The translations under genes and the position numbers were made by a program. The notes beneath the pieces are model-generated. The model was not told where the DNA came from. It did no database searches and worked only from the letters and a program-made list of their open reading frames with translations. A stretch of DNA of 64,000 bases from Paramecium tetraurelia (Eukaryota). Numbering within the stretch: the stretch's first letter is position 1; the number at the start of each line of letters is the position of its first letter. Below are positions 1-64,000 of the stretch, in pieces. Where the stretch lies: assembly GCA_000165425.1 (NCBI GenBank), contig CT868096.1:1-64000 (forward strand). Direction: 5' to 3'.

Positions 1-953
1 GCATCGTCCCTTTCAATACTGGAAACACATCTCCGGTCAATTAGAAGCTCATTAAAAATTTATCTAAAAAAACCGTTGTTATCTTCTCAATGGTCAGCAT
101 TAAATTAAATTTTTAATTGATATATCATAACCAAATTATGAATATCCATTCTCAATCCTTTAATGTTTCACCTTAATGAAGGAAATCGTCTTTTAATAAA
201 ACTGATAGCTCACCAGAACAGAAACCACAACCGCCACAATATTTATTAATGGAAAATCCATCATATATTTAATCATCAAATTTTGGCTTTTCCTTTCTCA
301 AGTCATAATTCAATTGTTAATAACTCACTAGATCATTCTCAGGATTCCACTCATTGGTCATGAATAAGGAGCGAACCTTCGTCCATCGTAAAGATGAATA
401 ACAAATTTTACAGCACAGAGGCTTGTCATAATCTTATCACCTTATAATAAACATTATTCTAACATTCTGATCGTGTTTTCTTTTGCTCGAATAATTTATG
501 AGTTTCTAAATTTCCCTATTATTTTGTTCAAGCTAATCCAGTTAAGGAGGATTTTTCATCTATGATTATTAAGTCTTCCCCCAACTTATCAATCTGTGCT
601 AAAGTCTTATTGTCTTTCTATTTACAATTCAATATTCTTTTATCTTCTTGAGTTCCTTTAGAGCAGTTATAGTTGAAATCAGGAGAGTGAAAAATACCAA
701 GTTATTTTAATTACTTCAACTTTTAACAGAAATTTCAATTAATAACATTTTTTGATCTTCTTACTCCTTTTTTTAAATTAAAAAATTGTAGTTTCTCTAT
801 TATTCATCTCATTCATATGTTCTAAAATGAGGATTTATTTTTTAAGTTTTTGATAATCCAATAAAAGTTTCTCACTCAATTCTTTCTATTGATCTATACG
901 ATTTATTCTAATAGGTTTTTTGTATCTTAAAATTTATATTATGTGAGAGACAT
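1..953 (-). pseudogene. Decayed gene fragment with Cys motifs (PLCCKIC, CGGCGFC)
   Basis: Protein-like stretches under code 6 (YDKPLCCKICYSSLRWTKVRSLFMTNEWNPENDLVSY...KYCGGCGFCSGELSVLLKDDF) broken by in-frame TGA and frame changes; family not recognised. Confidence 0.3.
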
Positions 954-1071
954 AGCTTTCTTAAAATTATCATAATTGGAGTAATTGAATTAGATGGATT
1001 TCTTGCATATTTAATTGAATTGGGAAATGTTGAAAAAAAAAGAACAAAAATTTTAAATCTTCCTTAACAGT

Positions 1072-4000
1072 TCAATCCATAAAGTTGAAAACAATGAATA
1101 TTTTGTGTACACTCCATAGTTTAATCCGATAGTACCTTATAGCAGGAGAGAAATTGACTGAAGTAACTGTTGATGAATGACCATTTAATTTGGCTTTTTA
1201 TTATCCTGTCTTAACATCCCATAAACGAATAGAGTTATCTCCACTACCAGATGCTAATGTAGTACCATCAGGAGAGAAATGGACTGATAGAATTCCATTT
1301 TCATGACCATCTAATTTGGCTATTTATTATCCTGTCTTAACATCCCATAAACGGATAGAGTTATCTTCACTACCAGATGCTAATGTAGTACCATCAGGAG
1401 AGAAATTGACTGAAGTAACTGTTGATGAATGACCATCTAATTTGGCTTTTTATTATCCGGTCCTAACATCCCAAAAACGGATAGAAAAATCCCGACTACC
1501 AGATGCTAATGTAGTACCATCAGGAGAGAAATGGACTGAATAAACAAAATGCGAATGACCATCTAATTTGGCTTTTTATTATCCTGTCTTAACATCCCAT
1601 AAACGTATAGAGTTATCTTAACTACCAGATGCTAATGTAGTACCATCAGGAGAGAAATTGACTGAATAAACTGCATCAGAATGACCATCTAATTTGGCGA
1701 ATTATTATCCGGTCTTAACATCCCATAAACGAATAGAGGAATCTGAACTAACAGATACCAACGTAGTACCATCAGGAGAGAACTTGACTGAAGAAACTGC
1801 ATCATCATGACCATCTAATTTGGCTTTTTATTATCCGGTCTTAACATCCCATAAACGGATTGACTTATCCAAACTACAAGACGCTAACATATTACCATCA
1901 GGAGAAAAATTGACTGTGTTAACATATCTTGAATGACCATCTAATGAATATATATCATTAATCTTTATTCTCTTCCATTTGCACCCAAACATTTAAGCTC
2001 TATTTAGATTAATTGCATTTATGTTCACATCAGTCAATTCAGATTAGTTTAAATTACTTTGAAAAAAATTTCCTCCAACTATGGAAGTATTTTTGATTCT
2101 TATTTTCTCAAAATTGTGATTAGTTAGATCAATTTACATCTCAACTAATAAATTCAGTGAGTTAGATCCTCCCTATATAAAACTACTTTCAATGGCCGTC
2201 AATTGAACCAGAAATTTCAAAAACTCAATTATTGATACTTCATTTTTTATTTTTTAGATTAAATACTTTCTAGATTCTACATATGTTTCAATAGAATAAT
2301 TATCTAAAAAAAATTCATGTTTATTCAATGTTTTCAAAAGACTTAGCGTTGATTCAATATTTTTTTTAAAAGCATTTACTTTCAAATCTCTAATTAAAAC
2401 ATGAAACTTAATTATTTTCTCTTAATTTATTAAATGTGGTGAATATTCTAACCAATTCTTATCATAATTGTTCTCTTTTGATAGCTATTCTAATATCCAA
2501 TTGAATGTCTGCTTATTAAGTTCTTTAGATACCACTAATACAGAATATAAATCAGCCGCTATATAAAACTCTTGAATTGACTTATGGACAAATTAAAAGT
2601 TATTACCTTTTTATTTGATTAGAGAGCAACTTCTTAAATCCTTCTTATAAGAACCAAATTAATGATCATCATCATTAAAAAATTCATTTTACCACTTTTC
2701 ATCTTCTCTTTCTTCTTAATACAAAAATCCTTATTATTAATATTAAACCTATGTCGTTTATTTTGCACTCATTACTTTCGCAAGATTGATTGAATACTTT
2801 TTTAAGTCATGTAAGAACCTATCAATATGTAATGATTTTCCCAAGTTTCTCTACTTTTCGATTTATTGATGATGATATTAATTAATAAATTCATCGTAAA
2901 AGTCAAAACTTGTAAGATTGAGTTCAGATAATGCATTGCGAACAACTTCGATCATTCTATCTTTCAGAATGCTAATTTTTTAAAATGAATTGTTGAAGTG
3001 TTTAAGGGAGTGTTCGAAAAAGAGATTTTTGTTAAGATTTAATTCTTGAAAGTGGATAGCGATTGAACTTTCTTCCATTTTATTCCAGACCTCAACAGCA
3101 ATTTCAAAGTAATTAATTTTATCCAAGTTTTCCACATCGGTTTAGGTAACCTGTTATTCTTTTTCATTATTATCCTGTTTTTCTTTTTTCATTATTATTC
3201 TGTTATTCTTTTTCATTATTATCCTATTATCCTATTTCATTAATTTATTCTATTTCATTATTATTCTATGCTCTATACTTTTTCTTTTGCCTATTATACT
3301 TTTGAATCAAATAGTTACTTTTGTAAAACTCATAAAGCATAATTGGGAAGTTTTTTAGAAAATTTAATCTCAAATTGATTATCTCTGAGGCCTTCTCCAT
3401 CATTTTAGGCAACACTTAAACTATTATTTCCATCATATAGGGAGTTTCTATCAATCTATATAAATTTATTTGATTCATCATCTTTTCATACTTTTCAACA
3501 CTCCATAGTTTTTATAATTTTACCATTAGATTTCTTAAAGCTTCAACACTTTTTAAATTAAAGAATTAATTAATCTTCAAAAATGATAAAATATTATCTA
3601 TTTCTTTTTAATTCAAAAGAGCTTCACTATTAGCCTTTGTTGCCTCCAAACTCAAACACTATTCAAACAATTTTTCCCAATTAACTTCAAAATTATTGAT
3701 ATCCTACTCTCCTCGGTTTGAAATTTAAGATTACCATTCATATAATTCGTAAATCAACATTTTAATACTTTAAATTGCAAACTTTTTTAAATATTATTTT
3801 ATTTTTTTTAGATTAAATTTTTCAAGCTGAACTTCCTTTAAATTTTCTTTTTTTTCAGGTGCAAACCATAAGGCATAATTAACGCTTGTAAAAATTTCAC
3901 TTCTTGTAGTAAAAATAACAAGTGGGTCTGACCAATTCTATTTGACTTTATTATTCATATATAAATTTTTCTAAATATTCTCTAGTTTCATTTCATCATA

Positions 4001-7000
4001 GCTATCCATTATCAATAACAATCTAAATTCATTTTTCTCTAACATCTCTTTGCATTCTTTTAATTAAAGATCGTCAAAACCGTACTCATCTTGATGAAGT
4101 GTTTCCTCTACTGCTTAAAATACAGGGTTTTTTAAAGAGGGTAAGGAAATATAAATGGGGATGAGAATTCGATTTCTTATTTTTTTATTATTGTTATGTA
4201 ATTTCCAAATAAATTCTTCTATTTTCTTAGCTGTCGTACTTTTACCAGATCCAGCTACTCCATGAATTAATAACACTGTTTCTTTCTCTTCTAATAAAAA
4301 CTCATTCACTTCTCCTTTTGTATCATTAATTTACTCCAAATTTATCAAGATACTCTCCTCTTTCTTTTCGTCTACTATTGCTTTATGATAAATCTCCTTG
4401 GTTTCTAATGGTACGTAAATGGATTTTGTATTCTTAAGTGCAGCTTCTTTCAACACCTTCCATTTTCTAATTTCAAATAATTATTCAACAGATTTTCCTC
4501 TCAAGAATTTAATATCGTTACCTATGTTTTTGAGTTATTCCTTCATTTCATTGATTTTCCCCTCCACTCTAATCAAGCCTTTTCTGATATGATTAACAAA
4601 ATCGGTTAGCAGTCTCAATTATTAACCCATTTCACTAATATTTTTAATGTATTAATCTAATTGCTCTGTTGTTTCATCAAGTTCTTTAAGGCACAGATCT
4701 CGTTTGTTGAGATTAGCCTCATGAGAAATTTATTCTTACAATTCATCAATTCTGCTCAACATTTCCTACATTTCCCCTGCAATTCTATCTTATTAAGTCT
4801 ACCAATCTTTCGATAAAATCTGCATTTACATACTTATCAATTTTTCATTTTTCAAAAGGTTTCTAACTCTTAGATCTTTTTCTTGAACCCATAATTCAAT
4901 TAACTCTTTTTAACAAAATTGAGTAATTTTTTCTGCAAAGCTATGCAATGAAATCTAAATTATTGTTAAAACTAATCCCTATTTAATTTTCCATTCATCA
5001 TTATTGTATTAATCTTTAGAGAATTGATCTTACTGATTGGTTTTAACTTCTTATTCCTCATAATTTTCTTATAGGTATAATATTTTACTTAATTAAATTA
5101 GGTACTCTTGATCAAACTAAATTTCTATGAATTTCCACTTAGACTTCATTAGCTTTTCTTTTGTTTCAGCCATTAACTAATAGAGAAAATGAACAATATT
5201 TATTATTTAAGTATTCTTTTAATCTGATTAATTTTCATCATACAAGTTGATCGAAATTCTTGAAAAGTATTCTTTACTTGATTCTGTTTCATATTATTTT
5301 AAATTCGCAGTTGTGAATTGATATTCCTTCAATTGGTTTAACTGGTTTTAAAAACAACTTAAAAAACCTATATACATCTCCTCATAACATTCTTATAGAA
5401 CATCACGACTTTTAGTAAAATTTTTAACATTTTCAAAGAATTATGCTAACTTTTGCCTGGTTTATCTAGCTTTAATTTACAATAATTATAGAATGTTAAT
5501 AATGATTGATAAATTTTTTCTATTTTGGTTATTAGATTCGTCCTTATCTTCTTCCTTGATCTTATCATATTTTGTTTTTAATTCATTAAATTTTACTTTT
5601 AAATCATTTATTCTTTTTATGATTGGCATTCTAAAAATTTCCAGTTCTTAGTTAATGGAAGCTTTCAATAATTTAACAACATTTTCAACCAGTAATTGTA
5701 TTTATTCTCCTTCCTTGCAATTTTCTTAGTAGTTAATTTTTCTTAATTATTATAGTAATATCTCATACTTTTATCTCTCAATTTTCAATTAATCTTGATT
5801 GAGATTTTTATTTTCAATAATGTTTATTGATTAGTCTATAGAAAAATTTCTTATAAGTGTCATAGTTAAAGAATTAGTTTCTTCAAATAATTCTCCAAAC
5901 TCCTTTTCAATTAATTCTAAATGTATTCTTTCCAAATCAATCATTTTTTCTTCTAAAGTTAATTAAAATATAAGAAGATCTAAACTTCCTTTTAATATTA
6001 TTAAATTATTTTAATAGTCTTGTTATGTAATTTCTAACTTCATTAAATCAGCAATAGCCTATTGGTATATTTAACTGTCACAGCAGATTATTTGTTTTGG
6101 ATAACTCTAAATTACATTAAGAGGAAACCCATCTAAATTGATTTCACCTAGATACTTTAAAAATTCTTATGATGGAATTGAGAATATATTTTAAAAACAT
6201 TCTTTGAAAGTGATTAATTGCGATCTAAGTTTTAAAATATTCAGTCTTTGTTAGTGTAGAAATTAAAATGAAACTTACTAAGAATATTTTTTTTAAATTT
6301 CTTTCAATTATTCAGGTGAAGAAACAGTGTCTATTTCATACTGTAAAATTAGAAATGTCTACAACCTTAAATTTAATTCGTTAAATTAATTTTGAAGTTC
6401 TTAGATCTGGTGTTCATAATAAGAATTAAGGTTATTCAATAAACATTAAAAGTATTAAATTAAGCTCTTCTTTTGAAGTAACAAAATTTCTAGCTCAGAG
6501 ACTTATTTTACAGTTTATTCAATTAGTTTTAGCATGCATTAAGCTTCTTTCAAAAAACTTCTCAAGTTAGGAGTTGCACTAATTAAGGCAATTAGCTTCT
6601 ACTAAAACTTATTTAAGAAAGAAAAATTTTCTTCTGTTAGATTTAGATTTTATAATTACTTCTAAATCTCTTCTAACTATTATTACATCACTTTACTTTC
6701 ATTAGGTTCATTTTTCTTACTATTAAGATCTTAAATTGCTTATGATAATATTTATTCTAATAGTCTCAAAATGTATTTAATCTATTAAAAAATTTAAAAT
6801 TCATTATTTTTTTTCTAATCAAATTATTCTAATTAAAAGTTTTATTTCCTCTTACTTAGCCTAATAATTTTAATGATTTTTAGGGCGTTTTGGAAAAATT
6901 CTTTGAAGTTGAGATTTATTTTTTTTAATTATGAATTATGCTTGGCTTATTCTATTTTGGCATCAAAATACATATTTTATTTGATAAAATTTAAAAAATC

Positions 7001-8359
7001 TTTAACTATGATCCCCAATCTCTCATAATTTTCCTGAATCAAAGCTAGCAATTTATTGGAAATGATGAAATCAAGAAATTGTTAAATTTTGCAGATTGTC
7101 TTTTATTCATCTTTTTAGGGTTCTATACTTCCTAATTTTAATTTTAAATAAGAACCAAATGTGAAATAGATATTATCAGTTTTTTAATTCACTAAGAAGT
7201 CTTTAAGCAACATGAGGTTTTCCCATTCTATGAAAGTGTCCTCTAGTATTAATTTATCAATTTAAGATAGTTCTTTATTTTTAAATTAATTTAGTAAAAC
7301 CAAAGCTTAGTCATTGCTATGATTCAATTACATTAGAAACCCTTTGTTCTGATATTCCTTCCACATGAAATTTGATTTGGCTTAAAAATTGAAGGGGCTA
7401 GTAAGCTGGTTTAATTTTTTTTTTGTTATTAGAGGATGATAAGTTATGATTTTTCCAATCATTTAAATCCACAAAAAATGATTTTTCCAATTACTTTAAT
7501 TTTTCACAAGATTTTCGTGTATTTTATTCATATGTAATAGTATTTCTTCCAAATTCTAGCTGTCATTTTTCAAATTATTTATGATCTCCCATTACAAAAT
7601 ATCTATTTAAAAATAACTTTCATATTATTTTCTATTTTTCTAGACTGTATAATCATCATAAAGCAGAACGGCTCCCTTATACAATGATTTAAACAAATCA
7701 ACACTAGGTTTCATATCAAATATTGAGTTAATGATACCTTCTAAACAACCATGTAAAATATCTTCCCTTTCTTTACCATTATTTGGGGCCATCTGAAAAG
7801 AAGTTTAAGTTAGAGAAAGGTAAAGTTCCAATTATATTTGAATTAAATCATTTTTCTCTATTGACATTTCTTATCTTAATTGATCACAAATATCCAAAAT
7901 TTGATTCTAAGTATCCCAATTTATGAACCTTTACGCTTTTCTCATATGGAAACTAAATATCACTTTAGATAGAGATGCGGATATCCTTAAGATAAATAAA
8001 CTTTTAAATGAATCCGTTCTGATGTAGATTAAACAACTTTTCAATAATTTTTAAATTCCATCTATAATTAAGTTGTATGATTTCATGACCTTTTCTTCAT
8101 TTTTGATGAGTTTGTAAATGTTTTCCTCTTAAAAAATAAACCATTATATGGCTATCATTATTTCTTAGGCTTCTGATTAGTTAGCAGCAACAGTTGCTTT
8201 ACTAGAAATAATTTAGACAATAGAATCAAATCTAGTAATGAAAATATCTGTATCATAAATATCGGACTTTAAGTCTACATCTGTGTAGGGAATTGTTTTA
8301 GTAGATCCACAACCACCTCCACGTAATGTGGATGTTACTTTATCCAATAGGCCTGACAT
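1072..8359 (-). CDS. NACHT (STAND NTPase) + pentapeptide + WD40-repeat protein, NLR-like NWD family, ~2430 aa; one +1 frameshift or cryptic intron near 3190
   Basis: ATG 8359 [21 protein letters not shown]; Walker [10 protein letters not shown] (~4240-4262); Walker [29 protein letters not shown] winged-helix motif; GSNSLNLL plus pentapeptide-like [25 protein letters not shown] repeats; TGA 1072-1074. No intron needed in the stretches I translated except at the frameshift. Confidence 0.9.
1141..1945 (-). repeat. Tandem 126-bp (42-aa) WD40 repeats, 6 complete plus 1 truncated
   Basis: GH codons recur every 126 bp (~1934, 1808, 1682, 1556, 1430, 1304, 1178); consensus [42 protein letters not shown] with very high DNA identity. 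Confidence 0.95.
3151..3270 (-). repeat. Coding minisatellite, ~24-bp unit (QDNNEKEQ), inside the NWD gene
   Basis: Repeated units cag gat aat aat gaa aaa gaa taa on the minus strand, with degenerate copies upstream. Confidence 0.8.
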
Positions 8360-9299
8360 TATTAATAACAATTTAAAATTATAAATCAACGTCAGTATAA
8401 AAATGATTACAACCTAATTTTTTATTATAAAATAATTTTTTCTTTTGAATAATAAAAATTTTCTTTTTATTACAGATATATAATCAAATCTCATATTTTT
8501 ATGTATAGATATTATTTTATAAAGTTCTCCTTTATTTTAGCCCTTCACATTTGTGATTCAATTATTTGAATTTTAAATGCCACTATCAAATTCCAAATGT
8601 AAGAATAGTCAGTCCATTTTATCTTTCTACGAGAGATAGGTAAAACGAAAATCATTTATTATTCTCACTATGATTATCTGAGTTTATTCACCATAGTTTT
8701 TATCAATGAATCATTAATACTAAATCAGTTTAATCTTTCAATTTTTTTATAATAGAGTATGAAATCTTTAAGATAGAGGATTTTTGCTATAGTATGCTTT
8801 ATACCTAATTTTAAAGCATTAGTTTAAACATTTAAATAAAATTACAACTGAGGATTAGATCTTCTTATAATTAACAACTTAATTAATTATACTTTGAATT
8901 TGTATTAAATTATAACTCTTTCTAGACTTATTTTATTCATTAACTCCCTTATTTGAATCATTGAAGATTAATTATGACTTTAAGAAACAAAATGAAGAAA
9001 TTGAACAAGATTTTATCAGCATTGAATGCGTAAAAAGGGTACTTAATATTAATTCAAAGCTTTCATTTTTGATTGCCAAGCAAACAGAATCGATTTAATC
9101 TACAGATTGCCTTATAATTAATAGAAGGAGAAATCTCAAAATATCCTTTATAATTAAAAGTCAAAAGCCAATAACGATAATTATAAAAATTTTTCAAACA
9201 AAATTATAACTCGAAGCTACAATGATAATGTATTCTTAGGTGGTTAATGAGCTGCTTAAAATAACCTTACAATAAAAATAATATTCGAATCAAGTAAGA

Positions 9300-11700
9300 A
9301 ATCAGCAGTTAAACAATTTAGATTGCTACATTTGAATAATATCAATAAAAAGGATTGTCTAAATAATAATTATCATAGCTTTGAGCTTCATCATATTATA
9401 CATTAGCATATAAGATTATCAAGTATTTTATCTTCGAATTTTTAGAGATATTTTTTGACATTTGCCAATTTTTAACCTAATTTAGTTTATATTGAAACAA
9501 TTTATAAATATAAATCTTATCTATTTCCGCCAAATCAATAGAGTTCAAAGAACCTTATAAAGCAGTTTATGATTTGGAGAATTTCTCTTACTACGTTTCT
9601 CAATTTTATATTTTTTATATAAAACCATAGATTTTGCTTTTAATCACTAATATATGATTCATTTCATTTTATCCTAAATTAAGTTATTAACAGAATTCAG
9701 CTGTTTTTCTTTGACTTATCAATCATTCGACAAAGTAAAACCTAACCCAATATTCTCATATTTTTCAAGATCTTTTACCAATTAAAATTGAAATAAATTT
9801 AACTATCTCTCAATATTTTTAGCGGTATTTATAATATAGAGGATAATCTGGCTATTTGGATTAACTAAGTAGTGAACAATCAAATTTATAATCTCATTCT
9901 TTTGGAGCAATATTAATTTAAATATTAGTTAAATAGCAGTTAGTATATCTGAAATATTTCAAATACATAAATCATAGCGTATTCTCAAAATTGTATGATT
10001 AAAAAGTAAAAAAAGCATTTTAGGTAAAATTAATTAAGTTAAAATTGCTAAAAAGAACTTAAGAGATATATGGGTTTGTTCTAAGTGAAGGTTTCATATA
10101 AATCTTAATTGTTAATGAAACAAAATGCCTCAGTTAGTTCTCTTAAATAAAAGGAATTATCACAAAAAAAAGATAAAAAATTCTTTAAATTTCATATATT
10201 AAATAATTTTTCTAATTTTTCTAAACGAGAAATACAGCGTTAGTGCAAATATTCAGTTGGGCAAGATATATTCAAACATAATTACTTAAATATCCAAGTT
10301 TTTTCTTCATACAATGCAATAATTCATCCAATTAAAGCGAGATTTAGTTAACTATTATGATTGGAATAACAGTAGATAAAGTAGATGTGAATTAGGCACA
10401 GAAAACAGTTGAGAAATTTGCCCACTTATTTATATTTTCTTTGAGCAATATTCTCATCAATGAAGTATTGTTTCTAAGAGTTCATGGGTCTCATCCTTTA
10501 TTATATTATTACAAAAACAAACATTTTCAATAGCAAAAAGACCAAAATATATTTTATTTGTATAGCAAACAACAACTTTAAAACTAATCTTGAATTAATA
10601 TTCAAAAATTGTTATAAGCCTATTCAATCTCTAGAACTAATGTAAAGAACGTTTCCTTTTTCTTTTGAGAAACAGATATCTATAATATAAATGGCTAGAT
10701 AGGTTGAATGCGACAAGAAATATCTTCTTAAAAGGAATAGTTATTTAGATAATTATCTTTCCATTTTATTACTAGTTGATAAATCATATTTGCCTTTTGG
10801 ACCTATCTAAAGCCTTAAATGTTTCCTATTGCCACTATTTTTATTTGATATCTAATTTTACTAATTGATTGAAGAACTGAAAGAAGAATTAGGATTAAAC
10901 TAGAAAATAGTAGAATTTGAAAGAATTAAAGATAAACCAATTTTAATCATTTTTGAAAGTCACTAAAGTCTTTGCAATTGCTGATGATCTTGCAGTTACC
11001 ATCTTAATAATAGAGCAGGATTAGTAACAAAGTAATTTCTGGACCAGGCAGAAAGTAAAGTTTCAGAGTAAATCTTAACAACCTAATTATATGTAAAGTA
11101 AAATCTAGATCATGATTCCCTAAATAAATTTGGATGCTTTAGGCTATTTTATATCACCTAGAGTCAACATAACGAACACAGAGAAAAAATTAAACTAATG
11201 AAAACTTCTTATGTGATTAATTAACAAATTTAAGTCGCTTACTCCCACCAAATTGTATTAAACTTCATTTTCACTCATTTGATGAAGAATTTTGACATTA
11301 AAGTAATTAAATGAGATTGCTGTATAGAAGTCGATTAAAAACATCATACACTGGGAAGAGTATTATTGATGAGTTGTGAATTTGGCCTGTAGCCAACAGC
11401 TTGATGAAACAGACTAAGAATTTATGGCAAACTCCTAATATATAAGGAAAATTATTCTAAAGCTAACTAGATTAAAGAATATCGATAATGCAGTGGAAGA
11501 GATCAGAATTTTCTGCTTCAGTAACAAGATAAAGAGGAAGATATCGGAATAATTTGATTAATTGGCCCACCAAACTTCTCTAATCAAATAAAATGAAGTA
11601 AAAAGATTGTTGAAAAATGTAACAATATTGTTCTTAGTCGGCTGTTTATTGAACATGTCCTTCGACATGATCCTGCGCTCTACTAAGATTACTTGACCAT
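9300..11700 (+). mobile_element. Degenerate non-LTR retrotransposon (LINE) ORF2 remnant: APE endonuclease + reverse transcriptase
   Basis: Ordered RT-like motifs: LIFKNCYKPI (~10595, cf. DFxxAxDSI), GPIQS...PLFLFDIQFYQLIEEL (~10799, cf. GxPQG..SPxLFNI), KVFAIADDLAV (~10965-10997, cf. Y/FADD), KVKFQSKSQ, DALGYFI (~11133, cf. YLG). Upstream APE-like traces, some needing a 1-nt indel: IAT(L)N ~9322, YxPP ~9522, FGEF ~9573, TIDFAF ~9624, LS(D)H ~9716. Many stops and frameshifts. Confidence 0.6.
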
Positions 11701-11749
11701 AGAAAGCTACATAATGAATATTCACGGTTTTAAAGACTACTCTTATAAA

Positions 11750-12850
11750 AAAGAGTTGTGCTTCCATTTAAAAACCTTAATGGGCATTTCAACAAAATTG
11801 TTGAATAAATGGATTTTATTCGTAGTGATTGAGGTCCTTTCAGACTAAGAAATAACTTGGTATATTATTGAAAACTTATTACAAGTAGGGAGCTATTTCA
11901 CACAGGCCTGTCGAAATTTTAGATTAGAATTTTTTGTTTCATAATTTTTTATAAGAAGAATTTCAAATATCATATGTGCTGGTAGGGAGCCGTCATAAAT
12001 AGTCAAAGATTTAAGCATCATATTGATCTCTCAAATAATTTGAGGATGTACAAAATCGGCAGAGGCTTATATCCGAATCATTAAGGGGAAATAGCTAATT
12101 TGCAAGTAAATTAGTAATTGAATTATCAACAATTTCCGATTTTGCAAATTGAATAAGTGTTTTTTGAATTCAAAAATCTTACAGGCACAAGTTCATCATT
12201 TGTAAAATTTAAAGTCCAACATGGTGGAAATTTGAATTTTAATAAGGTAACTGTGCTTTTGCTTATTAAATGTAAGCGTGGATGTTAGATGTTATTGTTA
12301 TTTCGGGAATATAAATAGAAGCTTGGCTATATTTAATGCAAACAAGACAAATGATATATACGTGAACAAGTTATTATGACAGAACCGACAACATATCAGT
12401 TGCGACGAACTTGAAGTGCAAGCATCAGCATTTATGTAGGTAGTATTAGACGTTTAACAGTTACATATTTAAACCTGGGAAAATTAGGGATGATCCAAGA
12501 AACATAATATAGGGACACTCATTTATGAAGAGTCTCATTCAATTTAAACATCAGTATATATTGCAAAGAGCAGTTCTATTAAATATAACACAAACAAGGA
12601 CTATAAAATCATAAGTTGATTTTACACAAATTGTTTGCCATATATATTTTGATCCAATTCATAATCAGGCTCACTTTCTTTGCGAATTATGGGCTTGATA
12701 CTGCTCGTCCTAAATTCAATAATGAGGAATGTGCCTACACTTAAGCTCAAAAAATATTGACTTCTACTGTTAATTAGGTGTAAGAAAAGTTAACGCATGA
12801 GGAGAGAAATAACTAGTATCATTAAAATAAGATGGTAGTAATTTTAATCA
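11750..12850 (+). pseudogene. Decayed ORF downstream of the RT remnant (extra ORF of the element or an unrelated relic)
   Basis: Protein-like segments (MYKIGRGLYPNHQGEIANLQVN, KFKVQHGGNLNF, FKPGKIRDDPRNII, YGLDTARPKFNNEECAY) separated by TGAs and frameshifts. Confidence 0.3.
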
Positions 12851-13969
12851 TGACTCAAAGAAGAAGGTGTGGCTTCAAGTCAAGCTGATTCACAAAATGG
12901 ATCGGTATTTATCTTATCCAAAGCTATCAGAATTGATTACAAGCTTATCAATTCATTAGTAATAGGAGGCATAATTAATTCTTTTTAGCTTCCAATTAGC
13001 TTGTGCTTCTAACAAATTTAACATTTGATCTCCCACTTTACCTAATACATAAAGACTCAGAGATATAATAATCAATTTGGATTGTGCAAGATTGTCACTC
13101 TGGCATTAAAAAATTATAATACTGATAAGTGCAAATTTATCTTGATAGCATTCTTAAATTTTGTAATATTTTCTGGTTTTGGAAGTTGTGGTGGGGTGTT
13201 TGGAGGATTGTCCTAGTGTCGGGTTATAATGAGATTTGCGGTGGTCAAAGACGGGTGTGCCGTGTTGTTGGCAAGAAAAATAAGTTTCAGATAATTGTTC
13301 ACCTCATGAGCAATTCAGGGTCTTTACATATCATCCATCTGAACTTATAAAAGATTGACACGCTTAAAAAAAACCAATTAATTTCGGCTTATGCTAAAAA
13401 AATACATAAAAATCCTATTACAGAGGTTTGACGATGAATAAGCCTAGTTGATTTGCGATATAGTTGGCACTTTGATAACATAAGTTATAAGTATAAGGAT
13501 ATTTTATATAACTATGAGGTCATCATCAAAATATTAGCAATATTAAAAAGATGGAGAGAGTATTACAAATAGACATTGTAAAGATGTTTCTATACAAGTG
13601 GCAGTTGTTAATCTAAAAGTCATATCTATAAGAAAATCTAAACACTAATAATGATGTCTAACATTAATTAGTGTTCTTCAGTGTAAGTTAGAAAAAGTAG
13701 TTTAGATGACTAAAATGATCAAGAAGTCTTACATAAAGAACAAAAGATTTTACGAGGTATTTTATTCAAAATTTTTTTTAAATTTGCTGGTGGAATACAA
13801 TTTAGCCTGATAAAGCGCATTTAGGACTTGATAATAATGCAAAAGCCTACACTAATTAGAATTAATTATTTTTAATATTAACACATAATACTATCAAATC
13901 ATAAATGTTCAATTTTAGAAATATATTTTCCTAACCTCTTTTTATTTATTTTTTCATATATAAATTAGT

Positions 13970-15610
13970 GTTTCAGACCAAGAGATTTTTTGAATGGGAA
14001 TTTACAAAAAGTTGGAAGAATAAGGTAAACTGATTCTCGTTACAGATTAGGAGATATAATTTGCCTAAAGTTGTGAAATTATTAGAAAGACTATCAATAT
14101 TGATTTAATTTCATTTGAAAGACATGGAAACCTACCACCATTTTGAAACTGACCTTATAGATCTTTTCTAGATTCTTGAAGTTGTTTTAATACATTTAAA
14201 AAAGAATCTCGCAAGTATATGGGGAATAATATAAGTTTACCAAAGAAGAAACTTGTAATATTCAAGAAAAACATTTCGTATCCATTTAAACTTCATTATG
14301 ATTTAATTTAAAGTAATTTTTAGATTATGAATACGCAATTTAATTTTTCATCTGAAACTGATCAATAAGCCTAGGTATTTGTATTCCTTTACAGAAATAA
14401 TTGAATTTTAGATATCAAATAAGGTTTGTTATTCTTTTTTAATCTCCAAACTCCTTCATATATGGTCATATTTCCTCTAAATGTAGGAGGCGCTGTTGTC
14501 TGCTTAAGCAAGATACTTCTCATAAAATTCGTTCAGAAAATAATGAACCACTATTCTTTAAATTGTAAGAACATTTTATGTTTGAGCTTTAATATAACAA
14601 TCTTGTAAAGGGAGTAGACACGATTTACAAGTTCTTGAGATAAAAATTAAAAAGAGTTGAGTCCAAGATGGACTTAAATAGTCGTGCTGTTAAGTAATCT
14701 GCCTTTTCACTTTGTTTCTGAATGTTAAAGCTAAACATCATATAAATGATATCATAGCTTGATAAACGGCTATTTAATGTATTGGTGACAAGACACAAAA
14801 CGAATTATAGGAAGCAGCCATGATTAAAGCATGAGTGGTTACACATAAAGTTGTTTCAACTAAAGCTTTCAACTCGTGCGTTCATCACAAAATGTCATTA
14901 ATACTCCTGGCTCTAGTTATTATTTTCGGTGCTTAAATTTGCCAATTTGTTGTTCTAATTCAAGTTTTGCTCCATTTTGGGATAATAATTGTAGAAAACT
15001 ACCTTTAGAAATGAATTAACTAGAAGTATAGGTATCAGTATTCCAGGATATTTAATATGCAGTTAGACTTATTGAAAACTATATATTTACAGCATCTCAT
15101 GAGATTTTAAAAACTATATAATTAGAATAAAAAGCATGATTCAGCTACAAAATATTTTAAAGTTTAGCACAAGCTGGTGAAAATTAAATAGATTTAGGAG
15201 GTAATGCACTTATATAAAAGTAGAATTAATGTAAACAGCAAACTCATCATGAATTGTACAAAAAGTAATCGAAATTTTCATTGCTGTTTTACAACATGCG
15301 ATAAGGAAGTAAGCTCAAATTAATACAGATTCTTCATTCAAAAAATTCTCAAACTTTAGATGTTTCTATAAAATTAAATTCTAATCTGGTTAAATGAACC
15401 AATTAATGAGGCTGCTTTAACTTGGTGTCTAATCCATATTTTGGAAGCAACATTTCACTTCATTTTATAAATTTAAGTAGCCCTTTACTTTATTATGCAG
15501 TTCTGCTCAACAACAAGGTATATGCTGAAGCATAAAAGTGGTTATTATTTGATATATAAACAGCTTAATACAGAAACTAGTATTTTCCTCTCTATTTAAT
15601 TTTATTGCAT
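13970..15610 (+). pseudogene. Decayed gene relic, family unknown
   Basis: Coding-like segments (NVINTPGSSYYFRCLNLPICCSNSSFAPFWDNNCRKLPLE; CFNLVSNPYFGSNISLHF) with multiple in-frame TGAs. Confidence 0.3.
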
Positions 15611-15619
15611 GAAATTATT

Positions 15620-17574
15620 TTTATATTACAAGATTTTTGAATAGATATTTGTGTACATTTCCGGAAGCCCCTTTAGACTGATTCAAGAATAATGGTCCAA
15701 TATCAGGCTTTCATAATAATTACATAAATGGCAAATGCAGAAGTGTATATAAATCTGCTTGTAACTGGAGTAGGCGAATAAAAAAGTATTGTTATTTGAG
15801 AAATTATGTAAATGCTGCCCTTTTTATTGGTAACACTCTTAGAAGTTTGTGAATACAAGTAGCACTAGAAGATTGTATGCATATTATGTAAAAGCACATA
15901 ATGTTTTCATATATGCATCATCAAATGAAGCAGTTTTGTTGTTACGCTCATCTCCCTCACAAGTTGTGGTGATAATTATTAGCTAAAGAATATATGAAAA
16001 ATAGCGAATACTATGTAGAAAGCTCTTCAACATGGTATTGTATTGCATACATGATATGCAGACATCTCCTTTCAAGACAGTTCCAAGTATTACTGTTGCC
16101 ACAAAGTCTCTATCATAAAATCATCTGGAGAGATATTAGAGCTTTAACCACAATTTGAAATGCTCTCATATGCAGATTTTATATTTTATTGGTTAAACAA
16201 CTGTTTTAAGGTGGCTGGTTAGCAGAAACTCAACTGCCAAGCTCAACTTATACTATCGAGATTAAATCGGCACTACAATACCAACCTGTGTGCTAGTGTC
16301 TTAAGTTTTTTTGTGAGAATCATTACCTGGCCAAGTTTTGAAAGAGAAAATACAATCATTTTGAAGCTAGCAGAGTTTTACTCTAAAATTATATTGAGAA
16401 ATTACTAAATATGAATTCTCTACCTAACATCTTGTCGCAGTTGGTAAATATTAAAGGACAAACTCAAAGTCCATATAATTTTCTTATAATAAGCTAAAGG
16501 ATACGATACTATGTGAAGGAAGGAGCTGATGGTTCCTAACAAATTTAGTTCTCATTTACTGCAGATATCTCTGAAAAATGTTTGCACACTATCCCCAACA
16601 TTGTACAAAAGTAACAAGGGCTAAGTTATGGTCTTGCACATTACATCGAACTAAATTTTTTCCACATATGTATCAACAGTTTGAGACATAGACATTATGT
16701 TGATTGAGAATGTAGCCATCAAACAACTGATAGTATTTCTGGTACTCTCTTGCAAGGTTGAATTCAACTAACCAAGCTGTGAGATGCAAGGATTAAGCAT
16801 TAGATATAATGCCCCTAATTAAGAATGAATAAGGCGAAGGTGTTCTGCAGCAATTCAGTAGTAAAAATTATTGACATCAGTTACAAATTTACAATAGCAT
16901 TAATAAGGATTCTCGTTAAAGCATTTTTTTCGCTCCTAATTACACCATTATCTTACCCATATTCTGATTTTCAAACTGCACAGAGTATTTATAAATACTG
17001 AAGTTATCAACTAGATATGTTCTACATGAATATTTGGTTCTACATGGTTGTTGTTCACAGGTCTGTTAGAAAGAAATTTTGAATATTGATCAGGATTTCT
17101 ATAAATAGCTACAAAGAAAGGATGGCTATATTTTGAGATTCAGTTACATTGATAGGAGACAAATAGTCTATTCTAAGTGCTTTGCTGACAACTTAAAATT
17201 CAAGAAGTTAGAAAAACTAACACTTCATCTGTTAGAAGTCTAAGATATAAAATATTTGATGTACGGAAATGGATTTTTGACAGAAGATTTTAACAAGCCT
17301 TATAAGCACTTGAATAAGATTATGACATCATGAAATCTTGAATGTGGTATAAGTAATAAAACATTTCGTTAATTGAGTAGCATCAACAACCAAGGAGCAC
17401 AGAAGTGAAAGTTGAACTAATCACAACCATCACAAAGGGAGGAGTGTATATTAAGTAGGAGATCTAGTTACTTCATATGTCAACATATTTATGAGAGATC
17501 GTGATCGTAGTAAATGTAAATCATAGCACATTTAGGATTGCCAGAAAAAATAGCAAGAGCTTTTTAATTTCCAT
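15620..17574 (-). pseudogene. Decayed secreted Cys-rich (surface-protein-like) gene
   Basis: ATG 17574 gives signal-peptide-like MEIKKLLLFFLAILNVL then TGA; downstream frames show scattered Cys/Trp-rich segments (WCNQERKKCFNENPYQCYC, PCYFCTMLGIVC, TWNCLERRC) with many stops. Confidence 0.4.
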
Positions 17575-17631
17575 ATTTTTTTTTCAATTTATTTTCTTAC
17601 ATTGTTTTAAAATTTATTTAATAAGCGATAA

Positions 17632-19020
17632 ATGGTAGCCAAAGCAATTATGCTTAGCAGTATAAATAGCTTGTTTCATTTGAGAACAACCATTTAAACT
17701 ACTTTCCAAATTTACATGAGATTAAACAGAATCTGAATATTTATAAAATATCATTCTAGTAGGGGATTTAAATGAATTATGGAAAGAATTCTTTTCCAAC
17801 TTTATAATAGAAATACTCATATTCATTTTTTTCCCCAAATTTGGTAAGAAAAATCTTAAAACTTAATGAAAATTTATTGGATTAACTAATTTAAGATTCT
17901 ATCCCTTATCTTTAACAAGAACCTTTGATGCAAATTCTTATAATTATATTTTTAAGTTCTTCAAATGAACCTTAAGAATTTAAGTCTCCTTTTACAAAGT
18001 GTTAAATAAGAAAACTAATTAAGATTTCTACTCCTTTTGTAATATATTTCAAATGAAATGAAATATATAATACTTAATTGGTGAGCCTTAATCATAAATA
18101 AGAAAGAAATTTTCAGAATTTGAATTTATCTTATTAACCTTTTTTGGTATTTAAACTTCTATATATTCAGAAGTAGGATAATATATAATGATTAAAATAA
18201 CTAACAAAAATATTTAGAGTTGTTTGGTAAAAATGATAGAATTTTGTTGAAAATATTAATTCGATGGCCTTTAAATGATCCCTTGAGTAACCTTTGGTCT
18301 TTATAACCCTAATCTCCTTATCCTAATATATCTACCTTTTATCAATATAAGCAGAAAACATACTAGGATAAAAAATATAAATAATCTTTGATTATTATCA
18401 CCCATAAAAATGAGAATCATTAGAAACTGTCAATTACAAGAGATTATTAATATCAAATAAAATCTTGATTTTAATTTATTCAAATCACTAATAGTCCAGT
18501 CTCAAATGAACTAATTTCAAGGAATGAGATAAATACAGTTCCATAATCATTATTTTCTTCACTCAATAAAACTCTGATAAAAACAAAAAGGAGTCAGTGA
18601 TTAAATATGTATAAAATGGGAAAGTTAAGTGGTTTTGCAACTTGACATCAAGCAATTAAAAGAAACTTTCCAATCGTTATAAGCTATTACTTTGCTGCGT
18701 ATAGTTCAATAGTTTCAAAATCTATAATAGTGGGCTAAAATGCTTGAAAAATTATTTAACAAAAATTTAATAAATGATTATATATCTACAAGACTTCTCT
18801 AAGTAATTCGTACTAGTACTTTTTCAATTTGATAGATTGAGAAACTCCTTATCAAGGATTTCTTAATTCAGCTTAACACATTAGATTCAAAGAATTATTC
18901 GATTTGCTTATATTAATCTAAAATCTGTAGGCTGTTTATAATTGATTTTATTATTACAGATTGAAAAGTTTACTTTTACTTTTAGAATAGCATTATTGTA
19001 AAATTTTAGGAATCAGGATT
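17632..19020 (+). pseudogene. Probable decayed gene relic
   Basis: Patchy open frames under code 6 with repeated TGAs; no recognisable domain. Confidence 0.2.
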
Positions 19021-19291
19021 GATCTGTACATTAAATTCCGAAATAATAGAAGAGTAATATAAACTTAAAAATTCTGAATTCTTTCTCGGGTTAAATCTTT
19101 TTTAATCCTATGTTCAAAGCAGTTTCTTGTTAATTCATTTAATTTAAGTTCCTCAATTTTTTCTATTATTTATCTCCTGTAGCCTATTATCTCTTATTCT
19201 CAAATTACCTTCATCTAAGAATTTTATTGTATCAAATCAAAATTACAGTATATGTTTCGATTCGAATAATTATTATTTTTATAATTAAAAT

Positions 19292-20012
19292 ATGGATAAG
19301 CCTCCTTAGCAAGAAGAAAAACATTTATTTAAAATAGTGTTAATTGGTAATGGAATTTGCAATTAATATAAGGTGATTCAAGTGTTGGAAAATCAAATAT
19401 CCTTTCAAGATTTACCAAAAGATAGTTTAATTTTGACAGCCAACCAACAATAGGAGTTGAATTTGCCACTAGATCATTGACAGAGAACGGAAAAATAATT
19501 TAAGCTTAAATTTGGGATACTTGTGGATAAGAGAGATATAAATCAATAACAAGCGCATATTACAGAGGAGCAGTTGGAGCAATGTTAATTTATGATATCA
19601 CAAAACAAAAAACATTTGAAAATATAGAAAAATGGATCTAAGAATTGAAAGAGTATGCGGAGACAAATGTAGTAGCTATGTTGATTGGGTAAGATACTTA
19701 TAATAAATAGAAATAAAGCAGATTTAAAAGCTTAAAGAAAAGTTCCTAGCGATAAGGCCGCTTAATTTGCAGAAAACCATACTATGGCATTTATGGAAGT
19801 GAGTGCATTTGATGGAACGAATGTTGATCTAGCATTTTCAAGACTTATTAATGGTATTTTATTACTTATTTAGAGAAATATATTAATTAATAAATAAATA
19901 GTCTTTAGCAGAAAATTAGGATTAGTCAATACAGCAATAGATGCAGAGTAGAAATAACATGCAAATTCAATAATCCTAATGTAATTAATCATAAGACACT
20001 TGTTGCAAATGA
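19292..20012 (+). CDS. Rab11-like small GTPase, 3 tiny introns
   Basis: [61 protein letters not shown]-terminal CCK; introns at ~19347-19372, ~19690 and ~19855. Confidence 0.95.
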
Positions 20013-20247
20013 GATATCAATGTATATTTAGAAGAAAAAATAGTATTTCCCAAATTTATAAAATTAACTAATTATTATGTCTTACTTGAGAATTTTGAAA
20101 AGAACACTACTTTTTTTTTATGTATTAAAATTATTTATAAAATTTAAAATAAAATAATTGTTTATCCCTTTTTCAATGAAAATTTGATAAATCGAATTTT
20201 GAATTAAATAATACTTTATGTATCTTTAGAAATATTTCAATAAATTA

Positions 20248-21903
20248 TCACTAAAATTAATATAAATCATTTAAAAATTGAATAACTTCTGGTTCGAAAT
20301 TGTATTTTTCAAGTTTAAGTATAACAGAAACATATAATTTTTTTAAATTTAATAATTACTCCATTCTTTTAGTAACTAAATTACTTCTCAATAAATAAGT
20401 ATTATTCATTGCAAAATCATTTATTAGTTTGGATTTAATCTCTTCATTGAAATAGATATTCATTGTCATTAATTTCATTTGAACAAAGGCTGCCAAAATA
20501 AGACTCATTTAGCTAGTTTCAATAAAATTGTTTTTAACGTGTAATTGTAATCTTAAGATGGTTCTGCAATTTTATAATGCCTTTTAAAGAAATACTATAT
20601 GATCATAATTTAATCTTGCATTATTCAACTTTATAGTGATATCAGAACAGTTTGATTGCTCTAATTCGCATCCAAAAATGTCTAATGTATTGTAAGTTTG
20701 GATAGTGTTATTTAGATTTAAAAACAGCTTTTTATAAGTAAAATGAACTAAAATACTAAAATCAGGGGAGGGAATTGTGTGTTAATCGCTAAGACAAACT
20801 GTATCAGCTAAAAATAAGTTCAAATATCTCAATGATTTTTTGTTGATAATATTCTCTTCTTAAATTTTTGTATTGAATGATTAGCAAAATATATTGCTAC
20901 TTAAATCGAGAGAAAATGTATCTAGAAGAGGGATTGTCATCACTGTATTTAAAAGATATTATAATTTTCTTATATCTTAGTTTGACTTGCTAAAATTAAG
21001 ATTTAAATTTTGTAATTATTTCAATGATTCTAATACAGTAAGTATTGATTAGAAGAATTTTGTGGTTAACGATATATTAGAAAAATTTAATGAGAGCTAT
21101 TCAATTTTATATGCAAATTCATGAATTGAAAAATTAATTTAATTGAAATTACTTACTGAGCTAACATCTAGTTATAAAATTTTTAAATTCTTTGAGCAAG
21201 CAAAACATTTTGAAACAATTTATTGAAAAATTTCAGAATTTTCAAAATAACATTTTCCAAAATTCAATTTTAAAATTTCTAGCTTCTAGGATTTTGAACA
21301 ATAATTTAGAATATATGATAATAGGGATATTTCTACTTCATAAAACTTTTATTCTTAAATTGTCATACAAAATGACTTTAAATTAGAAAAATTACAAGTT
21401 TCGGATGGAATCATCCTATTTTTTTTGCCATATGATAAATTTTGGTGTTGCTTAGGGTTTATAAATATATTTAGTTCTTCAACAGCATTAACATTTAGGA
21501 TTTATGGAAAATAAGCTATGGCTCTCAAATTTATATCTATTGGAAGAACAGATATTTAATAATAAACTACTTTTTACATTTTTAATTTTTTCAAAGATTC
21601 CAAATATCTAAATACACCTTTTTTTTGAGAAGCTATTGTAAAACCATTAATTAAGGCTAATACCTTAATTTGTTTATTTTCCTCTTTCTTTGTAACTTAA
21701 TCTATTTATTCTTTTAGTTACTCAAAATCTGATTTTATTCTCTGCTTTAAAATCACTTTTAATTTATCATTTTTTATGCTAACATCTTCCAATTTGGTTG
21801 TAAACAAAGTTTTTGTTTTGCTCTTTTAATTTGATAATTGGGATGAAATTGTTCTTCTTTTACCAAGTCTAAAGGGATACTCAATAGAAATGGATTCGTT
21901 CAT
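20248..21903 (-). CDS. Leucine-rich-repeat-like protein, 551 aa, intronless
   Basis: Continuous frame ATG 21903 to TGA 20248; repeated LxxLxLxF/L units (LEILKLNF, LKILQLDV, IEQLSLNF, LQNLNLNF, LDTFSLDL, LRYLNLFL). Confidence 0.8.
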
Positions 21904-22249
21904 TTATTTAAAATGAGAAAAATTATTAGTTAAATTTTAGCTAGAATTTTTACTTAAAATTAAAAACATTCAATAATAAAATATTCCCAATTTTGCTCTT
22001 ATAAATAAATATTACAACTTAAGAGTTTTAATTAATTAATACACAAAAAAAATCAAATGTAGAATGGACAATTTAGACAGTTATTAATAATTTTTGGTTA
22101 TCAATCCATAAGGGAACATAATACTTATTTTTAAGTTAAATCTTCATGATTAAGATATTTAAACAATAAGATGGTCAAATAATAAAAAGTTTTATATGTT
22201 AATTTTTTTTACACTTATATAATAATCAATTAAAAATAAATTTTCCACT

Positions 22250-23560
22250 TCAGGCCTTTCCTTTAAAATTAAAATTACATAGAGCTAATTACATGGCAAC
22301 TAAGGGACTGAGTGGACTCATAAAATCCAAGTGAAATTAATCTTTGTCAATTTTTCCAAATTAAACATAAATGAGATCTCTTTCTTCTCCTTTCAAAACT
22401 AATTAAAAGTTCTTTACCGAAGCTTTTTTAACTCTACCAAAAAAATCTAAGGTGTATAATTTCTACTCTAATTTTCAATATTAATAAATTACATTATTAT
22501 GTATTTATAATTTAAGGTTTACGACTAATAAATTAGACAATTTCTTTTTCACTTTTTCTTAAAACTAAAGCCATCCTTCTTGGTCTACCTTTATTTTCGT
22601 AATTTGTATCAAAAAATACACTCCCTAATTAGACTCTCATCTTTTTAATTGAATTTGATTCTTTTTTTTTCGATCCACTATCAAATAAATAATAATCAGC
22701 CTTAGATTGTTTGCTTTATTCAACTTTTCCTAATATTTATCCTTAATCTTTATGTTTAAATTCGCTGTCTTATGTAATAATAAACTTATTCTTATTTAAA
22801 GACTTTTTTGCTGCTAATAGAAATTAATTATTGTGACACCAATACATCTTATATTTTGGCATAAATCTGTTTAGTCCTGATTTATCTCTTACAATTTTGC
22901 ATTAAAACATACCTTCAGTAGGTATTGGATTAATTAAAAATGATAACAATTAGTCAGGCAAATTTATTTGAGTAATATTTACAGAATAAGGGCAAACAGG
23001 AGGCATAGGTATTAAATCAGATATTGCAGCTTCTAGAAAATCACAAATTTCTATTTGACACTCTTCTTACTCTTATTTCTCAATTTATTCAAGTTTTTCT
23101 AGTTATTCTAAATATTATTATTATTTTTAAATTTCTTCTAAAACCCAATTATTACTTGTTTCTATTGCATCCCGTTAACATTATTGAGATTAACTAACTT
23201 GATTTGATAAAATTAATGGATCTAAGATATCTTAAGAAGCTCCCTGTGGAATTTCCAATAATTTAAATTCACCAACTCCCTCTCCTATTGAGTCATACGA
23301 TTATTTTTTCTCTTAATTAAATATGTTTTTTTCAAATGTGAATGTATTAAGATCAATATCGCAGGCGTCATAACTAGCTCCTCCAACACCTAAATTCTTT
23401 TTATAGTTCTTATTTTTAGTTATGACCTTTGTTGACTTGCTATCTAAAATGAAATTTCTACATTTTTATCAATTTCTTAACTTAATCCTAAAGTATCTAA
23501 GCAAATTTTTGGAGCACACTTCTTATCTTCATCTGAGTCTGAGATATTGTTTAAAAACAT
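22250..23560 (-). CDS. Tubby C-terminal domain protein
   Basis: FQCKIVRDKSG..PKY, FLLAAKK, GRPRRM, YTLDFFGRVKKASVKNFQL, QFGKIDKDQFHLDFMSPLSPLVAMQLAL are Tub-domain signatures. Confidence 0.9.
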
Positions 23561-23593
23561 ATTAATTTAAATATATAGATATAAAAGTGAATT

Positions 23594-24576
23594 TCAATGA
23601 TTTTTAATACCGACATTTTTTACAATCTACTTAAAATTTTCTTGGTTATATGAAAGTTTTCTATCACAAACCGATTTACTATTTTGAATAAATGAAATTT
23701 TATTTATGCTAGGTTAGCTTCGCTTTAATTTAATCAAATATTTAAAGTCAGCATTTTTCTTCAATAAATATGTCATTCTTTGGCTTTTGGATACTCTGCT
23801 TAATAAACATAATAGCATATTGAGTGTTTCATCTTCACTCAGCAATTCTGGGTCTATTCTGTTAGTCAAAATTCCAGTTTGTATCGTTTCATTAGTAGGA
23901 GATGTTAGAGTTAAGTTCGTTCGCGTTTTGTTGATTTCAGATTATAAGCTATTAATTTTTGATTTTAATTTTGTTATCTAATGGATTGAATCTTATTCTT
24001 TATTTAATTGTTAGGAGCTAACTCGTTTAGCCACTTACAATTCTATTCTTATTCCTTCTATTGTTTTATTCTATTGATCATTTAGAGCATATAACTACTA
24101 TAATGTGTTCACATCACTCTAACTTTTTTCTTAATAATCTTAGAGCTCATTTGTTAAAAATTCAATTTAATTATTCATTTATGCAATTTATTAGATTTGT
24201 TATTAAATTACTTTTTACTAATCGCAAACCTATTATTACATTTTTAATAATTCCTCATTTTTGTTGTGATCCCTTTATTATATTTACTTAAATAACTATT
24301 CATCATTTGAACTTTCTTTGCAATTAAAAGTTTACAACGTATAAATTTTCTGTTTTGTTGTTGGAAAATGTGATTATTCAGTTACTCTTCTCATTATTTT
24401 CTACACTTATTCTCTGGTGAGAGATTATTATTTTTTTGATTATGGAGTGACTTATTCAGATTGTTAAGATAGAGAAGAAACAGTGATGTCTGGCACAGGG
24501 ATTCTATCTATCATTCTTTCTAATTCTCCATAATTCTAAACTATATTGATATTCATACCGTAATATATTCATCCAT
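23594..24576 (-). CDS. Hypothetical coiled-coil protein
   Basis: ATG 24576, 23-nt intron, Q/E/K-rich heptad-like frame to TGA 23594. Confidence 0.7.
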
Positions 24577-24663
24577 TTTATATTTTAAATTATTTTAACG
24601 ATAGACAATTTTTATCAGGCATAGTTAATAATAAAATTCACTACCATAACCATAATAAATAGG

Positions 24664-25362
24664 ATGATTTAAGAATGTAAGTATTGCAAGTCTTTATTGA
24701 CATCAACACAACAACACTATCATCAATACCTTTGCCCTTCTCAGCAATTCTTGAAATAAATGACTCAATTAAGATTTTTACTATCCAATGCGAAAATATC
24801 AAGTTAACAATTCAGCTAGATAAAAGAGATTCTAAAGTTGAATTTCAAAGTTATTTACAAGGATGACCTCATAAACAATAATAAATTATTTAACGATTCC
24901 CTTGAAAAACAAGAATTGGTAGGGGAAGATATATTTTTCATGAATTCTAATGTTTCTAACTATTTTGAGGATAATATAGGAAATTAAGCTTGTAATTTGA
25001 GTACATTTTAGGAAAAAACAGAAAATCCAAATGAATCCTTCCATAGCAGCCACTCTGAATTTTTCGATTACATTTCTCAAATAGATCATCAAATTTAAGA
25101 TTCATCAGTAATCGTCAAAAAAGAAATATTTACAATTTCTGAACTGCTTTAAAATCTATCTTTTAAGGAAGAATATTCATCTAGAAGTCCAAAATTACTT
25201 GACATGAACCACAGTAATAATAAGATTAATTGTCAAATGTGTAAAAAACAGTTCAAAAATACAAAAACTCTGAAAAAACATTAGAAAAATATTCATAAGC
25301 ATACAATAATGATCTCCTCAAACTTGAAATAGCAGGAGACATAGCCAGAGGCTGCTTTTTGA
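24664..25362 (+). CDS. C2H2 zinc-finger protein, 232 aa
   Basis: Intronless frame; CQMCKKQFKNTKTLKKHQKNIH near C-terminus; N-terminal CKYC...HQYLC. Confidence 0.85.
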
Positions 25363-25581
25363 TCAATATTACATATTAAGACTTATCTCCAATAAAATTT
25401 ATTTATATTAAGAAAAGCTGTAAATCTATGAATTATATTTTGGATTGAAATCTTGTTTAATTATAATTTTTGATGATGTATTATAGAATAATCTTCTTTA
25501 ATGAATACAGAATCTCTTATTAATGTTTTCAGACATTAGAGGTTTAAAATTTTTTTATTTATAGTTATAACATATTTAAAT

Positions 25582-26263
25582 TCAAAAAAGAGGATTTATT
25601 TTATTTACTTTTCTTAAATGGCTATTATTCTCATTATGTGTTCCAGAAACATGAGTTAACTTAATATTCGACAGTAAATTATTATACATACTTTGTTGTC
25701 TTATTTCTCTGTTGTTAGGGGAATTGTAAGCTGAATAAGGAATCGTTGATTTTGCTTTATCAATCATAGATCCTCTTAAAGTAGGTATGTTTATAGAACA
25801 TTTATTATTATTATCTCTTTACAAATCTATTTATAAATCTGTTAATTTCTTTGAGTTATCATCTTACTTTTTAATCAATTTAATAATCATTTCATTGTTT
25901 TTCTTTTCAATTTACTATTACTTTTCTATCAATAGGAGCATTCCATCCAAGCCGTATTTCATTTCTTCATTATTATTTATTGATTCGGATTTTAACCATT
26001 CCAACTATTTGGTGATATCTTTCTACTCATTTTTACAATTTTAATCTCCTTTTGCCTATTCTAATAAAAATAAAGATTAGATTATTTCTAAAGAGTCACA
26101 TTCTTTGCTCAATGCTTGCAAATGTAGAAAATTTTCGCCCAAATTTGTTATAATTTTTCTCCAATATTGTTACAGTTCTTAATTCAACTCATCATTCTCT
26201 AATTTTATTTTATAATACCTTTTGATTGCTTTCAATAGATTCTGATTTTACATCTTCAAACAT
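25582..26263 (-). CDS. Hypothetical protein
   Basis: ATG 26263, one tiny intron, open frame joining track ORF 25582..25767. Confidence 0.7.
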
Positions 26264-26477
26264 TATTAATTAATTAATAAATTTAAGAACTGAATTATAA
26301 AATGAATATAGTAGAAGTTTACTTTATCGATAAGGTTGAAGTCATACTTACAATCAAATTTGCAGTTATATTTGCATATCAATTTGCCTTGAGTTGATTA
26401 AAGAATTTTTGCTTGTAATTCTCTCTATTTTAAATCAATAATAATATATATATAGAAATTAATCAAAATATTGTTTT

Positions 26478-28932
26478 TCAAAATACTCTGCATTAACAAT
26501 CATCCCGAGTTGATTTACGATTTTAGGTCTTGCTTTTTACTTTTGTTTTATTTTAATTGCTTTTAATCATTTATTCTAATGCAGTTTCATCAATTATCAC
26601 TAAATTATCTTATTACTAAATTAAAATTAGATTTACCTCGCTTTATTTTATAAATGGCCTTGCTGATTATGAAGCTTCCACGGTAGACTGTAACCTAATT
26701 GCTTTCTTAAAATTATTTGGGCCAAACTCATCATTTGATTTACCTAAGATCATTTACAATTCATTTGAAATTTAATTTCTATCTTTGTGCTTGTTCTTTG
26801 ATTCAGTAAAAACTAAATCCTGGTTTTATTCAACTTTAGCTTTATCTTAACTTGGAAGTATTTCTATAACTTCAGTGTTTTCTGTCTTTTAAACCTAATT
26901 GTTACTTATTTCCCATCCTTTTTTTTCTTTCTCTTTTTTGGTTCCGCAAAATTCACTTTGCTTTTGTTCTTTTCTTTTTTGATTAATTTATGCAGAAGGA
27001 TCAAAAATCAAACTTTAGTCATTATTTTCCAATTAATTTTATTAAGTTTCTATTCTGGAGAGGTCTTGTTTAATGAAAGAAGAATTTAGGGATTTAGTTT
27101 CTTTACAATGACTTTTGATTCTTTATGTTTATCTTTTTAAGAAACTATCCATAATTAAACATGCTTTTAAAATATCCTTTCCTTCTTTTTTTTCTTAAAT
27201 AAAGGCATTTCCTGATTAAATGGCTCTCACCGCTGTTTTAAACTTTTGAGTTACTTTTACATTTTTAGTTTCCTCTTCACTTGATTCACTTTTTTCACTT
27301 TCTTCTTCTTTTTTCTCTTTTTGTTATACTTTATTAGTAGTATTCTAATTTTGTTATTACGATTATTCTAATAATTGTCTTTATGATGATATTCCTCCCT
27401 GTACGCTTTCTTAATCAATTATTTTTCCATAATTTGAATATTATACAGTATTGCCTGTGCTTTTGATAATGCCGTCAAATTTTATTTTAACATATTATTT
27501 TAGTTTCTTAAATCCTTCTTAGCAAACCATAGAATACAAAGATTAGATTAAATCTTCCCTTTCTATTTTCTGATTTCTTACAATATTTTCATCAGTAAAT
27601 AATTAATGACACTAAATTATTTTATAAATTTATTGCTTCGGCATTAATTAAAAAAATTTCTTAAAAAAGCCTTCTAAGCATCTTTATAATTCAGTTCTAC
27701 TAAAAGATTACTATCCGTAATAGTGAGAATTCAGGTATTTTTAGAATTTTTAGGTGAAGTATTTTTCAGATGCCCATTAAGAGTACTATGCACAATTCCA
27801 TAAAATCAATATCTTAGTTAAATTTAATTATTTACTTCTAAAAAAACTGATTGATTTACATTATTTTTTTGTTATTTGATTTTTAAACAATTTTGATGAA
27901 CACATAATTTGAGTGCTAGAAAATCAATAATTTTGTGAACTTTGATTTTTTTTGTTTCTTCTTATGTTTTTGCATCTACTTGCATTATTTTACTTAATGA
28001 TTATAAAATTTATTAAATAACATCAAAGGTCATCCATTTTTGAATGTTTTTAAACTTTAAAAGGATATTTTCAACGTCTCGATAAGATAATTTATAAGTA
28101 TTTTTTTCTTTGAAATAATCAATTCCCATTTCTTTTAAAATAGAAATCAGACTGGTTATATTCTTTATTTCTACTTCTTTTCCTTTAATGGTTTCAATCC
28201 CTTTTATAATCTCTAAACGTTTTTATTTATTCTTAATTTCTTAATAGGAGTATTCTAAATAAAAACTTAAAATATATGGGAAAATAAGTAAGTAATCAAC
28301 TTTGCTTTGGTCTTCTGGCAACAAAAAATTCTCGGAAATGTCATCAATTTATTTTTATGTTAATTTACCTTCAAAAGCATCTGCTTCAATTAAAGTTCTA
28401 TCACTAAACACTTTAAATTTCTTATGTCCCAAGAAATCAAGGACAATGGTGAACATTTTCGTCAGTTCTTTCCTTTCTAATGTAAAATTTTTGTTTGCAT
28501 CAAAAGATGCATAAAAATCAATGTAGAAATCATGTAAATCCCTCACTGAAATAACGGAAAAAAAATATATAAGTTCCCTATGTTAAAATGAATAGAATTA
28601 CGGATGAAGCACACTTATATCATTATATGTTTCCATATTCATTAAAGGTTTGCTGTTGGTTAATAAGGAGAATCCTTTCTTTTTTTGGTCTTCTTCTACT
28701 TTTGAAAAGTTAACAAGCATATAAAATATGGTGTAAAAGCTGCAATCTTAATTACGAACAAAAAACTAAAAGTCTAATCAAGTAGCTTTATATTCTTACC
28801 TTCTCCATCTTTCACTCCCTTTTTAGAGGAATTGAAAGATTTAAAAAATGAGGAGGGTTGCTTCATCAATTTACCATGCTTTTCATCTTTTTCTTTATTT
28901 TGAGATAATGATGTTTCTTTCCTTGAAATCAT
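26478..28932 (-). CDS. EF-hand-like protein with C-terminal CaaX-like motif (paralogue A)
   Basis: DFYASFDANKNFTLERKE loop; ends DDCQCRVF-stop; colinear similarity to 29029..31453. Confidence 0.8.
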
Positions 28933-29028
28933 AATGGAAGTAATAAATGTTTAGAAAACAATAATTTATTGTTAATAATTCAGAATTATAAAGTTATGAT
29001 AAAAATTGCAATTATATACTAAATTTAA

Positions 29029-31453
29029 TCATTATATAGAGCAATAATAACATGTTGAAGATCTATCTTTTGGTTTTTTGCCTTTAGCTAAATTCTATTA
29101 ATACAAAATTTAGGTTTATAATTAAACATCATCTATAACTACTTAGAATTTACCTTCGTCATCCCTAAAGTCCTAAAAATGAATAATTTTTATACATCAT
29201 CTGTAAGTTAAAATAACTATTATTTTGATTAAGAAGTTTGGAACATTACTTTGGATGCATCTTAAACAGATGGCATGTTTCCATAATAAGCATTTTTAAA
29301 ATTTTGAGGGCCATAATTTTTACCTTCTTTTCCTGCAACAGTGAAAAGGTCGTTAGATTAGGATTCAGAATTCTTTCTTATGTCTTTAATAACAATCTAT
29401 GGTCGTTGTTATTGAAATAGTTTTTTGTCTTTTTTTTCTTCTCCCTGTTCTTTTTCTTATTCAGGAAGTGCTGCTTCAGGTGCTGTTAATTTTTTTGATT
29501 CTTCCATTTAAACTTTTTTAACTACGTTGGTTTTCACAGATGATACTTCTTCATTTTTGGAGCATGTCTCTAATAAAACTTCTTATTCATCAATTTTTGA
29601 AGCTGTAATATCGTTCTAGTTATATTTACTTTGCTGCATTTTCTAATGCATTTGAGTTTGTCTTTTTAAAAAGCTATCCATAATCAAACAAGCTTTGAGA
29701 ACATCTTTTTTAGATTCAGCCTTTTAAGCAAAAGCTTATTCTGAACTGATTACTTTGACAACTCGTTTAAGTTTACCTTTAGCTGTCAATTCTCTCTCAT
29801 GGTCACTCTCTTCTGATTCCGAGTTGTTTCTTTGATTGTGTTAATTTTATTAGCTTGAGATTTAAGATTTTTTTGATTTTTCATCGAATTTTGGAGACTT
29901 CTGTTATTTTTCACTTGATGGAGGAGAATGAATTTAGGAATCTTCATAAAAATCTTTCCCTTACTTTTAATATTAACTTACTCTATCTCCATTAGACTTA
30001 TTAACTCCATCATAACTTATTCGAATATACTCTTTTAATTTTCTGTAGCCATCCTTGCACATCATGTTAAATAATTCATTTACTAAACTTTCCGTAGTAA
30101 TAGGAGTTTGAATGATTTTCTTTCCCTGCACCTCAGGATGCTGCTCTAGTATGACTTTTATTAAGTCTTTTGGCATCAATTGAAACTTCTTCTTAAAGAA
30201 TGCTTCTAATATTTTTATTGCTTCCGGCCTTGATAATTGAGTCTAGTCTTTATAATGTTTAATAAGGAACTTGGAAAACTATTATTTGATTGTAGCTTCC
30301 TTCATAATCTACCCAAACATTGCTGTATTCCATAAAACTAAGATTTCTAAGTAAGCTGAAGGGGGTTTAGATTTATCCTTGTCTTGTTTGCTGATATTTA
30401 GGCAATTCTAATGAATGCATAATTTTAGAGCTAAAAAGTTTACAATTTTATAAAGCTTTAAAGGTTTTCCTTCATTCTAAGTTTTGGGATCAACTTCCAT
30501 CAATTTAGCAAGTTGATTTATTATTTACTTGATTATGTCAAATGTTATCCATTTTTATATGTTTTTTAATTTAATTAATACATTTTCAACATCTCTGTAT
30601 GTAAGACATGTTGTTCTCTTATCTCTGATATAATCTATACCCATTTCTTTAAGAATTGTAACTAAACTAGTGATGTTTCTGATTTCAACTTCTTTCCCTT
30701 TTAGAATTTCAGTGCCCCTCATCAAATCCAATCTCCCTTACCTATACTTTATCTGCGAATAGGTAAATTCCAAAAAAAACCCTAAGATGTAGGGGAATAG
30801 CAATAGGTAATCCATTTTTGATTCCTTATCCAAATCTCTAAAGTTGTCTATCATTTCATTGTAAACCTTGTCATCTAACTGATTATCATATAATGAAGGA
30901 TCGCTTAAGAAAAGATCAGTTATGACCTTAAATTTTTTTGCTCCCACACATTTATTTACAGCTATATCCAATAATTACTTAAATTCTGCAGGTTCTAATG
31001 AGAAATTTTTATTTTTATCAAAAGTAGCATAAAAATCAACATAAAAGTCATGAAAATCTCTAATTGAGATTATTTGGAAATAGTATACTAGTTCACTAGA
31101 ATATTAAAATATCTTACGTTCTTATATAACGTATATCCTCAACCTATTTTGTAATCGGTGCGTATGAATTAAGTGGAGTTAAAACTGATTATTTTTTCAA
31201 ATATTATTCCATTCCATCAAAATTTAGAAGCAGATACATTAAAATTCTCACACAGTGATCCTATCCTTTGGTTAAAAATTGTATTTCTAAAAATTCACAT
31301 TTATATACCATCTTCCTGAGGTTTAAACAAAGTATTGGAAAATTTTGAAAAAAACGATTTCTATCCGTTAAGATTTTTACTCGTGTTCTAACGAGCTAAT
31401 GACCCCTTTGATAGATTACTGTCTTATCTTTCATATGTATTTTGCTTTGACAT
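29029..31453 (-). CDS. EF-hand-like protein with C-terminal CaaX-like motif (paralogue B)
   Basis: DFYATFDKNKNFSLEPAE loop; ends TCYYCSIQ-stop after two tiny introns; shares KGKEVEI.NITSL..ILKEMGIDY and LKACLIMDSFLKRQTQ with paralogue A. Confidence 0.8.
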
Positions 31454-32024
31454 TCAAAATTACTGTAATTTTATAATTATTAGTGAGCAATTTAGTAATC
31501 TCTAAGAGAATTATAATCATATTCATATATACTCAAAATAAAAATAAATATACTTCAGTAAGGCATTCGAAGTTATTAGCGTTACCATTGGAAACTCAAG
31601 AAATTAGTAATAATTATTATTCTGTGTTTACAGGATTACAAATAAATGAAATAATTATTAATTTTAAAACTAACTTTCGTTTTCTTTTTTAGTGAAGAGT
31701 GAGAAAAATTGTTTATAGAATTGTTTCAAGTTACTTAAAAATGAATACTTGTATCACTAGTGATTGATTAAAACTGATAATAATATTGATTCATAATATA
31801 TTACGATATATGGACTAACTTTTTATTGATTAATTTTATTTCCAGTTTTGTATGAAGAATCATTTTTAATGATCCTATAATTCTAAGGGTACCTATTATA
31901 ATATAGTATTGAATTATAGAACAAAATAGTTACTATTCTTAAATTTGAGAAATTAGTTTAGTTAGATGTCAAAAAAATAATATAAATGCATTCCAATAAT
32001 AATTTAATATTTATTCTAAAATAG

Positions 32025-35000
32025 ATGAGTTAAAATATGAATTTATCTTAAAATCTTCGTTATGGATCTTTTATAAGAATAGCTGGCAAAGGGAACGGTG
32101 GAACTAAAGGTATTATAACTTCCAAAGGGTAACACCATCAAATATTGATCTGTTAGTTTTTTCGATCATGCTGTTTATTTCTAAACATATGAAGATATGG
32201 ATGATATCAATAATTTTAGGGACGGAATCTTTCAAATATTGCCTAGAGGAAGTTTTGAAATTCATGATGAATATTTGAAAGGAATGTAATTAAATCTCTA
32301 AAAATCATAGGGATAAATCACCGAGTTTGCAATAGAGGATGAAATCTGAAAAAGAGCAGTATTTCAATATGATAGATAATAAAATGAATGAAGAAGTCTA
32401 TTTTAGGTATTAATTTGAAAAATATTTTTGTACAGTTCAGAAGTAATATTTTAGCATGTCGAATCCGGACAGTATTTAGCCTGTTCGGAAGAGTGCAGCG
32501 ATTCAAGAAGTGATAGCTTTGGACTAAAACTATAATAATTTTTATCCAGCAGAATTATATTCAAAATGGAGCCAAGTAAAAGTTATCAACAAACAGGAAG
32601 GCCAATAATTTCCAAACAATCAGTCAAAATCCAATCTGATATAACGAAGTTTTGGATCGATAAAAATATGAGATAGCCAGTATAATTGGATCATAAATCG
32701 ACTTAAGCTGGATTGAAAATATAATTAAAAGGATTATAAGAAGATTCTCACAGATATGAATTGATTGTCAGCCATTATTCTGACAGTGAATGGAAAATAT
32801 AATTATATGATAATTATGAGAAGCACTAGCAAAATAAATTAAAGCTAAAAACCAACGAAGTAGTTACTTTTAAATGTCCTAAAAATGAAGCATATTTAGG
32901 AGCTGATTTATAAAATAACACTATTGTTCTTAAACCAACTTTGCACAACTAATAAATACCTGTAGAATGTTTATGGGAGCTACAATTCCAAGAAAAACCA
33001 AATAGTGAATTGCCAACTATAACATTATAACCTAGAACCTTAGCAGCAATACGACATTCATTTTTAGGATAAAATAATCTATTTGTTCCTAATGTAAACC
33101 AATAGTACAATTAAAAAAATGCCACAGAAAATTAACAATAAAATTAATCTAAATTTAAGAAAAATATCTAAAAGTAGTTAAGATTAAGACATGTAATGAC
33201 TGGCAAATTGTTATTTTGTTAAGATTTATTTGATGCTGATGATTGTTTTCCAGCAATACTATCTGATGATTCATGCACAATAGGCTTGTAATTGGCAAAT
33301 AGATATGAAAGAGAATTTATGGATTTATCGTATGTTAATTTAGTCAGAGATGATAATGTACTTACATCAATTTCAACAAAATAATCAACGAAAACTTTAA
33401 GTGATGTGCGCATTAAGAAATCAGATAAAATACAAGGAACAAATGGATTCTTTAAATAGTTAATATAAGAAAAAGATAGTATAAAATGTGGTTTCAGGGA
33501 TCGAGCATTTAGTAAACCATTCATTATTCAAAGAGTCAAATAATCATTTTTTAAAATAGTCTTACAACCATTTTCAGCTTATGGTTAAATGCTATACTTT
33601 GTTCAATAGCTATAAACAAACCCTTTGAATTTTCCTTATGTGATCCCTCCTGAAAGAATGTATTAAATTTAATTTTTATTGAATCGACTGCATGAATATT
33701 TAATGGATAAAATTGATATAAGTGATGAAAATGCAGATGATTTACCTATTTTTGAAAGATAAATAATCCTCAAAGAACTTTATTTCATTGAAATATTGGT
33801 CGAATTGCTGTATCATTTATGTTATAAAAAAGGAACCAAAAAATTATAGGTTTGGAGAAAACAAAAGGAAAACATTTAAACTATTTTTTCATCCACATAT
33901 TAATTGATGACAAAGCTCATCTAAAATAATATGGTAACAAAACTTTACGCATCTTAATGGCTTGAGATGTTCCTGCATTAATATATGAGTTTAAATTAAC
34001 CTGCCATTCAAACTTTCCTTTCCGAAATGTTAGATAATAATAAAGAGGCAATACAAAAATTCTTGAATGAAAATATCATCAAAAAATTGATAGAGCTTAT
34101 CACATAGTAATCACCTCATGACAAATATCTAAAGATCTTGAATGCAATCTGTGTTTCTAGCAACTAAGCTATCAGAGAAAATCAAAGACTAGTTCTGGAA
34201 AACTTTTTTAAAGTTGTTGCTCCAAGTACAGCATGTTATTTTATTATTATTTAGATTTCAAATTTGATTTTAAGATAAAATAAGGCCATATTTACATTCA
34301 ATCAGCGGAAGAATTAACATATTCTAGATGGTAGAATTTAGAATAATTTTACAAATCCAGTTTGATGAATGATAATTTAGAATACTGGAATTATTTCATT
34401 AGTTATTTTGATTTATTAGGAGATGTAGCGATGAATAGATTTGCATAAGCTAAAGAGTTCATTGATTAAAATTACTCATTGGAAATATTTTGCATGATCT
34501 TACATGAGGCATAATCATATCACATGTTCAATTTGATGAAACCTTTTTTAAAGTTGATTCGATATGCTTATATAGACACTCCCCCTTACTAAAAGTTTAA
34601 GAAATTAAGAGTTATTTAATTTAAAGATTTGTAAGGCGATTTTATTGATCATTCAACAACATTACCAAAAACAAGTCCATTATTGGATGTAATGAGGTTT
34701 CTATTATAGCAATTAGAAAATATAGATTAATTACACAATAATATTGAATATTCTAAAAACTTACAATCAGTTCTATAATTACTTAAATGTTCAATAGAAA
34801 TGCAATTTTGGGTTGATATGGATTAGATAAAAGTAATATTAACTGCAATGCTATAACATTTGCTCAAGTATTAAGAATTTTAAAATGATTAAAGATTAAA
34901 TGGAATCTCCAAATGTTTAACTTAGTTCTAAAAGTATTATCCAACTGAGTAAGTTGTATTAATCTGAAGAGAAAGAAACTCACATTCATAAAAAAATCAA

Positions 35001-38000
35001 ATCGACCAGACTAAATGAAACAAATAATATATTTATGACATGCAAACAATTAGCCTGTGAAATAATTAATACCATTTTTGATCTAGAAAATAATATAAGG
35101 GTATTTACATGCTCCAAATTATTTAAAGAATAATTACTATAGTTAGATCTAGTAGATCCTAATTTGGCTAATATCAATAATAATTAAAAGAGTTTAAAGA
35201 CGAGCATTGATGTATAGAAAATGTCCAAAAAGAGCAATGCTTTTATCAAAGTGATTTAATAAAAGTTCAAAAATTAAAATATTGCTGAAGAGAAAAACTT
35301 ATATGATATAACTAATTGGATTAATAAATTTAGGTAGATAGTCTCTGATAGATCTTTGTCCAATTTTGAAAATTTTGAATTGATATTTGCTGAATTATCA
35401 TTTTATGAAAATCTCTATTTACCGAAATATTCCTTAGAAATTCTATCTAGAGCCTATGGATAAAGAAAAGAATTAATTTAAAATTTTGAAAAAGTAATAA
35501 TTGTTGTTTCTGGTAAAACTCAAGAACTAAGTTTATTAACAAAGCAGATCATGAAAAAATTAAATATATTGTATTAAACTGAGTTCTACACTATGTATAA
35601 GGAAACTAGCAATAACATTAGAACAAGCTTAATTTGGTACCATTCGAATGAACATTAGAAGGCTGGTCTGATGTAAAACCTTTTTCAATTAGGATTGTAT
35701 TTAAAAAAGGACTTTGATAAAGGAAGGTCGTTGAATCCTTTAAATTTTGAAGATTATAAACCAGAAAACAATTCAACTATAGCATTTTGCGAGAGGGAAT
35801 AAAATTACAAATTACATTAAGCAATTTTAATAGCTGAAGAAATTCACATACCGCTATTAGAATATATCTATAAATTTAAAGCAGATTAATCAACTATCTA
35901 TTGGAAATTCTTACATTCTATATATGATTTTATCACAATTCTTATTTGGAACAACTAAGAGAATAAATAAATCATCATAAATAACAAATAGTTGATGTAG
36001 AGCATAGAGCAACATCTAAAATTTAATATTGGAGCCATTGATTTTTTGAAGGCTTTGTATGCAAATAATAAATCATTGTTACTTAGTGAAAGGGAAATGA
36101 CACTTATATTGAATTCTGTTGTGCCAGTATGCAATGAAGAGCCCATCAATAGTTATTTTAAATCGAAAACATTAGACTTCATCAAAGCTTTATTGTTATT
36201 TAATTCTAATTATATCACATCAAACCAAACTGTAGTCCTTCAGAAGCTACAAGAGAAATAGTTCAATAAAATAATATTACAATTTAATATTTATGATGAC
36301 TAAACTCCGATTTCTCCAGGTGAGAACAATTTTAGTGATGTTACTTCTTCATTAGACAGCGAAATCGATCAAGAGACTATGATATCAGAGTTGGTAATTA
36401 AAAATTGGATAAATTAATATGAAAAAAGCTATGAGAATATTGGCTATGGATTTCATGAATTGTACATCTCCCCAGAATTAACATACCTTTACACTTTCTT
36501 TTCTTTGTTTAGTCAATTAATTGAGGAAAAGCATATGATAAATATAAAGAAATGTTTGAAAATTCATAAATTCAATGATTTAATACTACTGCTACATCTG
36601 GCTCAAGATTGCTGGCCTTTGAAAAGACATCTCCGAGCATATATTAATCGATTGTATTATAGTAAGGTAAGTGATAATTTTGATTTAATTGTCAAAGTTG
36701 ATTTGGTGATTATGATTGATGATTTATAGAAGATTATAGACTATTTAATATTGCCATAGCATTCTTATATGGCGATGACAATTATTAAAGCTCCCATTAG
36801 ATATAAGTATTTAATGAGTTATATATACTTAAACTTGGAGGAGATACTAATATCATTAAATAGTTTATTTTTAAACGAGTAGTTCCTTGAGTATTTGGAA
36901 GAATTAATACTTTTCAACTAATAAAATTCAATTTATAGATTACACTTCTAATTATTTGAGATTTGCTAAAAGCTTTTGATAATTGAAAAAATCTACGTTA
37001 AAGAAAACTTGGGTCATTTGTGTTAATTATTATTGGATGTATTTTAAAGTATAATCTCTGGGTTTGAAACTAAAATATTATTGATGAGAGAAGGCTTGTA
37101 TATAAGTATGATTGAGGAAATGCTCTTATCTCAATACATCAAGGGCTCGAATCAATAGGATCTGACAAAGACTTAGGTGAGTAAATTATAGCAAATTTAA
37201 AGAAATAGAGAGATCTACAAATAATTGTAATAGAATAGTCATGATTCATCAGTTAAATAATATTTGGTTCATTAGGTATTCTGCTTAGATTAATAATTTG
37301 TTAAAGAAAGTAAATTACAAAGTACTTTAGAATTTTGGAAAACCTAATCCAAGTAAAGATATAAATCATTTAAGTAAGACATGAATGATTTAATAAATCA
37401 TAAGTTAAGAAGAATTATGAATAATTGGAGCTTTGTTCCTTAATTCTCATAGTTTCTAGATGAAGAATTTTATGAAGTATGCAATAAGTTATCTTCAATT
37501 GGTAGGCAATCTTAAGATGCTTATTAATCGAAGTACGAAGTGACAACACTTTAAGATTATATCTAAAACATCATTTCAATCTGTGGAAATACTAGAGAAT
37601 AACAATTTTCTGATGATATTAGGATTTTCTTTTTGAGATTGCTTAGCAGATTAATTACAGAGAAGAATTTAAGTAATAAATAAAAAATGGTAGAGGTGGA
37701 TCTTTGGACCAGTGAATTTTGGATCGATTATAAATAAGAAATAAATCATGCTTAGAATTTACTTGCAAAATGTGGTGCATAAGATTTGATCTTATTAATT
37801 TTATCAGAAAGCTTTTTAGAAATTAATTTATCATTGTTAAATGAATGTCTCTTATTTTCAATAGCATTTTTGTTAGGAGGGAATACTTAAGCATAAAATG
37901 CAATTTTATTGAAATTAAAATAAGATTCACAAAATTAAATATTAACTAACATCAAAATCATCATCACAAAATTAACTAAGGTAATCAATAATAATTTTTC

Positions 38001-40241
38001 TATTGTCACATATAACAACACCAAAGGTTGCGATTTTATATAGACAGTCGATAACTTTGACTTCTATAATACTAATACTAAAGTTATGCAAAGAGTGAAT
38101 GTTGTCGATCCTGATGACTTTAAGGAAACGAATTTCAAAAAATAATGCTTAGATGTGTTATGTCGATTCTTTAGAGTGATGCAATTACTATGTGAAAATA
38201 ATAATAGTGAAATGAAAGAATTTTTCAGAAGACAAACTGATGATGTATAAATATAATATAGTATATTAGTAAAACATAGCAAGAATAAACTCAATAAATT
38301 TTATTGAATTCACTAGTGTGTAATTAAGAGCATATTTAAAAATATTGTCTAGAGCCATCATTATTATCCCTGCATCAATACTTGACTTCATTAATGAAGT
38401 AATTTAGCTACCTTGCATTGAAAATTAAATAACTTTATGTCATACTACCTTTTTTGAGGATGTCAGCAACATGGCTCATTTCTTTGCTAATAAATCAAAT
38501 CAACTTCAAAGATTATTTGATACTGAAGATGACTTGTAAGAGTTGTAAGAATTATTCAATAAAATTCTTCAGACTGTTTTATTGGTTTTAGAAGGAAATG
38601 AAGAAAAGATTTATAAGGATATTTAGAACAAATTAGAAGCCTCGTTTCTCATTAGCTTCTTAAGTCTAAGTTTTGAATAACTTAACATTGAAAACATCAA
38701 TGATTTAGAAATGTATAAATTTATTAAATCTATATTTTAGTTATTTGTTATAATAGGATAAGATCTTTAATTCAGATATGCTTCGAATTTTAAACGTATG
38801 CATTATTGAATAAAAAATGGCTTCTTATTAGCAAAGTCGATGGATATAATAATTTCATGAGCAATTAAGTGTAAATCCAATTATAAAGGATATTTATGAT
38901 AATCTTATAGTTTTAGTAACAAATATTTATAAATTAGATTCATAACATAGAAATAGTCTATGAAGGGAAGTCCATGACAGTATTCTTTCCTTATCATCCT
39001 CTTTTTAACTTATTATCTGAATCATCAAAACAAGATTTATTATTTTAAATAAATAGAGAAACCTAAAGAGATAAACTGCTGGGTTTGCTTAGTGCAACCA
39101 ATATCTTATTTTATGAATTAGAACACAATTATAAGTTAAACCACTATAGAATTCCCATTACGTAAAATAATCTTAATGTAATGCAAAAATTATCCTCTGT
39201 CTTGGCCTTGTTAATAAATTTATCAATGGTATGATTTTGATCATTTAAATATAGATTTTTTTCTATACAGTAGTCGTTAAAGGGAATACGTATTTGTTAA
39301 CATCAACTCTGTACAACTCTTTAATCATAAAAATGCTCTCTGTCAGTTAGCTATTCTCATAGATTATCTTATTTATAATGGTTAGTTTTCAGAGGATTCC
39401 AATTTATCTATAAAAAAACAGCAAAGGCAATGACAAATTAAGTCTATTATTAGTGATCATTCAGGAAGATACTTGTTTATTATTGTTTCTATTGGTTTTA
39501 TTGTCTTTTTTTGGTGCCTTCATAAATAGCACAGTATTTGTGATCCATCTTGTTGAAATATTTAGTCGAGTAACTATCTTAAAAAATGTGTTTTAAGCTA
39601 TTAGTTATAATGCTAAACAATTATTGGTTGTGGCATTCTTAGGAGTACTTTTTGTATTTGCCTTTTCAGTTATAAGTTTTAGTGTTTACTTTGATGATAT
39701 CTATTAAGAGGAATAGACTGAAACATGTGATTCATTAATTACTTGCATGATAACGCTTATAACTTCTGGAGTGATTGGTAATAGTATGATCAATTGGGAT
39801 CCTTTAAAATTCTTTTTTGATATGCTTTTCACAGTGTTTTTTGGATTGCTTTTTACCAACATTGTTTAAGGTATCATGATCGACACATTTGCAGAATTAA
39901 GAGATTAAAGACAAAAGATTGAAGATGATATAAAAAATAGATGTTTCATATGTGCAGCATAGAGAGGTGAGTTGGAAAATAAAAATTAATCATTTGAATA
40001 GCACATTCAAGAAAAACATTTAATATGGAATTATGTATTTTATGTGAAATGTTTATGGTTAAAGGAATGGACAGAATATACTGGATTAGAGTATTGGATC
40101 TATGAAAAAATAAAATAAGATGATACAAGTTGGTTTCCAGAATCCGTCATTGATGGCAAAAATATAGCAGAAAGATTAGATTAATTAGAAAATCTATTAT
40201 CATAAGTAATAGTCTATTAAGAGAATAATTCAGGAGGATGA
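32025..40241 (+). CDS. IP3-receptor/ryanodine-receptor family Ca2+-release channel (Paramecium CRC type), several tiny introns
   Basis: N-terminal LRYGS..FQILP, CLWEL..RLRHVMTGK (MIR-like), RIH-like YLKILNAICVS..IRENQ, RIH-associated FRVMQLLCENNN..MKEFFRRQ and LPCIENQ, TM region, GIMIDTFAELR, CFIC..H..WNY, YTGLE, WFP. Confidence 0.93.
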
Positions 40242-40364
40242 ATTATAGTATTTATAAATTAAATATCATAAATGATTATTTTATAAATATTTCGATAGAT
40301 GAGCTTAATTTTAATTTAATGATTGATATTTAATTATAAAACATGTCACTACTGCCAAATTAAC

Positions 40365-41216
40365 TCATATTTTTATTCTAATTAATTTCTCTTTATTAGT
40401 TATTAACATATCTCCTTGTCTTAATATATCAAATCTTTCATCAGACTATAAATTAAAAAGAGTTGTTTATTCCCAAGTTATGATATTAATTTTACAAAGC
40501 AAATTTAACTTTTTAAAATAGATATCATCATTAGTTTTTGAATAAATTAAGTTTGAAGTAGGAAATCTTTATATTCTTAATATTTTATTTTTATTATTCA
40601 ATAATACAAATTTATCTGGAGGTCTAGAGGTAACAACTTAGAAAAATTTGTTCTTTGATAATTGAATTTCATATGCTCCTGTTACCATAAATGTACCTTC
40701 GACTTTATTTCTTTCAAAATTGATGAACTTAATTAATCCAGCATATGAAATGTGAACCAACTATCCTGGCGAATAATTATTTAGAATTAATTCTTAAATA
40801 GGTTCAACTTTAATTGCCTTAACAATAATTTACTTTTTATAATCCCAAATACTAATATTTAAATCATGACTTCCAACAATAATGAAATTATCTTTATGAA
40901 ATTCTAAAAAAAATACTTCCCTCAAGTTTCTTGATAATATTATTGAATTTTATTATTCTTTAGCATTTTCTATTCTTGTTTTACCATCCTTTGAATAAGA
41001 TAGAGCATAAAGTGGATAATTTATCGCTAAAGCTGATGCCAAACCATTTTCGCATTATTTTTGATAAATTAATGAATTCTTACTCAAATCCCAAATCAAT
41101 ATTTTTTCATCTAAAGCAGTACTTATTAATAAATTTATGTTATTTTTATCTTATTAATAAAATAAAATTGGTTTTGTATGCCCTTTTAATTCACCTACTA
41201 TTTATCTCATCTACAT
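40365..41216 (-). CDS. Divergent WD40-repeat protein, ~283 aa
   Basis: LKGHTKPI..LISTALDEKILIWDL and IIVGSHDLNISIWDY; open frame to TGA 40365; start uncertain. Confidence 0.75.
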
Positions 41217-41446
41217 TTCAATTATAAAATTTGTAATATAATAAAATAAAACTCATAACTTTTTAAAATTCATCGATTATTCATTCAGAATCTAAACCCC
41301 ATAAGCTCTTCAAAAAATGCAAGTACTATTTTGTATAATATTTAAATATGCTTTCATTGAAGTCCCATCTACGATTTAATAAAAATTATTTGAGGTATTT
41401 TTATTACAATTTTCTTGAAATATTATTATTATCATTTTCGTAATTG

Positions 41447-42387
41447 ATGTTGTTAAGAAGATCCATAATGCTTTTTAGTCCTTGTCTAAAATCAAATGCA
41501 AGATTTTTGATCTAAAGGCCAAGATATTATTTTGGAGATCAGAGAAAAGAAAATCCATTGAGTGATTTAGAATAAAAACCTCCCCTTACGAAGGATGAAG
41601 TCAAAGAAACTTTAAAGGGTTAAGAGCCTGAAGAAGAGGAAGACATTTCTAAGAGATCTAATGTGCTTCTATATTCATTTGGTGCCATAGGATTAATGTT
41701 GGGATATGTGTTTATGCAAATAACTCAAATGGGATATTAAAATAAATCTAAACCTGTAGAAATGACAGTCAAACACAAAGGGAAGGCATAAATGTATTTT
41801 AGTAATTCATTTCAAGAGGCGGACCATGGAAATTATTGACTACAGATGGAAGAGTTATGACAGATTAGGACTTAAAAGGATCATATTATATGATATATTT
41901 TGGATTTTGTAATTGCCCGGATATTTGTCCTGCATCACTTCTAAAACTCTCAAAGGCATTATAAAGGATTAGATAGTTACCAGAGGGAAAAGTATAAATC
42001 TAATTATTAAAATAGCTTTTTAATTTAAAAACTATATTTGTATCAGTTGACCCTGATAGAGATTCAGGAGAGAGAGTTGACAGATTCCTATCTCATTTTG
42101 ATAAGAGTATAATAGGATTAAGGGGAAGATCAAATGATGACCCTGAACTAAAAGAGGCAATGAGAAATTTTAAAATTTATGCATCGAAAATCAAATTCTA
42201 ATAAGAAGATGAAAAGACAAAATAGACTACAGATTAATATACAATTGATCATACAATCATAACTTACTTAATGGATAGTGAGAATAATTATGTGACACAT
42301 CTTGGATCAAATTTGGGGGAATTTGATTTGGCAAGAATAATTGTGGAAAAGATTCTAGAAAATGAGAGAGAAAAAATGTAAAATTGA
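41447..42387 (+). CDS. SCO1: SCO1/SenC cytochrome c oxidase copper chaperone
   Basis: Mitochondrial-type presequence MLLRRSIM, single [20 protein letters not shown] (CxxxC), [21 protein letters not shown]. Confidence 0.95.
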
Positions 42388-42549
42388 TATTAAATTTATC
42401 TAAGTATTAAGCATCAAAGAGTAAATATATTTGGTTTATTTTTTAATTTAATGACACCAATTTTATAAAAAATGAAATATTCAATAGTTTTTGATCAACA
42501 AATTTAATATAATTAATTTTATATTAATATCATTATTAATCCAACATTA

Positions 42550-43356
42550 TATTTATGTATAATTCAAAATAAGCTTTTAATCTGCTGTGGTTCTTTTTTA
42601 TGAAAGATTATTACTGATATCATTACCAAACAGAGACCAATTGTTATTAATTTTATGAATTCCTTTTATTTTTATTCTTGCTAATTAGAATACATCGTCT
42701 TTGTGATAAGTCTTGCTTCTTTTTTTTTCTAAGTGCTTTCAGTTCCTATTATTCCATTTTTATAGGTTTTATTATTAAGTTATTGCATATTTTTATTGAA
42801 ATCTAATTCTTTTTTATCATAATAACAACTACTGTTTTAATACTCTCGAGCTTGCTACTATTTTTCATTATTTTCCAACTTTCTTAACTAAATAGAACTT
42901 TCTCTTGTTCTGATTGTTTACATTGTGTATATTGATCTTTCAGCAATTATTGTATCACTTTTTAAGCTTAAAGATGTTGAAGACTTAAACATTAATAAAA
43001 AATTAAATTTCTTACAATATTGAGATCATAAATATTATTAGTGCAATTTGATATTTTTCTAATATTTTCTGATACTTCTAAGTTAATAACAATGTATTAT
43101 AAATATCAAAATAGGTGAGTATTTTCTATTAAATTATTTTAATTAAATAAATAGTTATCAGGTCAACTACTGATTATTTGCGATCTTAATTTTTGATAAA
43201 GTTTTTTACCTTTCAAAAAGTCCAATTCATTATTACACAATATTGGATTATGTTAGACTTTCATTTGATGGTTACTAAAAGACGATAAAAATTTTGAAGA
43301 TTAGGAGGAGCAATTCTTCTACCAATAATCTTTTTTTTTTAAATATTTGTAATCAT
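42550..43356 (-). pseudogene. Hypothetical gene or relic with frame breaks at A-runs
   Basis: Coding-like segments, but I could not build one frame without frameshifts in poly-A tracts. Confidence 0.3.
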
Positions 43357-43422
43357 TTATTATAAAAATGGATTTTAATTAATGTGATTCAATTATTTTT
43401 AATATTATTCTGTTAAAAAAAA

Positions 43423-44651
43423 ATGTCTGAAGAAGAATTAGTAAATAGGTTCATTGATAACATTTCAAATGAGCTTCACTATAAAAACCAAGAAGAAGTA
43501 GTCCAAAATGTGTATCAGTTGATTGATTTAACATGTAATAAATAGTTTACAATTGTAGAGATCCTGTTGGAAAAAATAAGAATACTAAACATTGAAAAAC
43601 ATGATCATTAATAAGAATTGGAGGCTTAGAATGATACTTTAAGAGCAGAAATAGCTTTCAACCTCTAACAGTAAATGTAAATGCAAGTATAGTACTCTAA
43701 TTATTTAGCGTATTTAAGATGAGTTATTGTAAAAATAGGATACCTTATATGAGAAACTACTAATCCTAGAAGAAGAATTGAAATAGTAATAAATTCTTAA
43801 TGCTATTTATAAAAACCAAGTATAAAATCCTTAACTTTTATGATAGTTAGAATCGAAGTAAAATAATGGGGAAAATCAAAATGTAGAGCAGTTTGTCTTC
43901 GAACTTAAGGAATTGTAGATTGAAAATGAGTATTAAAAGTAACAAATCTAATCTCTGAAATCAATAATTTCTGAAAATAAGTAGGATTATTAATCGTAAT
44001 TGATGTCAAATTCATCCCTTATTTAGCATTAAGAAGCCATTATAAAAAGTAGAATTCTATTTTTATGTTAGATATGAAGGACGAATTAAGTACTTAAAGA
44101 TAGCAAATTAGATAGTTAAAATCAGAAAATAAATAAATTAATGATCAAATATATGAGAAATAACAATCAGCATTAAAGGAGATAACTAATTCACCATTTC
44201 TTCAGAATGCACACTCAATTAATACCAAGTAGAAGACCATTGTGAATGAACAGAAGGATTCTAAGAAAAATTAGTTCTCATCTTAAAAAAGATATTTGTA
44301 GGCTGATGATTTATATGATGTGAATTAATTTACACTTCTAGAATGTGAGTTGCAAGATACCAACTATAATACAAGTCTAAATACATGTTGTAGAAATAGC
44401 TATAATTTTAAGAAAGTATAAATAAATGAATAGCCTACTCCAGTATAAAGAAACATCTATAAAGTAAATTCTATTTAAATTCAAATTAGGACTTTTTTAA
44501 TTTAACATCTTAATGTGTTAAATTGAATTTGAATGAAGAAAAAATACTAGATTCAAGAGTTTCCCATTTGTTTGATGAATATGTTGATTAAAAGATACCA
44601 TACCATTAATGGTACAATGAAATAAAGAAATACTTATTGACTTTAATATGA
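43423..44651 (+). CDS. Hypothetical coiled-coil protein
   Basis: ATG 43423, about 4 tiny introns; C-terminal DFFNLTSQCVKLN...IPYHQWY. Confidence 0.75.
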
Positions 44652-44725
44652 TATTACTAAAATTAACATAAATTCTTTAAAAAATGAATTATTTTCATAA
44701 TAATATTTTTAAATAATAGTATGAA

Positions 44726-45855
44726 TCAACTAATGACAATCTTTCCTAAATTCAAAACGTATTCATTTCCATATAATATTATCTCTTTTTTGAAACTACC
44801 TACACTAAATTAATATTATAATTGTCCGTATTTTAATGTTATTATTTCTATTTCAAAATCACCTTTGATATTATCAAATCATTACCAAAACGATTACTAC
44901 CTCCAGTGGCCACACACAATGAGTCTGTTTTTATACAAACTAATGTATTTGTAACTGGTTTAAATTCTTAATTTAATAAGGTCCCTATTATTTTCGTCAT
45001 TGGGCCAAAGTTTTGGAATTGGAAATTAGCAATCCCAACTCCTTTGAAATTGCCAAATTTGCAAAGTTGATTATTATCTAATTTATAACCAAAAAAGCAT
45101 TCTTAACATTTTTAATTATTTGGGACACATGATTTGCATCCTTTTAATCTGCAAGCTAAATACTCTTTTAATTTATTACATTTAGACGATTATAATTCTA
45201 TTTATTTCAATTATATTATTGAAGCTGGACCTTCTAGTTTGATTGGCAGAGATTGGATTGGTTCAAACTATTCGTTATTATCCAATACTGATAGAAGGGC
45301 ACTTTTTGGTAGTGATTTGATTCCGAAAATATGAAATTCAAATTGCCCTGTTGATGTTGTTATTGCATTAGTTTAGAGTTATTATTTCTCTTCTTCTATA
45401 ATTAATGAAAGATGAGTATCACTCAATTTCTCATTAAATGATCCCTTGATCACAAGAGCTCCATACCCTCCTTCATTCAGGATAACATTGGGTAATTAGA
45501 CTTTATCTTTGAGGACAACATTTAATTATGCAATTGGATTACTATACACATAGCCTAAACTAAGTTCTGTTATAGATATTGAAACACTGTATTGTTAATT
45601 TAGCTTCCCTTCTGCATAACTAAATGTGAAAATGCCTTCCTTATTAGATTCAATTGATTGCTTATTATTTTCAATCTTAATTTCTAATTTTGCAGGGATT
45701 CCTTATCCATATTGTGATACTACTTTGCCTGTAATGAGATTTTAATCCTTATGATATAATTTTAAGAATTTTGAGTTTATGTTATCATTTTGAATGCATA
45801 AAACCAGCAACAAAAGCAACGCAATTGAAGTCGTTAATATTTTTGTATAATTCAT
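44726..45855 (-). CDS. Secreted/anchored protein with beta-sandwich-like repeats and a furin-like Cys-rich module
   Basis: N-terminal hydrophobic segment; CRLKGCKSCVPNNQKCQECFFGYKLDNNQLC; repeated ITGKV / SNKEGIFTF / TTSTGQFEF strands. Confidence 0.75.
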
Positions 45856-45869
45856 ATGAATGAAAATTA

Positions 45870-46545
45870 ATGGAATCATTCGAAGTATGGGTATAATTTA
45901 TGTGAAATGATATTAATGATGATGATGATCACAGGACTATCCAACTTTGCTACTATGCCTGCTCTCTATATAGTTAAGAAATAGAATATCATATTCTAAT
46001 TTTACATAGGGATTTTCACACTTTTAACAAATTTCATGTACCAAACACTTGAGAGTCTCTATTATTCTTACTTTATCATAGAAGAAGGACGATGGCATAG
46101 ATTGGATAACATTGAATCTATCACTTGTTTTTTAATGATGTTTACGCAGCCTAGTGATTTTTAGAATCTTAAATTTGAAACAAATCTCAATTACTTTGGT
46201 TTTTAGTGTGTAAGATTTTCAGCCAAATCATATGAATTGTACAATAGGTCCGAATCTTCTTTAAGTTCTAATTTGCTTATTGGTCATTCTCAAAAGAAGG
46301 CGTTTACCAAAATTAATTAAAAAAAAAGTAATTAAAACAAAAGTAATCATAAACCGTAAATGATACTAGCTTCATAAGGGCTTTATTTTGAGTTTATTTG
46401 TTGTTTTATTTTCACATTATCTTAGGATGAACTCAAAGATAACCTCAGATTTTACCATGAATTTGGCATGTATGTGTATGAGTCTTCTCATTCTATATGT
46501 GGGCATCTAAGTGTGACTTAGAATTTACCTGGTCGAATTTTATGA
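45870..46545 (+). pseudogene. Degenerate TMEM8/PGAP6-like (CREST superfamily) multi-pass membrane gene
   Basis: TGLSNFATMPAL, FTLLTNFMYQTLES, EGRWHRLDNIES, DNLRFYHE resemble SN..P, SxxYH, WHxLD and HxxWH motifs but with His losses, an in-frame TGA (~46361) and frameshifts. Confidence 0.55.
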
Positions 46546-47248
46546 GATTCCATATTTAAAAGACACATATAATGAAATATTAATTGACGATAAAGTTTAC
46601 AAATTATAATTATTATTTTTGAAACATCCCCCATTTATTTATTAATTTGACACTTTAGAAGGTATAAATATTAATCTACGTCAATCTAAATAAAGAAATA
46701 GTATTATTGAAACAATATCCAAATGATATATGATTTTGAATAAGGTATTATAATTAATAATTCAATATGATATATGTAATTCATTTATTGAACATTTTGA
46801 TGTTGAATTTTCGATTGATAATTCATAAAGATAATCAGTAGTCTATGGTTATTTTAACATGTAAAATGATATTTCTTCAATTATTTATTACTGAATTAAA
46901 GAGAAAAAATACTGTTATTATTAGCAAGCAGAATCTAAGTAAATCCATTGAAAAGATATTTTCAAATTATGAACAGTTTGTTAATTAAAGTGTATTTATT
47001 ATTGATTGATAGGATAGAATTATACGATATTAGTTTATATATTTTTATACATTAAAAATACTTAATAATACTCAGAAATCATAAAATAATCTCAAAAAAA
47101 TTGAATAATTGAATAAATCCAAAGTGGAAATCTAAATTTAATCTGATTCATAAATTTTTTTGTTTCATAAAAATAAGAGGCTACAGCAAATATACGGCTT
47201 ATATAGTGAATTTAAGCTTAGTTGTTTGATATTTTTCCATTATATTAA

Positions 47249-47938
47249 ATGTAATTTGAGAAACTAAATCGAAAGCTTTACATCTTACCAAAGGTTGAGA
47301 GCTGCGTGAAATTAGATCTAGATTTCAGATTGAACACTCCTATGCATAGCATGGCTAACAAACATTATTAAGGATGCTATCCTAAAACGACTAGATCAGT
47401 TAAGTCAGATGAATTGATGAATACTCCTACTATGACAACCATCACAATTTCTTCAGGAAAAAGGATCAAATTATATGCTCCCATGCAAGAGAGCAAAAGA
47501 GCACAACGTTTAAAGAACGTCCCTTATGAATTGCAATATTTCTAAACCAAGTTGCCTACAAAGAACTTTAAATCTAGTCATTTGATGAGTGAAGATTTGC
47601 TGAATCAGCCAGGTGAGTAGATTGATAATCAATAGAAATGGCAAATGAGATCTCACATTAATAAGATGAATAAGGCTACTACATCTTACTAAATGAAAAG
47701 GGGGGAGAAGAATGTTGTGAAATAAACTCAATCCACATTCGATTTATCGTTTATTAAGTAACAAAATGAGGAGACAGTTGAAAATGAAAAATTAAAAGTA
47801 TGGTTATAATCTATATTTTTTAGAGATATCATTCATACAAAAGAGCAACGTAAAATCTAATCAGATAGTTTTCAAATAAACACAATGTAAAATAGTTATG
47901 TTGTGATCTCTAGGATAAACAAGAATGATTAAGATTGA
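47249..47938 (+). CDS. Hypothetical protein, 229 aa
   Basis: Continuous code-6 frame ATG 47249 to TGA 47938. Confidence 0.75.
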
Positions 47939-48305
47939 GGTTCAATTTTATGTTTATTTATCTCTTTAAATATATAATTCATCTTTTATTTTAAGTGAAT
48001 TATTTTTATTTAATTCGAAACTTCTGTTGCTCTTTTGAATAGGGCTTATTCAAATGGATCCAGCGTTTCTTCTATTGATGCATACAGAGATTTCATATTC
48101 ACTCAATAAATTCCACACATATTTTTGAGTTTAAAAGTTGAATAATTTTTTGATTGTGTTTTAATATTGTCTTTACTATTGTTCTAAATTTTCAATTCAA
48201 ATCGTATTATTGTTTGATAATTAATGTGAGTTTGAAAAATTAGATTTATGACATATAAAGAGAACTAATGAATAATTGTAAACTTTGATATTATTATATT
48301 TAATT

Positions 48306-50965
48306 ATGAAAAGCCTTTGTTGCTATTTTGCTGTCTCATTTACGATTTCAATAATGCAGTCTATTACTTATGTTGAGACAATATAAATAATCAGATTAGT
48401 CTGTTGTATACTGAATTTATTTGCATTAAAAATGAATAAATATGTTAGCTAAGGAATTTTAGTACACAAAGTAATACTGTTTTTATGTGGACTCTTATCT
48501 CAACAAAATGAAAGTATTTTATAGTTTGCTATGGATGATTATTTCAGTCAAATGATGTTAAAAACTAAGCATTTCATTACATTCTGGAGATTATTTAGCA
48601 GTTTGGGAGCTGTGTTATTAGCATATCTTAAGTATTAATCCTAAGATTCAACTTAACTTTCTCTGACTATTTTAATTCCCTTAATGTACTTGATCCCTCA
48701 ATTGCCATAAATTTATCGATAATACTGGTAGACAAGGGAGGAAGAACAATCTTATTCTTTGAGCCCAAAACAAACTACCAGGGATTATATGCAAATCCGT
48801 TCCAAATTTGAGGAAATTAACCTCATTGCAACAAACCTAGATTAAAATAACAAAATAGATATAGACTAATTAATTCGTAAAATAGCATATAGCCAAGATA
48901 AATAATTTGTCCTACAGGAGATCAAAATATTTAATGAATAAGTTTGGAGATTGCGGATGAATGCAATGCCAATTGGAATTTGCATTATTGGCAATTAAAT
49001 TAAACCAAAATTCATGAATAACACATTAACAAATTTGATAAAGAAAAATTGTATTGATGATAAGGGTTAAAGTCTTGAAGAAATCTATGAGTTATTTATG
49101 AAGACCCTGCAATTTAAAATGGTTGACTTTGCTGGATCATACGATTTACCGTAATCAGCAATCCTGAAACATGAGAAATATTAGCAAGTAAAAATGTAAT
49201 AAAATGAACAATTTTTTGAAGAAGAACATTATTGCCTATTTGATTTAATACGAAAATTAGAGGAAGAGCAATTTGATAGATATTTTAATAATTAGGATTA
49301 AATAATAGAATTAATTTCTACTTTTGAAAGTCCCGTTAATTAAAAGCAAATATTTTTTGTTTGCCATGTTCTATTCTAAGATAGACAGAATATCGATTAT
49401 ATGATAATTATTTAGGATTTCACAAAACAAAATGAATTATCAAAATTAGAAGAGCAAAATAAATTCAAGACCAAAGTTGTATAATCATTCTCCCATGAAC
49501 TCAGAACTCCTTTGAATAGTGCTACTATCTTTTTAAGATCTGCCATAGGGGATTCAAATTTGAATAAGGTTATAAAGGAACAATATTTGTAACCATGTTT
49601 GTCTGCCTTAAAATTGCAAAATCACTTAATTAATGATATCATTGACTTTAGTTAGATAAATGCAAAACTCTTAGATTTGAAATTCAGTTAGTTTGAGCTC
49701 TCTAAAATAATAAAAGAAATCTCTGAATAATTTAAATTTTAATTCGAATTTAAATTAATTGGACTGGCTTTTGAAATTACAAAACCTATGTCTCTATTAA
49801 CTCTCATCAAGACTGATTACCAAAGATTATTACAATTGCTCACAAACATAATTCAAAATGCGCTGACATTCTCTGAAAAAGGATATGTATTAGTGAGCAT
49901 TAACAGTTTTGAAAGAAACGAGATAAAGTTTTCTATAAAAGACGAAGGCATCGGTCTCACAAAGAAATAGCTATATTCGATAAGAGAAATCATAACCCAA
50001 GAATAATAGACAACAATTAAGACATAAGAGTGGTAAGGATTTGGTTTGATCATATGTTAAATGCTCCTAAGATACTTATCGCCTATAAATAGAAATAGCA
50101 TCTAAATCGACTCCAATGGTTAGGATTCTGGAACAACAGTTTCCTTTACGATATCCAATCACATTGCTGCTTAGACCTAGGAGCAGGTTTATAATTAAAG
50201 TTCCAAAAAGATCTTGCCTAGAATGAGAAGTATGCCACATTTGAGGGCAGAATATGGATTATTAATTTGTATCAAAGCAAAGTCTCCCAGTAAGATATTG
50301 TTATCAAAAACAACAGATCCAGAGGAATGCGATTTATCTAGTTCGTCAATCCGTGAGGTTGGGGACAAGGTAAGTCGTTATCATTTGAAGCATTGCTCAA
50401 TTGAGATTCTGAACAGCAGGAGTCCTTCATATCTGAGTCAACATAAAAATCTATCTGTTTCTTAAAGCAGAAAAGCAGGATCCTATTAGTTATCAGCCAA
50501 TGAAACTGGTTTAAGTAATGTGTAATAGGGGTTGTCATGTTGCAATACGATTTTAAGTGTAGATGACGAAGTGTTCAATCAAAAGTCACTGCAATTGTTG
50601 CTCAGATAACAAGGTTTCAATGTTGACATTGTACAAATATTATAATGTTAAGTTAGGTATTTAATGGGAGACAAGCTATTGAAAAGGTCATACATCCTTC
50701 GAAATGTTGTCCGACATGCAGCGGCTATCGGTTTATTTTAATGGATTGTCAGATGCCTATTTTGGATGGTTGGATGACCACCAAAAGATTGAGACTTATG
50801 ATGTAAAATGAACAAATCCCTACCATCCCAATCATCGGATTGACTGCTTTTACGAGCAACGAGGATGTTGAGAAGTGCAAGGAGGCTGGAATGCTGAACA
50901 TTTTACATAAGCCATTGGATCTCTCAAAATTTCAATAAATATTAGCTGAACTTCATATTATATGA
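48306..50965 (+). CDS. Membrane hybrid histidine kinase (TM region, PAS-like, HisKA, HATPase, receiver)
   Basis: H-box SFSHELRTPLN; N-box QRLLQLLTNIIQNALTF; G1 IKDEGIGL; G2-like WQGFGL; receiver ILSVDDE, ILMDCQMPILDG, IIGLTA, KP; one 26-nt intron. Confidence 0.95.
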
Positions 50966-50983
50966 TTTATATAAATATTAATA

Positions 50984-51555
50984 ATGATTACAGGCAATCT
51001 GTTCAGAAAGGTTTATCCTTTGAAATTTGGATTCTCCACTTCCTATGCTGAATTAATAGCTTCTAATAAGGCTAATAGAGTGTAAGATGTGGGAAGTTTG
51101 AAAGAGTTGTTAGATTCAATTTATTAAACTAAACCATATTTACATTGCATTATCTTCAACTAAGTTGGACACCCATAGTATAGATTTTATTAAACTAGCT
51201 ATTCAAAAGTGAACGAAATGTACAATGAAATTTCTAATTAATTCGTTGGTTTTAAATTCTATAGGATTAATGTCGACAATCTAGATAAGACAGCCCAATT
51301 CTTTGGAGTCAAAGTACACATTTACCAGCTATTGATTAGAATCCTCCAACTTCACTAATATATGGTCTAGGCTCCCCATTAGCCAAGCATGTGGGCCTGG
51401 GAGTGAAAAATCTCTAAATCAAACTAGAGACATCATAAGCGTTAACCCATAACACTGATTTCATTCCAGGCACTGAGTAATGGGAAGGTCCATAAGATTT
51501 GTGGAGGGCAAATTATCAAGATGAGTAAGAGCCATTCGATTATTTTGCCCGTTGA
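50984..51555 (+). CDS. Thioredoxin-fold protein without CxxC, probable mitochondrial presequence
   Basis: MITGNLFRKVYPLKFGFST; YNEISNQFVGFKFYRINVD..AQFFGVKNPPTSLIY matches the Trx C-terminal half; one intron. Confidence 0.7.
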
Positions 51556-51692
51556 TTTCATTAGATCATGCATACAACAACATATAACACCTTTTATTAT
51601 TTTTCGAATATAATGAGAAATCCAAATATATAACTAGCCCTTTGTATTGGGACAACAATATATCAATGAAAACCGCTGAGAATTTTCATCAA

Positions 51693-51763
51693 GCACTGTT
51701 AGTATAAGGGTAGTATACAAGGTTGCCATCCTTGTGACACGAGTTCGAGTCTCGTACAGTGCA
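51693..51763 (+). tRNA. tRNA-Gly(GCC)
   Basis: Acceptor GCACTGT/ACAGTGC-A; anticodon stem CAAGG/CCTTG with loop TTGCCAT; T-arm ACGAG-TTCGAGT-CTCGT; 71 nt. Confidence 0.96.
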
Positions 51764-51764
51764 A

Positions 51765-51771
51765 TTTTTTT
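51765..51771 (+). terminator. Pol III oligo-T terminator of tRNA-Gly
   Basis: T-run immediately after the discriminator base. Confidence 0.7.
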
Positions 51772-51805
51772 ATTTTTAATTAATATATATTTATAATATA
51801 ATTTC

Positions 51806-52764
51806 TCACTTTGGTTTTGTTGCTACTAATAAAATGCACTCCAGAAACAAAGGTTAATACTTCAGCTTCTCTTCATTTAGAATCTCTGAAACAATGTTCT
51901 CAAATTATTAAACTTTCTCGAGAGGAGCATTTTTCAATAGTTCCAATACTTCTGGATTTGAAAATTTGGCTAGATCTTCTAAACCAAAGTTGTCAAATGG
52001 ACCTTATTAAGTCCAACAATCTGATTCAATCAAATACTGTTACATATGTTTGTGAATCCTTGTAATTGGGCCATTTCGATGACTGGTTGAGTGCTTTCCA
52101 AAAATTTGGAAGGACCTTGGGGTTATTCAAGGATTCCACTTCTAATCAAGGCTTCTTAATAGATGGTCAATGCTTTGCTGTTATTTTTGGATCCCCAAAC
52201 AGTAATACCGAGTCTGCCTCCAGGCCTAAGTATACGATATGCTTCAGCCATGGCTTATTGGGGATTTGGGATAAGATGGAAAACTAAATTGGAGAGGTAT
52301 GTTTCAAATGTGTTATCTTAGAATTAAATTAGTTCTTGGATATTGGCCTGTTATACGGAATAGTTAATTTAATTAAAGATTTCGGAATCTTCTTTAAAAA
52401 ATAATATTACTTAAATTGACATTATCTATTTCTTCTTAGGTAAGTTGGTCGATACCGCCCTTTTACTGTTGTGTGAGGTACTTGTACATCCTGGCAGCTG
52501 TAATTTTGACCATTTGATTGGAGAAATCAAAAGCAACAAATCTAGCATATGGGTTCTTTTTCTCCACTATATATTGATGGAGATGTCCCCCTCCACATCC
52601 AGCATCAATAATACTTGATAGATTGGGATGTATATTTACGAATCTGAATCTTCAATACGCAGCATATTTAAAAGGGTGAAACAAAAGACGGATGGGTTCT
52701 TTTAGGCTGCTGTGTATTTGTGACTAAAGGAGTCCCAAAGTTTCTGAAGATACTCAATGTTCAT
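51806..52764 (-). CDS. Class I SAM-dependent methyltransferase (Methyltransf_11/UbiE-like)
   Basis: IIDAGCGGG motif I, FDFSNQM, FQDNTFETYLSNLVFHLIPNP, EAYRILRPGGRLGITVWG; tiny introns. Confidence 0.92.
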
Positions 52765-52943
52765 TATTTAAATTAATAATTGTGGAGAGTACACTAATAA
52801 AATAAAAATAACAATTTTAAGGGAATTGTAATTAGGATATTGTAAATGATTGCAAAATAAGAAAAACACTAAAATAATTGCATTTCAGTTATTTTAGAAT
52901 GAGTTTGAAAAATATCGTTTTTGTTTGCGTGATTAATTAATAA

Positions 52944-54297
52944 ATGAAATTGGTATTAGGTTTGATCGCCCTAGTGGCATTGGGCAGTTGTGCTTCTTTC
53001 TTGGAAGAACAACAACCAATGGAAAATAAAATATATAAGATCAAGTTGGACAGAACAGAATCGTAAGCCAGAAAATCGTTATTCGATTTTGTGACAACCA
53101 GTTAACAATACAGAAAGAGTCCCGATGTGTTGGGCGAAGCAGATTTGGAAATGACCTAAACTAAATAGAAGGAATCAATCAAATTGTACAACTTTAAGAA
53201 TACCCAATATACAGGAGAGATTGGATTAGGTGGTTAAGATAATAAATTCAAAGTATTATTACATAACAACGTAGGTTATCTTTGACACAGGATCCGCTAA
53301 CATTTGGTTGAATTCAGCTAGATGCAACGACTACGGATGCAAGAATCACAAGTAATACGACGGTTCAAAGAGTCCCACCTATGAACACTTAGGTTACGAT
53401 TTGGACGTCGAATTCGGAACTGGAGAATTGATGGGAGAAGTACTTATTATTTGCATAATAAATATAGATTAATGCTGACACTGCCTATGTCGGAGGAGTC
53501 TCTATAGCCAAATAGGAATTTGCAGAGATTGTCAGAGAAAATGGTGATGTTTTCGCATAAGCAGGTTTTGATGGCATTGTTGGATTAGCATATCCAGAAA
53601 TGGCCGCTTACAATTTCAACCCATTATTTGATAATATCATCAAATAGAAATTGTTGGACAGAAATGTGTTTTCTTTCTACTTTTCGAGATAAGAAGGTTC
53701 TAGATCATCCGAATTAACCTTGGGTGGTTGGGACACTGATCATTTCACTGGTGATTTACATTTCCATAATGTGGCCAACAAATATTATTGGTTATTGGAT
53801 GCAGACAACATTTTGGTCAATGGAAAAGACATGGGACTTTGCAAACATGGATGCAAAGTAGTTGCAGATACTGGTACTTCATTATTAACTGGTCCATCAG
53901 ACGATTTATATGATTTACTAGGTATTGATCCAATCTAAAATTATAGACACCTTGAATATTGATGAAAATTGCAGCAACATCAAAGAATTGCCAAAATTAA
54001 CATTCGTTTTGGATGGCGTCAATTATGATTTGGATGCCAATGATTATGTTATGAAAATCGATTCAGAGGGAAATGAAGTAGACAATTAAAATAATTTAGG
54101 TTGCTTATGATACTTTCGCAAGTACTGATAGTTTTGTAGAAATGGGAGCAAATTGCTAATGTGTTGGTTCATTCATGCCTTTAGACATCCCAACACCTTA
54201 AGGGCCAGCTTGGATTTTGGGTGATACTTTCCTTAGCAAATTTTATTCCGTTTACGACAGAGACAACGATAGAGTTGGTTTTGCCAGAGCAAAATGA
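52944..54297 (+). CDS. Pepsin/cathepsin D-like aspartic protease (A1)
   Basis: Signal peptide, [49 protein letters not shown]; four tiny introns. Confidence 0.97.
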
Positions 54298-54375
54298 TTC
54301 ATATTATTATCACACATAATATACACCTTAAGAATAATTATTGTAACATTTGAATAATTCCTTATTATAATATCA

Positions 54376-55425
54376 TCATGCGTACTTTGGGCTCTATCCT
54401 GGCTTTTGCAATTAACCTAGTTGTTACTATTGCAATTAAGGTTAAACATTTCCTGTTGATGCTGGGTAGACTTATTACCATCCAGTTGAGTACTACTTTG
54501 TTGTTGTAGTAACCTATCCAACTCCTGGTTGGGCATATGCAGTTGCTGGTAAATAGCCTTAATTCTAGGGAACTTAACCATAGGTTGTAATTGGAGCTCC
54601 ATAGGTGGTTGTGGAGTAGGGTTGTGGGACATATTAAGAGGTTGTCACTGGAGCTGTCACGTATTGACTCTAAGTGGTTGGTACGAATTGGGTGGTGGCT
54701 TGGGCATATTGAACTGGCTACACTGTGGTCTAAGCATATTGAATTGGCTGGGTGTAGGTCTAGGCATATTGAATTGGGGCAGCTACTAAAATTAATATAA
54801 ATAAAATTTATTTACCTTAATACTATTGGGTTGTTTGGATTTATTAATAATCAACTGGTGCTTATATTACACTTTGTTTTGTCACTGCCTGGTACTCTGT
54901 TCTCTCCTTTATTGTCTCCACTGGTACGTATTCTGCGTAATTCATAACAATAATCAAATACCAATGTATTTCTCTTAGATCACTTAAGGAATGTGTTCAG
55001 TCACGTATTCCACTGCATAATAGTCAGTAATTTTTCTCTCTCTTGGCACATACTCGACCACCTCTTACATCACATACTCTGTCACTTCTTTTGTGTAGGG
55101 AACATATTCAATCCTAGATTCACCCTTGATTGCCTATTTTATTATTATTGATGATTACATTCCCTTAAGTGACAACTGGTCCACTTGATTACACCAATCC
55201 TTATTAAGCATACACTGGCTATTACAAATATTGGGGATTTGTAATTAATCCTGTCTGTTAAAGTGGAATTGGTTAGCCGTAAACTCCTGGCTGAATTTAA
55301 GAGCTTGCAGGAACCCAGTTTTGTTATGGCAAGTATGCTTCTGGAACCTATTATTAAGCAGTAGGAGGCAATTATGATGGTGTTGCCTTCTGAGCTGGAA
55401 GTTATGATGGACGAGGATTGTTCAT
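54376..55425 (-). CDS. Epiplasmin (cortical cytoskeleton protein)
   Basis: P/Q/V/Y-rich arms around the central domain IKGESRIEYVPY..ERKITDYYAVEY.TEHIPQV..EKYIEYVPVE..KERTEY; C-arm has 30-bp PIQYAQT repeats. Confidence 0.9.
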
Positions 55426-55727
55426 TAAATCTTAATTAATTTATTTTTAATTATTCAACAACTCAGCATTTTCAAATATAAATTATCTAGATCTCCTCAT
55501 TAATCGAAATATCTCTCATTAAATTACATCTCAAAATTCTACCCTTCCCTCACCAATCATTATAATTTTGTAAATTTTGAATTTCGATTATCAAAAATTC
55601 ACATTTATTAATCAAATAACACATACACACACCAACCATTCACATCTTCATTTAACTCATCAATAAGATATCAATCAAAAATATATTAGATATACTAATT
55701 AAAATTCATTAAAATAATTCATTGTAG

Positions 55728-56570
55728 TCATTGTTCAAACTAAATAAAGCCTGGAGTGTATACTAATTGCTAATATGAAGGCATCTCAGACATCAAAACC
55801 ATATTTAAATTTAAATGATCCTTAAACAACTTTTATATATGTTCATCTGGCTTCTTATTTACTATAACATCTTTAATTTCATAGTTAAACCTTTGTTTCA
55901 ACAATTAAATCAATGTTGTAAAATTATAAATTATATGACTATGGATCTCGTTGTAAAACTCTTGACAAAATGAATTTATAATCTCCTCATTCAGTTCACA
56001 TCTATAATCATAATTTCCTAATTTATATCTATTCTTTTTGTATAAGGTATCATTTAACTGCTTAAAATAAGGTAACATATTTGTATCAAAGCATAAGGGT
56101 AATTTATTAATCGGCTAAGTGTAAGTAAATTGTTCCACTCTTTAAAAGATAGGTACCTTTTTGAATTTGTGTAATTGTAAATATTTATAGAATTTGTCTT
56201 GGCAATCCAAATAGTTCAAAGGATATCCTATTCCTATCAAAAATGGATTCTCATTGGGCAATTTTAGTATTATATTTGTAAAATTATGTTTTTATATATA
56301 TAACATTAATTTTAATGAGAACTGTCTATTACGAGTTCTCAATAGTTTTCGATAATATCAATACAATCATAGATCTCTTCAAATGTATATGATAATTACT
56401 TTATATGAAGATATATATTATTATTTAAAATATCTATAGGGAAGGATATATGATTCTTTATAGATTAACATATCAATCTACTCTTAAAATAAAAAAAAAT
56501 GCTTAATAAAATGAGTAAGAAATAAGTTATACTAAATTACAAGAAATGAGAGTGAATTTTACTTAATTTT
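55728..56570 (-). CDS. Hypothetical protein (5' structure unresolved, possibly a pseudogene)
   Basis: Open frame from ~56330 to TGA 55728; upstream hydrophobic segment lies in another frame with no clear intron. Confidence 0.45.
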
Positions 56571-56632
56571 CATCACTCATACATTAAATAGAGAATGTGT
56601 CACCTGGTTTTGAATGAAGAAAAATTAATAAA

Positions 56633-57782
56633 TCATTCAATATATTATTCTAAAATTCCTTAATTCCATATTGCCTTGACCACAGTATCATTATTAGTTA
56701 TAAATTCACCTTCTCCATGTATCATGCCATCATCAAATTGACCCACATATTTTTCCTAATTTGACAAAACCAATGTGCCTGATCCGTGCATTTTGCCTCC
56801 TTCAAACTTACCTAATTGGATAGTCACATATAATACCTTCATAAAACTCCCATCCATTTCCAATATTTGTCATATTACTGTAATCATAAGATCCAGATAT
56901 ATTTTCGACCTACAAGTTTTTTAATTTTCCTTCTCCCTCATAGAAATTTTCTTTCCAATAACCAGCATACACTTCCTGTCCATCACTGTCTGTTAGGATT
57001 CCAAATCCACTTCTAGTTTAAGGAGGGAATCCTTATCCTCTATAAATGTAGCCATCCTCATATTGTAAGGCCAACTCTGAAACATAATAACAAGATCATA
57101 CCTTCAAGTTCTCCATCTCCCTCTCCCTCTTCATATTACTCTTGGTCCTTTGGGGGGGTTGGTTGTTTCATTTAACTTTCAATCTATTTTGGGACTTGTT
57201 TGTTTGGTGTGATGTTTGGTTAGACTTGTAGTTGATTTGGCTATTACTAAGGGATTTACTGTTATTTCGGTTGCTATTATTGGTGGTTTTGGATTTAGCC
57301 AGGTTGTGGTTTCTGTTGTGGTTAAGGCAAAGAGGTAGATTCTAAAATGATTAAAAAGATTTAATACTTTGCTATGGCTAATATGATTATTGAACATTGG
57401 CCTTTTGAATTCTCTCCATGACTTATTCATATGTCAAATACCCAGGTCTTGTGGGTGATTACAATTACTATTGTTGTGGTGGTTTATTTTATGGCTGTTA
57501 TTATTAAGATTGCATGGGATGATTTCTAGCAGGTGATGCAAATCCTCTGACGGGACTCTGAAAATTCTTGTTGGGTGATTGAATCGCTTAGCTTGCCATA
57601 GGGTGAGCAGGTGGAGGAATATTAGCTCTAGGAATTTGAAATCCATTGTAGGAGGAATAGAGGGGTTGTTGTGGATAGCTTTGTGGCACATAAGGTGGGT
57701 AGTATTAAGGTCTGTATGGCTAGGTTTAAGGGGGATATGGTGAACGAGGATAATATTGGGGTCTGCTGTATGGATAATACAT
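56633..57782 (-). CDS. MORN-repeat protein with P/Q/Y-rich N-terminus
   Basis: YAGYWKENFYEGEGKL, YEGKFEGGKMHGSGTL, YVGQFDDGMIHGEGEF; two tiny introns. Confidence 0.9.
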
Positions 57783-58016
57783 TAAAATAAAATTTTAAAA
57801 TATATATCTTTCTTATTTTTGCTTATAATCAATTAAAACATCCAATTTAACATTTTATTGCTTCTATATTATTTTCTGGAATTCGATCCCACTCCCTCGG
57901 TCCGAATATGTGATGCTCGCAAAAAGACATCAATTAATTGTAGTCTCCAACAAATTTATATTTCATTAAGAAATTAAAGGGCATTTTAATTTTTTAATAA
58001 TATCGTTAATTTTAAC

Positions 58017-59929
58017 ATGTACAGAAGATAAAACATAACAAGGAAACAAATTGATCACTACAGCTATTTACTAAACGAGGAAATAGGAAGAGGTTTTAGC
58101 AGCAAGGTTTACAAGGGAAAGGATGATGTTTCCCAAGAACTAGTTGCTGTCAAGGTGATCGATATGAAAATGATCAAATAATCAATTCACTCTTAATTAT
58201 TGAAAAATGAAATCAACGCTCTCCGTTCCTTCAATAGCAAACACATAATGAAATTGCATGATGTCTTTTAAACTCAGAACAACACTTATATCATCACAGA
58301 ATATTGTGACTCTGGAGATCTCAATAATTACATTCGTAAACGGGGGAGACTGGAAGAATAGGAAGCAATAAAAATACTCTAATGCGTAGTCTCAGCCATG
58401 GTGGAAATGAATAAAAAAGGTTTCATTCACAGAGACATCAAACCTGCCAACATCTTAATTGATCATTCAATCCCAAAACTAGCTGATTTTGGCTTTGCTG
58501 TTCCAGTCCATGAAGCTAGAGTCTAAGGCAGAAACTTCAATGTCGGAACTCCTCTTTACATGAGTCCACAGGCTTTGAGACAGTAAGGACATACAGAACA
58601 AGGGGATGTCTGGGCCATTGGAGTTGTATTTTATGAAATGCTTTTTGGGAGAACCCCATTCAATGGTCAATCAGAGGCTGCATTAATTTCAAATATCATG
58701 AACCAACCACTTCATCTCCCATCTCATCCATAGATCTCTTCCGCTGCCAAAGATTTTATCAGACAATGTTTAACTGTCGATGATGGAAGGAGAATGAGAG
58801 TGCGTGATATGGCTAACCATCAATTGATGAGGCAATCGACTGCCCCTTCTTAACCTCAATAACAATAACAACACCCACGATAATTACAGCAGAGACAAGC
58901 CATCACTCCTCCACCAGTTGAATAACAATAACAAAGAGTTAAAAGATCACTTAGTTAAGGCGGAAAACAAGACATCAGATATAGAGAAAACAAGGAAAAC
59001 TATTATTAGCAATAAAATCAACAACAACCTTAGAAGCCCACTTAGGTTGATAATAATAGATAACCATTATAACCATAATAATAGAATGTCTAAAGATCTA
59101 CCAGTTAACAATAGGTTCAAAAGCATTATATTAAATAAAAGACACAACCAGCTGAAGACATCAAACCTTTAGGAATATCAATGGAATGCAAAGTTAATAA
59201 CGATATTCTGTTTACTTAAGTTAATTTCTGTAGGTTCCTTTATAAGTTCTCCTCAAGTCTACTCTAGTGTAAAGTAATTAGCACTGAATTAAAAGATAAA
59301 TTGCTCTTTCTAATGGGTAAAAACATTGCAATCAAAATTACTAAACTTAATCTAATCACAGATAAGGAAAACAACTAGCCAAATGTCCTACAATTAGAGG
59401 ATTTCCCCATTTATAAAAAGACAGATTCCTATCATAAATTTTCTTAAGCAATCATTGAATACAACGATAAATATATGAAGTATTTTGATAAACTCCTCAA
59501 ACTATGCAATTCTAAATCAGGTATTTTATAGTAATAATAATTTAGAATTACAAAAAGACACCACTTTTGTTTGTCTTTTGAATCAGGATTTTACAGAAAC
59601 AGAAACATTTTATAGAATCACTTAACAATATATCAAATAAAGTTTGACTGAAATCAAAAATTATTTTAGGTCATAAAACCTATAAAACATCAATCTCGAT
59701 TCTCCAATTACAGATGAGGTAAATAACTAACTAACTAATCTAGATTCAATTGCCAGGATTGATATTATAAGGACTTAGCAATTATTACCTTTTGCTCCAA
59801 AAAGCAATTGAATACCTAAAGGATTATAAAGGATTTGTTAGAAGTACTCATACCGAATTAATGACTGATAAATCTTCAGAGGCTCTCACTTATGGGATAC
59901 TAGAATAATTAATGGTTAGATTGCTATGA
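58017..59929 (+). CDS. Ser/Thr protein kinase (ULK-like ciliate family)
   Basis: IGRGFSSKVY, VAVK, HRDIKPAN, DFG, GTPLYMSPQ, DVWAIG; Q-rich linker and helical C-terminus. Confidence 0.95.
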
Positions 59930-60138
59930 TAGTTAAAGTTATAATAATAAATATTAATTTCTTTTTGTAATTTTAGAGATCGTTTGAATAAAACCTTAGT
60001 CTATTTTAGACACCATTTCGATTGCAATTAACTCATATTTATTTATTCCAATTAAAAACACAGATTAAATTATTTAATTATTTTATAATTGATATTAATA
60101 TATTTATATCACAAACTAAATTTGACATGCTCACTTTT

Positions 60139-61109
60139 TCATTCTTTATCAATATTTTAGGGCTTTGAAGAAGGGTAGATAGGGACTTTTGTATAACCCT
60201 TCAATCCATATCCATAGTCTTTACTAGCTAAGCAATTACGATAATCTAACTTGTCACAAATTCATTGTTCATCATCTCGTTTAATTAGTATCTATTTTTT
60301 AATTCGACAACTTCTTTATATGATGCATCTGAATACGTATAGTCTTTAAATTTTGGTCTGTCGTATAAGCCTACAATTAAGATTCAAATTACTAAATTTA
60401 ACATCCATATTATATTGAGGAATATAATACTCTTTACTACCAAGCACATTATTTCGTACATATAATCTAAATATATTTTAACGTACTTTCTTTATTATTC
60501 TCTTTCAGTGTTCAATTTGTTAGCCAACTAAGATTATTAATTTACATTGTTTTGCAGTTTCTGATAATATTCATTTGCATCAGCTCTATTAGAATGGATT
60601 TCATAATTTTATGATTTTCTGGAGTTATGTTTAGAACTCAATTGAGGTTAATCCTATTGATAATTCTAATCCACTTCTGATTTTTTGATAATTTGATTTT
60701 GTTATTGTTAGTGTTATAAGAGACTTGATCTTTAAAATTGATCAATGGAATCCTCTACTAAATTTTCATTACGTTATGAGTGCCTCACTTTTTCTGGATT
60801 TACTGATTTAGATTGTAACAATTATGGTGAGCTCTTAAATTATTATTGCATTCCATTCCCAAACTACTGTTATTAGGCGTATTGGAAGTCAGAAAATAAT
60901 GGATTCCTCATTTTTATATCACTGGAAGTTGTCTTCAATTCTATTTATCATTTATATTAAATACTTTCATTACTCAGATAGGCTTATATATATTTGTCTG
61001 CTCCCACATTCCTCTCCTTTTTCAATACTCTTGGTCTAGTTCCTTTAAATGAATTTCAAAAATTACCTGGCAATTCTCCTAATTCCATCGAATAAACAGG
61101 CTCTTTCAT
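60139..61109 (-). CDS. Hypothetical Q-rich protein with several introns
   Basis: ATG 61109, GT..AG introns of 20-24 nt, ends DYGYGLKGYTKVPIYPSSKPQNIDKE. Confidence 0.7.
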
Positions 61110-61306
61110 TGATTAATAAATAATAATTAATTTAAATCAATTCATAATATTTCTAACTTGAATATCAGTTTGAGTCTCATTCTTGATTTCATATTGCTAA
61201 AATTAATCACATAACTTAATGGAATCATAAATAGAGAATAAAATAAAAGAATAGTTTATATATAATTAAATAAATTAGAGCAAATAAATTTTATTTATAA
61301 TTACAA

Positions 61307-62895
61307 ATGGGAAATTAAGTGTATTTTGCTAAAACAATTGATGCCTCGATTTTTAATCAACAAGCACCTTTAAACGCATAAATTCAACATCTTGGTGGAC
61401 AATTTTACTAGCACATCGAAAGAGTTGAACTGTATAAGCTGAAAAATGAAGTCACAAAATTCCCAACAATATTCGAAAAAAGAATAGCTAACTCTACCTC
61501 AGCTGAATAAGAGGGAAAATTACTCAATCTTCATAATTAAGCTTAAAGCTTGTATCATCCAAATTTAATCAAATATTATGGATTTTGTATTGACCCCTAA
61601 ATAACCACTAATTTGATCATTAGTAAATGGTATTATTAAGCACTTTATAAGACATCTAAAAATATTTGTGCTCATCACTTTTAATATAAATCTTTGATTC
61701 CAGAAAATAACTTATGGAAGGTATTAATATTAAATTATATTTATTTAGCTCCTGTATCAAATAGTTCAAGGACTTCAATTCTTAGAGAGTAAATAGTTCT
61801 GGCATCTGTAAATCCAACCTGATGCTATCTATTTAGATGACAATATGTAAGTTAGGTTGATTCCAATGGGAGTTTTAAGAATGATGAGTGGATATTCTCT
61901 TGTCCTTAACAAATAAGGATAGGCACTGCTTTCTCCAGAATTAATTGAATAATTAAGACTAAAAAATATCAACCCTGTTCACGATCCTTCTAAATCAGAT
62001 GTCTTTTCTTTAGGTATGACTATGTTAGAATTGATGACACTCAAAAGTAGTTTTGATTGCTATTCCTTCGATTCTAATCCCCCTTAATTACACGATCAAA
62101 CCATAGAAGAACGCTTGTAAGAATCAATTATGAATGGTTATTCTGAAGATTTAATCAGATTAACCAAAAACATGCTCCACAGAGATATGAATTATCGAAT
62201 TGGAATCAGAGATGTTTTAGTACATAATTATATTATATTCATAGAATTCTAAAGAACTAAACCAAAATTAACATAATCAAAGCGATCATTTTTTTCCTTT
62301 GAAACCAACAATAAATATGAATCCAAGATAATAGAATGTTATTTAGCAAGAGTAAAAGCCCTTAATATAACCTTCTATTCCAGCAATAGTAGAATAACAG
62401 ATTCCTCCCTAAAATCATACTGCTTGCTTCAATCCTCATCTTCAATAAGATAGTATTTCCCATTTTCAACAATCATACTCTTTTAGAGAGAAAACAGATG
62501 AAGAATTGCTTTTAAGAGAATAATAAATAAATAGATAATTAGAATAATAATTAAAATAACAGCAAATATTATTATAATAATAATATTAATAACAATAAAA
62601 ATAATAGTAAATCATTGAAGAATAGTAAAGACAAATATTTTCACTTTAATAGCAAATTAAATAGATTGCAAATCAGCTAGAAGAAAGTCAAATAAAACCT
62701 ACTGAAATATTAAGTTCTTAAAATTAACAAGACAATCTCAATTATCAAATCAACTTGCTCCCAACTCCTCCAATTACTTATGCAAGCCCAATTAAGCACA
62801 CCTTAAATGACTTTACCGAAAATATTGAGATTCAGAACAGAGTGAACTAAGTCTTAGCTCAATCAAGATAAGCATTAAGTAGATATTAAAATTGA
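61307..62895 (+). CDS. Pseudokinase with N-myristoylation-like start and Q-rich tail
   Basis: MGNQ start; HPNLIKYYG, LLSPE, KSDVFSLGMTMLEL present, but HRD replaced by WHLQIQP and DFG by IPMG. Confidence 0.85.
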
Positions 62896-62936
62896 TTAAT
62901 TATAAAATAATTGAACAAATTTACTAGTGTATGATT

Positions 62937-64000
62937 ATGGGTAATAATCAAACTCTTATTCTTGAACATTCAACATCTCAAATTCTTAGGCTTAGATAGA
63001 ATAAGAAAAAGTTTAATATTTTCATACATACTAAATATTTTTATAAAAGTATGAACCTTATATTAATAATACACTAGTGAAAATAATTCATTTTATAAAA
63101 TTCATTAAAAATGATCTTAGAATCTAAAATTATTGCTATTCCCATAAGACTGCAATTAAATAAAAAAATTCCCTATTATTATTATCAAATAATTTTTGTT
63201 GAAGTAGTAGTTTCAAATACTATTATAAGTGGGTTAAGTATTATATTATCATTTAGATTTGAAATTTATTCATAAGTAGAAAAATATATAATTTTTCTAC
63301 ACTACTTGCTTACTTATTCAACTAATAGTTTTAATACATTATAAAATACATTTTATAGTACTGAAGATAATTATTCTGTATCCTATGAACAAGCAATAGC
63401 TATTTAATTCTTTGGAAAATTATCTCGATTAGTTATTAATCAGTTTTATATGGGAATATTTTTTATTTGATAATTGTTGTATTCACCCTACAATTGTCAT
63501 ATCATATCAGTATTTTTATTTTTGATAAACCCAAATGAATTGTGATAATAACAATACTCTATTCCTCTTAGTCCTATTTTATTGAAATGAATTTTTTATC
63601 ATATTATTTTTAATGCAACACTAATTAAGTTGTTATTTTTAATTTGAAAAAAGTAGAAACAAAATACTCACAATGCATTTAATAATTTGAACTTCTTCTT
63701 TTTTTATAGTAATTCGATAATAGATATGCATATAGATACCAGTTCTACATAATTTAGTAAATAAAAACACATATGTACAATTTTGAGTTTAAATGAAAGC
63801 ATTTTTATTGTATGATAAAATGTGAAGAAATTAATAAGAACTTTAAATATCATATGCAAACAAATTAAAACAGGTTAGATATCGAAAGCTAATTAAGATC
63901 GTAGACTAGGACAGTTAATATTATAAATTGAGATGAGTTGTTGATTAAGTAATAAGTACATTATTTTACATTATTTTATTAATAAATATTTTCGTATTAA
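62937..64000 (+). pseudogene. Decayed kinase-like gene, possibly related to the upstream pseudokinase
   Basis: MGNNQ start; residual IHPT and PLSPILL segments; multiple TGAs and frameshifts. Confidence 0.35.

What the first reader, a model, noticed from the sequence alone, without database searches (positions are those of the whole stretch)
1141..1945. HET-E-like WD40 array: homogenised scaffold with hypervariable surface positions
Seen: 126-bp repeats are nearly identical, including silent sites, yet differ sharply after GH (SRYVNT, DDAVSS, SDAVYS, SHFVYS, SSTVTS, ENGILS, SSTVTS) and at S-x-D-x (L/K, S/S, Q/N, R/F, E/N, G/N). The repeats at ~1430 and ~1178 share an identical variable cassette. 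Established: Podospora HNWD non-self receptors show this pattern of concerted evolution with positive selection on propeller-face residues. Inference: a repeat-shuffled recognition repertoire, i.e. an NLR-like innate immune or allorecognition system in Paramecium.
Basis: partly seen in the sequence, partly recalled or inferred. Interest (0 to 1): 0.75.

Follow-up and report, generated by a model that had tools for sequence, protein, structure and literature searches.

The report
Paramecium NLR-like hypervariable WD40 gene
The repeats are the C-terminal WD40 propeller of an intact 2,419-residue NACHT ATPase gene of Paramecium tetraurelia; its blades share an almost identical backbone, down to codon choice, but differ at the ligand-facing loop residues, as in fungal non-self receptors, and its role in the ciliate is untested.

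Summary
On the minus strand, read with the ciliate code, six full 126-bp WD40 units (1938..1183) and a broken seventh end a 2,419-aa gene. The gene runs 8359..1072 with one 28-nt intron and equals a public P. tetraurelia "NACHT domain-containing protein". Scaffold codons are homogenised beyond what amino-acid conservation explains: 403 of 446 same-residue codon pairs use the same codon (0.904; 0.426 expected from the gene's own codon usage). Differences pile up in unit codons 3, 4, 5, 7, 23 and 25. These have the same spacing as the Podospora HNWD high-dN/dS positions 10, 11, 12, 14, 30 and 32. In the fold they lie in the D-A and B-C loops and at the start of strand A. The same positions are the most variable in 142 units from 12 other Paramecium family proteins. 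The gene is therefore an NLR-like STAND protein (unknown helical N-terminus, NACHT, WD40) with a HET-E-like repeat regime. It is not a HET-E family member, because it has no HET domain. Not shown: exchange between paralogues, allelic variation and any immune role. This copy's array is short and ends in a decayed unit. Verdict: a new ciliate member of a known kind, of moderate interest.

The parts
1072..8359 (-). Whole gene. The CDS is 8359..3319 plus 3290..1075, with stop TGA at 1074..1072. It encodes 2,419 aa under the ciliate code (TAA/TAG = Q).
   Evidence: Removing one intron reproduces protein P0001 (P. tetraurelia 'NACHT domain-containing protein') exactly.
3291..3318 (-). 28-nt intron (GTA...TAG) that joins the two long ORFs in frame.
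   Evidence: It is the only GT..AG removal of 18-44 nt that gives P0001. It explains the apparent ORF overlap and frameshift seen.
4310..8359 (-). N-terminal region of about 1,350 aa. It is all-alpha or coiled-coil-like and belongs to no known family. It carries a conserved LRGGGCG motif at aa 12-18 (8326..8306).
   Evidence: No Pfam match passed threshold, NCBIfam gave nothing for aa 1-430 and the Atlas gave no usable hit. 75 representatives match at E<=1e-3. The AF2 model of aa 1-430 is helical, with pLDDT 75-94 for about aa 40-200. It has no PDB fold match at E<=0.001.
3779..4276 (-). NACHT NTPase domain (aa 1362-1527). Walker A is GVAGSGKST at 4261..4235. Walker B is [10 protein letters not shown] at 4021..3992.
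   Evidence: Pfam PF05729, E = 2.5e-9, 37.6 bits against a cut-off of 26.7. The motifs were read from the sequence and located.
3150..3242 (-). Low-complexity linker encoded by a 24-nt tandem repeat (3.8 copies). One unit has 25 nt, so the same DNA repeat is read in two frames (NRIIMKK... then DNNEKEQQ).
   Evidence: TRF; translations; coordinates.
1990..2115 (-). Pentapeptide-repeat-like stretch directly upstream of the propeller.
   Evidence: Pfam Pentapeptide_4, E = 1.3e-5, 25.5 bits, below the cut-off of 38. Several relatives carry PF00805 or PF13599 in their precomputed domains.
1183..1938 (-). Six complete 126-bp / 42-aa WD40 units: 1938..1813, 1812..1687, 1686..1561, 1560..1435, 1434..1309 and 1308..1183. 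Each unit is one four-stranded blade.
   Evidence: unit HMM, E = 2e-29 to 5e-31. Pfam WD40 matches six stretches. The AF2 model has 24 confident strands. The best PDB matches are 7-bladed highly repetitive propellers, with TM 0.85-0.87 and rmsd 1.6-1.9 A.
1075..1182 (-). Seventh, decayed unit and the C-terminal tail. The first 40 nt are identical to unit 5 ([13 protein letters not shown]). After that the DG..LASGSxDxS part is missing ([12 protein letters not shown]...). The AF2 model is not confident here.
   Evidence: HMM positions 1-13 only; weak gapped nucleotide similarity beyond; no further units in any frame. In one search pLDDT is below 50 for model residues 320-342.

Best explanation
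The array encodes the ligand-sensing WD40 propeller of a STAND/NLR-type NTPase. The protein has an unknown helical N-terminal module, then NACHT, a helical linker, a pentapeptide-like stretch and the WD40 array. It belongs to a Paramecium-specific family with many paralogues.

Shown here:
- The domain order and intact Walker A and B motifs.
- Blades whose backbone is homogenised at the DNA level. This implies recent unit duplication, unequal crossing-over or gene conversion inside the array. The edge units escape it most.
- Replacement of whole codons at six positions per blade (3, 4, 5, 7, 23, 25). These lie in the D-A and B-C loops and at the start of strand A, which form the conventional top, partner-binding face.

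Inferred:
- Diversifying selection keeps these residues different while recombination keeps the rest alike. Each array, and the family as a whole, then presents many different binding surfaces.
- Binding of a cognate molecule to the propeller relieves auto-inhibition of the NACHT domain. Nucleotide exchange and oligomerisation follow, bringing the N-terminal modules together to signal. This is the general STAND/NLR model, taken from established knowledge and not tested here.
- The most likely biological context is recognition of non-self, such as intracellular bacteria, symbionts or viruses. Fungal-type allorecognition is less likely.
For: Architecture: NACHT scores above the Pfam cut-off and there are six WD40 stretches. 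The gene is intact, with one intron, and identical to P0001.

Homogenisation: the same codon is used in 403 of 446 scaffold pairs (0.904), against 0.426 expected and a maximum of 0.552 in 2000 simulations. For units 3-6 the figure is 178 of 186 (0.957).

Hypervariability:
- 12 of 12 nucleotide columns in codons 5, 7, 23 and 25 vary, against 28 of the other 114.
- pN at these codons is 0.673, against a scaffold pS of 0.125. The JC-corrected ratio is 12.5 for units 1-6 and 25.7 for units 3-6.
- At least 16 of 36 replacements fall in 4 of 42 codons (P = 5e-8).

The site set was defined in advance. Podospora HNWD codons 7, 9, 25 and 27 flank purified consensus codons (PMC1805685 passages). Positions 10, 11, 12, 14, 30, 32 and 39 are the ones used in PMC12222747.

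Independent data agree. In 142 units from 12 other proteins, positions 5, 23 and 7 rank 1-3 by entropy. In 54 units of six homogenised arrays (six of them this gene's own) the top six are 5, 23, 4, 7, 3 and 25.

The variability is specific to one face. Mean entropy is 2.03 bits for the top loops and 0.13 for the bottom loops in this gene. It is 3.01 against 0.83 in 48 units of five other homogenised arrays. Loop assignment comes from DSSP on the AF2 model.

Repertoire:
- 139 distinct position 3-7 cassettes among 148 units.
- Repeat number ranges from 5 to 18, and 5 of the 13 arrays have 14 units.
- The NACHT tree shows species-restricted clades.
- All 39 named hits among 42 are Paramecium.

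Cassette copying inside the array: units 5 and 7 share a 42-nt exact run.
Against: - Inside the variable codons pN/pS is about 1 (1.05; 0.92 for units 3-6), because both classes are saturated. A site-wise omega above 1 is therefore not demonstrated. The argument rests on comparing variable-codon change with scaffold silent change.
- Only six units of DNA were available. There is no allele, strain, orthologue or paralogue DNA.
- Exchange between paralogues is not shown: 0.949 against 0.926 best-match scaffold identity.
- The scaffold is 0.82-0.95 identical across species at protein level. Purifying selection alone could explain that part.
- Amino-acid identity between units is 0.77 (0.81 for units 3-6). 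This is below the 85% used to define high internal conservation in fungi (PMC4986451 passage).
- This copy has only six blades plus a decayed seventh, which the model does not place. Relatives mostly have 14 units. [quoted passage not shown]
- The N-terminal module matches no death or effector domain.
- There are no expression or functional data.
Confidence: 0.6

Rival explanations
1. A young array with neutral drift. The units arose by very recent tandem duplication, and the loop positions are simply unconstrained, so no selection for diversity is needed.
For: Silent divergence between units is low: pS is 0.054 among units 3-6. TRF scores the 252-bp and 378-bp periods as well as or better than the 126-bp period (offset-252 identity is 0.855 against 0.832). 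Units 5 and 7 share a copied cassette. PMC5587647 (passages) reads highly repetitive WD40s as young duplications.
Against: Neutral sites should diverge like silent sites, by about 0.05-0.13. Instead the a-priori codons are saturated (pN 0.64-0.67), and codon 23 has six different codons in six units. The equally exposed bottom loops are nearly invariant, at 0.13 bits against 2.03. The same positions are the most variable across 142 units of other proteins.
Confidence: 0.1
2. This copy is decaying, non-functional or mis-assembled. The pattern is inherited from functional relatives, but this array is truncated by deletion, or collapsed in the assembly, and no longer forms a working sensor.
For: There are six units plus a broken seventh, against 14 in 5 of the 13 family arrays analysed and 5-18 overall. 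The seventh unit and the last 23 residues are modelled with pLDDT below 50. The six blades superpose on 7-bladed propellers, which leaves one slot open. The gene models of P. tetraurelia paralogues P0003 and P0009 also end in a unit that reads like a frame-shifted WD repeat. Short-read assemblies of such repeats come out too short or wrong in Podospora (PMC12222747 passages).
Against: The 7.3-kb reading frame is open end to end with a canonical intron. The Walker A and B motifs are intact. Beyond the break, unit 7 keeps weak in-frame similarity to a unit (IKLWSV against IRLWDV), as expected of an old terminal unit and not of an assembly junction. The residues before the first GH (DIYSLD) could supply the closing strand; this is an inference.
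Confidence: 0.2
3. It is a housekeeping STAND scaffold with one fixed endogenous partner, comparable to Apaf-1, TEP1 or NWD1-type proteins. The blades differ because an asymmetric binding site needs different residues in each blade, and these are kept by purifying selection.
For: Every WD40 protein has blade-specific top-face residues. Some cassettes recur between paralogues: ENGIL in P0001, EYGIL twice in P0003, and SDGIL in P0003 and P0010. The neighbouring genes are ordinary signalling genes, not a defence cluster.
Against: Ordinary WD40 proteins do not share codon-level identity between blades (the PMC1805685 passage gives 10-20% protein identity between repeats of ordinary WD proteins). 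The family is large, species-restricted in its clades and variable in repeat number. It has 139 distinct cassettes in 148 units. That is the profile of a receptor repertoire, not of a single conserved machine. No TROVE, CARD or other housekeeping-type partner domain was found.
Confidence: 0.15

Closest known systems
Podospora anserina HNWD / NWD genes (het-e, het-d, het-r)
   Same: Both have a NACHT domain followed by 42-aa / 126-bp WD40 units. The backbone of the units is highly conserved while a few positions are hypervariable. These positions share the same spacing: HNWD 10, 11, 12, 14, 30, 32 against 3, 4, 5, 7, 23, 25 here. In both, the consensus V and D between them are purified. Both can end in a truncated terminal unit, and repeat number varies within the family (PMC1805685 and PMC12222747 passages).
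   Different: There is no HET domain; the N-terminus is an unrelated module of about 1,350 aa. Unit identity is lower, 0.77 amino-acid against about 0.85. HNWD position 39 corresponds to an invariant V here, while positions 10 and 38 vary here. Exchange between paralogues, repeat-number polymorphism and a recognised ligand are documented in Podospora and untested here. The two lineages, a ciliate and a fungus, are distant, so the regime is either convergent or very old.
Fungal NLR-like proteins with highly internally conserved WD/ANK/TPR repeats (Dyrka et al. 2014)
   Same: Both have a tripartite architecture of N-terminal module, NOD and repeats. Repeat conservation is combined with variable sites on the binding surface. 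The families are lineage-specific and variable (PMC4986451 passages).
   Different: That survey covered fungi, with plants and metazoa for comparison. In the passages I read there were no ciliates. The N-terminal module here is not one of their effector classes.
Highly repetitive WD40 propellers of bacteria (Thermomonospora curvata, PDB 5yzv; Nostoc, PDB 2ymu) and the Hu et al. 2017 'HR WD40' class
   Same: These are the best structural matches: TM 0.85-0.87, rmsd 1.6-1.9 A and 47-48% identity. Internal identity here is 0.77, above their cut-off of 0.7. Their supplementary list already holds 9 P. tetraurelia entries.
   Different: Those are catalogued for stability and recent duplication, not as receptors. 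The main text of that paper does not mention Paramecium or NACHT (0 occurrences).
Animal NLRs and Apaf-1, plant NLRs (the general STAND switch)
   Same: A central P-loop NOD with intact Walker motifs and a C-terminal repeat sensor. Apaf-1 also uses WD40 repeats (recalled).
   Different: No LRR, CARD, PYD or TIR domains. The NACHT region gave no PDB sequence hit at E<=0.01 and only a weak PADLOC match.

Membership tests
STAND / NLR-like NTPases (NACHT clade) | NACHT-type P-loop NTPase domain with Walker A and Walker B motifs | tested here: met
   PF05729, E = 2.5e-9, 37.6 bits against a cut-off of 26.7. GVAGSGKST and [10 protein letters not shown] are present.
STAND / NLR-like NTPases (NACHT clade) | C-terminal superstructure-forming repeat domain (WD40, LRR, TPR or ANK) | tested here: met
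   Six WD40 stretches. The propeller model has pLDDT above 90 over units 2-6. The best PDB matches are 7-bladed propellers.
STAND / NLR-like NTPases (NACHT clade) | N-terminal effector or adaptor domain | tested here: inconclusive
   A conserved module of 1,350 aa is present, but it matches no Pfam, NCBIfam, Atlas or PDB fold.
STAND / NLR-like NTPases (NACHT clade) | Ligand-dependent nucleotide switch and oligomerisation | not testable with these tools
   Requires biochemistry.
Podospora HNWD (HET-E/HET-D/HET-R) family | N-terminal HET cell-death domain | tested here: not met
   No HET match in Pfam scans of the whole protein.
Podospora HNWD (HET-E/HET-D/HET-R) family | 42-aa WD units with high internal conservation, about 85% at amino-acid level | tested here: inconclusive
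   The unit length is identical (42 aa / 126 bp). Identity is 0.77 for units 1-6 and 0.81 for units 3-6, and 0.90 at the scaffold positions. Codon-level homogenisation is clear.
Podospora HNWD (HET-E/HET-D/HET-R) family | Hypervariable or positively selected residues at the propeller interaction surface (positions 10, 11, 12, 14, 30, 32, 39) | tested here: met
   Six of the seven equivalent positions are the most variable here and in relatives. They lie in the D-A and B-C loops. A formal omega above 1 is not demonstrated. The mapping rests on spacing and consensus, not on an alignment to HET-E itself.
Podospora HNWD (HET-E/HET-D/HET-R) family | Concerted evolution with repeat exchange between paralogues; repeat-number polymorphism between strains | tested here: inconclusive
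   Homogenisation within the array is shown. Between paralogues only protein data exist, 0.949 against 0.926. No strain data are available.
Podospora HNWD (HET-E/HET-D/HET-R) family | Genetic role in allorecognition or incompatibility | not testable with these tools
   No functional data.
Highly-Repetitive WD40 proteins (Hu et al. 2017) | Internal repeat identity of at least 0.7 | tested here: met
   Mean pairwise identity is 0.767 by my own calculation, which is not their exact procedure. The definition comes from PMC5587647 passages.

The most novel reading that the evidence does not exclude
Paramecium carries a large, fast-turning-over repertoire of intracellular NLR-like receptors. Their WD40 sensors are diversified by the same 'homogenise the backbone, vary the binding face' mechanism known from fungal allorecognition genes. 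They are coupled to a so far unknown 1,350-aa helical signalling module that also occurs on its own. The system would act in recognising intracellular bacteria, symbionts or viruses. That would show that this way of generating receptor diversity arose independently, or is ancient, in alveolates, and would give ciliates a genetically tractable innate-immunity-like system.
Probability: 0.3. Interest if true: 0.8.

Novelty: new member of a known kind. Interest (0 to 1): 0.55.

Why it matters
NLR-like receptors with internally conserved, surface-hypervariable repeats are documented in fungi, and highly repetitive WD40 proteins have been noted in bacteria. I found no paper describing them in ciliates. 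Five full-text searches gave only incidental co-occurrences. The one trace is a bare list of nine P. tetraurelia accessions in a supplementary table.

If the family is a recognition repertoire, several things follow:
- It extends this diversification mechanism to alveolates.
- It offers candidate sensors for the long-studied Paramecium-endosymbiont and killer-particle interactions (background recalled, not from a call).
- It points to a new N-terminal signalling module.

If it is not, it is still a clean natural example of within-gene concerted evolution with site-specific diversification. It is also a warning that such arrays may be mis-assembled in ciliate genomes.

Tried and rejected
1. Frameshift or pseudogene at the ORF overlap 3164-3258. 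This was my first reading. I rejected it because a 28-nt intron at 3318..3291 restores the frame and reproduces P0001 exactly.
2. An intron or hidden continuation after the broken 7th unit. The unit HMM finds no WD unit in any frame downstream, and the only units in the whole window are these seven.
3. dN/dS computed inside the variable codons is uninformative, at about 1, because the codons are saturated. I replaced it with a comparison against scaffold silent sites and with the codon-usage control.
4. Concerted evolution between paralogues. The nearest-neighbour result (P0009 units nearest to P0001) looked supportive, but the best-match comparison is 0.949 against 0.926. I therefore do not claim it.
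5. Identity of the N-terminal module. All of these led nowhere: Pfam, NCBIfam, the Atlas, AF2 plus Foldseek against PDB (0 matches at E<=0.001, TM <= 0.27), and Pfam on 16 of the 75 representative hits (only NACHT/AAA further downstream in 3).
6. NACHT region against PDB by sequence gave 0 hits. PADLOC gave one weak hit, PDC-M16A at E = 2.6e-4. NCBIfam gave only sub-threshold P-loop noise.
8. Not used: complex prediction (no partner to test), genome contigs (bacteria and archaea only) and the closed viral and metagenome collections. Paralogue and strain DNA therefore stayed unchecked.
Full report
WHAT IS THERE

The window is AT-rich (GC 0.22-0.35) and reads as ciliate DNA, with TAA and TAG as glutamine. 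Tandem Repeats Finder reports one strong array at 1143..1945: period 126, 6.4 copies, 83% matches.

On the minus strand the units start at 1938, 1812, 1686, 1560, 1434, 1308 and 1182, in exact register. Each unit translates as a canonical WD40 repeat, [42 protein letters not shown].

The seventh unit is identical to the fifth for its first 40 nt and then loses the DG..LASGSxDxS part. The protein ends 23 residues later, at TGA 1074..1072. A unit HMM finds no further unit downstream in any frame, or anywhere else in the window.

THE GENE

Two long minus-strand ORFs, 8494..3164 and 3258..1072, carry a NACHT domain (PF05729, 37.6 bits against a cut-off of 26.7) and six WD40 stretches.

I first read their overlap as a frameshift in a 24-nt tandem repeat. 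That was wrong. The best database hit, P0001 (P. tetraurelia macronuclear 'NACHT domain-containing protein', 2,419 aa), is reproduced letter for letter by removing one 28-nt GTA...TAG intron at 3318..3291 from a CDS that starts at 8359.

The gene is therefore intact and already in public databases under a generic name. Its layout is as follows.
- About 1,350 aa of helical sequence with no known family.
- NACHT at aa 1362-1527, with Walker [10 protein letters not shown] and Walker [11 protein letters not shown].
- A helical linker containing a low-complexity repeat.
- A pentapeptide-like stretch, below the Pfam threshold.
- The WD40 array.

IS THE PATTERN MORE THAN CHANCE?

Two separate claims were tested.

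(a) Homogenisation down to silent sites. At the 34 scaffold codons, 403 of 446 pairs of codons encoding the same residue (M and W excluded) are the identical codon, a fraction of 0.904. The codon usage of the 2,131 non-WD codons of the same gene predicts 0.426, and 2000 simulated arrays never exceeded 0.552. For units 3-6 the figure is 178 of 186. Amino-acid conservation plus codon bias therefore cannot explain the likeness. The units share recent DNA ancestry, through duplication, unequal crossing-over or conversion. The edge units diverge most: unit 1 is 74.6-83.3% identical to the others. That is the usual signature of unequal exchange in tandem arrays (established knowledge).

(b) Localised hypervariability. 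I fixed the test set before counting, from the Podospora literature. Paoletti et al. 2007 report strong positive selection at repeat codons 7, 9, 25 and 27, which flank purified consensus codons 8 and 26 (PMC1805685, passages). A 2025 study classifies HNWD repeats by positions 10, 11, 12, 14, 30, 32 and 39 (PMC12222747, passages). By spacing and by the flanking consensus V and D, these correspond here to codons 5, 7, 23 and 25, and to 3, 4, 5, 7, 23, 25 and 32. I did not align against HET-E itself.

The results are as follows.
- 40 of 126 nucleotide columns vary, including all 12 columns in codons 5, 7, 23 and 25 (P = 2.9e-7).
- At least 16 of 36 amino-acid replacements fall in those 4 of 42 codons (P = 5e-8).
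- Codon 23 has six different codons in six units.
- pN at these codons is 0.673, against a silent divergence of 0.125 in the scaffold (0.640 against 0.054 for units 3-6). The Jukes-Cantor ratios are 12.5 and 25.7.

A caveat must be stated plainly. Within the variable codons themselves pN/pS is about 1, because whole codons are replaced and both classes are saturated. A textbook per-site omega above 1 is therefore not demonstrated from these six units.

WHERE THE VARIABLE SITES LIE

AlphaFold2 on the last 342 residues (single sequence, mean pLDDT 75, above 90 across units 2-6) gives 24 strands, which is six four-stranded blades. DSSP places the unit positions as follows:

| Unit positions | Element |
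|---|---|
| 1-5 | D-to-A loop |
| 6-11 | strand A |
| 12-16 | A-B loop |
| 17-22 | strand B |
| 23-25 | B-C loop |
| 26-31 | strand C |
| 32-36 | C-D loop |
| 37-42 | strand D |

By the standard WD40 topology (established knowledge), the D-A and B-C loops form the top, partner-binding face. The Podospora papers place the equivalent residues on the interaction surface.

Mean entropy in this gene is 2.03 bits for top-loop positions 3, 4, 5, 23 and 25, and 2.25 bits for position 7. For the equally exposed bottom loops it is 0.13 bits. The variation is therefore not generic surface looseness.

Foldseek superposes the model on 7-bladed, highly repetitive propellers: T. curvata 5yzv (TM 0.85-0.87, rmsd 1.6-1.9 A over about 264 columns, 47-48% identity), designer WRAP-T, Nostoc 2ymu and WDR5. 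The six blades thus adopt seven-fold geometry. The seventh slot is left to the decayed unit, which the model does not place (pLDDT below 50 for residues 320-342).

THE FAMILY

A search with the NACHT region returned 42 proteins. All 39 named ones are from Paramecium: tetraurelia, octaurelia, pentaurelia, primaurelia, sonneborni and bursaria. The search scored only the 7,999 candidates sharing the most words.

Of the 27 proteins with unit-HMM hits, I analysed the 13 with substantial arrays. The 14 left out had 1-7 weak units. Of 172 units in these 13 proteins, 148 were kept. The 24 dropped were incomplete or lacked the W at position 30.

- In the 142 units not from this gene, positions 5, 23 and 7 rank first to third in entropy, and position 25 ranks ninth.
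- In 54 units of the six visibly homogenised arrays (six of them this gene's own), the top six are 5, 23, 4, 7, 3 and 25.
- There are 139 distinct position 3-7 cassettes among 148 units, and 146 distinct full cassettes.
- Repeat number ranges from 5 to 18, and 5 of the 13 arrays have 14 units.
- A NACHT-region tree was built from 22 of 25 proteins. Three with alignments shorter than 300 aa were dropped, including P0016, the probable P. octaurelia orthologue at 86% identity. The tree shows species-restricted clades: P0001/P0002/P0003 are all tetraurelia and P0004/P0007/P0019 are all pentaurelia. That suggests lineage-specific turnover, although sampling is incomplete.

WHAT IS NOT SHOWN

Exchange of repeats between paralogues is the core of the 'shuffled repertoire' idea. 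A nearest-neighbour count looked favourable: P0009's units are nearest to those of P0001, although P0009's NACHT groups with P. octaurelia P0010. But best-match scaffold identity is 0.949 to P0001, against 0.926 to P0010 and to P. pentaurelia P0012, a difference of about one residue in 34. Purifying selection on a near-ideal WD scaffold explains that equally well.

No Paramecium DNA other than the window can be reached with these tools. Nucleotide-level tests across paralogues, alleles or strains therefore remain open.

The P. tetraurelia models P0003 and P0009 also end in a unit that reads like a frame-shifted repeat. Together with the short array here, this raises the possibility of decay or assembly collapse. 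The Podospora long-read study found short-read assemblies of such 126-bp repeats unreliable, and alleles with fewer than ten repeats non-reactive.

MECHANISM

The best-supported reading is an NLR-like STAND switch. A propeller whose top face carries about 36 variable residues (six per blade) binds a cognate molecule. The NACHT domain then exchanges nucleotide and oligomerises, and the N-terminal modules signal. Only the anatomy is shown here. The switch itself is inferred from the STAND/NLR paradigm.

The N-terminal module is conserved in 75 representative proteins (54 at E<=1e-10). Several of them are short proteins that begin at residue ~1. These may be stand-alone forms or fragmentary gene models. 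Its first ~200 residues fold as a confident helical bundle with no solved relative.

COMPARISON AND NOVELTY

The gene works like a Podospora HNWD gene: the same unit length, the same variable positions and the same homogenised backbone. It is not a member of that family, because it has no HET domain. Its internal identity of 0.77 is also below the fungal 85% criterion (PMC4986451 passage). It does meet the 0.7 cut-off of the 'Highly-Repetitive WD40' class. That paper's supplementary list already holds nine P. tetraurelia accessions, without comment in the text (0 mentions of Paramecium or NACHT).

Five full-text searches and the passages I read turned up no description of ciliate NACHT-WD40 receptors. 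Papers outside the searchable library cannot be excluded.

I rate it a new (ciliate) member of a known kind, of moderate interest. The function and the between-locus dynamics remain open.

Noticed in passing
window 3150-3242 (minus strand, inside the gene): A 24-nt tandem repeat (3.8 copies) encodes the low-complexity linker. One unit has 25 nt, so the same DNA repeat is translated in two frames within the protein (NRIIMKK... then DNNEKEQQ). It first looked like a frameshift between the two ORFs.
   Followed up: partly
proteins P0003 and P0009 (P. tetraurelia paralogues): Both gene models end in a WD unit that breaks after FSPD and continues as what looks like the +1-frame reading of a WD unit (…ITLSVYGILRQD… and …[16 protein letters not shown]…). 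This could be a real frameshift, a missed intron or an assembly error in the repeats.
   Followed up: no
window 8306-8326 (aa 12-18) and alignment A1: A conserved LRGGGCG motif lies near the N-terminus of the family's N-terminal module (consensus). It could be a lipidation or targeting signal; this is pure speculation.
   Followed up: no
representative proteins P0044-P0050 and others: Many short proteins (438-818 aa) match only the N-terminal module, starting at residue ~1, and have no NACHT domain. They are either stand-alone forms of the module or fragmentary gene models.
   Followed up: partly
window 26478-28720 and 28980-30854 (minus strand): Two neighbouring genes of unknown family are paralogues: 58% identity over 169 aa (E = 3e-68) and 31% over 388 aa (E = 9e-42). 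This looks like a tandem duplication. Neither has a Pfam match.
   Followed up: partly
window 32566-40241 (plus strand): Three consecutive ORFs carry RIH, RIH_assoc and Ion_trans domains. Together they look like one IP3-receptor/ryanodine-receptor-type calcium-release channel gene interrupted by small introns.
   Followed up: no
window 48306-50777 and 58017-59651 (plus strand): A histidine kinase (HisKA + HATPase_c) and a Ser/Thr protein kinase. Both are ordinary signalling genes, so the NACHT gene is not in a cluster of similar genes.
   Followed up: no
window 50001-60000: GC content rises to 0.31-0.345, against 0.22-0.30 in most of the window.
   Followed up: no
window 62519-62610: AAT microsatellite, about 30 copies.
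   Followed up: no

What the first reader, a model, noticed from the sequence alone, without database searches (positions are those of the whole stretch)
8297..8359. Ubiquitin-like LRGG site directly before a cryptic myristoylation/palmitoylation signal at the N-terminus of an NLR-like protein
Seen: the NWD protein begins [21 protein letters not shown]. Established: LRGG is the C-terminal recognition motif of ubiquitin/ISG15 cleaved by deubiquitinases; G-x-x-x-S/T-K is the N-myristoyltransferase consensus; a Cys next to the Gly is a typical palmitoylation site. Inference: cleavage after LRGG would release a 15-aa leader and expose GCGSTK for dual acylation. That would be a protease-gated membrane-targeting switch on a putative immune receptor, or a tripwire for LRGG-specific proteases of intracellular bacteria or viruses.
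Basis: partly seen in the sequence, partly recalled or inferred. Interest (0 to 1): 0.8.

Follow-up and report, generated by a model that had tools for sequence, protein, structure and literature searches.

The report
Conserved LRGGGC tail on Paramecium NLR-like proteins
A six-residue motif, LRGGGC, sits in the floppy first stretch of a whole family of Paramecium immune-receptor-like proteins and is kept almost unchanged while the rest diverges, so it is probably a site for cutting or fat attachment, though no experiment has tested this.

Summary
The minus-strand gene (ATG at 8359, ciliate code) begins [21 protein letters not shown]. After removal of one 28-nt intron it equals an annotated 2419-aa Paramecium tetraurelia NACHT-WD40 protein.

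Of 70 family proteins, 44 carry the motif region and 40 of those have exact LRGGGC, against about 0.0001 expected from composition. It persists in five sequence clusters, including P. bursaria, that share only 19-25% identity with this protein in the adjoining domain. It lies in a predicted disordered tail (residues 1-31) ahead of a new all-helical domain.

- No member starts with Met-Gly.
- No ubiquitin fold precedes LRGG.
- Cleavage and acylation are untested.
- The invariance differs from the rapidly evolving NLRP1 tripwire.

My best reading, at confidence 0.3, is a cassette that is cut and then acylated. Palmitoylation without cleavage and a docking motif are close rivals. I found nothing in print on this motif. 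This is a well-supported new motif whose mechanism is inferred but testable.

The parts
1072..8359 (-). Whole CDS of the NACHT-WD40 (NWD-type) gene, including the 28-nt intron and the stop codon at 1072-1074
   Evidence: The spliced translation equals P0004 (2419 aa) exactly. P0004 was named by its source as a P. tetraurelia NACHT domain-containing protein.
8297..8359 (-). Codons 1-21, [21 protein letters not shown] (the finding's own coordinates)
8327..8359 (-). Variable leader, codons 1-11 ([11 protein letters not shown])
   Evidence: In the close aurelia set the distance from Met to the motif Leu is 11 or 7 residues. Across the family a Met lies within 25 aa upstream in 39 of 44. The leader sequence is poorly conserved.
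8309..8326 (-). Core motif LRGGGC, codons 12-17 (TTA CGT GGA GGT GGT TGT)
   Evidence: Exact in 40 of 44 motif-bearing family proteins. R13, G14, G16 and C17 are invariant in alignment A3, and L12 and G15 reach 90% or more.
8267..8359 (-). Predicted disordered N-terminal tail, residues 1-31
   Evidence: pLDDT is below 50 for residues 1-31 in both AlphaFold2 models, the 320-aa and the 1200-aa.
7403..8278 (-). All-alpha N-terminal domain, residues 28-319, found only in Paramecium; no known fold assigned
   Evidence: AF2 mean pLDDT 77.5, pTM 0.75, 11 helices after the tail. Foldseek found no hit at E<=1e-3. The best VIA Z was 10.8, against generic helical repeats. A phmmer search of 1.84e9 representatives gave 49 hits, and every one for which a source name was seen is Paramecium.
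3779..4276 (-). NACHT NTPase domain (P0004 residues about 1362-1527)
   Evidence: Pfam PF05729, E 2.5e-9
4235..4261 (-). Walker A / P-loop, GVAGSGKST (residues 1367-1375)
3291..3318 (-). Annotated 28-nt GTA...TAG intron; its homologous stretch is coding in paralogues
1075..1965 (-). WD40 beta-propeller, seven GH-type repeat starts, last blade truncated
   Evidence: Pfam WD40, E 6.4e-81; repeat starts and the truncated last blade

Best explanation
LRGGGC is a family-defining short linear motif in the disordered N-terminal tail of Paramecium NACHT-WD40 (NLR-like) proteins. I read it as a cassette that is first cut and then acylated. A cellular cysteine protease that reads the ubiquitin-tail-like L-R-G-G would cut inside L-R-G-G-G and remove the short variable leader. 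The cut could also be made after Arg13 by an Arg-specific protease such as a metacaspase. Either cut exposes an N-terminal glycine next to Cys17. N-myristoyltransferase and a palmitoyl transferase would then attach lipids, tethering the large helical-NACHT-WD40 protein to a membrane through a flexible linker of about 15 residues.

Shown here: the motif, its near-invariance across deep paralogues, its fixed R-to-C spacing, its position in a disordered tail, the enrichment of Ser/Thr and Lys/Arg just after it, and the absence of any Met-Gly start.

Inferred: the cut, its exact position, the protease, both lipidations and the membrane location.
For: (1) Conservation. In a count made without anchoring on the motif, 29 of 33 proteins whose phmmer alignment covers query residue 12 have exact LRGGGC, and 33 of 33 have R-G. 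With the later hits added, 40 of 44 are exact, against 0.0001 expected.
(2) Depth. There are five single-linkage clusters at 40% identity. The four distant ones are 19-25% identical to this protein in the domain with the motif excluded, and all keep the motif. One of them is from P. bursaria.
(3) The distant relatives' alignments begin at query residues 9-12, which is at the motif.
(4) Flanks vary in sequence and length while the spacing from R to C is fixed at three residues in 42 of 44.
(5) Residues 1-31 are predicted disordered, and they do not dock on the following 1170 residues.
(6) All six conserved residues are accounted for: LRGG as P4-P1, G as acceptor, C as acceptor.
(7) 0 of 70 family proteins start with Met-Gly. 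Evolution has therefore kept L-R ahead of the glycines rather than taking the simple co-translational route.
(8) Downstream residues resemble known dual-acylation heads. Lys/Arg stands five residues after G16 in 31 of 44. A recalled PROSITE-like NMT rule is met in at least one register in 44 of 44, against 27% of all glycines in these proteins.
(9) Some members have extra cysteines beside C17 (CC in P0048, P0049, P0052 and P0073; CGLC in P0033).
(10) Precedent. Plant CNLs such as RPS5 (Gly2, Gly3, Cys4) need N-terminal acylation for localisation and cell death (PMC11467418, passages read).
Against: There is no direct evidence of cleavage or lipidation. Most deubiquitinases need the ubiquitin fold (recalled), and none precedes the motif: Pfam finds no domain upstream in 18 relatives and the leader is short. 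The register after an LRGG cut (G16) meets the recalled NMT rule in only 25 of 44, with Phe or Trp at the position where small residues are preferred in many aurelia members. That rule is permissive, with a 27% background. In one subfamily (P0031, P0035, P0049, P0052, P0073) the nearest upstream Met is 16-55 residues away, so the motif is not strictly terminal there, although gene models may be over-extended. My library searches found no precedent for a ubiquitin-tail-type cut exposing a myristoylation site. This gene gave no reads in three RNA-seq runs.
Confidence: 0.3

Rival explanations
1. S-palmitoylation only. The tail is not cut. Cys17, with neighbouring Cys where present, is S-acylated and anchors the protein. 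L-R-G-G-G serves as a recognition or spacer element for a specific palmitoyl transferase.
For: Cys17 is invariant, some members have extra adjacent cysteines, and the motif sits in a disordered tail with basic residues after it. This reading needs no unknown protease. S-acylation of NLRs is known in plants and, from recall, for NOD1/NOD2.
Against: It does not explain the near-invariance of L12, R13 and exactly three glycines with fixed spacing (42 of 44). From recall, S-acylation sites have no such strict consensus. The leader is not clearly hydrophobic enough to give the first membrane contact.
Confidence: 0.25
2. Docking motif. The tail motif, with Arg13 flanked by small residues, binds a partner. 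The partner could be the protein's own or a neighbour's WD40 propeller (as the WDR5 'Win' arginine does, recalled) or an adaptor. The binding would give auto-inhibition or drive assembly.
For: It is an invariant short motif in a disordered region. R13 is 100% conserved. The C-terminal propeller is WDR5-like by Pfam.
Against: AF2 does not dock the tail on residues 32-1200. The invariant Cys and the clustering of extra Cys are not explained. The WD40 part could not be tested.
Confidence: 0.15
3. Tripwire or bait. LRGG mimics the ubiquitin tail, so that LXGG-type or deubiquitinase-type proteases of intracellular bacteria or viruses cut the receptor. The cut activates or relocates it.
For: LRGG followed by Gly matches the recalled consensus of ubiquitin/NEDD8 tails and of viral PLpro- and adenain-type sites. 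It lies in a disordered N-terminal region of an NLR-like protein. A bait that copies an invariant host sequence could itself stay invariant.
Against: Known tripwires sit in rapidly evolving, poorly conserved linkers (PMC7857732), whereas this motif is kept in all five clusters. Pfam finds no FIIND-like self-cleaving module. No pathogen protease was examined.
Confidence: 0.08
4. Other signals: a short mitochondrial-type presequence with an Arg-2 processing site, a fungal-style amyloid signalling motif, or an RNA/DNA-level element that merely encodes these residues.
For: Many leaders start ML and are rich in S/T/K with an Arg two or three residues before a possible cut. Fungal NWD2 carries a short N-terminal signalling motif (PMC7889193). 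The codons are G-rich in an AT-rich gene.
Against: Import of a 2400-residue WD40 protein is implausible, and several leaders contain acidic residues. All 26 significant hits of the tail-profile search carry the motif at the N-terminal end of the same family, and none is a partner protein with the motif at its C-terminus. The conserved core is only six residues long. The RNA fold around the start is ordinary, z = -0.82.
Confidence: 0.07

Closest known systems
Acylated plant coiled-coil NLRs (RPS5/PML7, PML5, SUMM2; 'potentially membrane localised' CNLs)
   Same: They are NLR-type receptors with Gly-(Gly)-Cys at the start of a short unstructured stretch before a helical N-terminal domain. The acylation residues are needed for membrane localisation and cell death (PMC11467418, passages read; PMC13043302, search listing only).
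   Different: They begin Met-Gly, so myristoylation is co-translational, with no leader and no L-R. They are NB-ARC-LRR proteins, not NACHT-WD40. Here 0 of 70 start Met-Gly.
Post-translational myristoylation after caspase cleavage (BID, PAK2, actin recalled; BFSP1 in PMC10297038, abstract seen)
   Same: An internal glycine becomes an N-terminal myristoylation site only after an endoprotease cut.
   Different: The cut is Asp-specific. The sites are far inside the proteins and are individual cases rather than a family-wide N-terminal cassette. There is no adjacent palmitoyl-Cys rule.
C-terminal processing sites of ubiquitin, NEDD8 and ISG15 precursors, and LXGG sites of viral papain-like and adenain-type proteases (recalled)
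   Same: The tetrapeptide L-R-G-G is followed by a small residue and cut after Gly-Gly.
   Different: No beta-grasp ubiquitin fold precedes the site: the leader is 7-20 residues, Pfam finds nothing and AF2 predicts disorder. This is resemblance only; no protease was tested.
NLRP1/CARD8 protease 'tripwire'
   Same: A protease target site in a disordered N-terminal region of an NLR-family sensor.
   Different: The tripwire is rapidly evolving with the lowest conservation (PMC7857732) and works through FIIND-dependent functional degradation. Here the site is invariant and no FIIND is found.
Fungal NACHT-WD40 NLRs (NWD2, HET-E type) with short N-terminal signalling motifs
   Same: The same NACHT plus WD40 architecture, with a short conserved motif at the very N-terminus (PMC7889193).
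   Different: The fungal R0 or PP motifs are amyloid-forming stretches, described there as homologous to the repeats of the HET-S prion-forming domain, and are shared with a partner effector. Here there is a 6-residue Gly-rich core, no partner was found, and about 1350 residues of the protein's own N-terminal region follow.
Bacterial double-glycine leader peptides cut by C39 peptidase transporters (recalled)
   Same: A leader of about 15 residues ends in Gly-Gly, with a hydrophobic residue at -4.
   Different: That is a bacterial export system for small peptides. This is a 2419-residue protein with no Pfam-detected signal or membrane domain, in a eukaryote.

Membership tests
STAND NTPase of NACHT-WD40 (NWD/NLR-like) architecture | NACHT domain above the curated threshold, with a P-loop | tested here: met
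   PF05729 scores 37.6 bits against a cut-off of 26.7, E 2.5e-9. Walker [10 protein letters not shown] is at residue 1367.
STAND NTPase of NACHT-WD40 (NWD/NLR-like) architecture | C-terminal WD40 repeat propeller | tested here: met
   PF00400 E 6.4e-81, with six stretches passing on their own. There are seven GH repeat starts and the last blade is truncated.
Co-translational N-myristoylation substrate (Met-Gly start) | Gly at position 2 after the initiator Met | tested here: not met
   The protein starts MSG. 0 of 70 family proteins start MG.
Post-translational (protease-exposed) N-myristoylation substrate | Sequence after the candidate Gly fits the NMT rule G-{EDRKHPFYW}-x(2)-[STAGCN]-{P} (recalled PROSITE pattern) | tested here: inconclusive
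   The rule is met at G14 in 40 of 44, at G15 in 38 of 44 and at G16 in 25 of 44. The background at any Gly in these proteins is 470 of 1736, or 27%. The rule is permissive.
Post-translational (protease-exposed) N-myristoylation substrate | Demonstrated endoproteolytic exposure of the Gly and attached myristate | not testable with these tools
   This needs N-terminomics or click-labelling.
Ubiquitin-like modifier precursor | C-terminal tail L-R-G-G | tested here: met
   LRGG is present in 42 of 44. The exceptions are P0045 (LRGD) and P0049 (IRGC).
Ubiquitin-like modifier precursor | Beta-grasp ubiquitin fold immediately before the tail | tested here: not met
   The leader is 11 residues here. 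Pfam finds no domain upstream of the motif in 18 relatives, including those with long annotated extensions. Residues 1-31 are predicted disordered.
NLRP1/CARD8-type protease tripwire | Rapidly evolving, poorly conserved cleavage region | tested here: not met
   The motif is exact in 40 of 44 and present in all 5 clusters. Compare PMC7857732.
NLRP1/CARD8-type protease tripwire | FIIND/UPA self-cleaving module that releases an effector after N-terminal degradation | tested here: not met
   Pfam reports only NACHT, WD40-type and weak unrelated hits.
Fungal or bacterial NLR amyloid signalling motif (R0, PP, BASS) | The same motif present at the end of a separate effector protein | tested here: inconclusive
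   The tail-profile search gave 26 hits at E<=1.4e-3, all with the motif at the N-terminal end of the same Paramecium family. Only 8000 candidates of 92-2000 aa were scored, so a partner could have been missed.

The most novel reading that the evidence does not exclude
The tail is a ubiquitin-tail bait. LXGG-specific or deubiquitinase-type proteases injected by intracellular bacteria, or made by viruses of Paramecium, cut after LRGG. The cut exposes Gly-Cys, the receptor becomes lipidated and moves to a membrane, and the NACHT-WD40 protein switches on. That would be a protease-triggered, lipid-switched NLR in a protist. The bait could stay invariant because it copies a host sequence the pathogen enzyme cannot stop recognising.
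Probability: 0.08. Interest if true: 0.9.

Novelty: new variant of a known kind. Interest (0 to 1): 0.6.

Why it matters
NLR-like STAND proteins of protists are almost unstudied, and what their N-terminal parts do is unknown. This work defines a Paramecium-specific N-terminal module, a disordered tail with an invariant LRGGGC followed by a new helical domain, shared by dozens of NACHT-WD40 genes.

If the motif is a cut-then-lipidate signal, it would be a second, independent case of NLR membrane anchoring by acylation, after the plant CNLs. It would also be one gated by a protease. A ubiquitin-tail-like site serving as the gate for myristoylation has no precedent in the papers I could search.

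Paramecium allows microinjected GFP reporters, RNAi by feeding and click-labelling. A handful of point mutants (L12/R13, G15/G16, C17) would therefore settle the question. Even if the mechanism proves different, the motif is a clean handle for finding the enzyme or partner that reads it.

Tried and rejected
- Whole-genome search: no genome is held for this window, so paralogue DNA, codon-level selection and a proteome-wide motif count could not be done.
- RNA evidence for the 5' end: three oligo-dT RNA-seq runs gave 0, 2 and 0 reads on 7900-8700, and none on 7900-8520. This tests neither the start codon nor the intron.
- Tail-to-WD40 docking by complex prediction: the job was not folded under a rule of the tool. 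This gives no information.
- Fold assignment of residues 28-319: Foldseek found no hit at E<=1e-3. The best VIA-align Z was 10.8, against generic helical repeats, which is below the level the tool gives as noise for helical models. The ESM Atlas best score was 0.83, a lead at most. PADLOC gave 0 families, and NCBIfam gave only sub-threshold propeller and pentapeptide noise.
- The motif outside the family: the tail-profile search gave four weak hits at E 2-10. Three are internal chance matches, two in IscA-like proteins and one in a TruA-like protein. The fourth, P0077, an unnamed 309-aa GC-rich protein, begins MPSSAIQ-LRGGGCGASK. All six of its relatives lack the N-terminal part, so conservation there cannot be judged and it may be chance.
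- Ubiquitin domain upstream of the motif in members with long annotated N-termini: none found.
- RNA structure at the motif: z = -0.82.
- Earlier scan notes: nothing relevant.
- Literature: nothing on this motif or on Paramecium NACHT N-termini. The one paper containing 'LRGGGC' is about gold nanoclusters (listing only).

Full report
**1. What is there**

The finding's coordinates lie on the minus strand of very AT-rich DNA (GC 0.22-0.35). Only the ciliate code gives long reading frames here. From the ATG at 8359 the frame reads [25 protein letters not shown]. Joining 8359..3319 to 3290..1072 removes a canonical 28-nt GTA...TAG intron, and the translation then equals the database protein P0004 exactly. 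P0004 is 2419 residues long, and its sources call it a Paramecium tetraurelia macronuclear 'NACHT domain-containing protein'.

Pfam finds a NACHT domain (E 2.5e-9, above the curated cut-off) with the P-loop GVAGSGKST, and a C-terminal WD40 propeller. LRGG occurs only once in all six frames of the window.

One uncertainty remains. An in-frame ATG at 8494, with no stop before 8359, would add 45 residues typical of translated AT-rich DNA. RNA-seq could not settle this: three runs gave no reads on 7900-8520. The closest relatives are annotated to start at the same MSG.

**2. Is it more than chance?**

- A word-indexed search with residues 1-400 returned 14 proteins. Twelve have an N-terminal region and all twelve carry LRGGGC, with a Met 11 or 7 residues before the Leu.
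- A full phmmer scan of residues 1-320 against 1.84 billion representatives gave 49 hits at E<=1e-3.
- All 40 family proteins for which I saw a source name are Paramecium: tetraurelia, primaurelia, pentaurelia, octaurelia, sonneborni and bursaria.
- To avoid selecting by the motif, I re-aligned all 60 proteins then in hand with phmmer and read what aligns to query residues 12-21. Thirty-three alignments reach residue 12. Of these, 29 read LRGGGC. The other four read LRGGGF, LRGGGSC, LRGDGC and IRGCGCCG. The remaining 27 are fragments or alignments that start further in.
- After a further profile search the tally is 70 family proteins, 44 with the motif region and 40 with exact LRGGGC. From the family's own amino-acid composition, 0.0001 occurrences are expected in these 58,826 residues. 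No LRGG occurs beyond residue 400 of any of these proteins.
- With the motif excluded, the adjoining domain splits into five clusters at 40% identity. The four distant clusters are only 19-25% identical to this protein, yet all keep the motif.
- The distant relatives' alignments start at query residues 9-12, so the motif marks the N-terminal edge of homology.
- In alignment A3, R13, G14, G16 and C17 are invariant, and L12 and G15 reach 90% or more. That is as conserved as the few invariant tryptophans of the domain.

The motif is real and under strong constraint.

**3. Anatomy**

- *Upstream of the motif.* The leader varies in sequence and length. The annotated start is within 25 residues of the Leu in 32 of 44 proteins, and a Met lies within 25 residues upstream in 39 of 44. 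In one subfamily the nearest Met is 16-55 residues away. Over-extended gene models are likely, because TAA and TAG do not stop translation in this code.
- *Downstream of the motif.* After Cys17 come a small residue (G, C, I, V or A), Ser/Thr-rich positions, and a Lys/Arg five residues after G16 in 31 of 44. Four members have a second Cys directly after C17, and P. bursaria has CGLC.
- *Structure.* AlphaFold2 puts residues 1-31 below pLDDT 50 and residues 28-319 in a confident all-helical domain (mean pLDDT 77.5, pTM 0.75). In a 1200-residue model the tail is again disordered and does not dock. The helical domain matches no known fold convincingly.
- *Domain context.* All full-length members are NACHT plus WD40. 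No ubiquitin, protease or FIIND-type domain was found, including in the long annotated upstream extensions.
- *RNA.* Folding of the RNA around the start codon is ordinary (z = -0.82).

**4. How it most likely works**

The pattern is a six-residue core with fixed spacing, in a disordered tail, flanked by free sequence. That is what a recognition site for an enzyme or partner looks like.

Two facts add weight. None of the 70 proteins has taken the simple Met-Gly route. And L-R is kept even at 19% domain identity.

The details are less secure.

- A recalled PROSITE-like rule fits G16 in 25 of 44, G15 in 38 of 44 and G14 in 40 of 44, against a permissive background of 27%.
- The scissile bond could therefore equally be after Arg13 (an Arg-specific enzyme such as a metacaspase, recalled) or after Gly14.
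- Deubiquitinases normally need the ubiquitin body, which is absent here.

I put the cut-then-lipidate cassette at 0.3, palmitoylation without cleavage at 0.25, a docking motif at 0.15, a pathogen-protease bait at 0.08 and other signals at 0.07. The remainder is for something not thought of.

The bait version is weakened by the contrast with NLRP1, whose tripwire is the least conserved, fastest evolving part of the protein (PMC7857732, passages read). A bait that copies the invariant ubiquitin tail could nonetheless stay fixed.

**5. Comparison with what is known**

The nearest functional parallel is the acylated plant CNLs. RPS5 is described as potentially myristoylated at Gly2/Gly3 and S-acylated at Cys4, and PML5 loses cell death and localisation when G2, C3 and C4 are mutated (PMC11467418, passages read). 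The Gly-Gly-Cys of RPS5 is the same triplet as G15-G16-C17 here, but the plant proteins start Met-Gly.

Protease-exposed myristoylation is known after caspase cuts (BFSP1, abstracts seen; BID, PAK2 and actin recalled). Fungal NWD2 shares the NACHT-WD40 layout and a short N-terminal motif, but that motif is an amyloid template shared with a partner (PMC7889193). I found no such partner.

Full-text searches for the motif string, for LRGG with myristoylation, for ubiquitin fusion with myristoylation, and for Paramecium with NACHT, NLR or acylation found nothing on this. The library holds open-access papers and bioRxiv only, so a report elsewhere cannot be excluded.

**6. Verdict**

It is the most economical account of the conserved residues, but its register detail fails in about half the members, and cleavage, lipidation and any immune role are untested.

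If the mechanism holds, it is a new variant of known kinds: NLR acylation and protease-exposed myristoylation. I score interest at 0.6, for a clean and unexpected motif with a cheap, decisive set of experiments.

Noticed in passing
window 3164-3330 (-): The annotated model removes a canonical 28-nt intron (3291-3318), but the homologous peptide (SNYLI..Y...) is coding in paralogues P0007, P0008 and P0011. Reading through gives the homologous sequence and then runs into a TGA near 3164. The downstream part is in another frame, and one extra A in an A-run near 3190 would explain the shift. The cause is either a 1-nt indel (a decaying copy or an assembly error) or rescue by a cryptic intron. About 40 residues differ between the two models.
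   Followed up: partly
window 1072-1200 (-): The seventh WD40 blade is truncated (...[14 protein letters not shown] then [12 protein letters not shown]... and stop). Together with the absence of RNA-seq reads on the 5' end, this hints that this copy may be weakly expressed or degenerating.
   Followed up: no
window 8360-8494 (-): An in-frame upstream ATG at 8494 has no stop before the annotated start, and the 45 added residues look like a basic-then-hydrophobic segment. A fragment from a relative (P0060) has a similar 'LIYYFKFLLK' stretch just upstream of its MSG. This is probably conserved AT-rich 5' UTR rather than coding sequence, but it is unverified.
   Followed up: partly
protein P0077 (unnamed ENA record; not in the window): An unrelated, GC-rich 309-residue protein with no Pfam family begins MPSSAIQ-LRGGGCGASK, the same layout of leader, motif, small residue, Ser and Lys. 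Its relatives share a C-terminal 'FVSHWWGEP...YWVCAYANNQW' region, and one (P0083) shows a repetitive Leu-rich C-terminal stretch that I did not scan. All of them lack the N-terminal part, so the motif's conservation there is unknown.
   Followed up: partly
window 32566-40238 (+): Neighbouring ORFs carry RIH, RIH-associated and ion-transport domains, which points to a RyR/IP3R-like calcium-release channel gene split by introns.
   Followed up: no
window 48306-50774 (+) and 58017-59648 (+): The first is a hybrid-type histidine kinase (HisKA + HATPase_c). The second is a Ser/Thr protein kinase with a Gln-rich tail. Both look like ordinary Paramecium genes, unrelated to the finding.
   Followed up: no
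window 26481-30854 (-): ORFs at 26481-27905 and 27809-28720 resemble the ORF at 28983-30854. They share stretches such as 'KEVEI.NITSL..ILKEMGIDY' and 'LKACLIMDSFLKRQTQ'. This looks like a tandem duplicate of a gene with no Pfam family.
   Followed up: no

Follow-up and report, generated by a model that had tools for sequence, protein, structure and literature searches.

How much of a retrotransposon survives near the left end of a 950,118-nt Paramecium tetraurelia scaffold, and why its remains lie in DNA of somatic type, are the questions raised by this locus. The window analysed here, the first 64,000 nt of that scaffold, belongs to an assembly of 72.09 Mb in 697 contigs, and its long ORFs are open under code 6. 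The P. tetraurelia MAC assembly is given as 72 Mb in PMC5405496, and we infer from its size and code that the present assembly would be of this somatic (MAC) kind. The original prediction described a LINE fossil in such somatic-type DNA, a reading that proved correct and can be narrowed to Group 5. Its title, "APE + RT", is another matter, as the homology that can be demonstrated starts at RT motif 4 and the APE is not supported. The relic is real, non-functional and smaller than had been claimed, and it is classed as Group 5-derived and not as an intact APE + RT element. It is probably a dead, 5′-truncated copy of a Paramecium Group 5 non-LTR retrotransposon, with RT48784 as the nearest consensus.

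The strings discussed below are named by the standard schemes for RT motif numbering and for APE motifs. The features of the locus are the following:

8950–10790, no strand: AT-rich flank upstream of the relic, GC content 0.24, in which neither APE nor RT homology could be demonstrated
10793–10823, plus strand, frame 3: possible RT motif 3 remnant DLSKAL, by eye, 17/22 nt against RT48784; overlaps GPIQ out of frame
10814–11878, plus strand: decayed, 5′-truncated LINE copy assigned to Group 5, from RT motif 4 to the 3′ UTR (RT48784 anchors, Group 5-only words, relic alignments)
10814–10902, plus strand: RT motif 4 block, with QG changed to KC, LFDI, LIEEL and an exact ERRIRIKL; 66/90 nt identical to RT48784 by hand count
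10950–10991, plus strand: RT motif 5, YADD appearing as IADD, Asp-Asp at 10983–10988; by eye against the consensus
11062–11165, plus strand: RT motifs 6 and 7, split by frameshifts, LGY being motif 7; by eye
11332–12112, minus strand: RNA-like contig antisense to the LINE, from run X17 (RNA status guessed), depth 5.9
11618–11668, plus strand: decayed zinc finger CX2CX7HX3H with 3/4 ligands left; finger type from the available part of Table S3 of PMC5405496, position from the alignment with a relic on contig C66
11846–11878, plus strand: 3′ UTR remnant, TTTAA tail lost; alignments with the copies on C66, C147 and C413 end at 11878–11879

All the strings on which the predicted RT motifs 3 to 7 were based are present on the plus strand under code 6 (FKNCY at 10601, GPIQ at 10799, LFDI at 10841, LIEEL at 10865, AIADDL at 10974, KSQ at 11070 and LGY at 11139, with KCNNIV of the presumed finger at 11615). 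Comparison by eye with the Group 5 consensus retains LFDI/LIEEL, AIADDL and LGY as homologous, whereas FKNCY, GPIQ and KSQ had been misnamed. LFDI and LIEEL form the end of the motif 4 block, and AIADDL is YADD with the Tyr changed to Ile and both Asp retained. FKNCY, on the other hand, has 0 matches in the available consensus ORFs and sits outside the demonstrable homology, on its upstream side. GPIQ precedes the consensus QG site, which reads KC at 10817–10822, by about 4 codons, and its single match in the available consensus file is to an unrelated solo ORF1, while KSQ results when the DNA of motif 6 is read out of frame (VNL at 11068, in another frame). A single frameshift had been placed between motifs 4 and 5; the 14 anchors show at least 6 frame changes, of which two fall between these motifs, and about 15 are seen when all peptides recognisable by eye are counted. 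The decayed Cys/His knuckle suspected near 11615 turned out to be homologous, with Cys 11618, His 11654 and His 11666 kept and the second Cys lost. Were DLSKAL a remnant of motif 3, a still unproven internal deletion of ~166 nt would precede motif 4; this reading is without statistical support in the relic alignments.

The assignment to Group 5 draws on exact word matches to, and comparison by eye with, the TE consensus ORFs in the supplement of PMC5405496. Three window peptides, ERRIRIKL, FLCDQL and MQWKRS (8, 6 and 6 aa), are matched exactly, in order and only by Group 5 among these consensus ORFs, with 5, 5 and 2 matches in the available file, respectively, those of MQWKRS being confined to RT48784 and RT3903. 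Diagnostic residues read by eye (LIEEL, KCN, KDYS and ELCFH) point to RT48784. The chance expectation for an exact 8-mer is 0.002 in 3 kb, three frames and one 1003-aa ORF, and 0.095 in the whole window. The 14 anchors, from residue 620 to residue 973 of RT48784, follow by eye one diagonal drifting from 8984 to 8837 (147 nt), which is descriptive and not a test, since the anchors were hand-picked and the consensus was compared by eye. In total, the relic spans consensus residues ~611–1003 plus UTR (code 6), about 1.07 kb of a 3.08-kb consensus, no homology being demonstrable upstream of RT motif 4.

The copy is heavily decayed, with roughly 70–75% identity, many small deletions (~147 nt net) and no capacity to encode an RT. 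The longest open stretch is 77–108 codons per plus-strand frame, there are 7–12 TGA stops per frame, and an open ORF of ~1003 aa over ~3.08 kb is absent from the plus frames of the relic. The frameshifts are not assembly errors, because runs X5 and X7 each carry 8,120–13,916 as one 5797-nt contig with 0 differences and no branch inside.

Statistical evidence for the 3′ part comes from other Group 5-like relics of the same assembly. That on C66 is a young 3′ fragment, 85/91 aa being identical by eye to the available consensus RT283. Against 11,603–11,878 it reaches a DNA score of 137 (shuffles 58.3±5.2, maximum 72.5 of 30) and a frameshift-aware protein score of 167 (38.6±6.0, maximum 57 of 86 real 1-kb tiles). 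The copies on C147 and C413 give alignments of 87.5 versus 38.0±3.5 and 145.5 versus 44.6±5.2, respectively. A longer relic on C220 extends the support to 11085–11339 (72 versus shuffles at 39.7±6.4, maximum 63 of 100) and scores 95–114 in tiles at 11501–12000 against a background maximum of 71 of 1240 tiles; its whole-length score is less clear (134 versus a maximum of 124).

The prediction was to fall in the absence of a colinear match to non-LTR RT profiles, and here the evidence divides: the single-frame fragments of the relic miss RVT_1 in Pfam scans, so that the RT core rests on the by-eye consensus comparison, whereas the 3′ part scores far above chance against other relics. In positive controls from other loci, RVT_1 was found in 3/3 RT pieces, and Exo_endo_phos weakly in 1/2 APE pieces. 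A search of the whole assembly with RVT_1 matched three other loci and missed the window. No relatives scored in word-based searches of protein databases, the one match of a HMMER protein scan (E 8e-5) is an unrelated repetitive protein, other RT relics found no RT match in the window stretch by tblastn, and RT relics of other groups showed no significant alignment with the window. Searches for further RT-core copies in the assembly returned only the window.

Several of these relics deserve mention in their own right. LINE relics with Pfam RVT_1 matches occur on C74, C15 and C270, the one on C15 keeping an APE piece as well and the one on C270 being Group 4-like by eye. Group 5 3′ ends of ~0.3 kb lie at C66:209.5–209.9 kb, C413:17.0–17.5 kb and C147:28–295. 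The C66 and C413 copies begin at telomere repeats plus a gap, and the C147 copy at the scaffold start; all three look as if chromosome breakage had taken their 5′ part.

The APE traces that had been described ~1 kb upstream could not be recovered by motif search, Pfam scans or relic alignments, all of limited power on decayed DNA. The APE motifs SWN, xQE, GD and SDH/DH are absent from all plus frames of 8,900–10,600, where only 3 loose D-x-N strings occur, and 5 ORFs of the same stretch gave no Exo_endo_phos match in Pfam scans. An APE relic of the same assembly scored 73 in frameshift-aware alignment, against a background of 58.7±11.8 (maximum 112 of 86 tiles). The APE relic and the RT1–4 relics were within background in 8/8 queries against the window, as were the C220 tiles over 8.6–10.9 kb; these negative tests have low power for the 5′ part because the C220 relic is also at background over 10,801–11,200. 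In addition, GC content steps at about 10.8 kb from 0.24 upstream to 0.29 inside the relic, and 10664–10791 is common to a C40 segment beside a NACHT paralog that carries no LINE 3′ half beyond. The 5′ end of the relic is put at 10,793–10,814.

A near full-length copy with APE and RT, whose 5′ two thirds have decayed beyond the reach of the tests or derive from an older LINE, is rather unlikely. The diagonal would place its start near 8,950–9,200, which the geometry permits, and weak look-alikes are found by eye in YKPI at 10613 (motif 1-like), QIG at 10696 (motif 2-like) and DLSKAL at 10800 (motif 3-like), with offsets of 9173, 9157 and 9150 that lie near one diagonal, and in QEIY at 10060. 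However, the remaining look-alikes are spread over different diagonals, an RNA-like contig, spliced and in sense orientation, covers 8864–9293, and within one copy 73% conservation would not be expected next to a part that is beyond recognition. The missing APE motifs, the background scores of the APE and RT1–4 relics, the GC contrast and the C40 segment weigh in the same direction.

At the 3′ end, the homology of the 5′-truncated copy stops at the start of the tail in the younger copies. A target-site duplication was not found, two 7-nt direct repeats between the flanks being no more than the estimated chance. A second decayed repeat adjoins this end (window 11,860–13,700 and 17,070–17,440) and has counterparts of 67–77% identity on the small contig C328 and, close to their starts, on C691 and C51; it has no Pfam match, and an RNA-like contig lies over it at 12,156–13,672. 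Insertion of the LINE into this right-hand repeat, with a matching left flank, was rejected, as nothing rose above shuffles in 4/4 tests. A Helitron origin of the repeat, considered for a likeness of motifs, was likewise abandoned, with no Pfam match and no word match in the available TE file.

The relic lies 11 kb from the scaffold end. Its outer neighbour is a NACHT-WD40 gene on the minus strand, whose start is near 8,359, and a Ras-family gene follows on the inner side at about 19.3 kb. The description of its surroundings as gene-dense fails locally, since ORFs of ≥200 aa cover 0.41–0.44 across 12–20 kb versus 0.75–0.96 across 20–40 kb, which places it in a gene-poor patch. RNA-like contigs at 14,352–15,092 and 15,171–17,543 lie over gene-poor DNA, with no Pfam match in the scanned ORFs. 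The large NACHT plus WD40 gene, at window ~1,080–8,359 (minus) and thus at the scaffold end, has paralogs of 79–88% identity near the ends of contigs C40 and C424; the 5′ region of the C40 paralog contains an interruption by telomere-like repeats (C40:258,612–258,697).

As for its retention, 16/24 listed runs carry ≥0.98 of the words of 8.8–13 kb, and 10 rows from 6 studies still do once the 6 flagged as a possible source are taken out; no RNA run is on record among them. The contig that holds the relic has a depth of 45.4 versus 47.4 (X5) and 99.9 versus 99.7 (X7) for the next 17,140-nt contig, which is gene-rich and, judged by its length, runs inward to about position 31 kb; the ratios are 0.96 and 1.00, in runs that bear no MAC/MIC label, X7 being possibly the source of the window and depth being flat per contig and hence coarse. 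Full retention is favoured over partial retention because the two contigs are equal in depth. Run X16 is without the 8.2–13.9 kb piece, and there is an RNA gap at 9.3–11.3 kb; both come from filtered records and carry no evidential weight. The 17,140-nt contig is unbroken in 3/3 DNA-like runs, and the statement that the relic contains no IES is withdrawn, because these runs show no IESs even in gene-rich DNA. A joint from 8,847 to 13,646, skipping 4,798 nt that include the relic, is present in X16 and X7 and not in X5; it is probably a paralog match, its short side being only 23 nt. Short-sided joints (20–34 nt) in run contigs were set aside as such matches.

The suggestion of a relic partly retained at a heterogeneous chromosome end agrees with its position near the scaffold end and not with its contig depth. 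By definition, MAC-variable regions are scaffold extremities with low coverage (PMC8354472); they lie near the ends and add up to 9.2 Mb (PMC13085455). Residence in such a region, with retention in a fraction of somatic chromosomes, would suit a gene-poor patch that lies 11 kb inside a 950,118-nt scaffold, the published definition and extent, and the position of further Group 5 3′ ends next to telomere repeats or at the beginning of a scaffold. It is nonetheless improbable, given the contig-level depth ratios from unlabelled runs, the lack of any telomere-repeat run in the whole window, the unbranched 5797-nt contig and the intact-looking NACHT-WD40 gene farther out.

Full retention of the decayed Group 5 copy could be accommodated by the scanning model, in which 25-nt scnRNAs matching the maternal MAC are removed and the remainder direct elimination (PMC7374600, available text). 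The sequence of events would begin with the homology of ~10,814–11,878 to the 3′ third of Group 5, for which target-primed reverse transcription that stopped early, or a later loss of the 5′ part, may account on the grounds of non-LTR biology. Decay to roughly its present identity, with loss of RT coding capacity, would have followed, and the relic now appears unchanged, at inward-gene depth, in the runs of somatic-size DNA. A relic once kept would be kept again, because scnRNAs matching the maternal MAC are subtracted from the 25-nt pool, provided that younger, eliminated copies supply no matching scnRNAs, from which the relic may be too diverged. Its longest exact stretches shared with 4/4 other Group 5 relics are 12–19 nt, and with RT48784 18 nt by eye; the former, a comparison among somatic relics, would be consistent with escape from 25-nt scnRNAs. 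The idea that the relic is "too decayed to be eliminated" may thus fit better when restated as too diverged for the small RNAs of younger copies.

The locus also carries signs of transcription. In the X17 contig, a 27-nt GT..AG gap at 11856–11882 (minus) spans the LINE 3′ end, and the 27 nt are present in X5 and X7, which indicates, from one contig in one run, a spliced transcript antisense to the LINE 3′ half. Read-through from the decayed repeat next to the LINE is the most likely source of this antisense RNA, and the relic has no protein function. Upstream, an RNA-like contig at 8,864–9,293, without a Pfam-supported ORF, has a 21-nt plus-strand GT..AG gap at 9,039–9,059 and lies head to head with the NACHT gene. 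It is very unlikely that the antisense transcript, with its tiny intron over the old tail junction, serves as a maternal RNA that marks the relic as self and so secures its somatic retention; if it did, a retrotransposon would be seen at a single locus crossing from germline-limited to constitutively somatic, with co-option starting.

Very unlikely, too, is co-option of the relic, by which it would form part of a short gene or of a functional antisense RNA and be kept by selection. The 11332–12112 contig, with a minus-strand gap missing from two DNA-type runs, would speak for it, as would minus-strand frames open from ATG (234 and 90 aa) and four RNA-guess runs from two studies that carry 0.31–0.44 of the words of 8.8–13 kb, X17 being the one aligned to the window. 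However, the contig is single, from a single run at low depth and of guessed RNA status; the two minus-strand frames gave no Pfam match, long open frames being common under code 6; and indels are dense and the sense frame shows no constraint. Moreover, tiny introns are expected in Paramecium non-coding RNA anyway.

Finally, a chance origin of the motifs, as strings that AT-rich DNA yields under a permissive code, is practically impossible in spite of three misidentified motifs and the lack of Pfam or protein-database support, being refuted over 11,085–11,878 by alignment scores far above shuffles and real-sequence controls, and over 10,814–11,085 by the exact 8-mer, one of the ordered words restricted to Group 5 in the available consensus file, and the common diagonal.

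Somatic location is not in itself surprising, because LINE copies in the MAC-destined compartment have been published (0.62 Mb, 0.84%), and it was through a cluster kept in the MAC genome that RT was first discovered (PMC5405496). In the available text of PMC6586856, 1985 LINE copies are counted and TE copies are described as mainly highly degenerate. No paper on the window copy itself was found, and per-copy annotations may well include it. The relic is thus of little weight alone, both the family and somatic LINE relics having been published already. Its value is rather as a test locus, beside the C66 and C413 ends cut at telomere repeats, for asking whether a copy so diverged that no 25-mers are shared can be predicted to escape elimination.

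Compared with the available Group 5 consensus (RT48784, then RT3903), the relic is colinear from RT motif 4 to the 3′ UTR, keeps the long spacer that separates motifs 4 and 5 in Group 5 and has a finger remnant with 3/4 ligands at the CX2CX7HX3H position of the group (PMC5405496, Table S3). It differs in having no detectable APE or RT1–2, an eroded QG, a changed Tyr in YADD, one Cys and the tail lost, at least 6 frameshifts and a somatic location. The Group 5-like relics on C66, C147, C220 and C413 share its assembly and its decay, and a position near a scaffold end is shared by those on C66 and C147. Unlike the C66, C413 and C147 copies, which retain only ~0.3 kb of 3′ end and adjoin telomere repeats, a gap or the beginning of a scaffold, the window copy is longer and has no telomere repeat beside it. 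From the published LINE copies of MAC-destined DNA, likewise degenerate and somatic, it shows no difference in kind, as far as the available text describes them.
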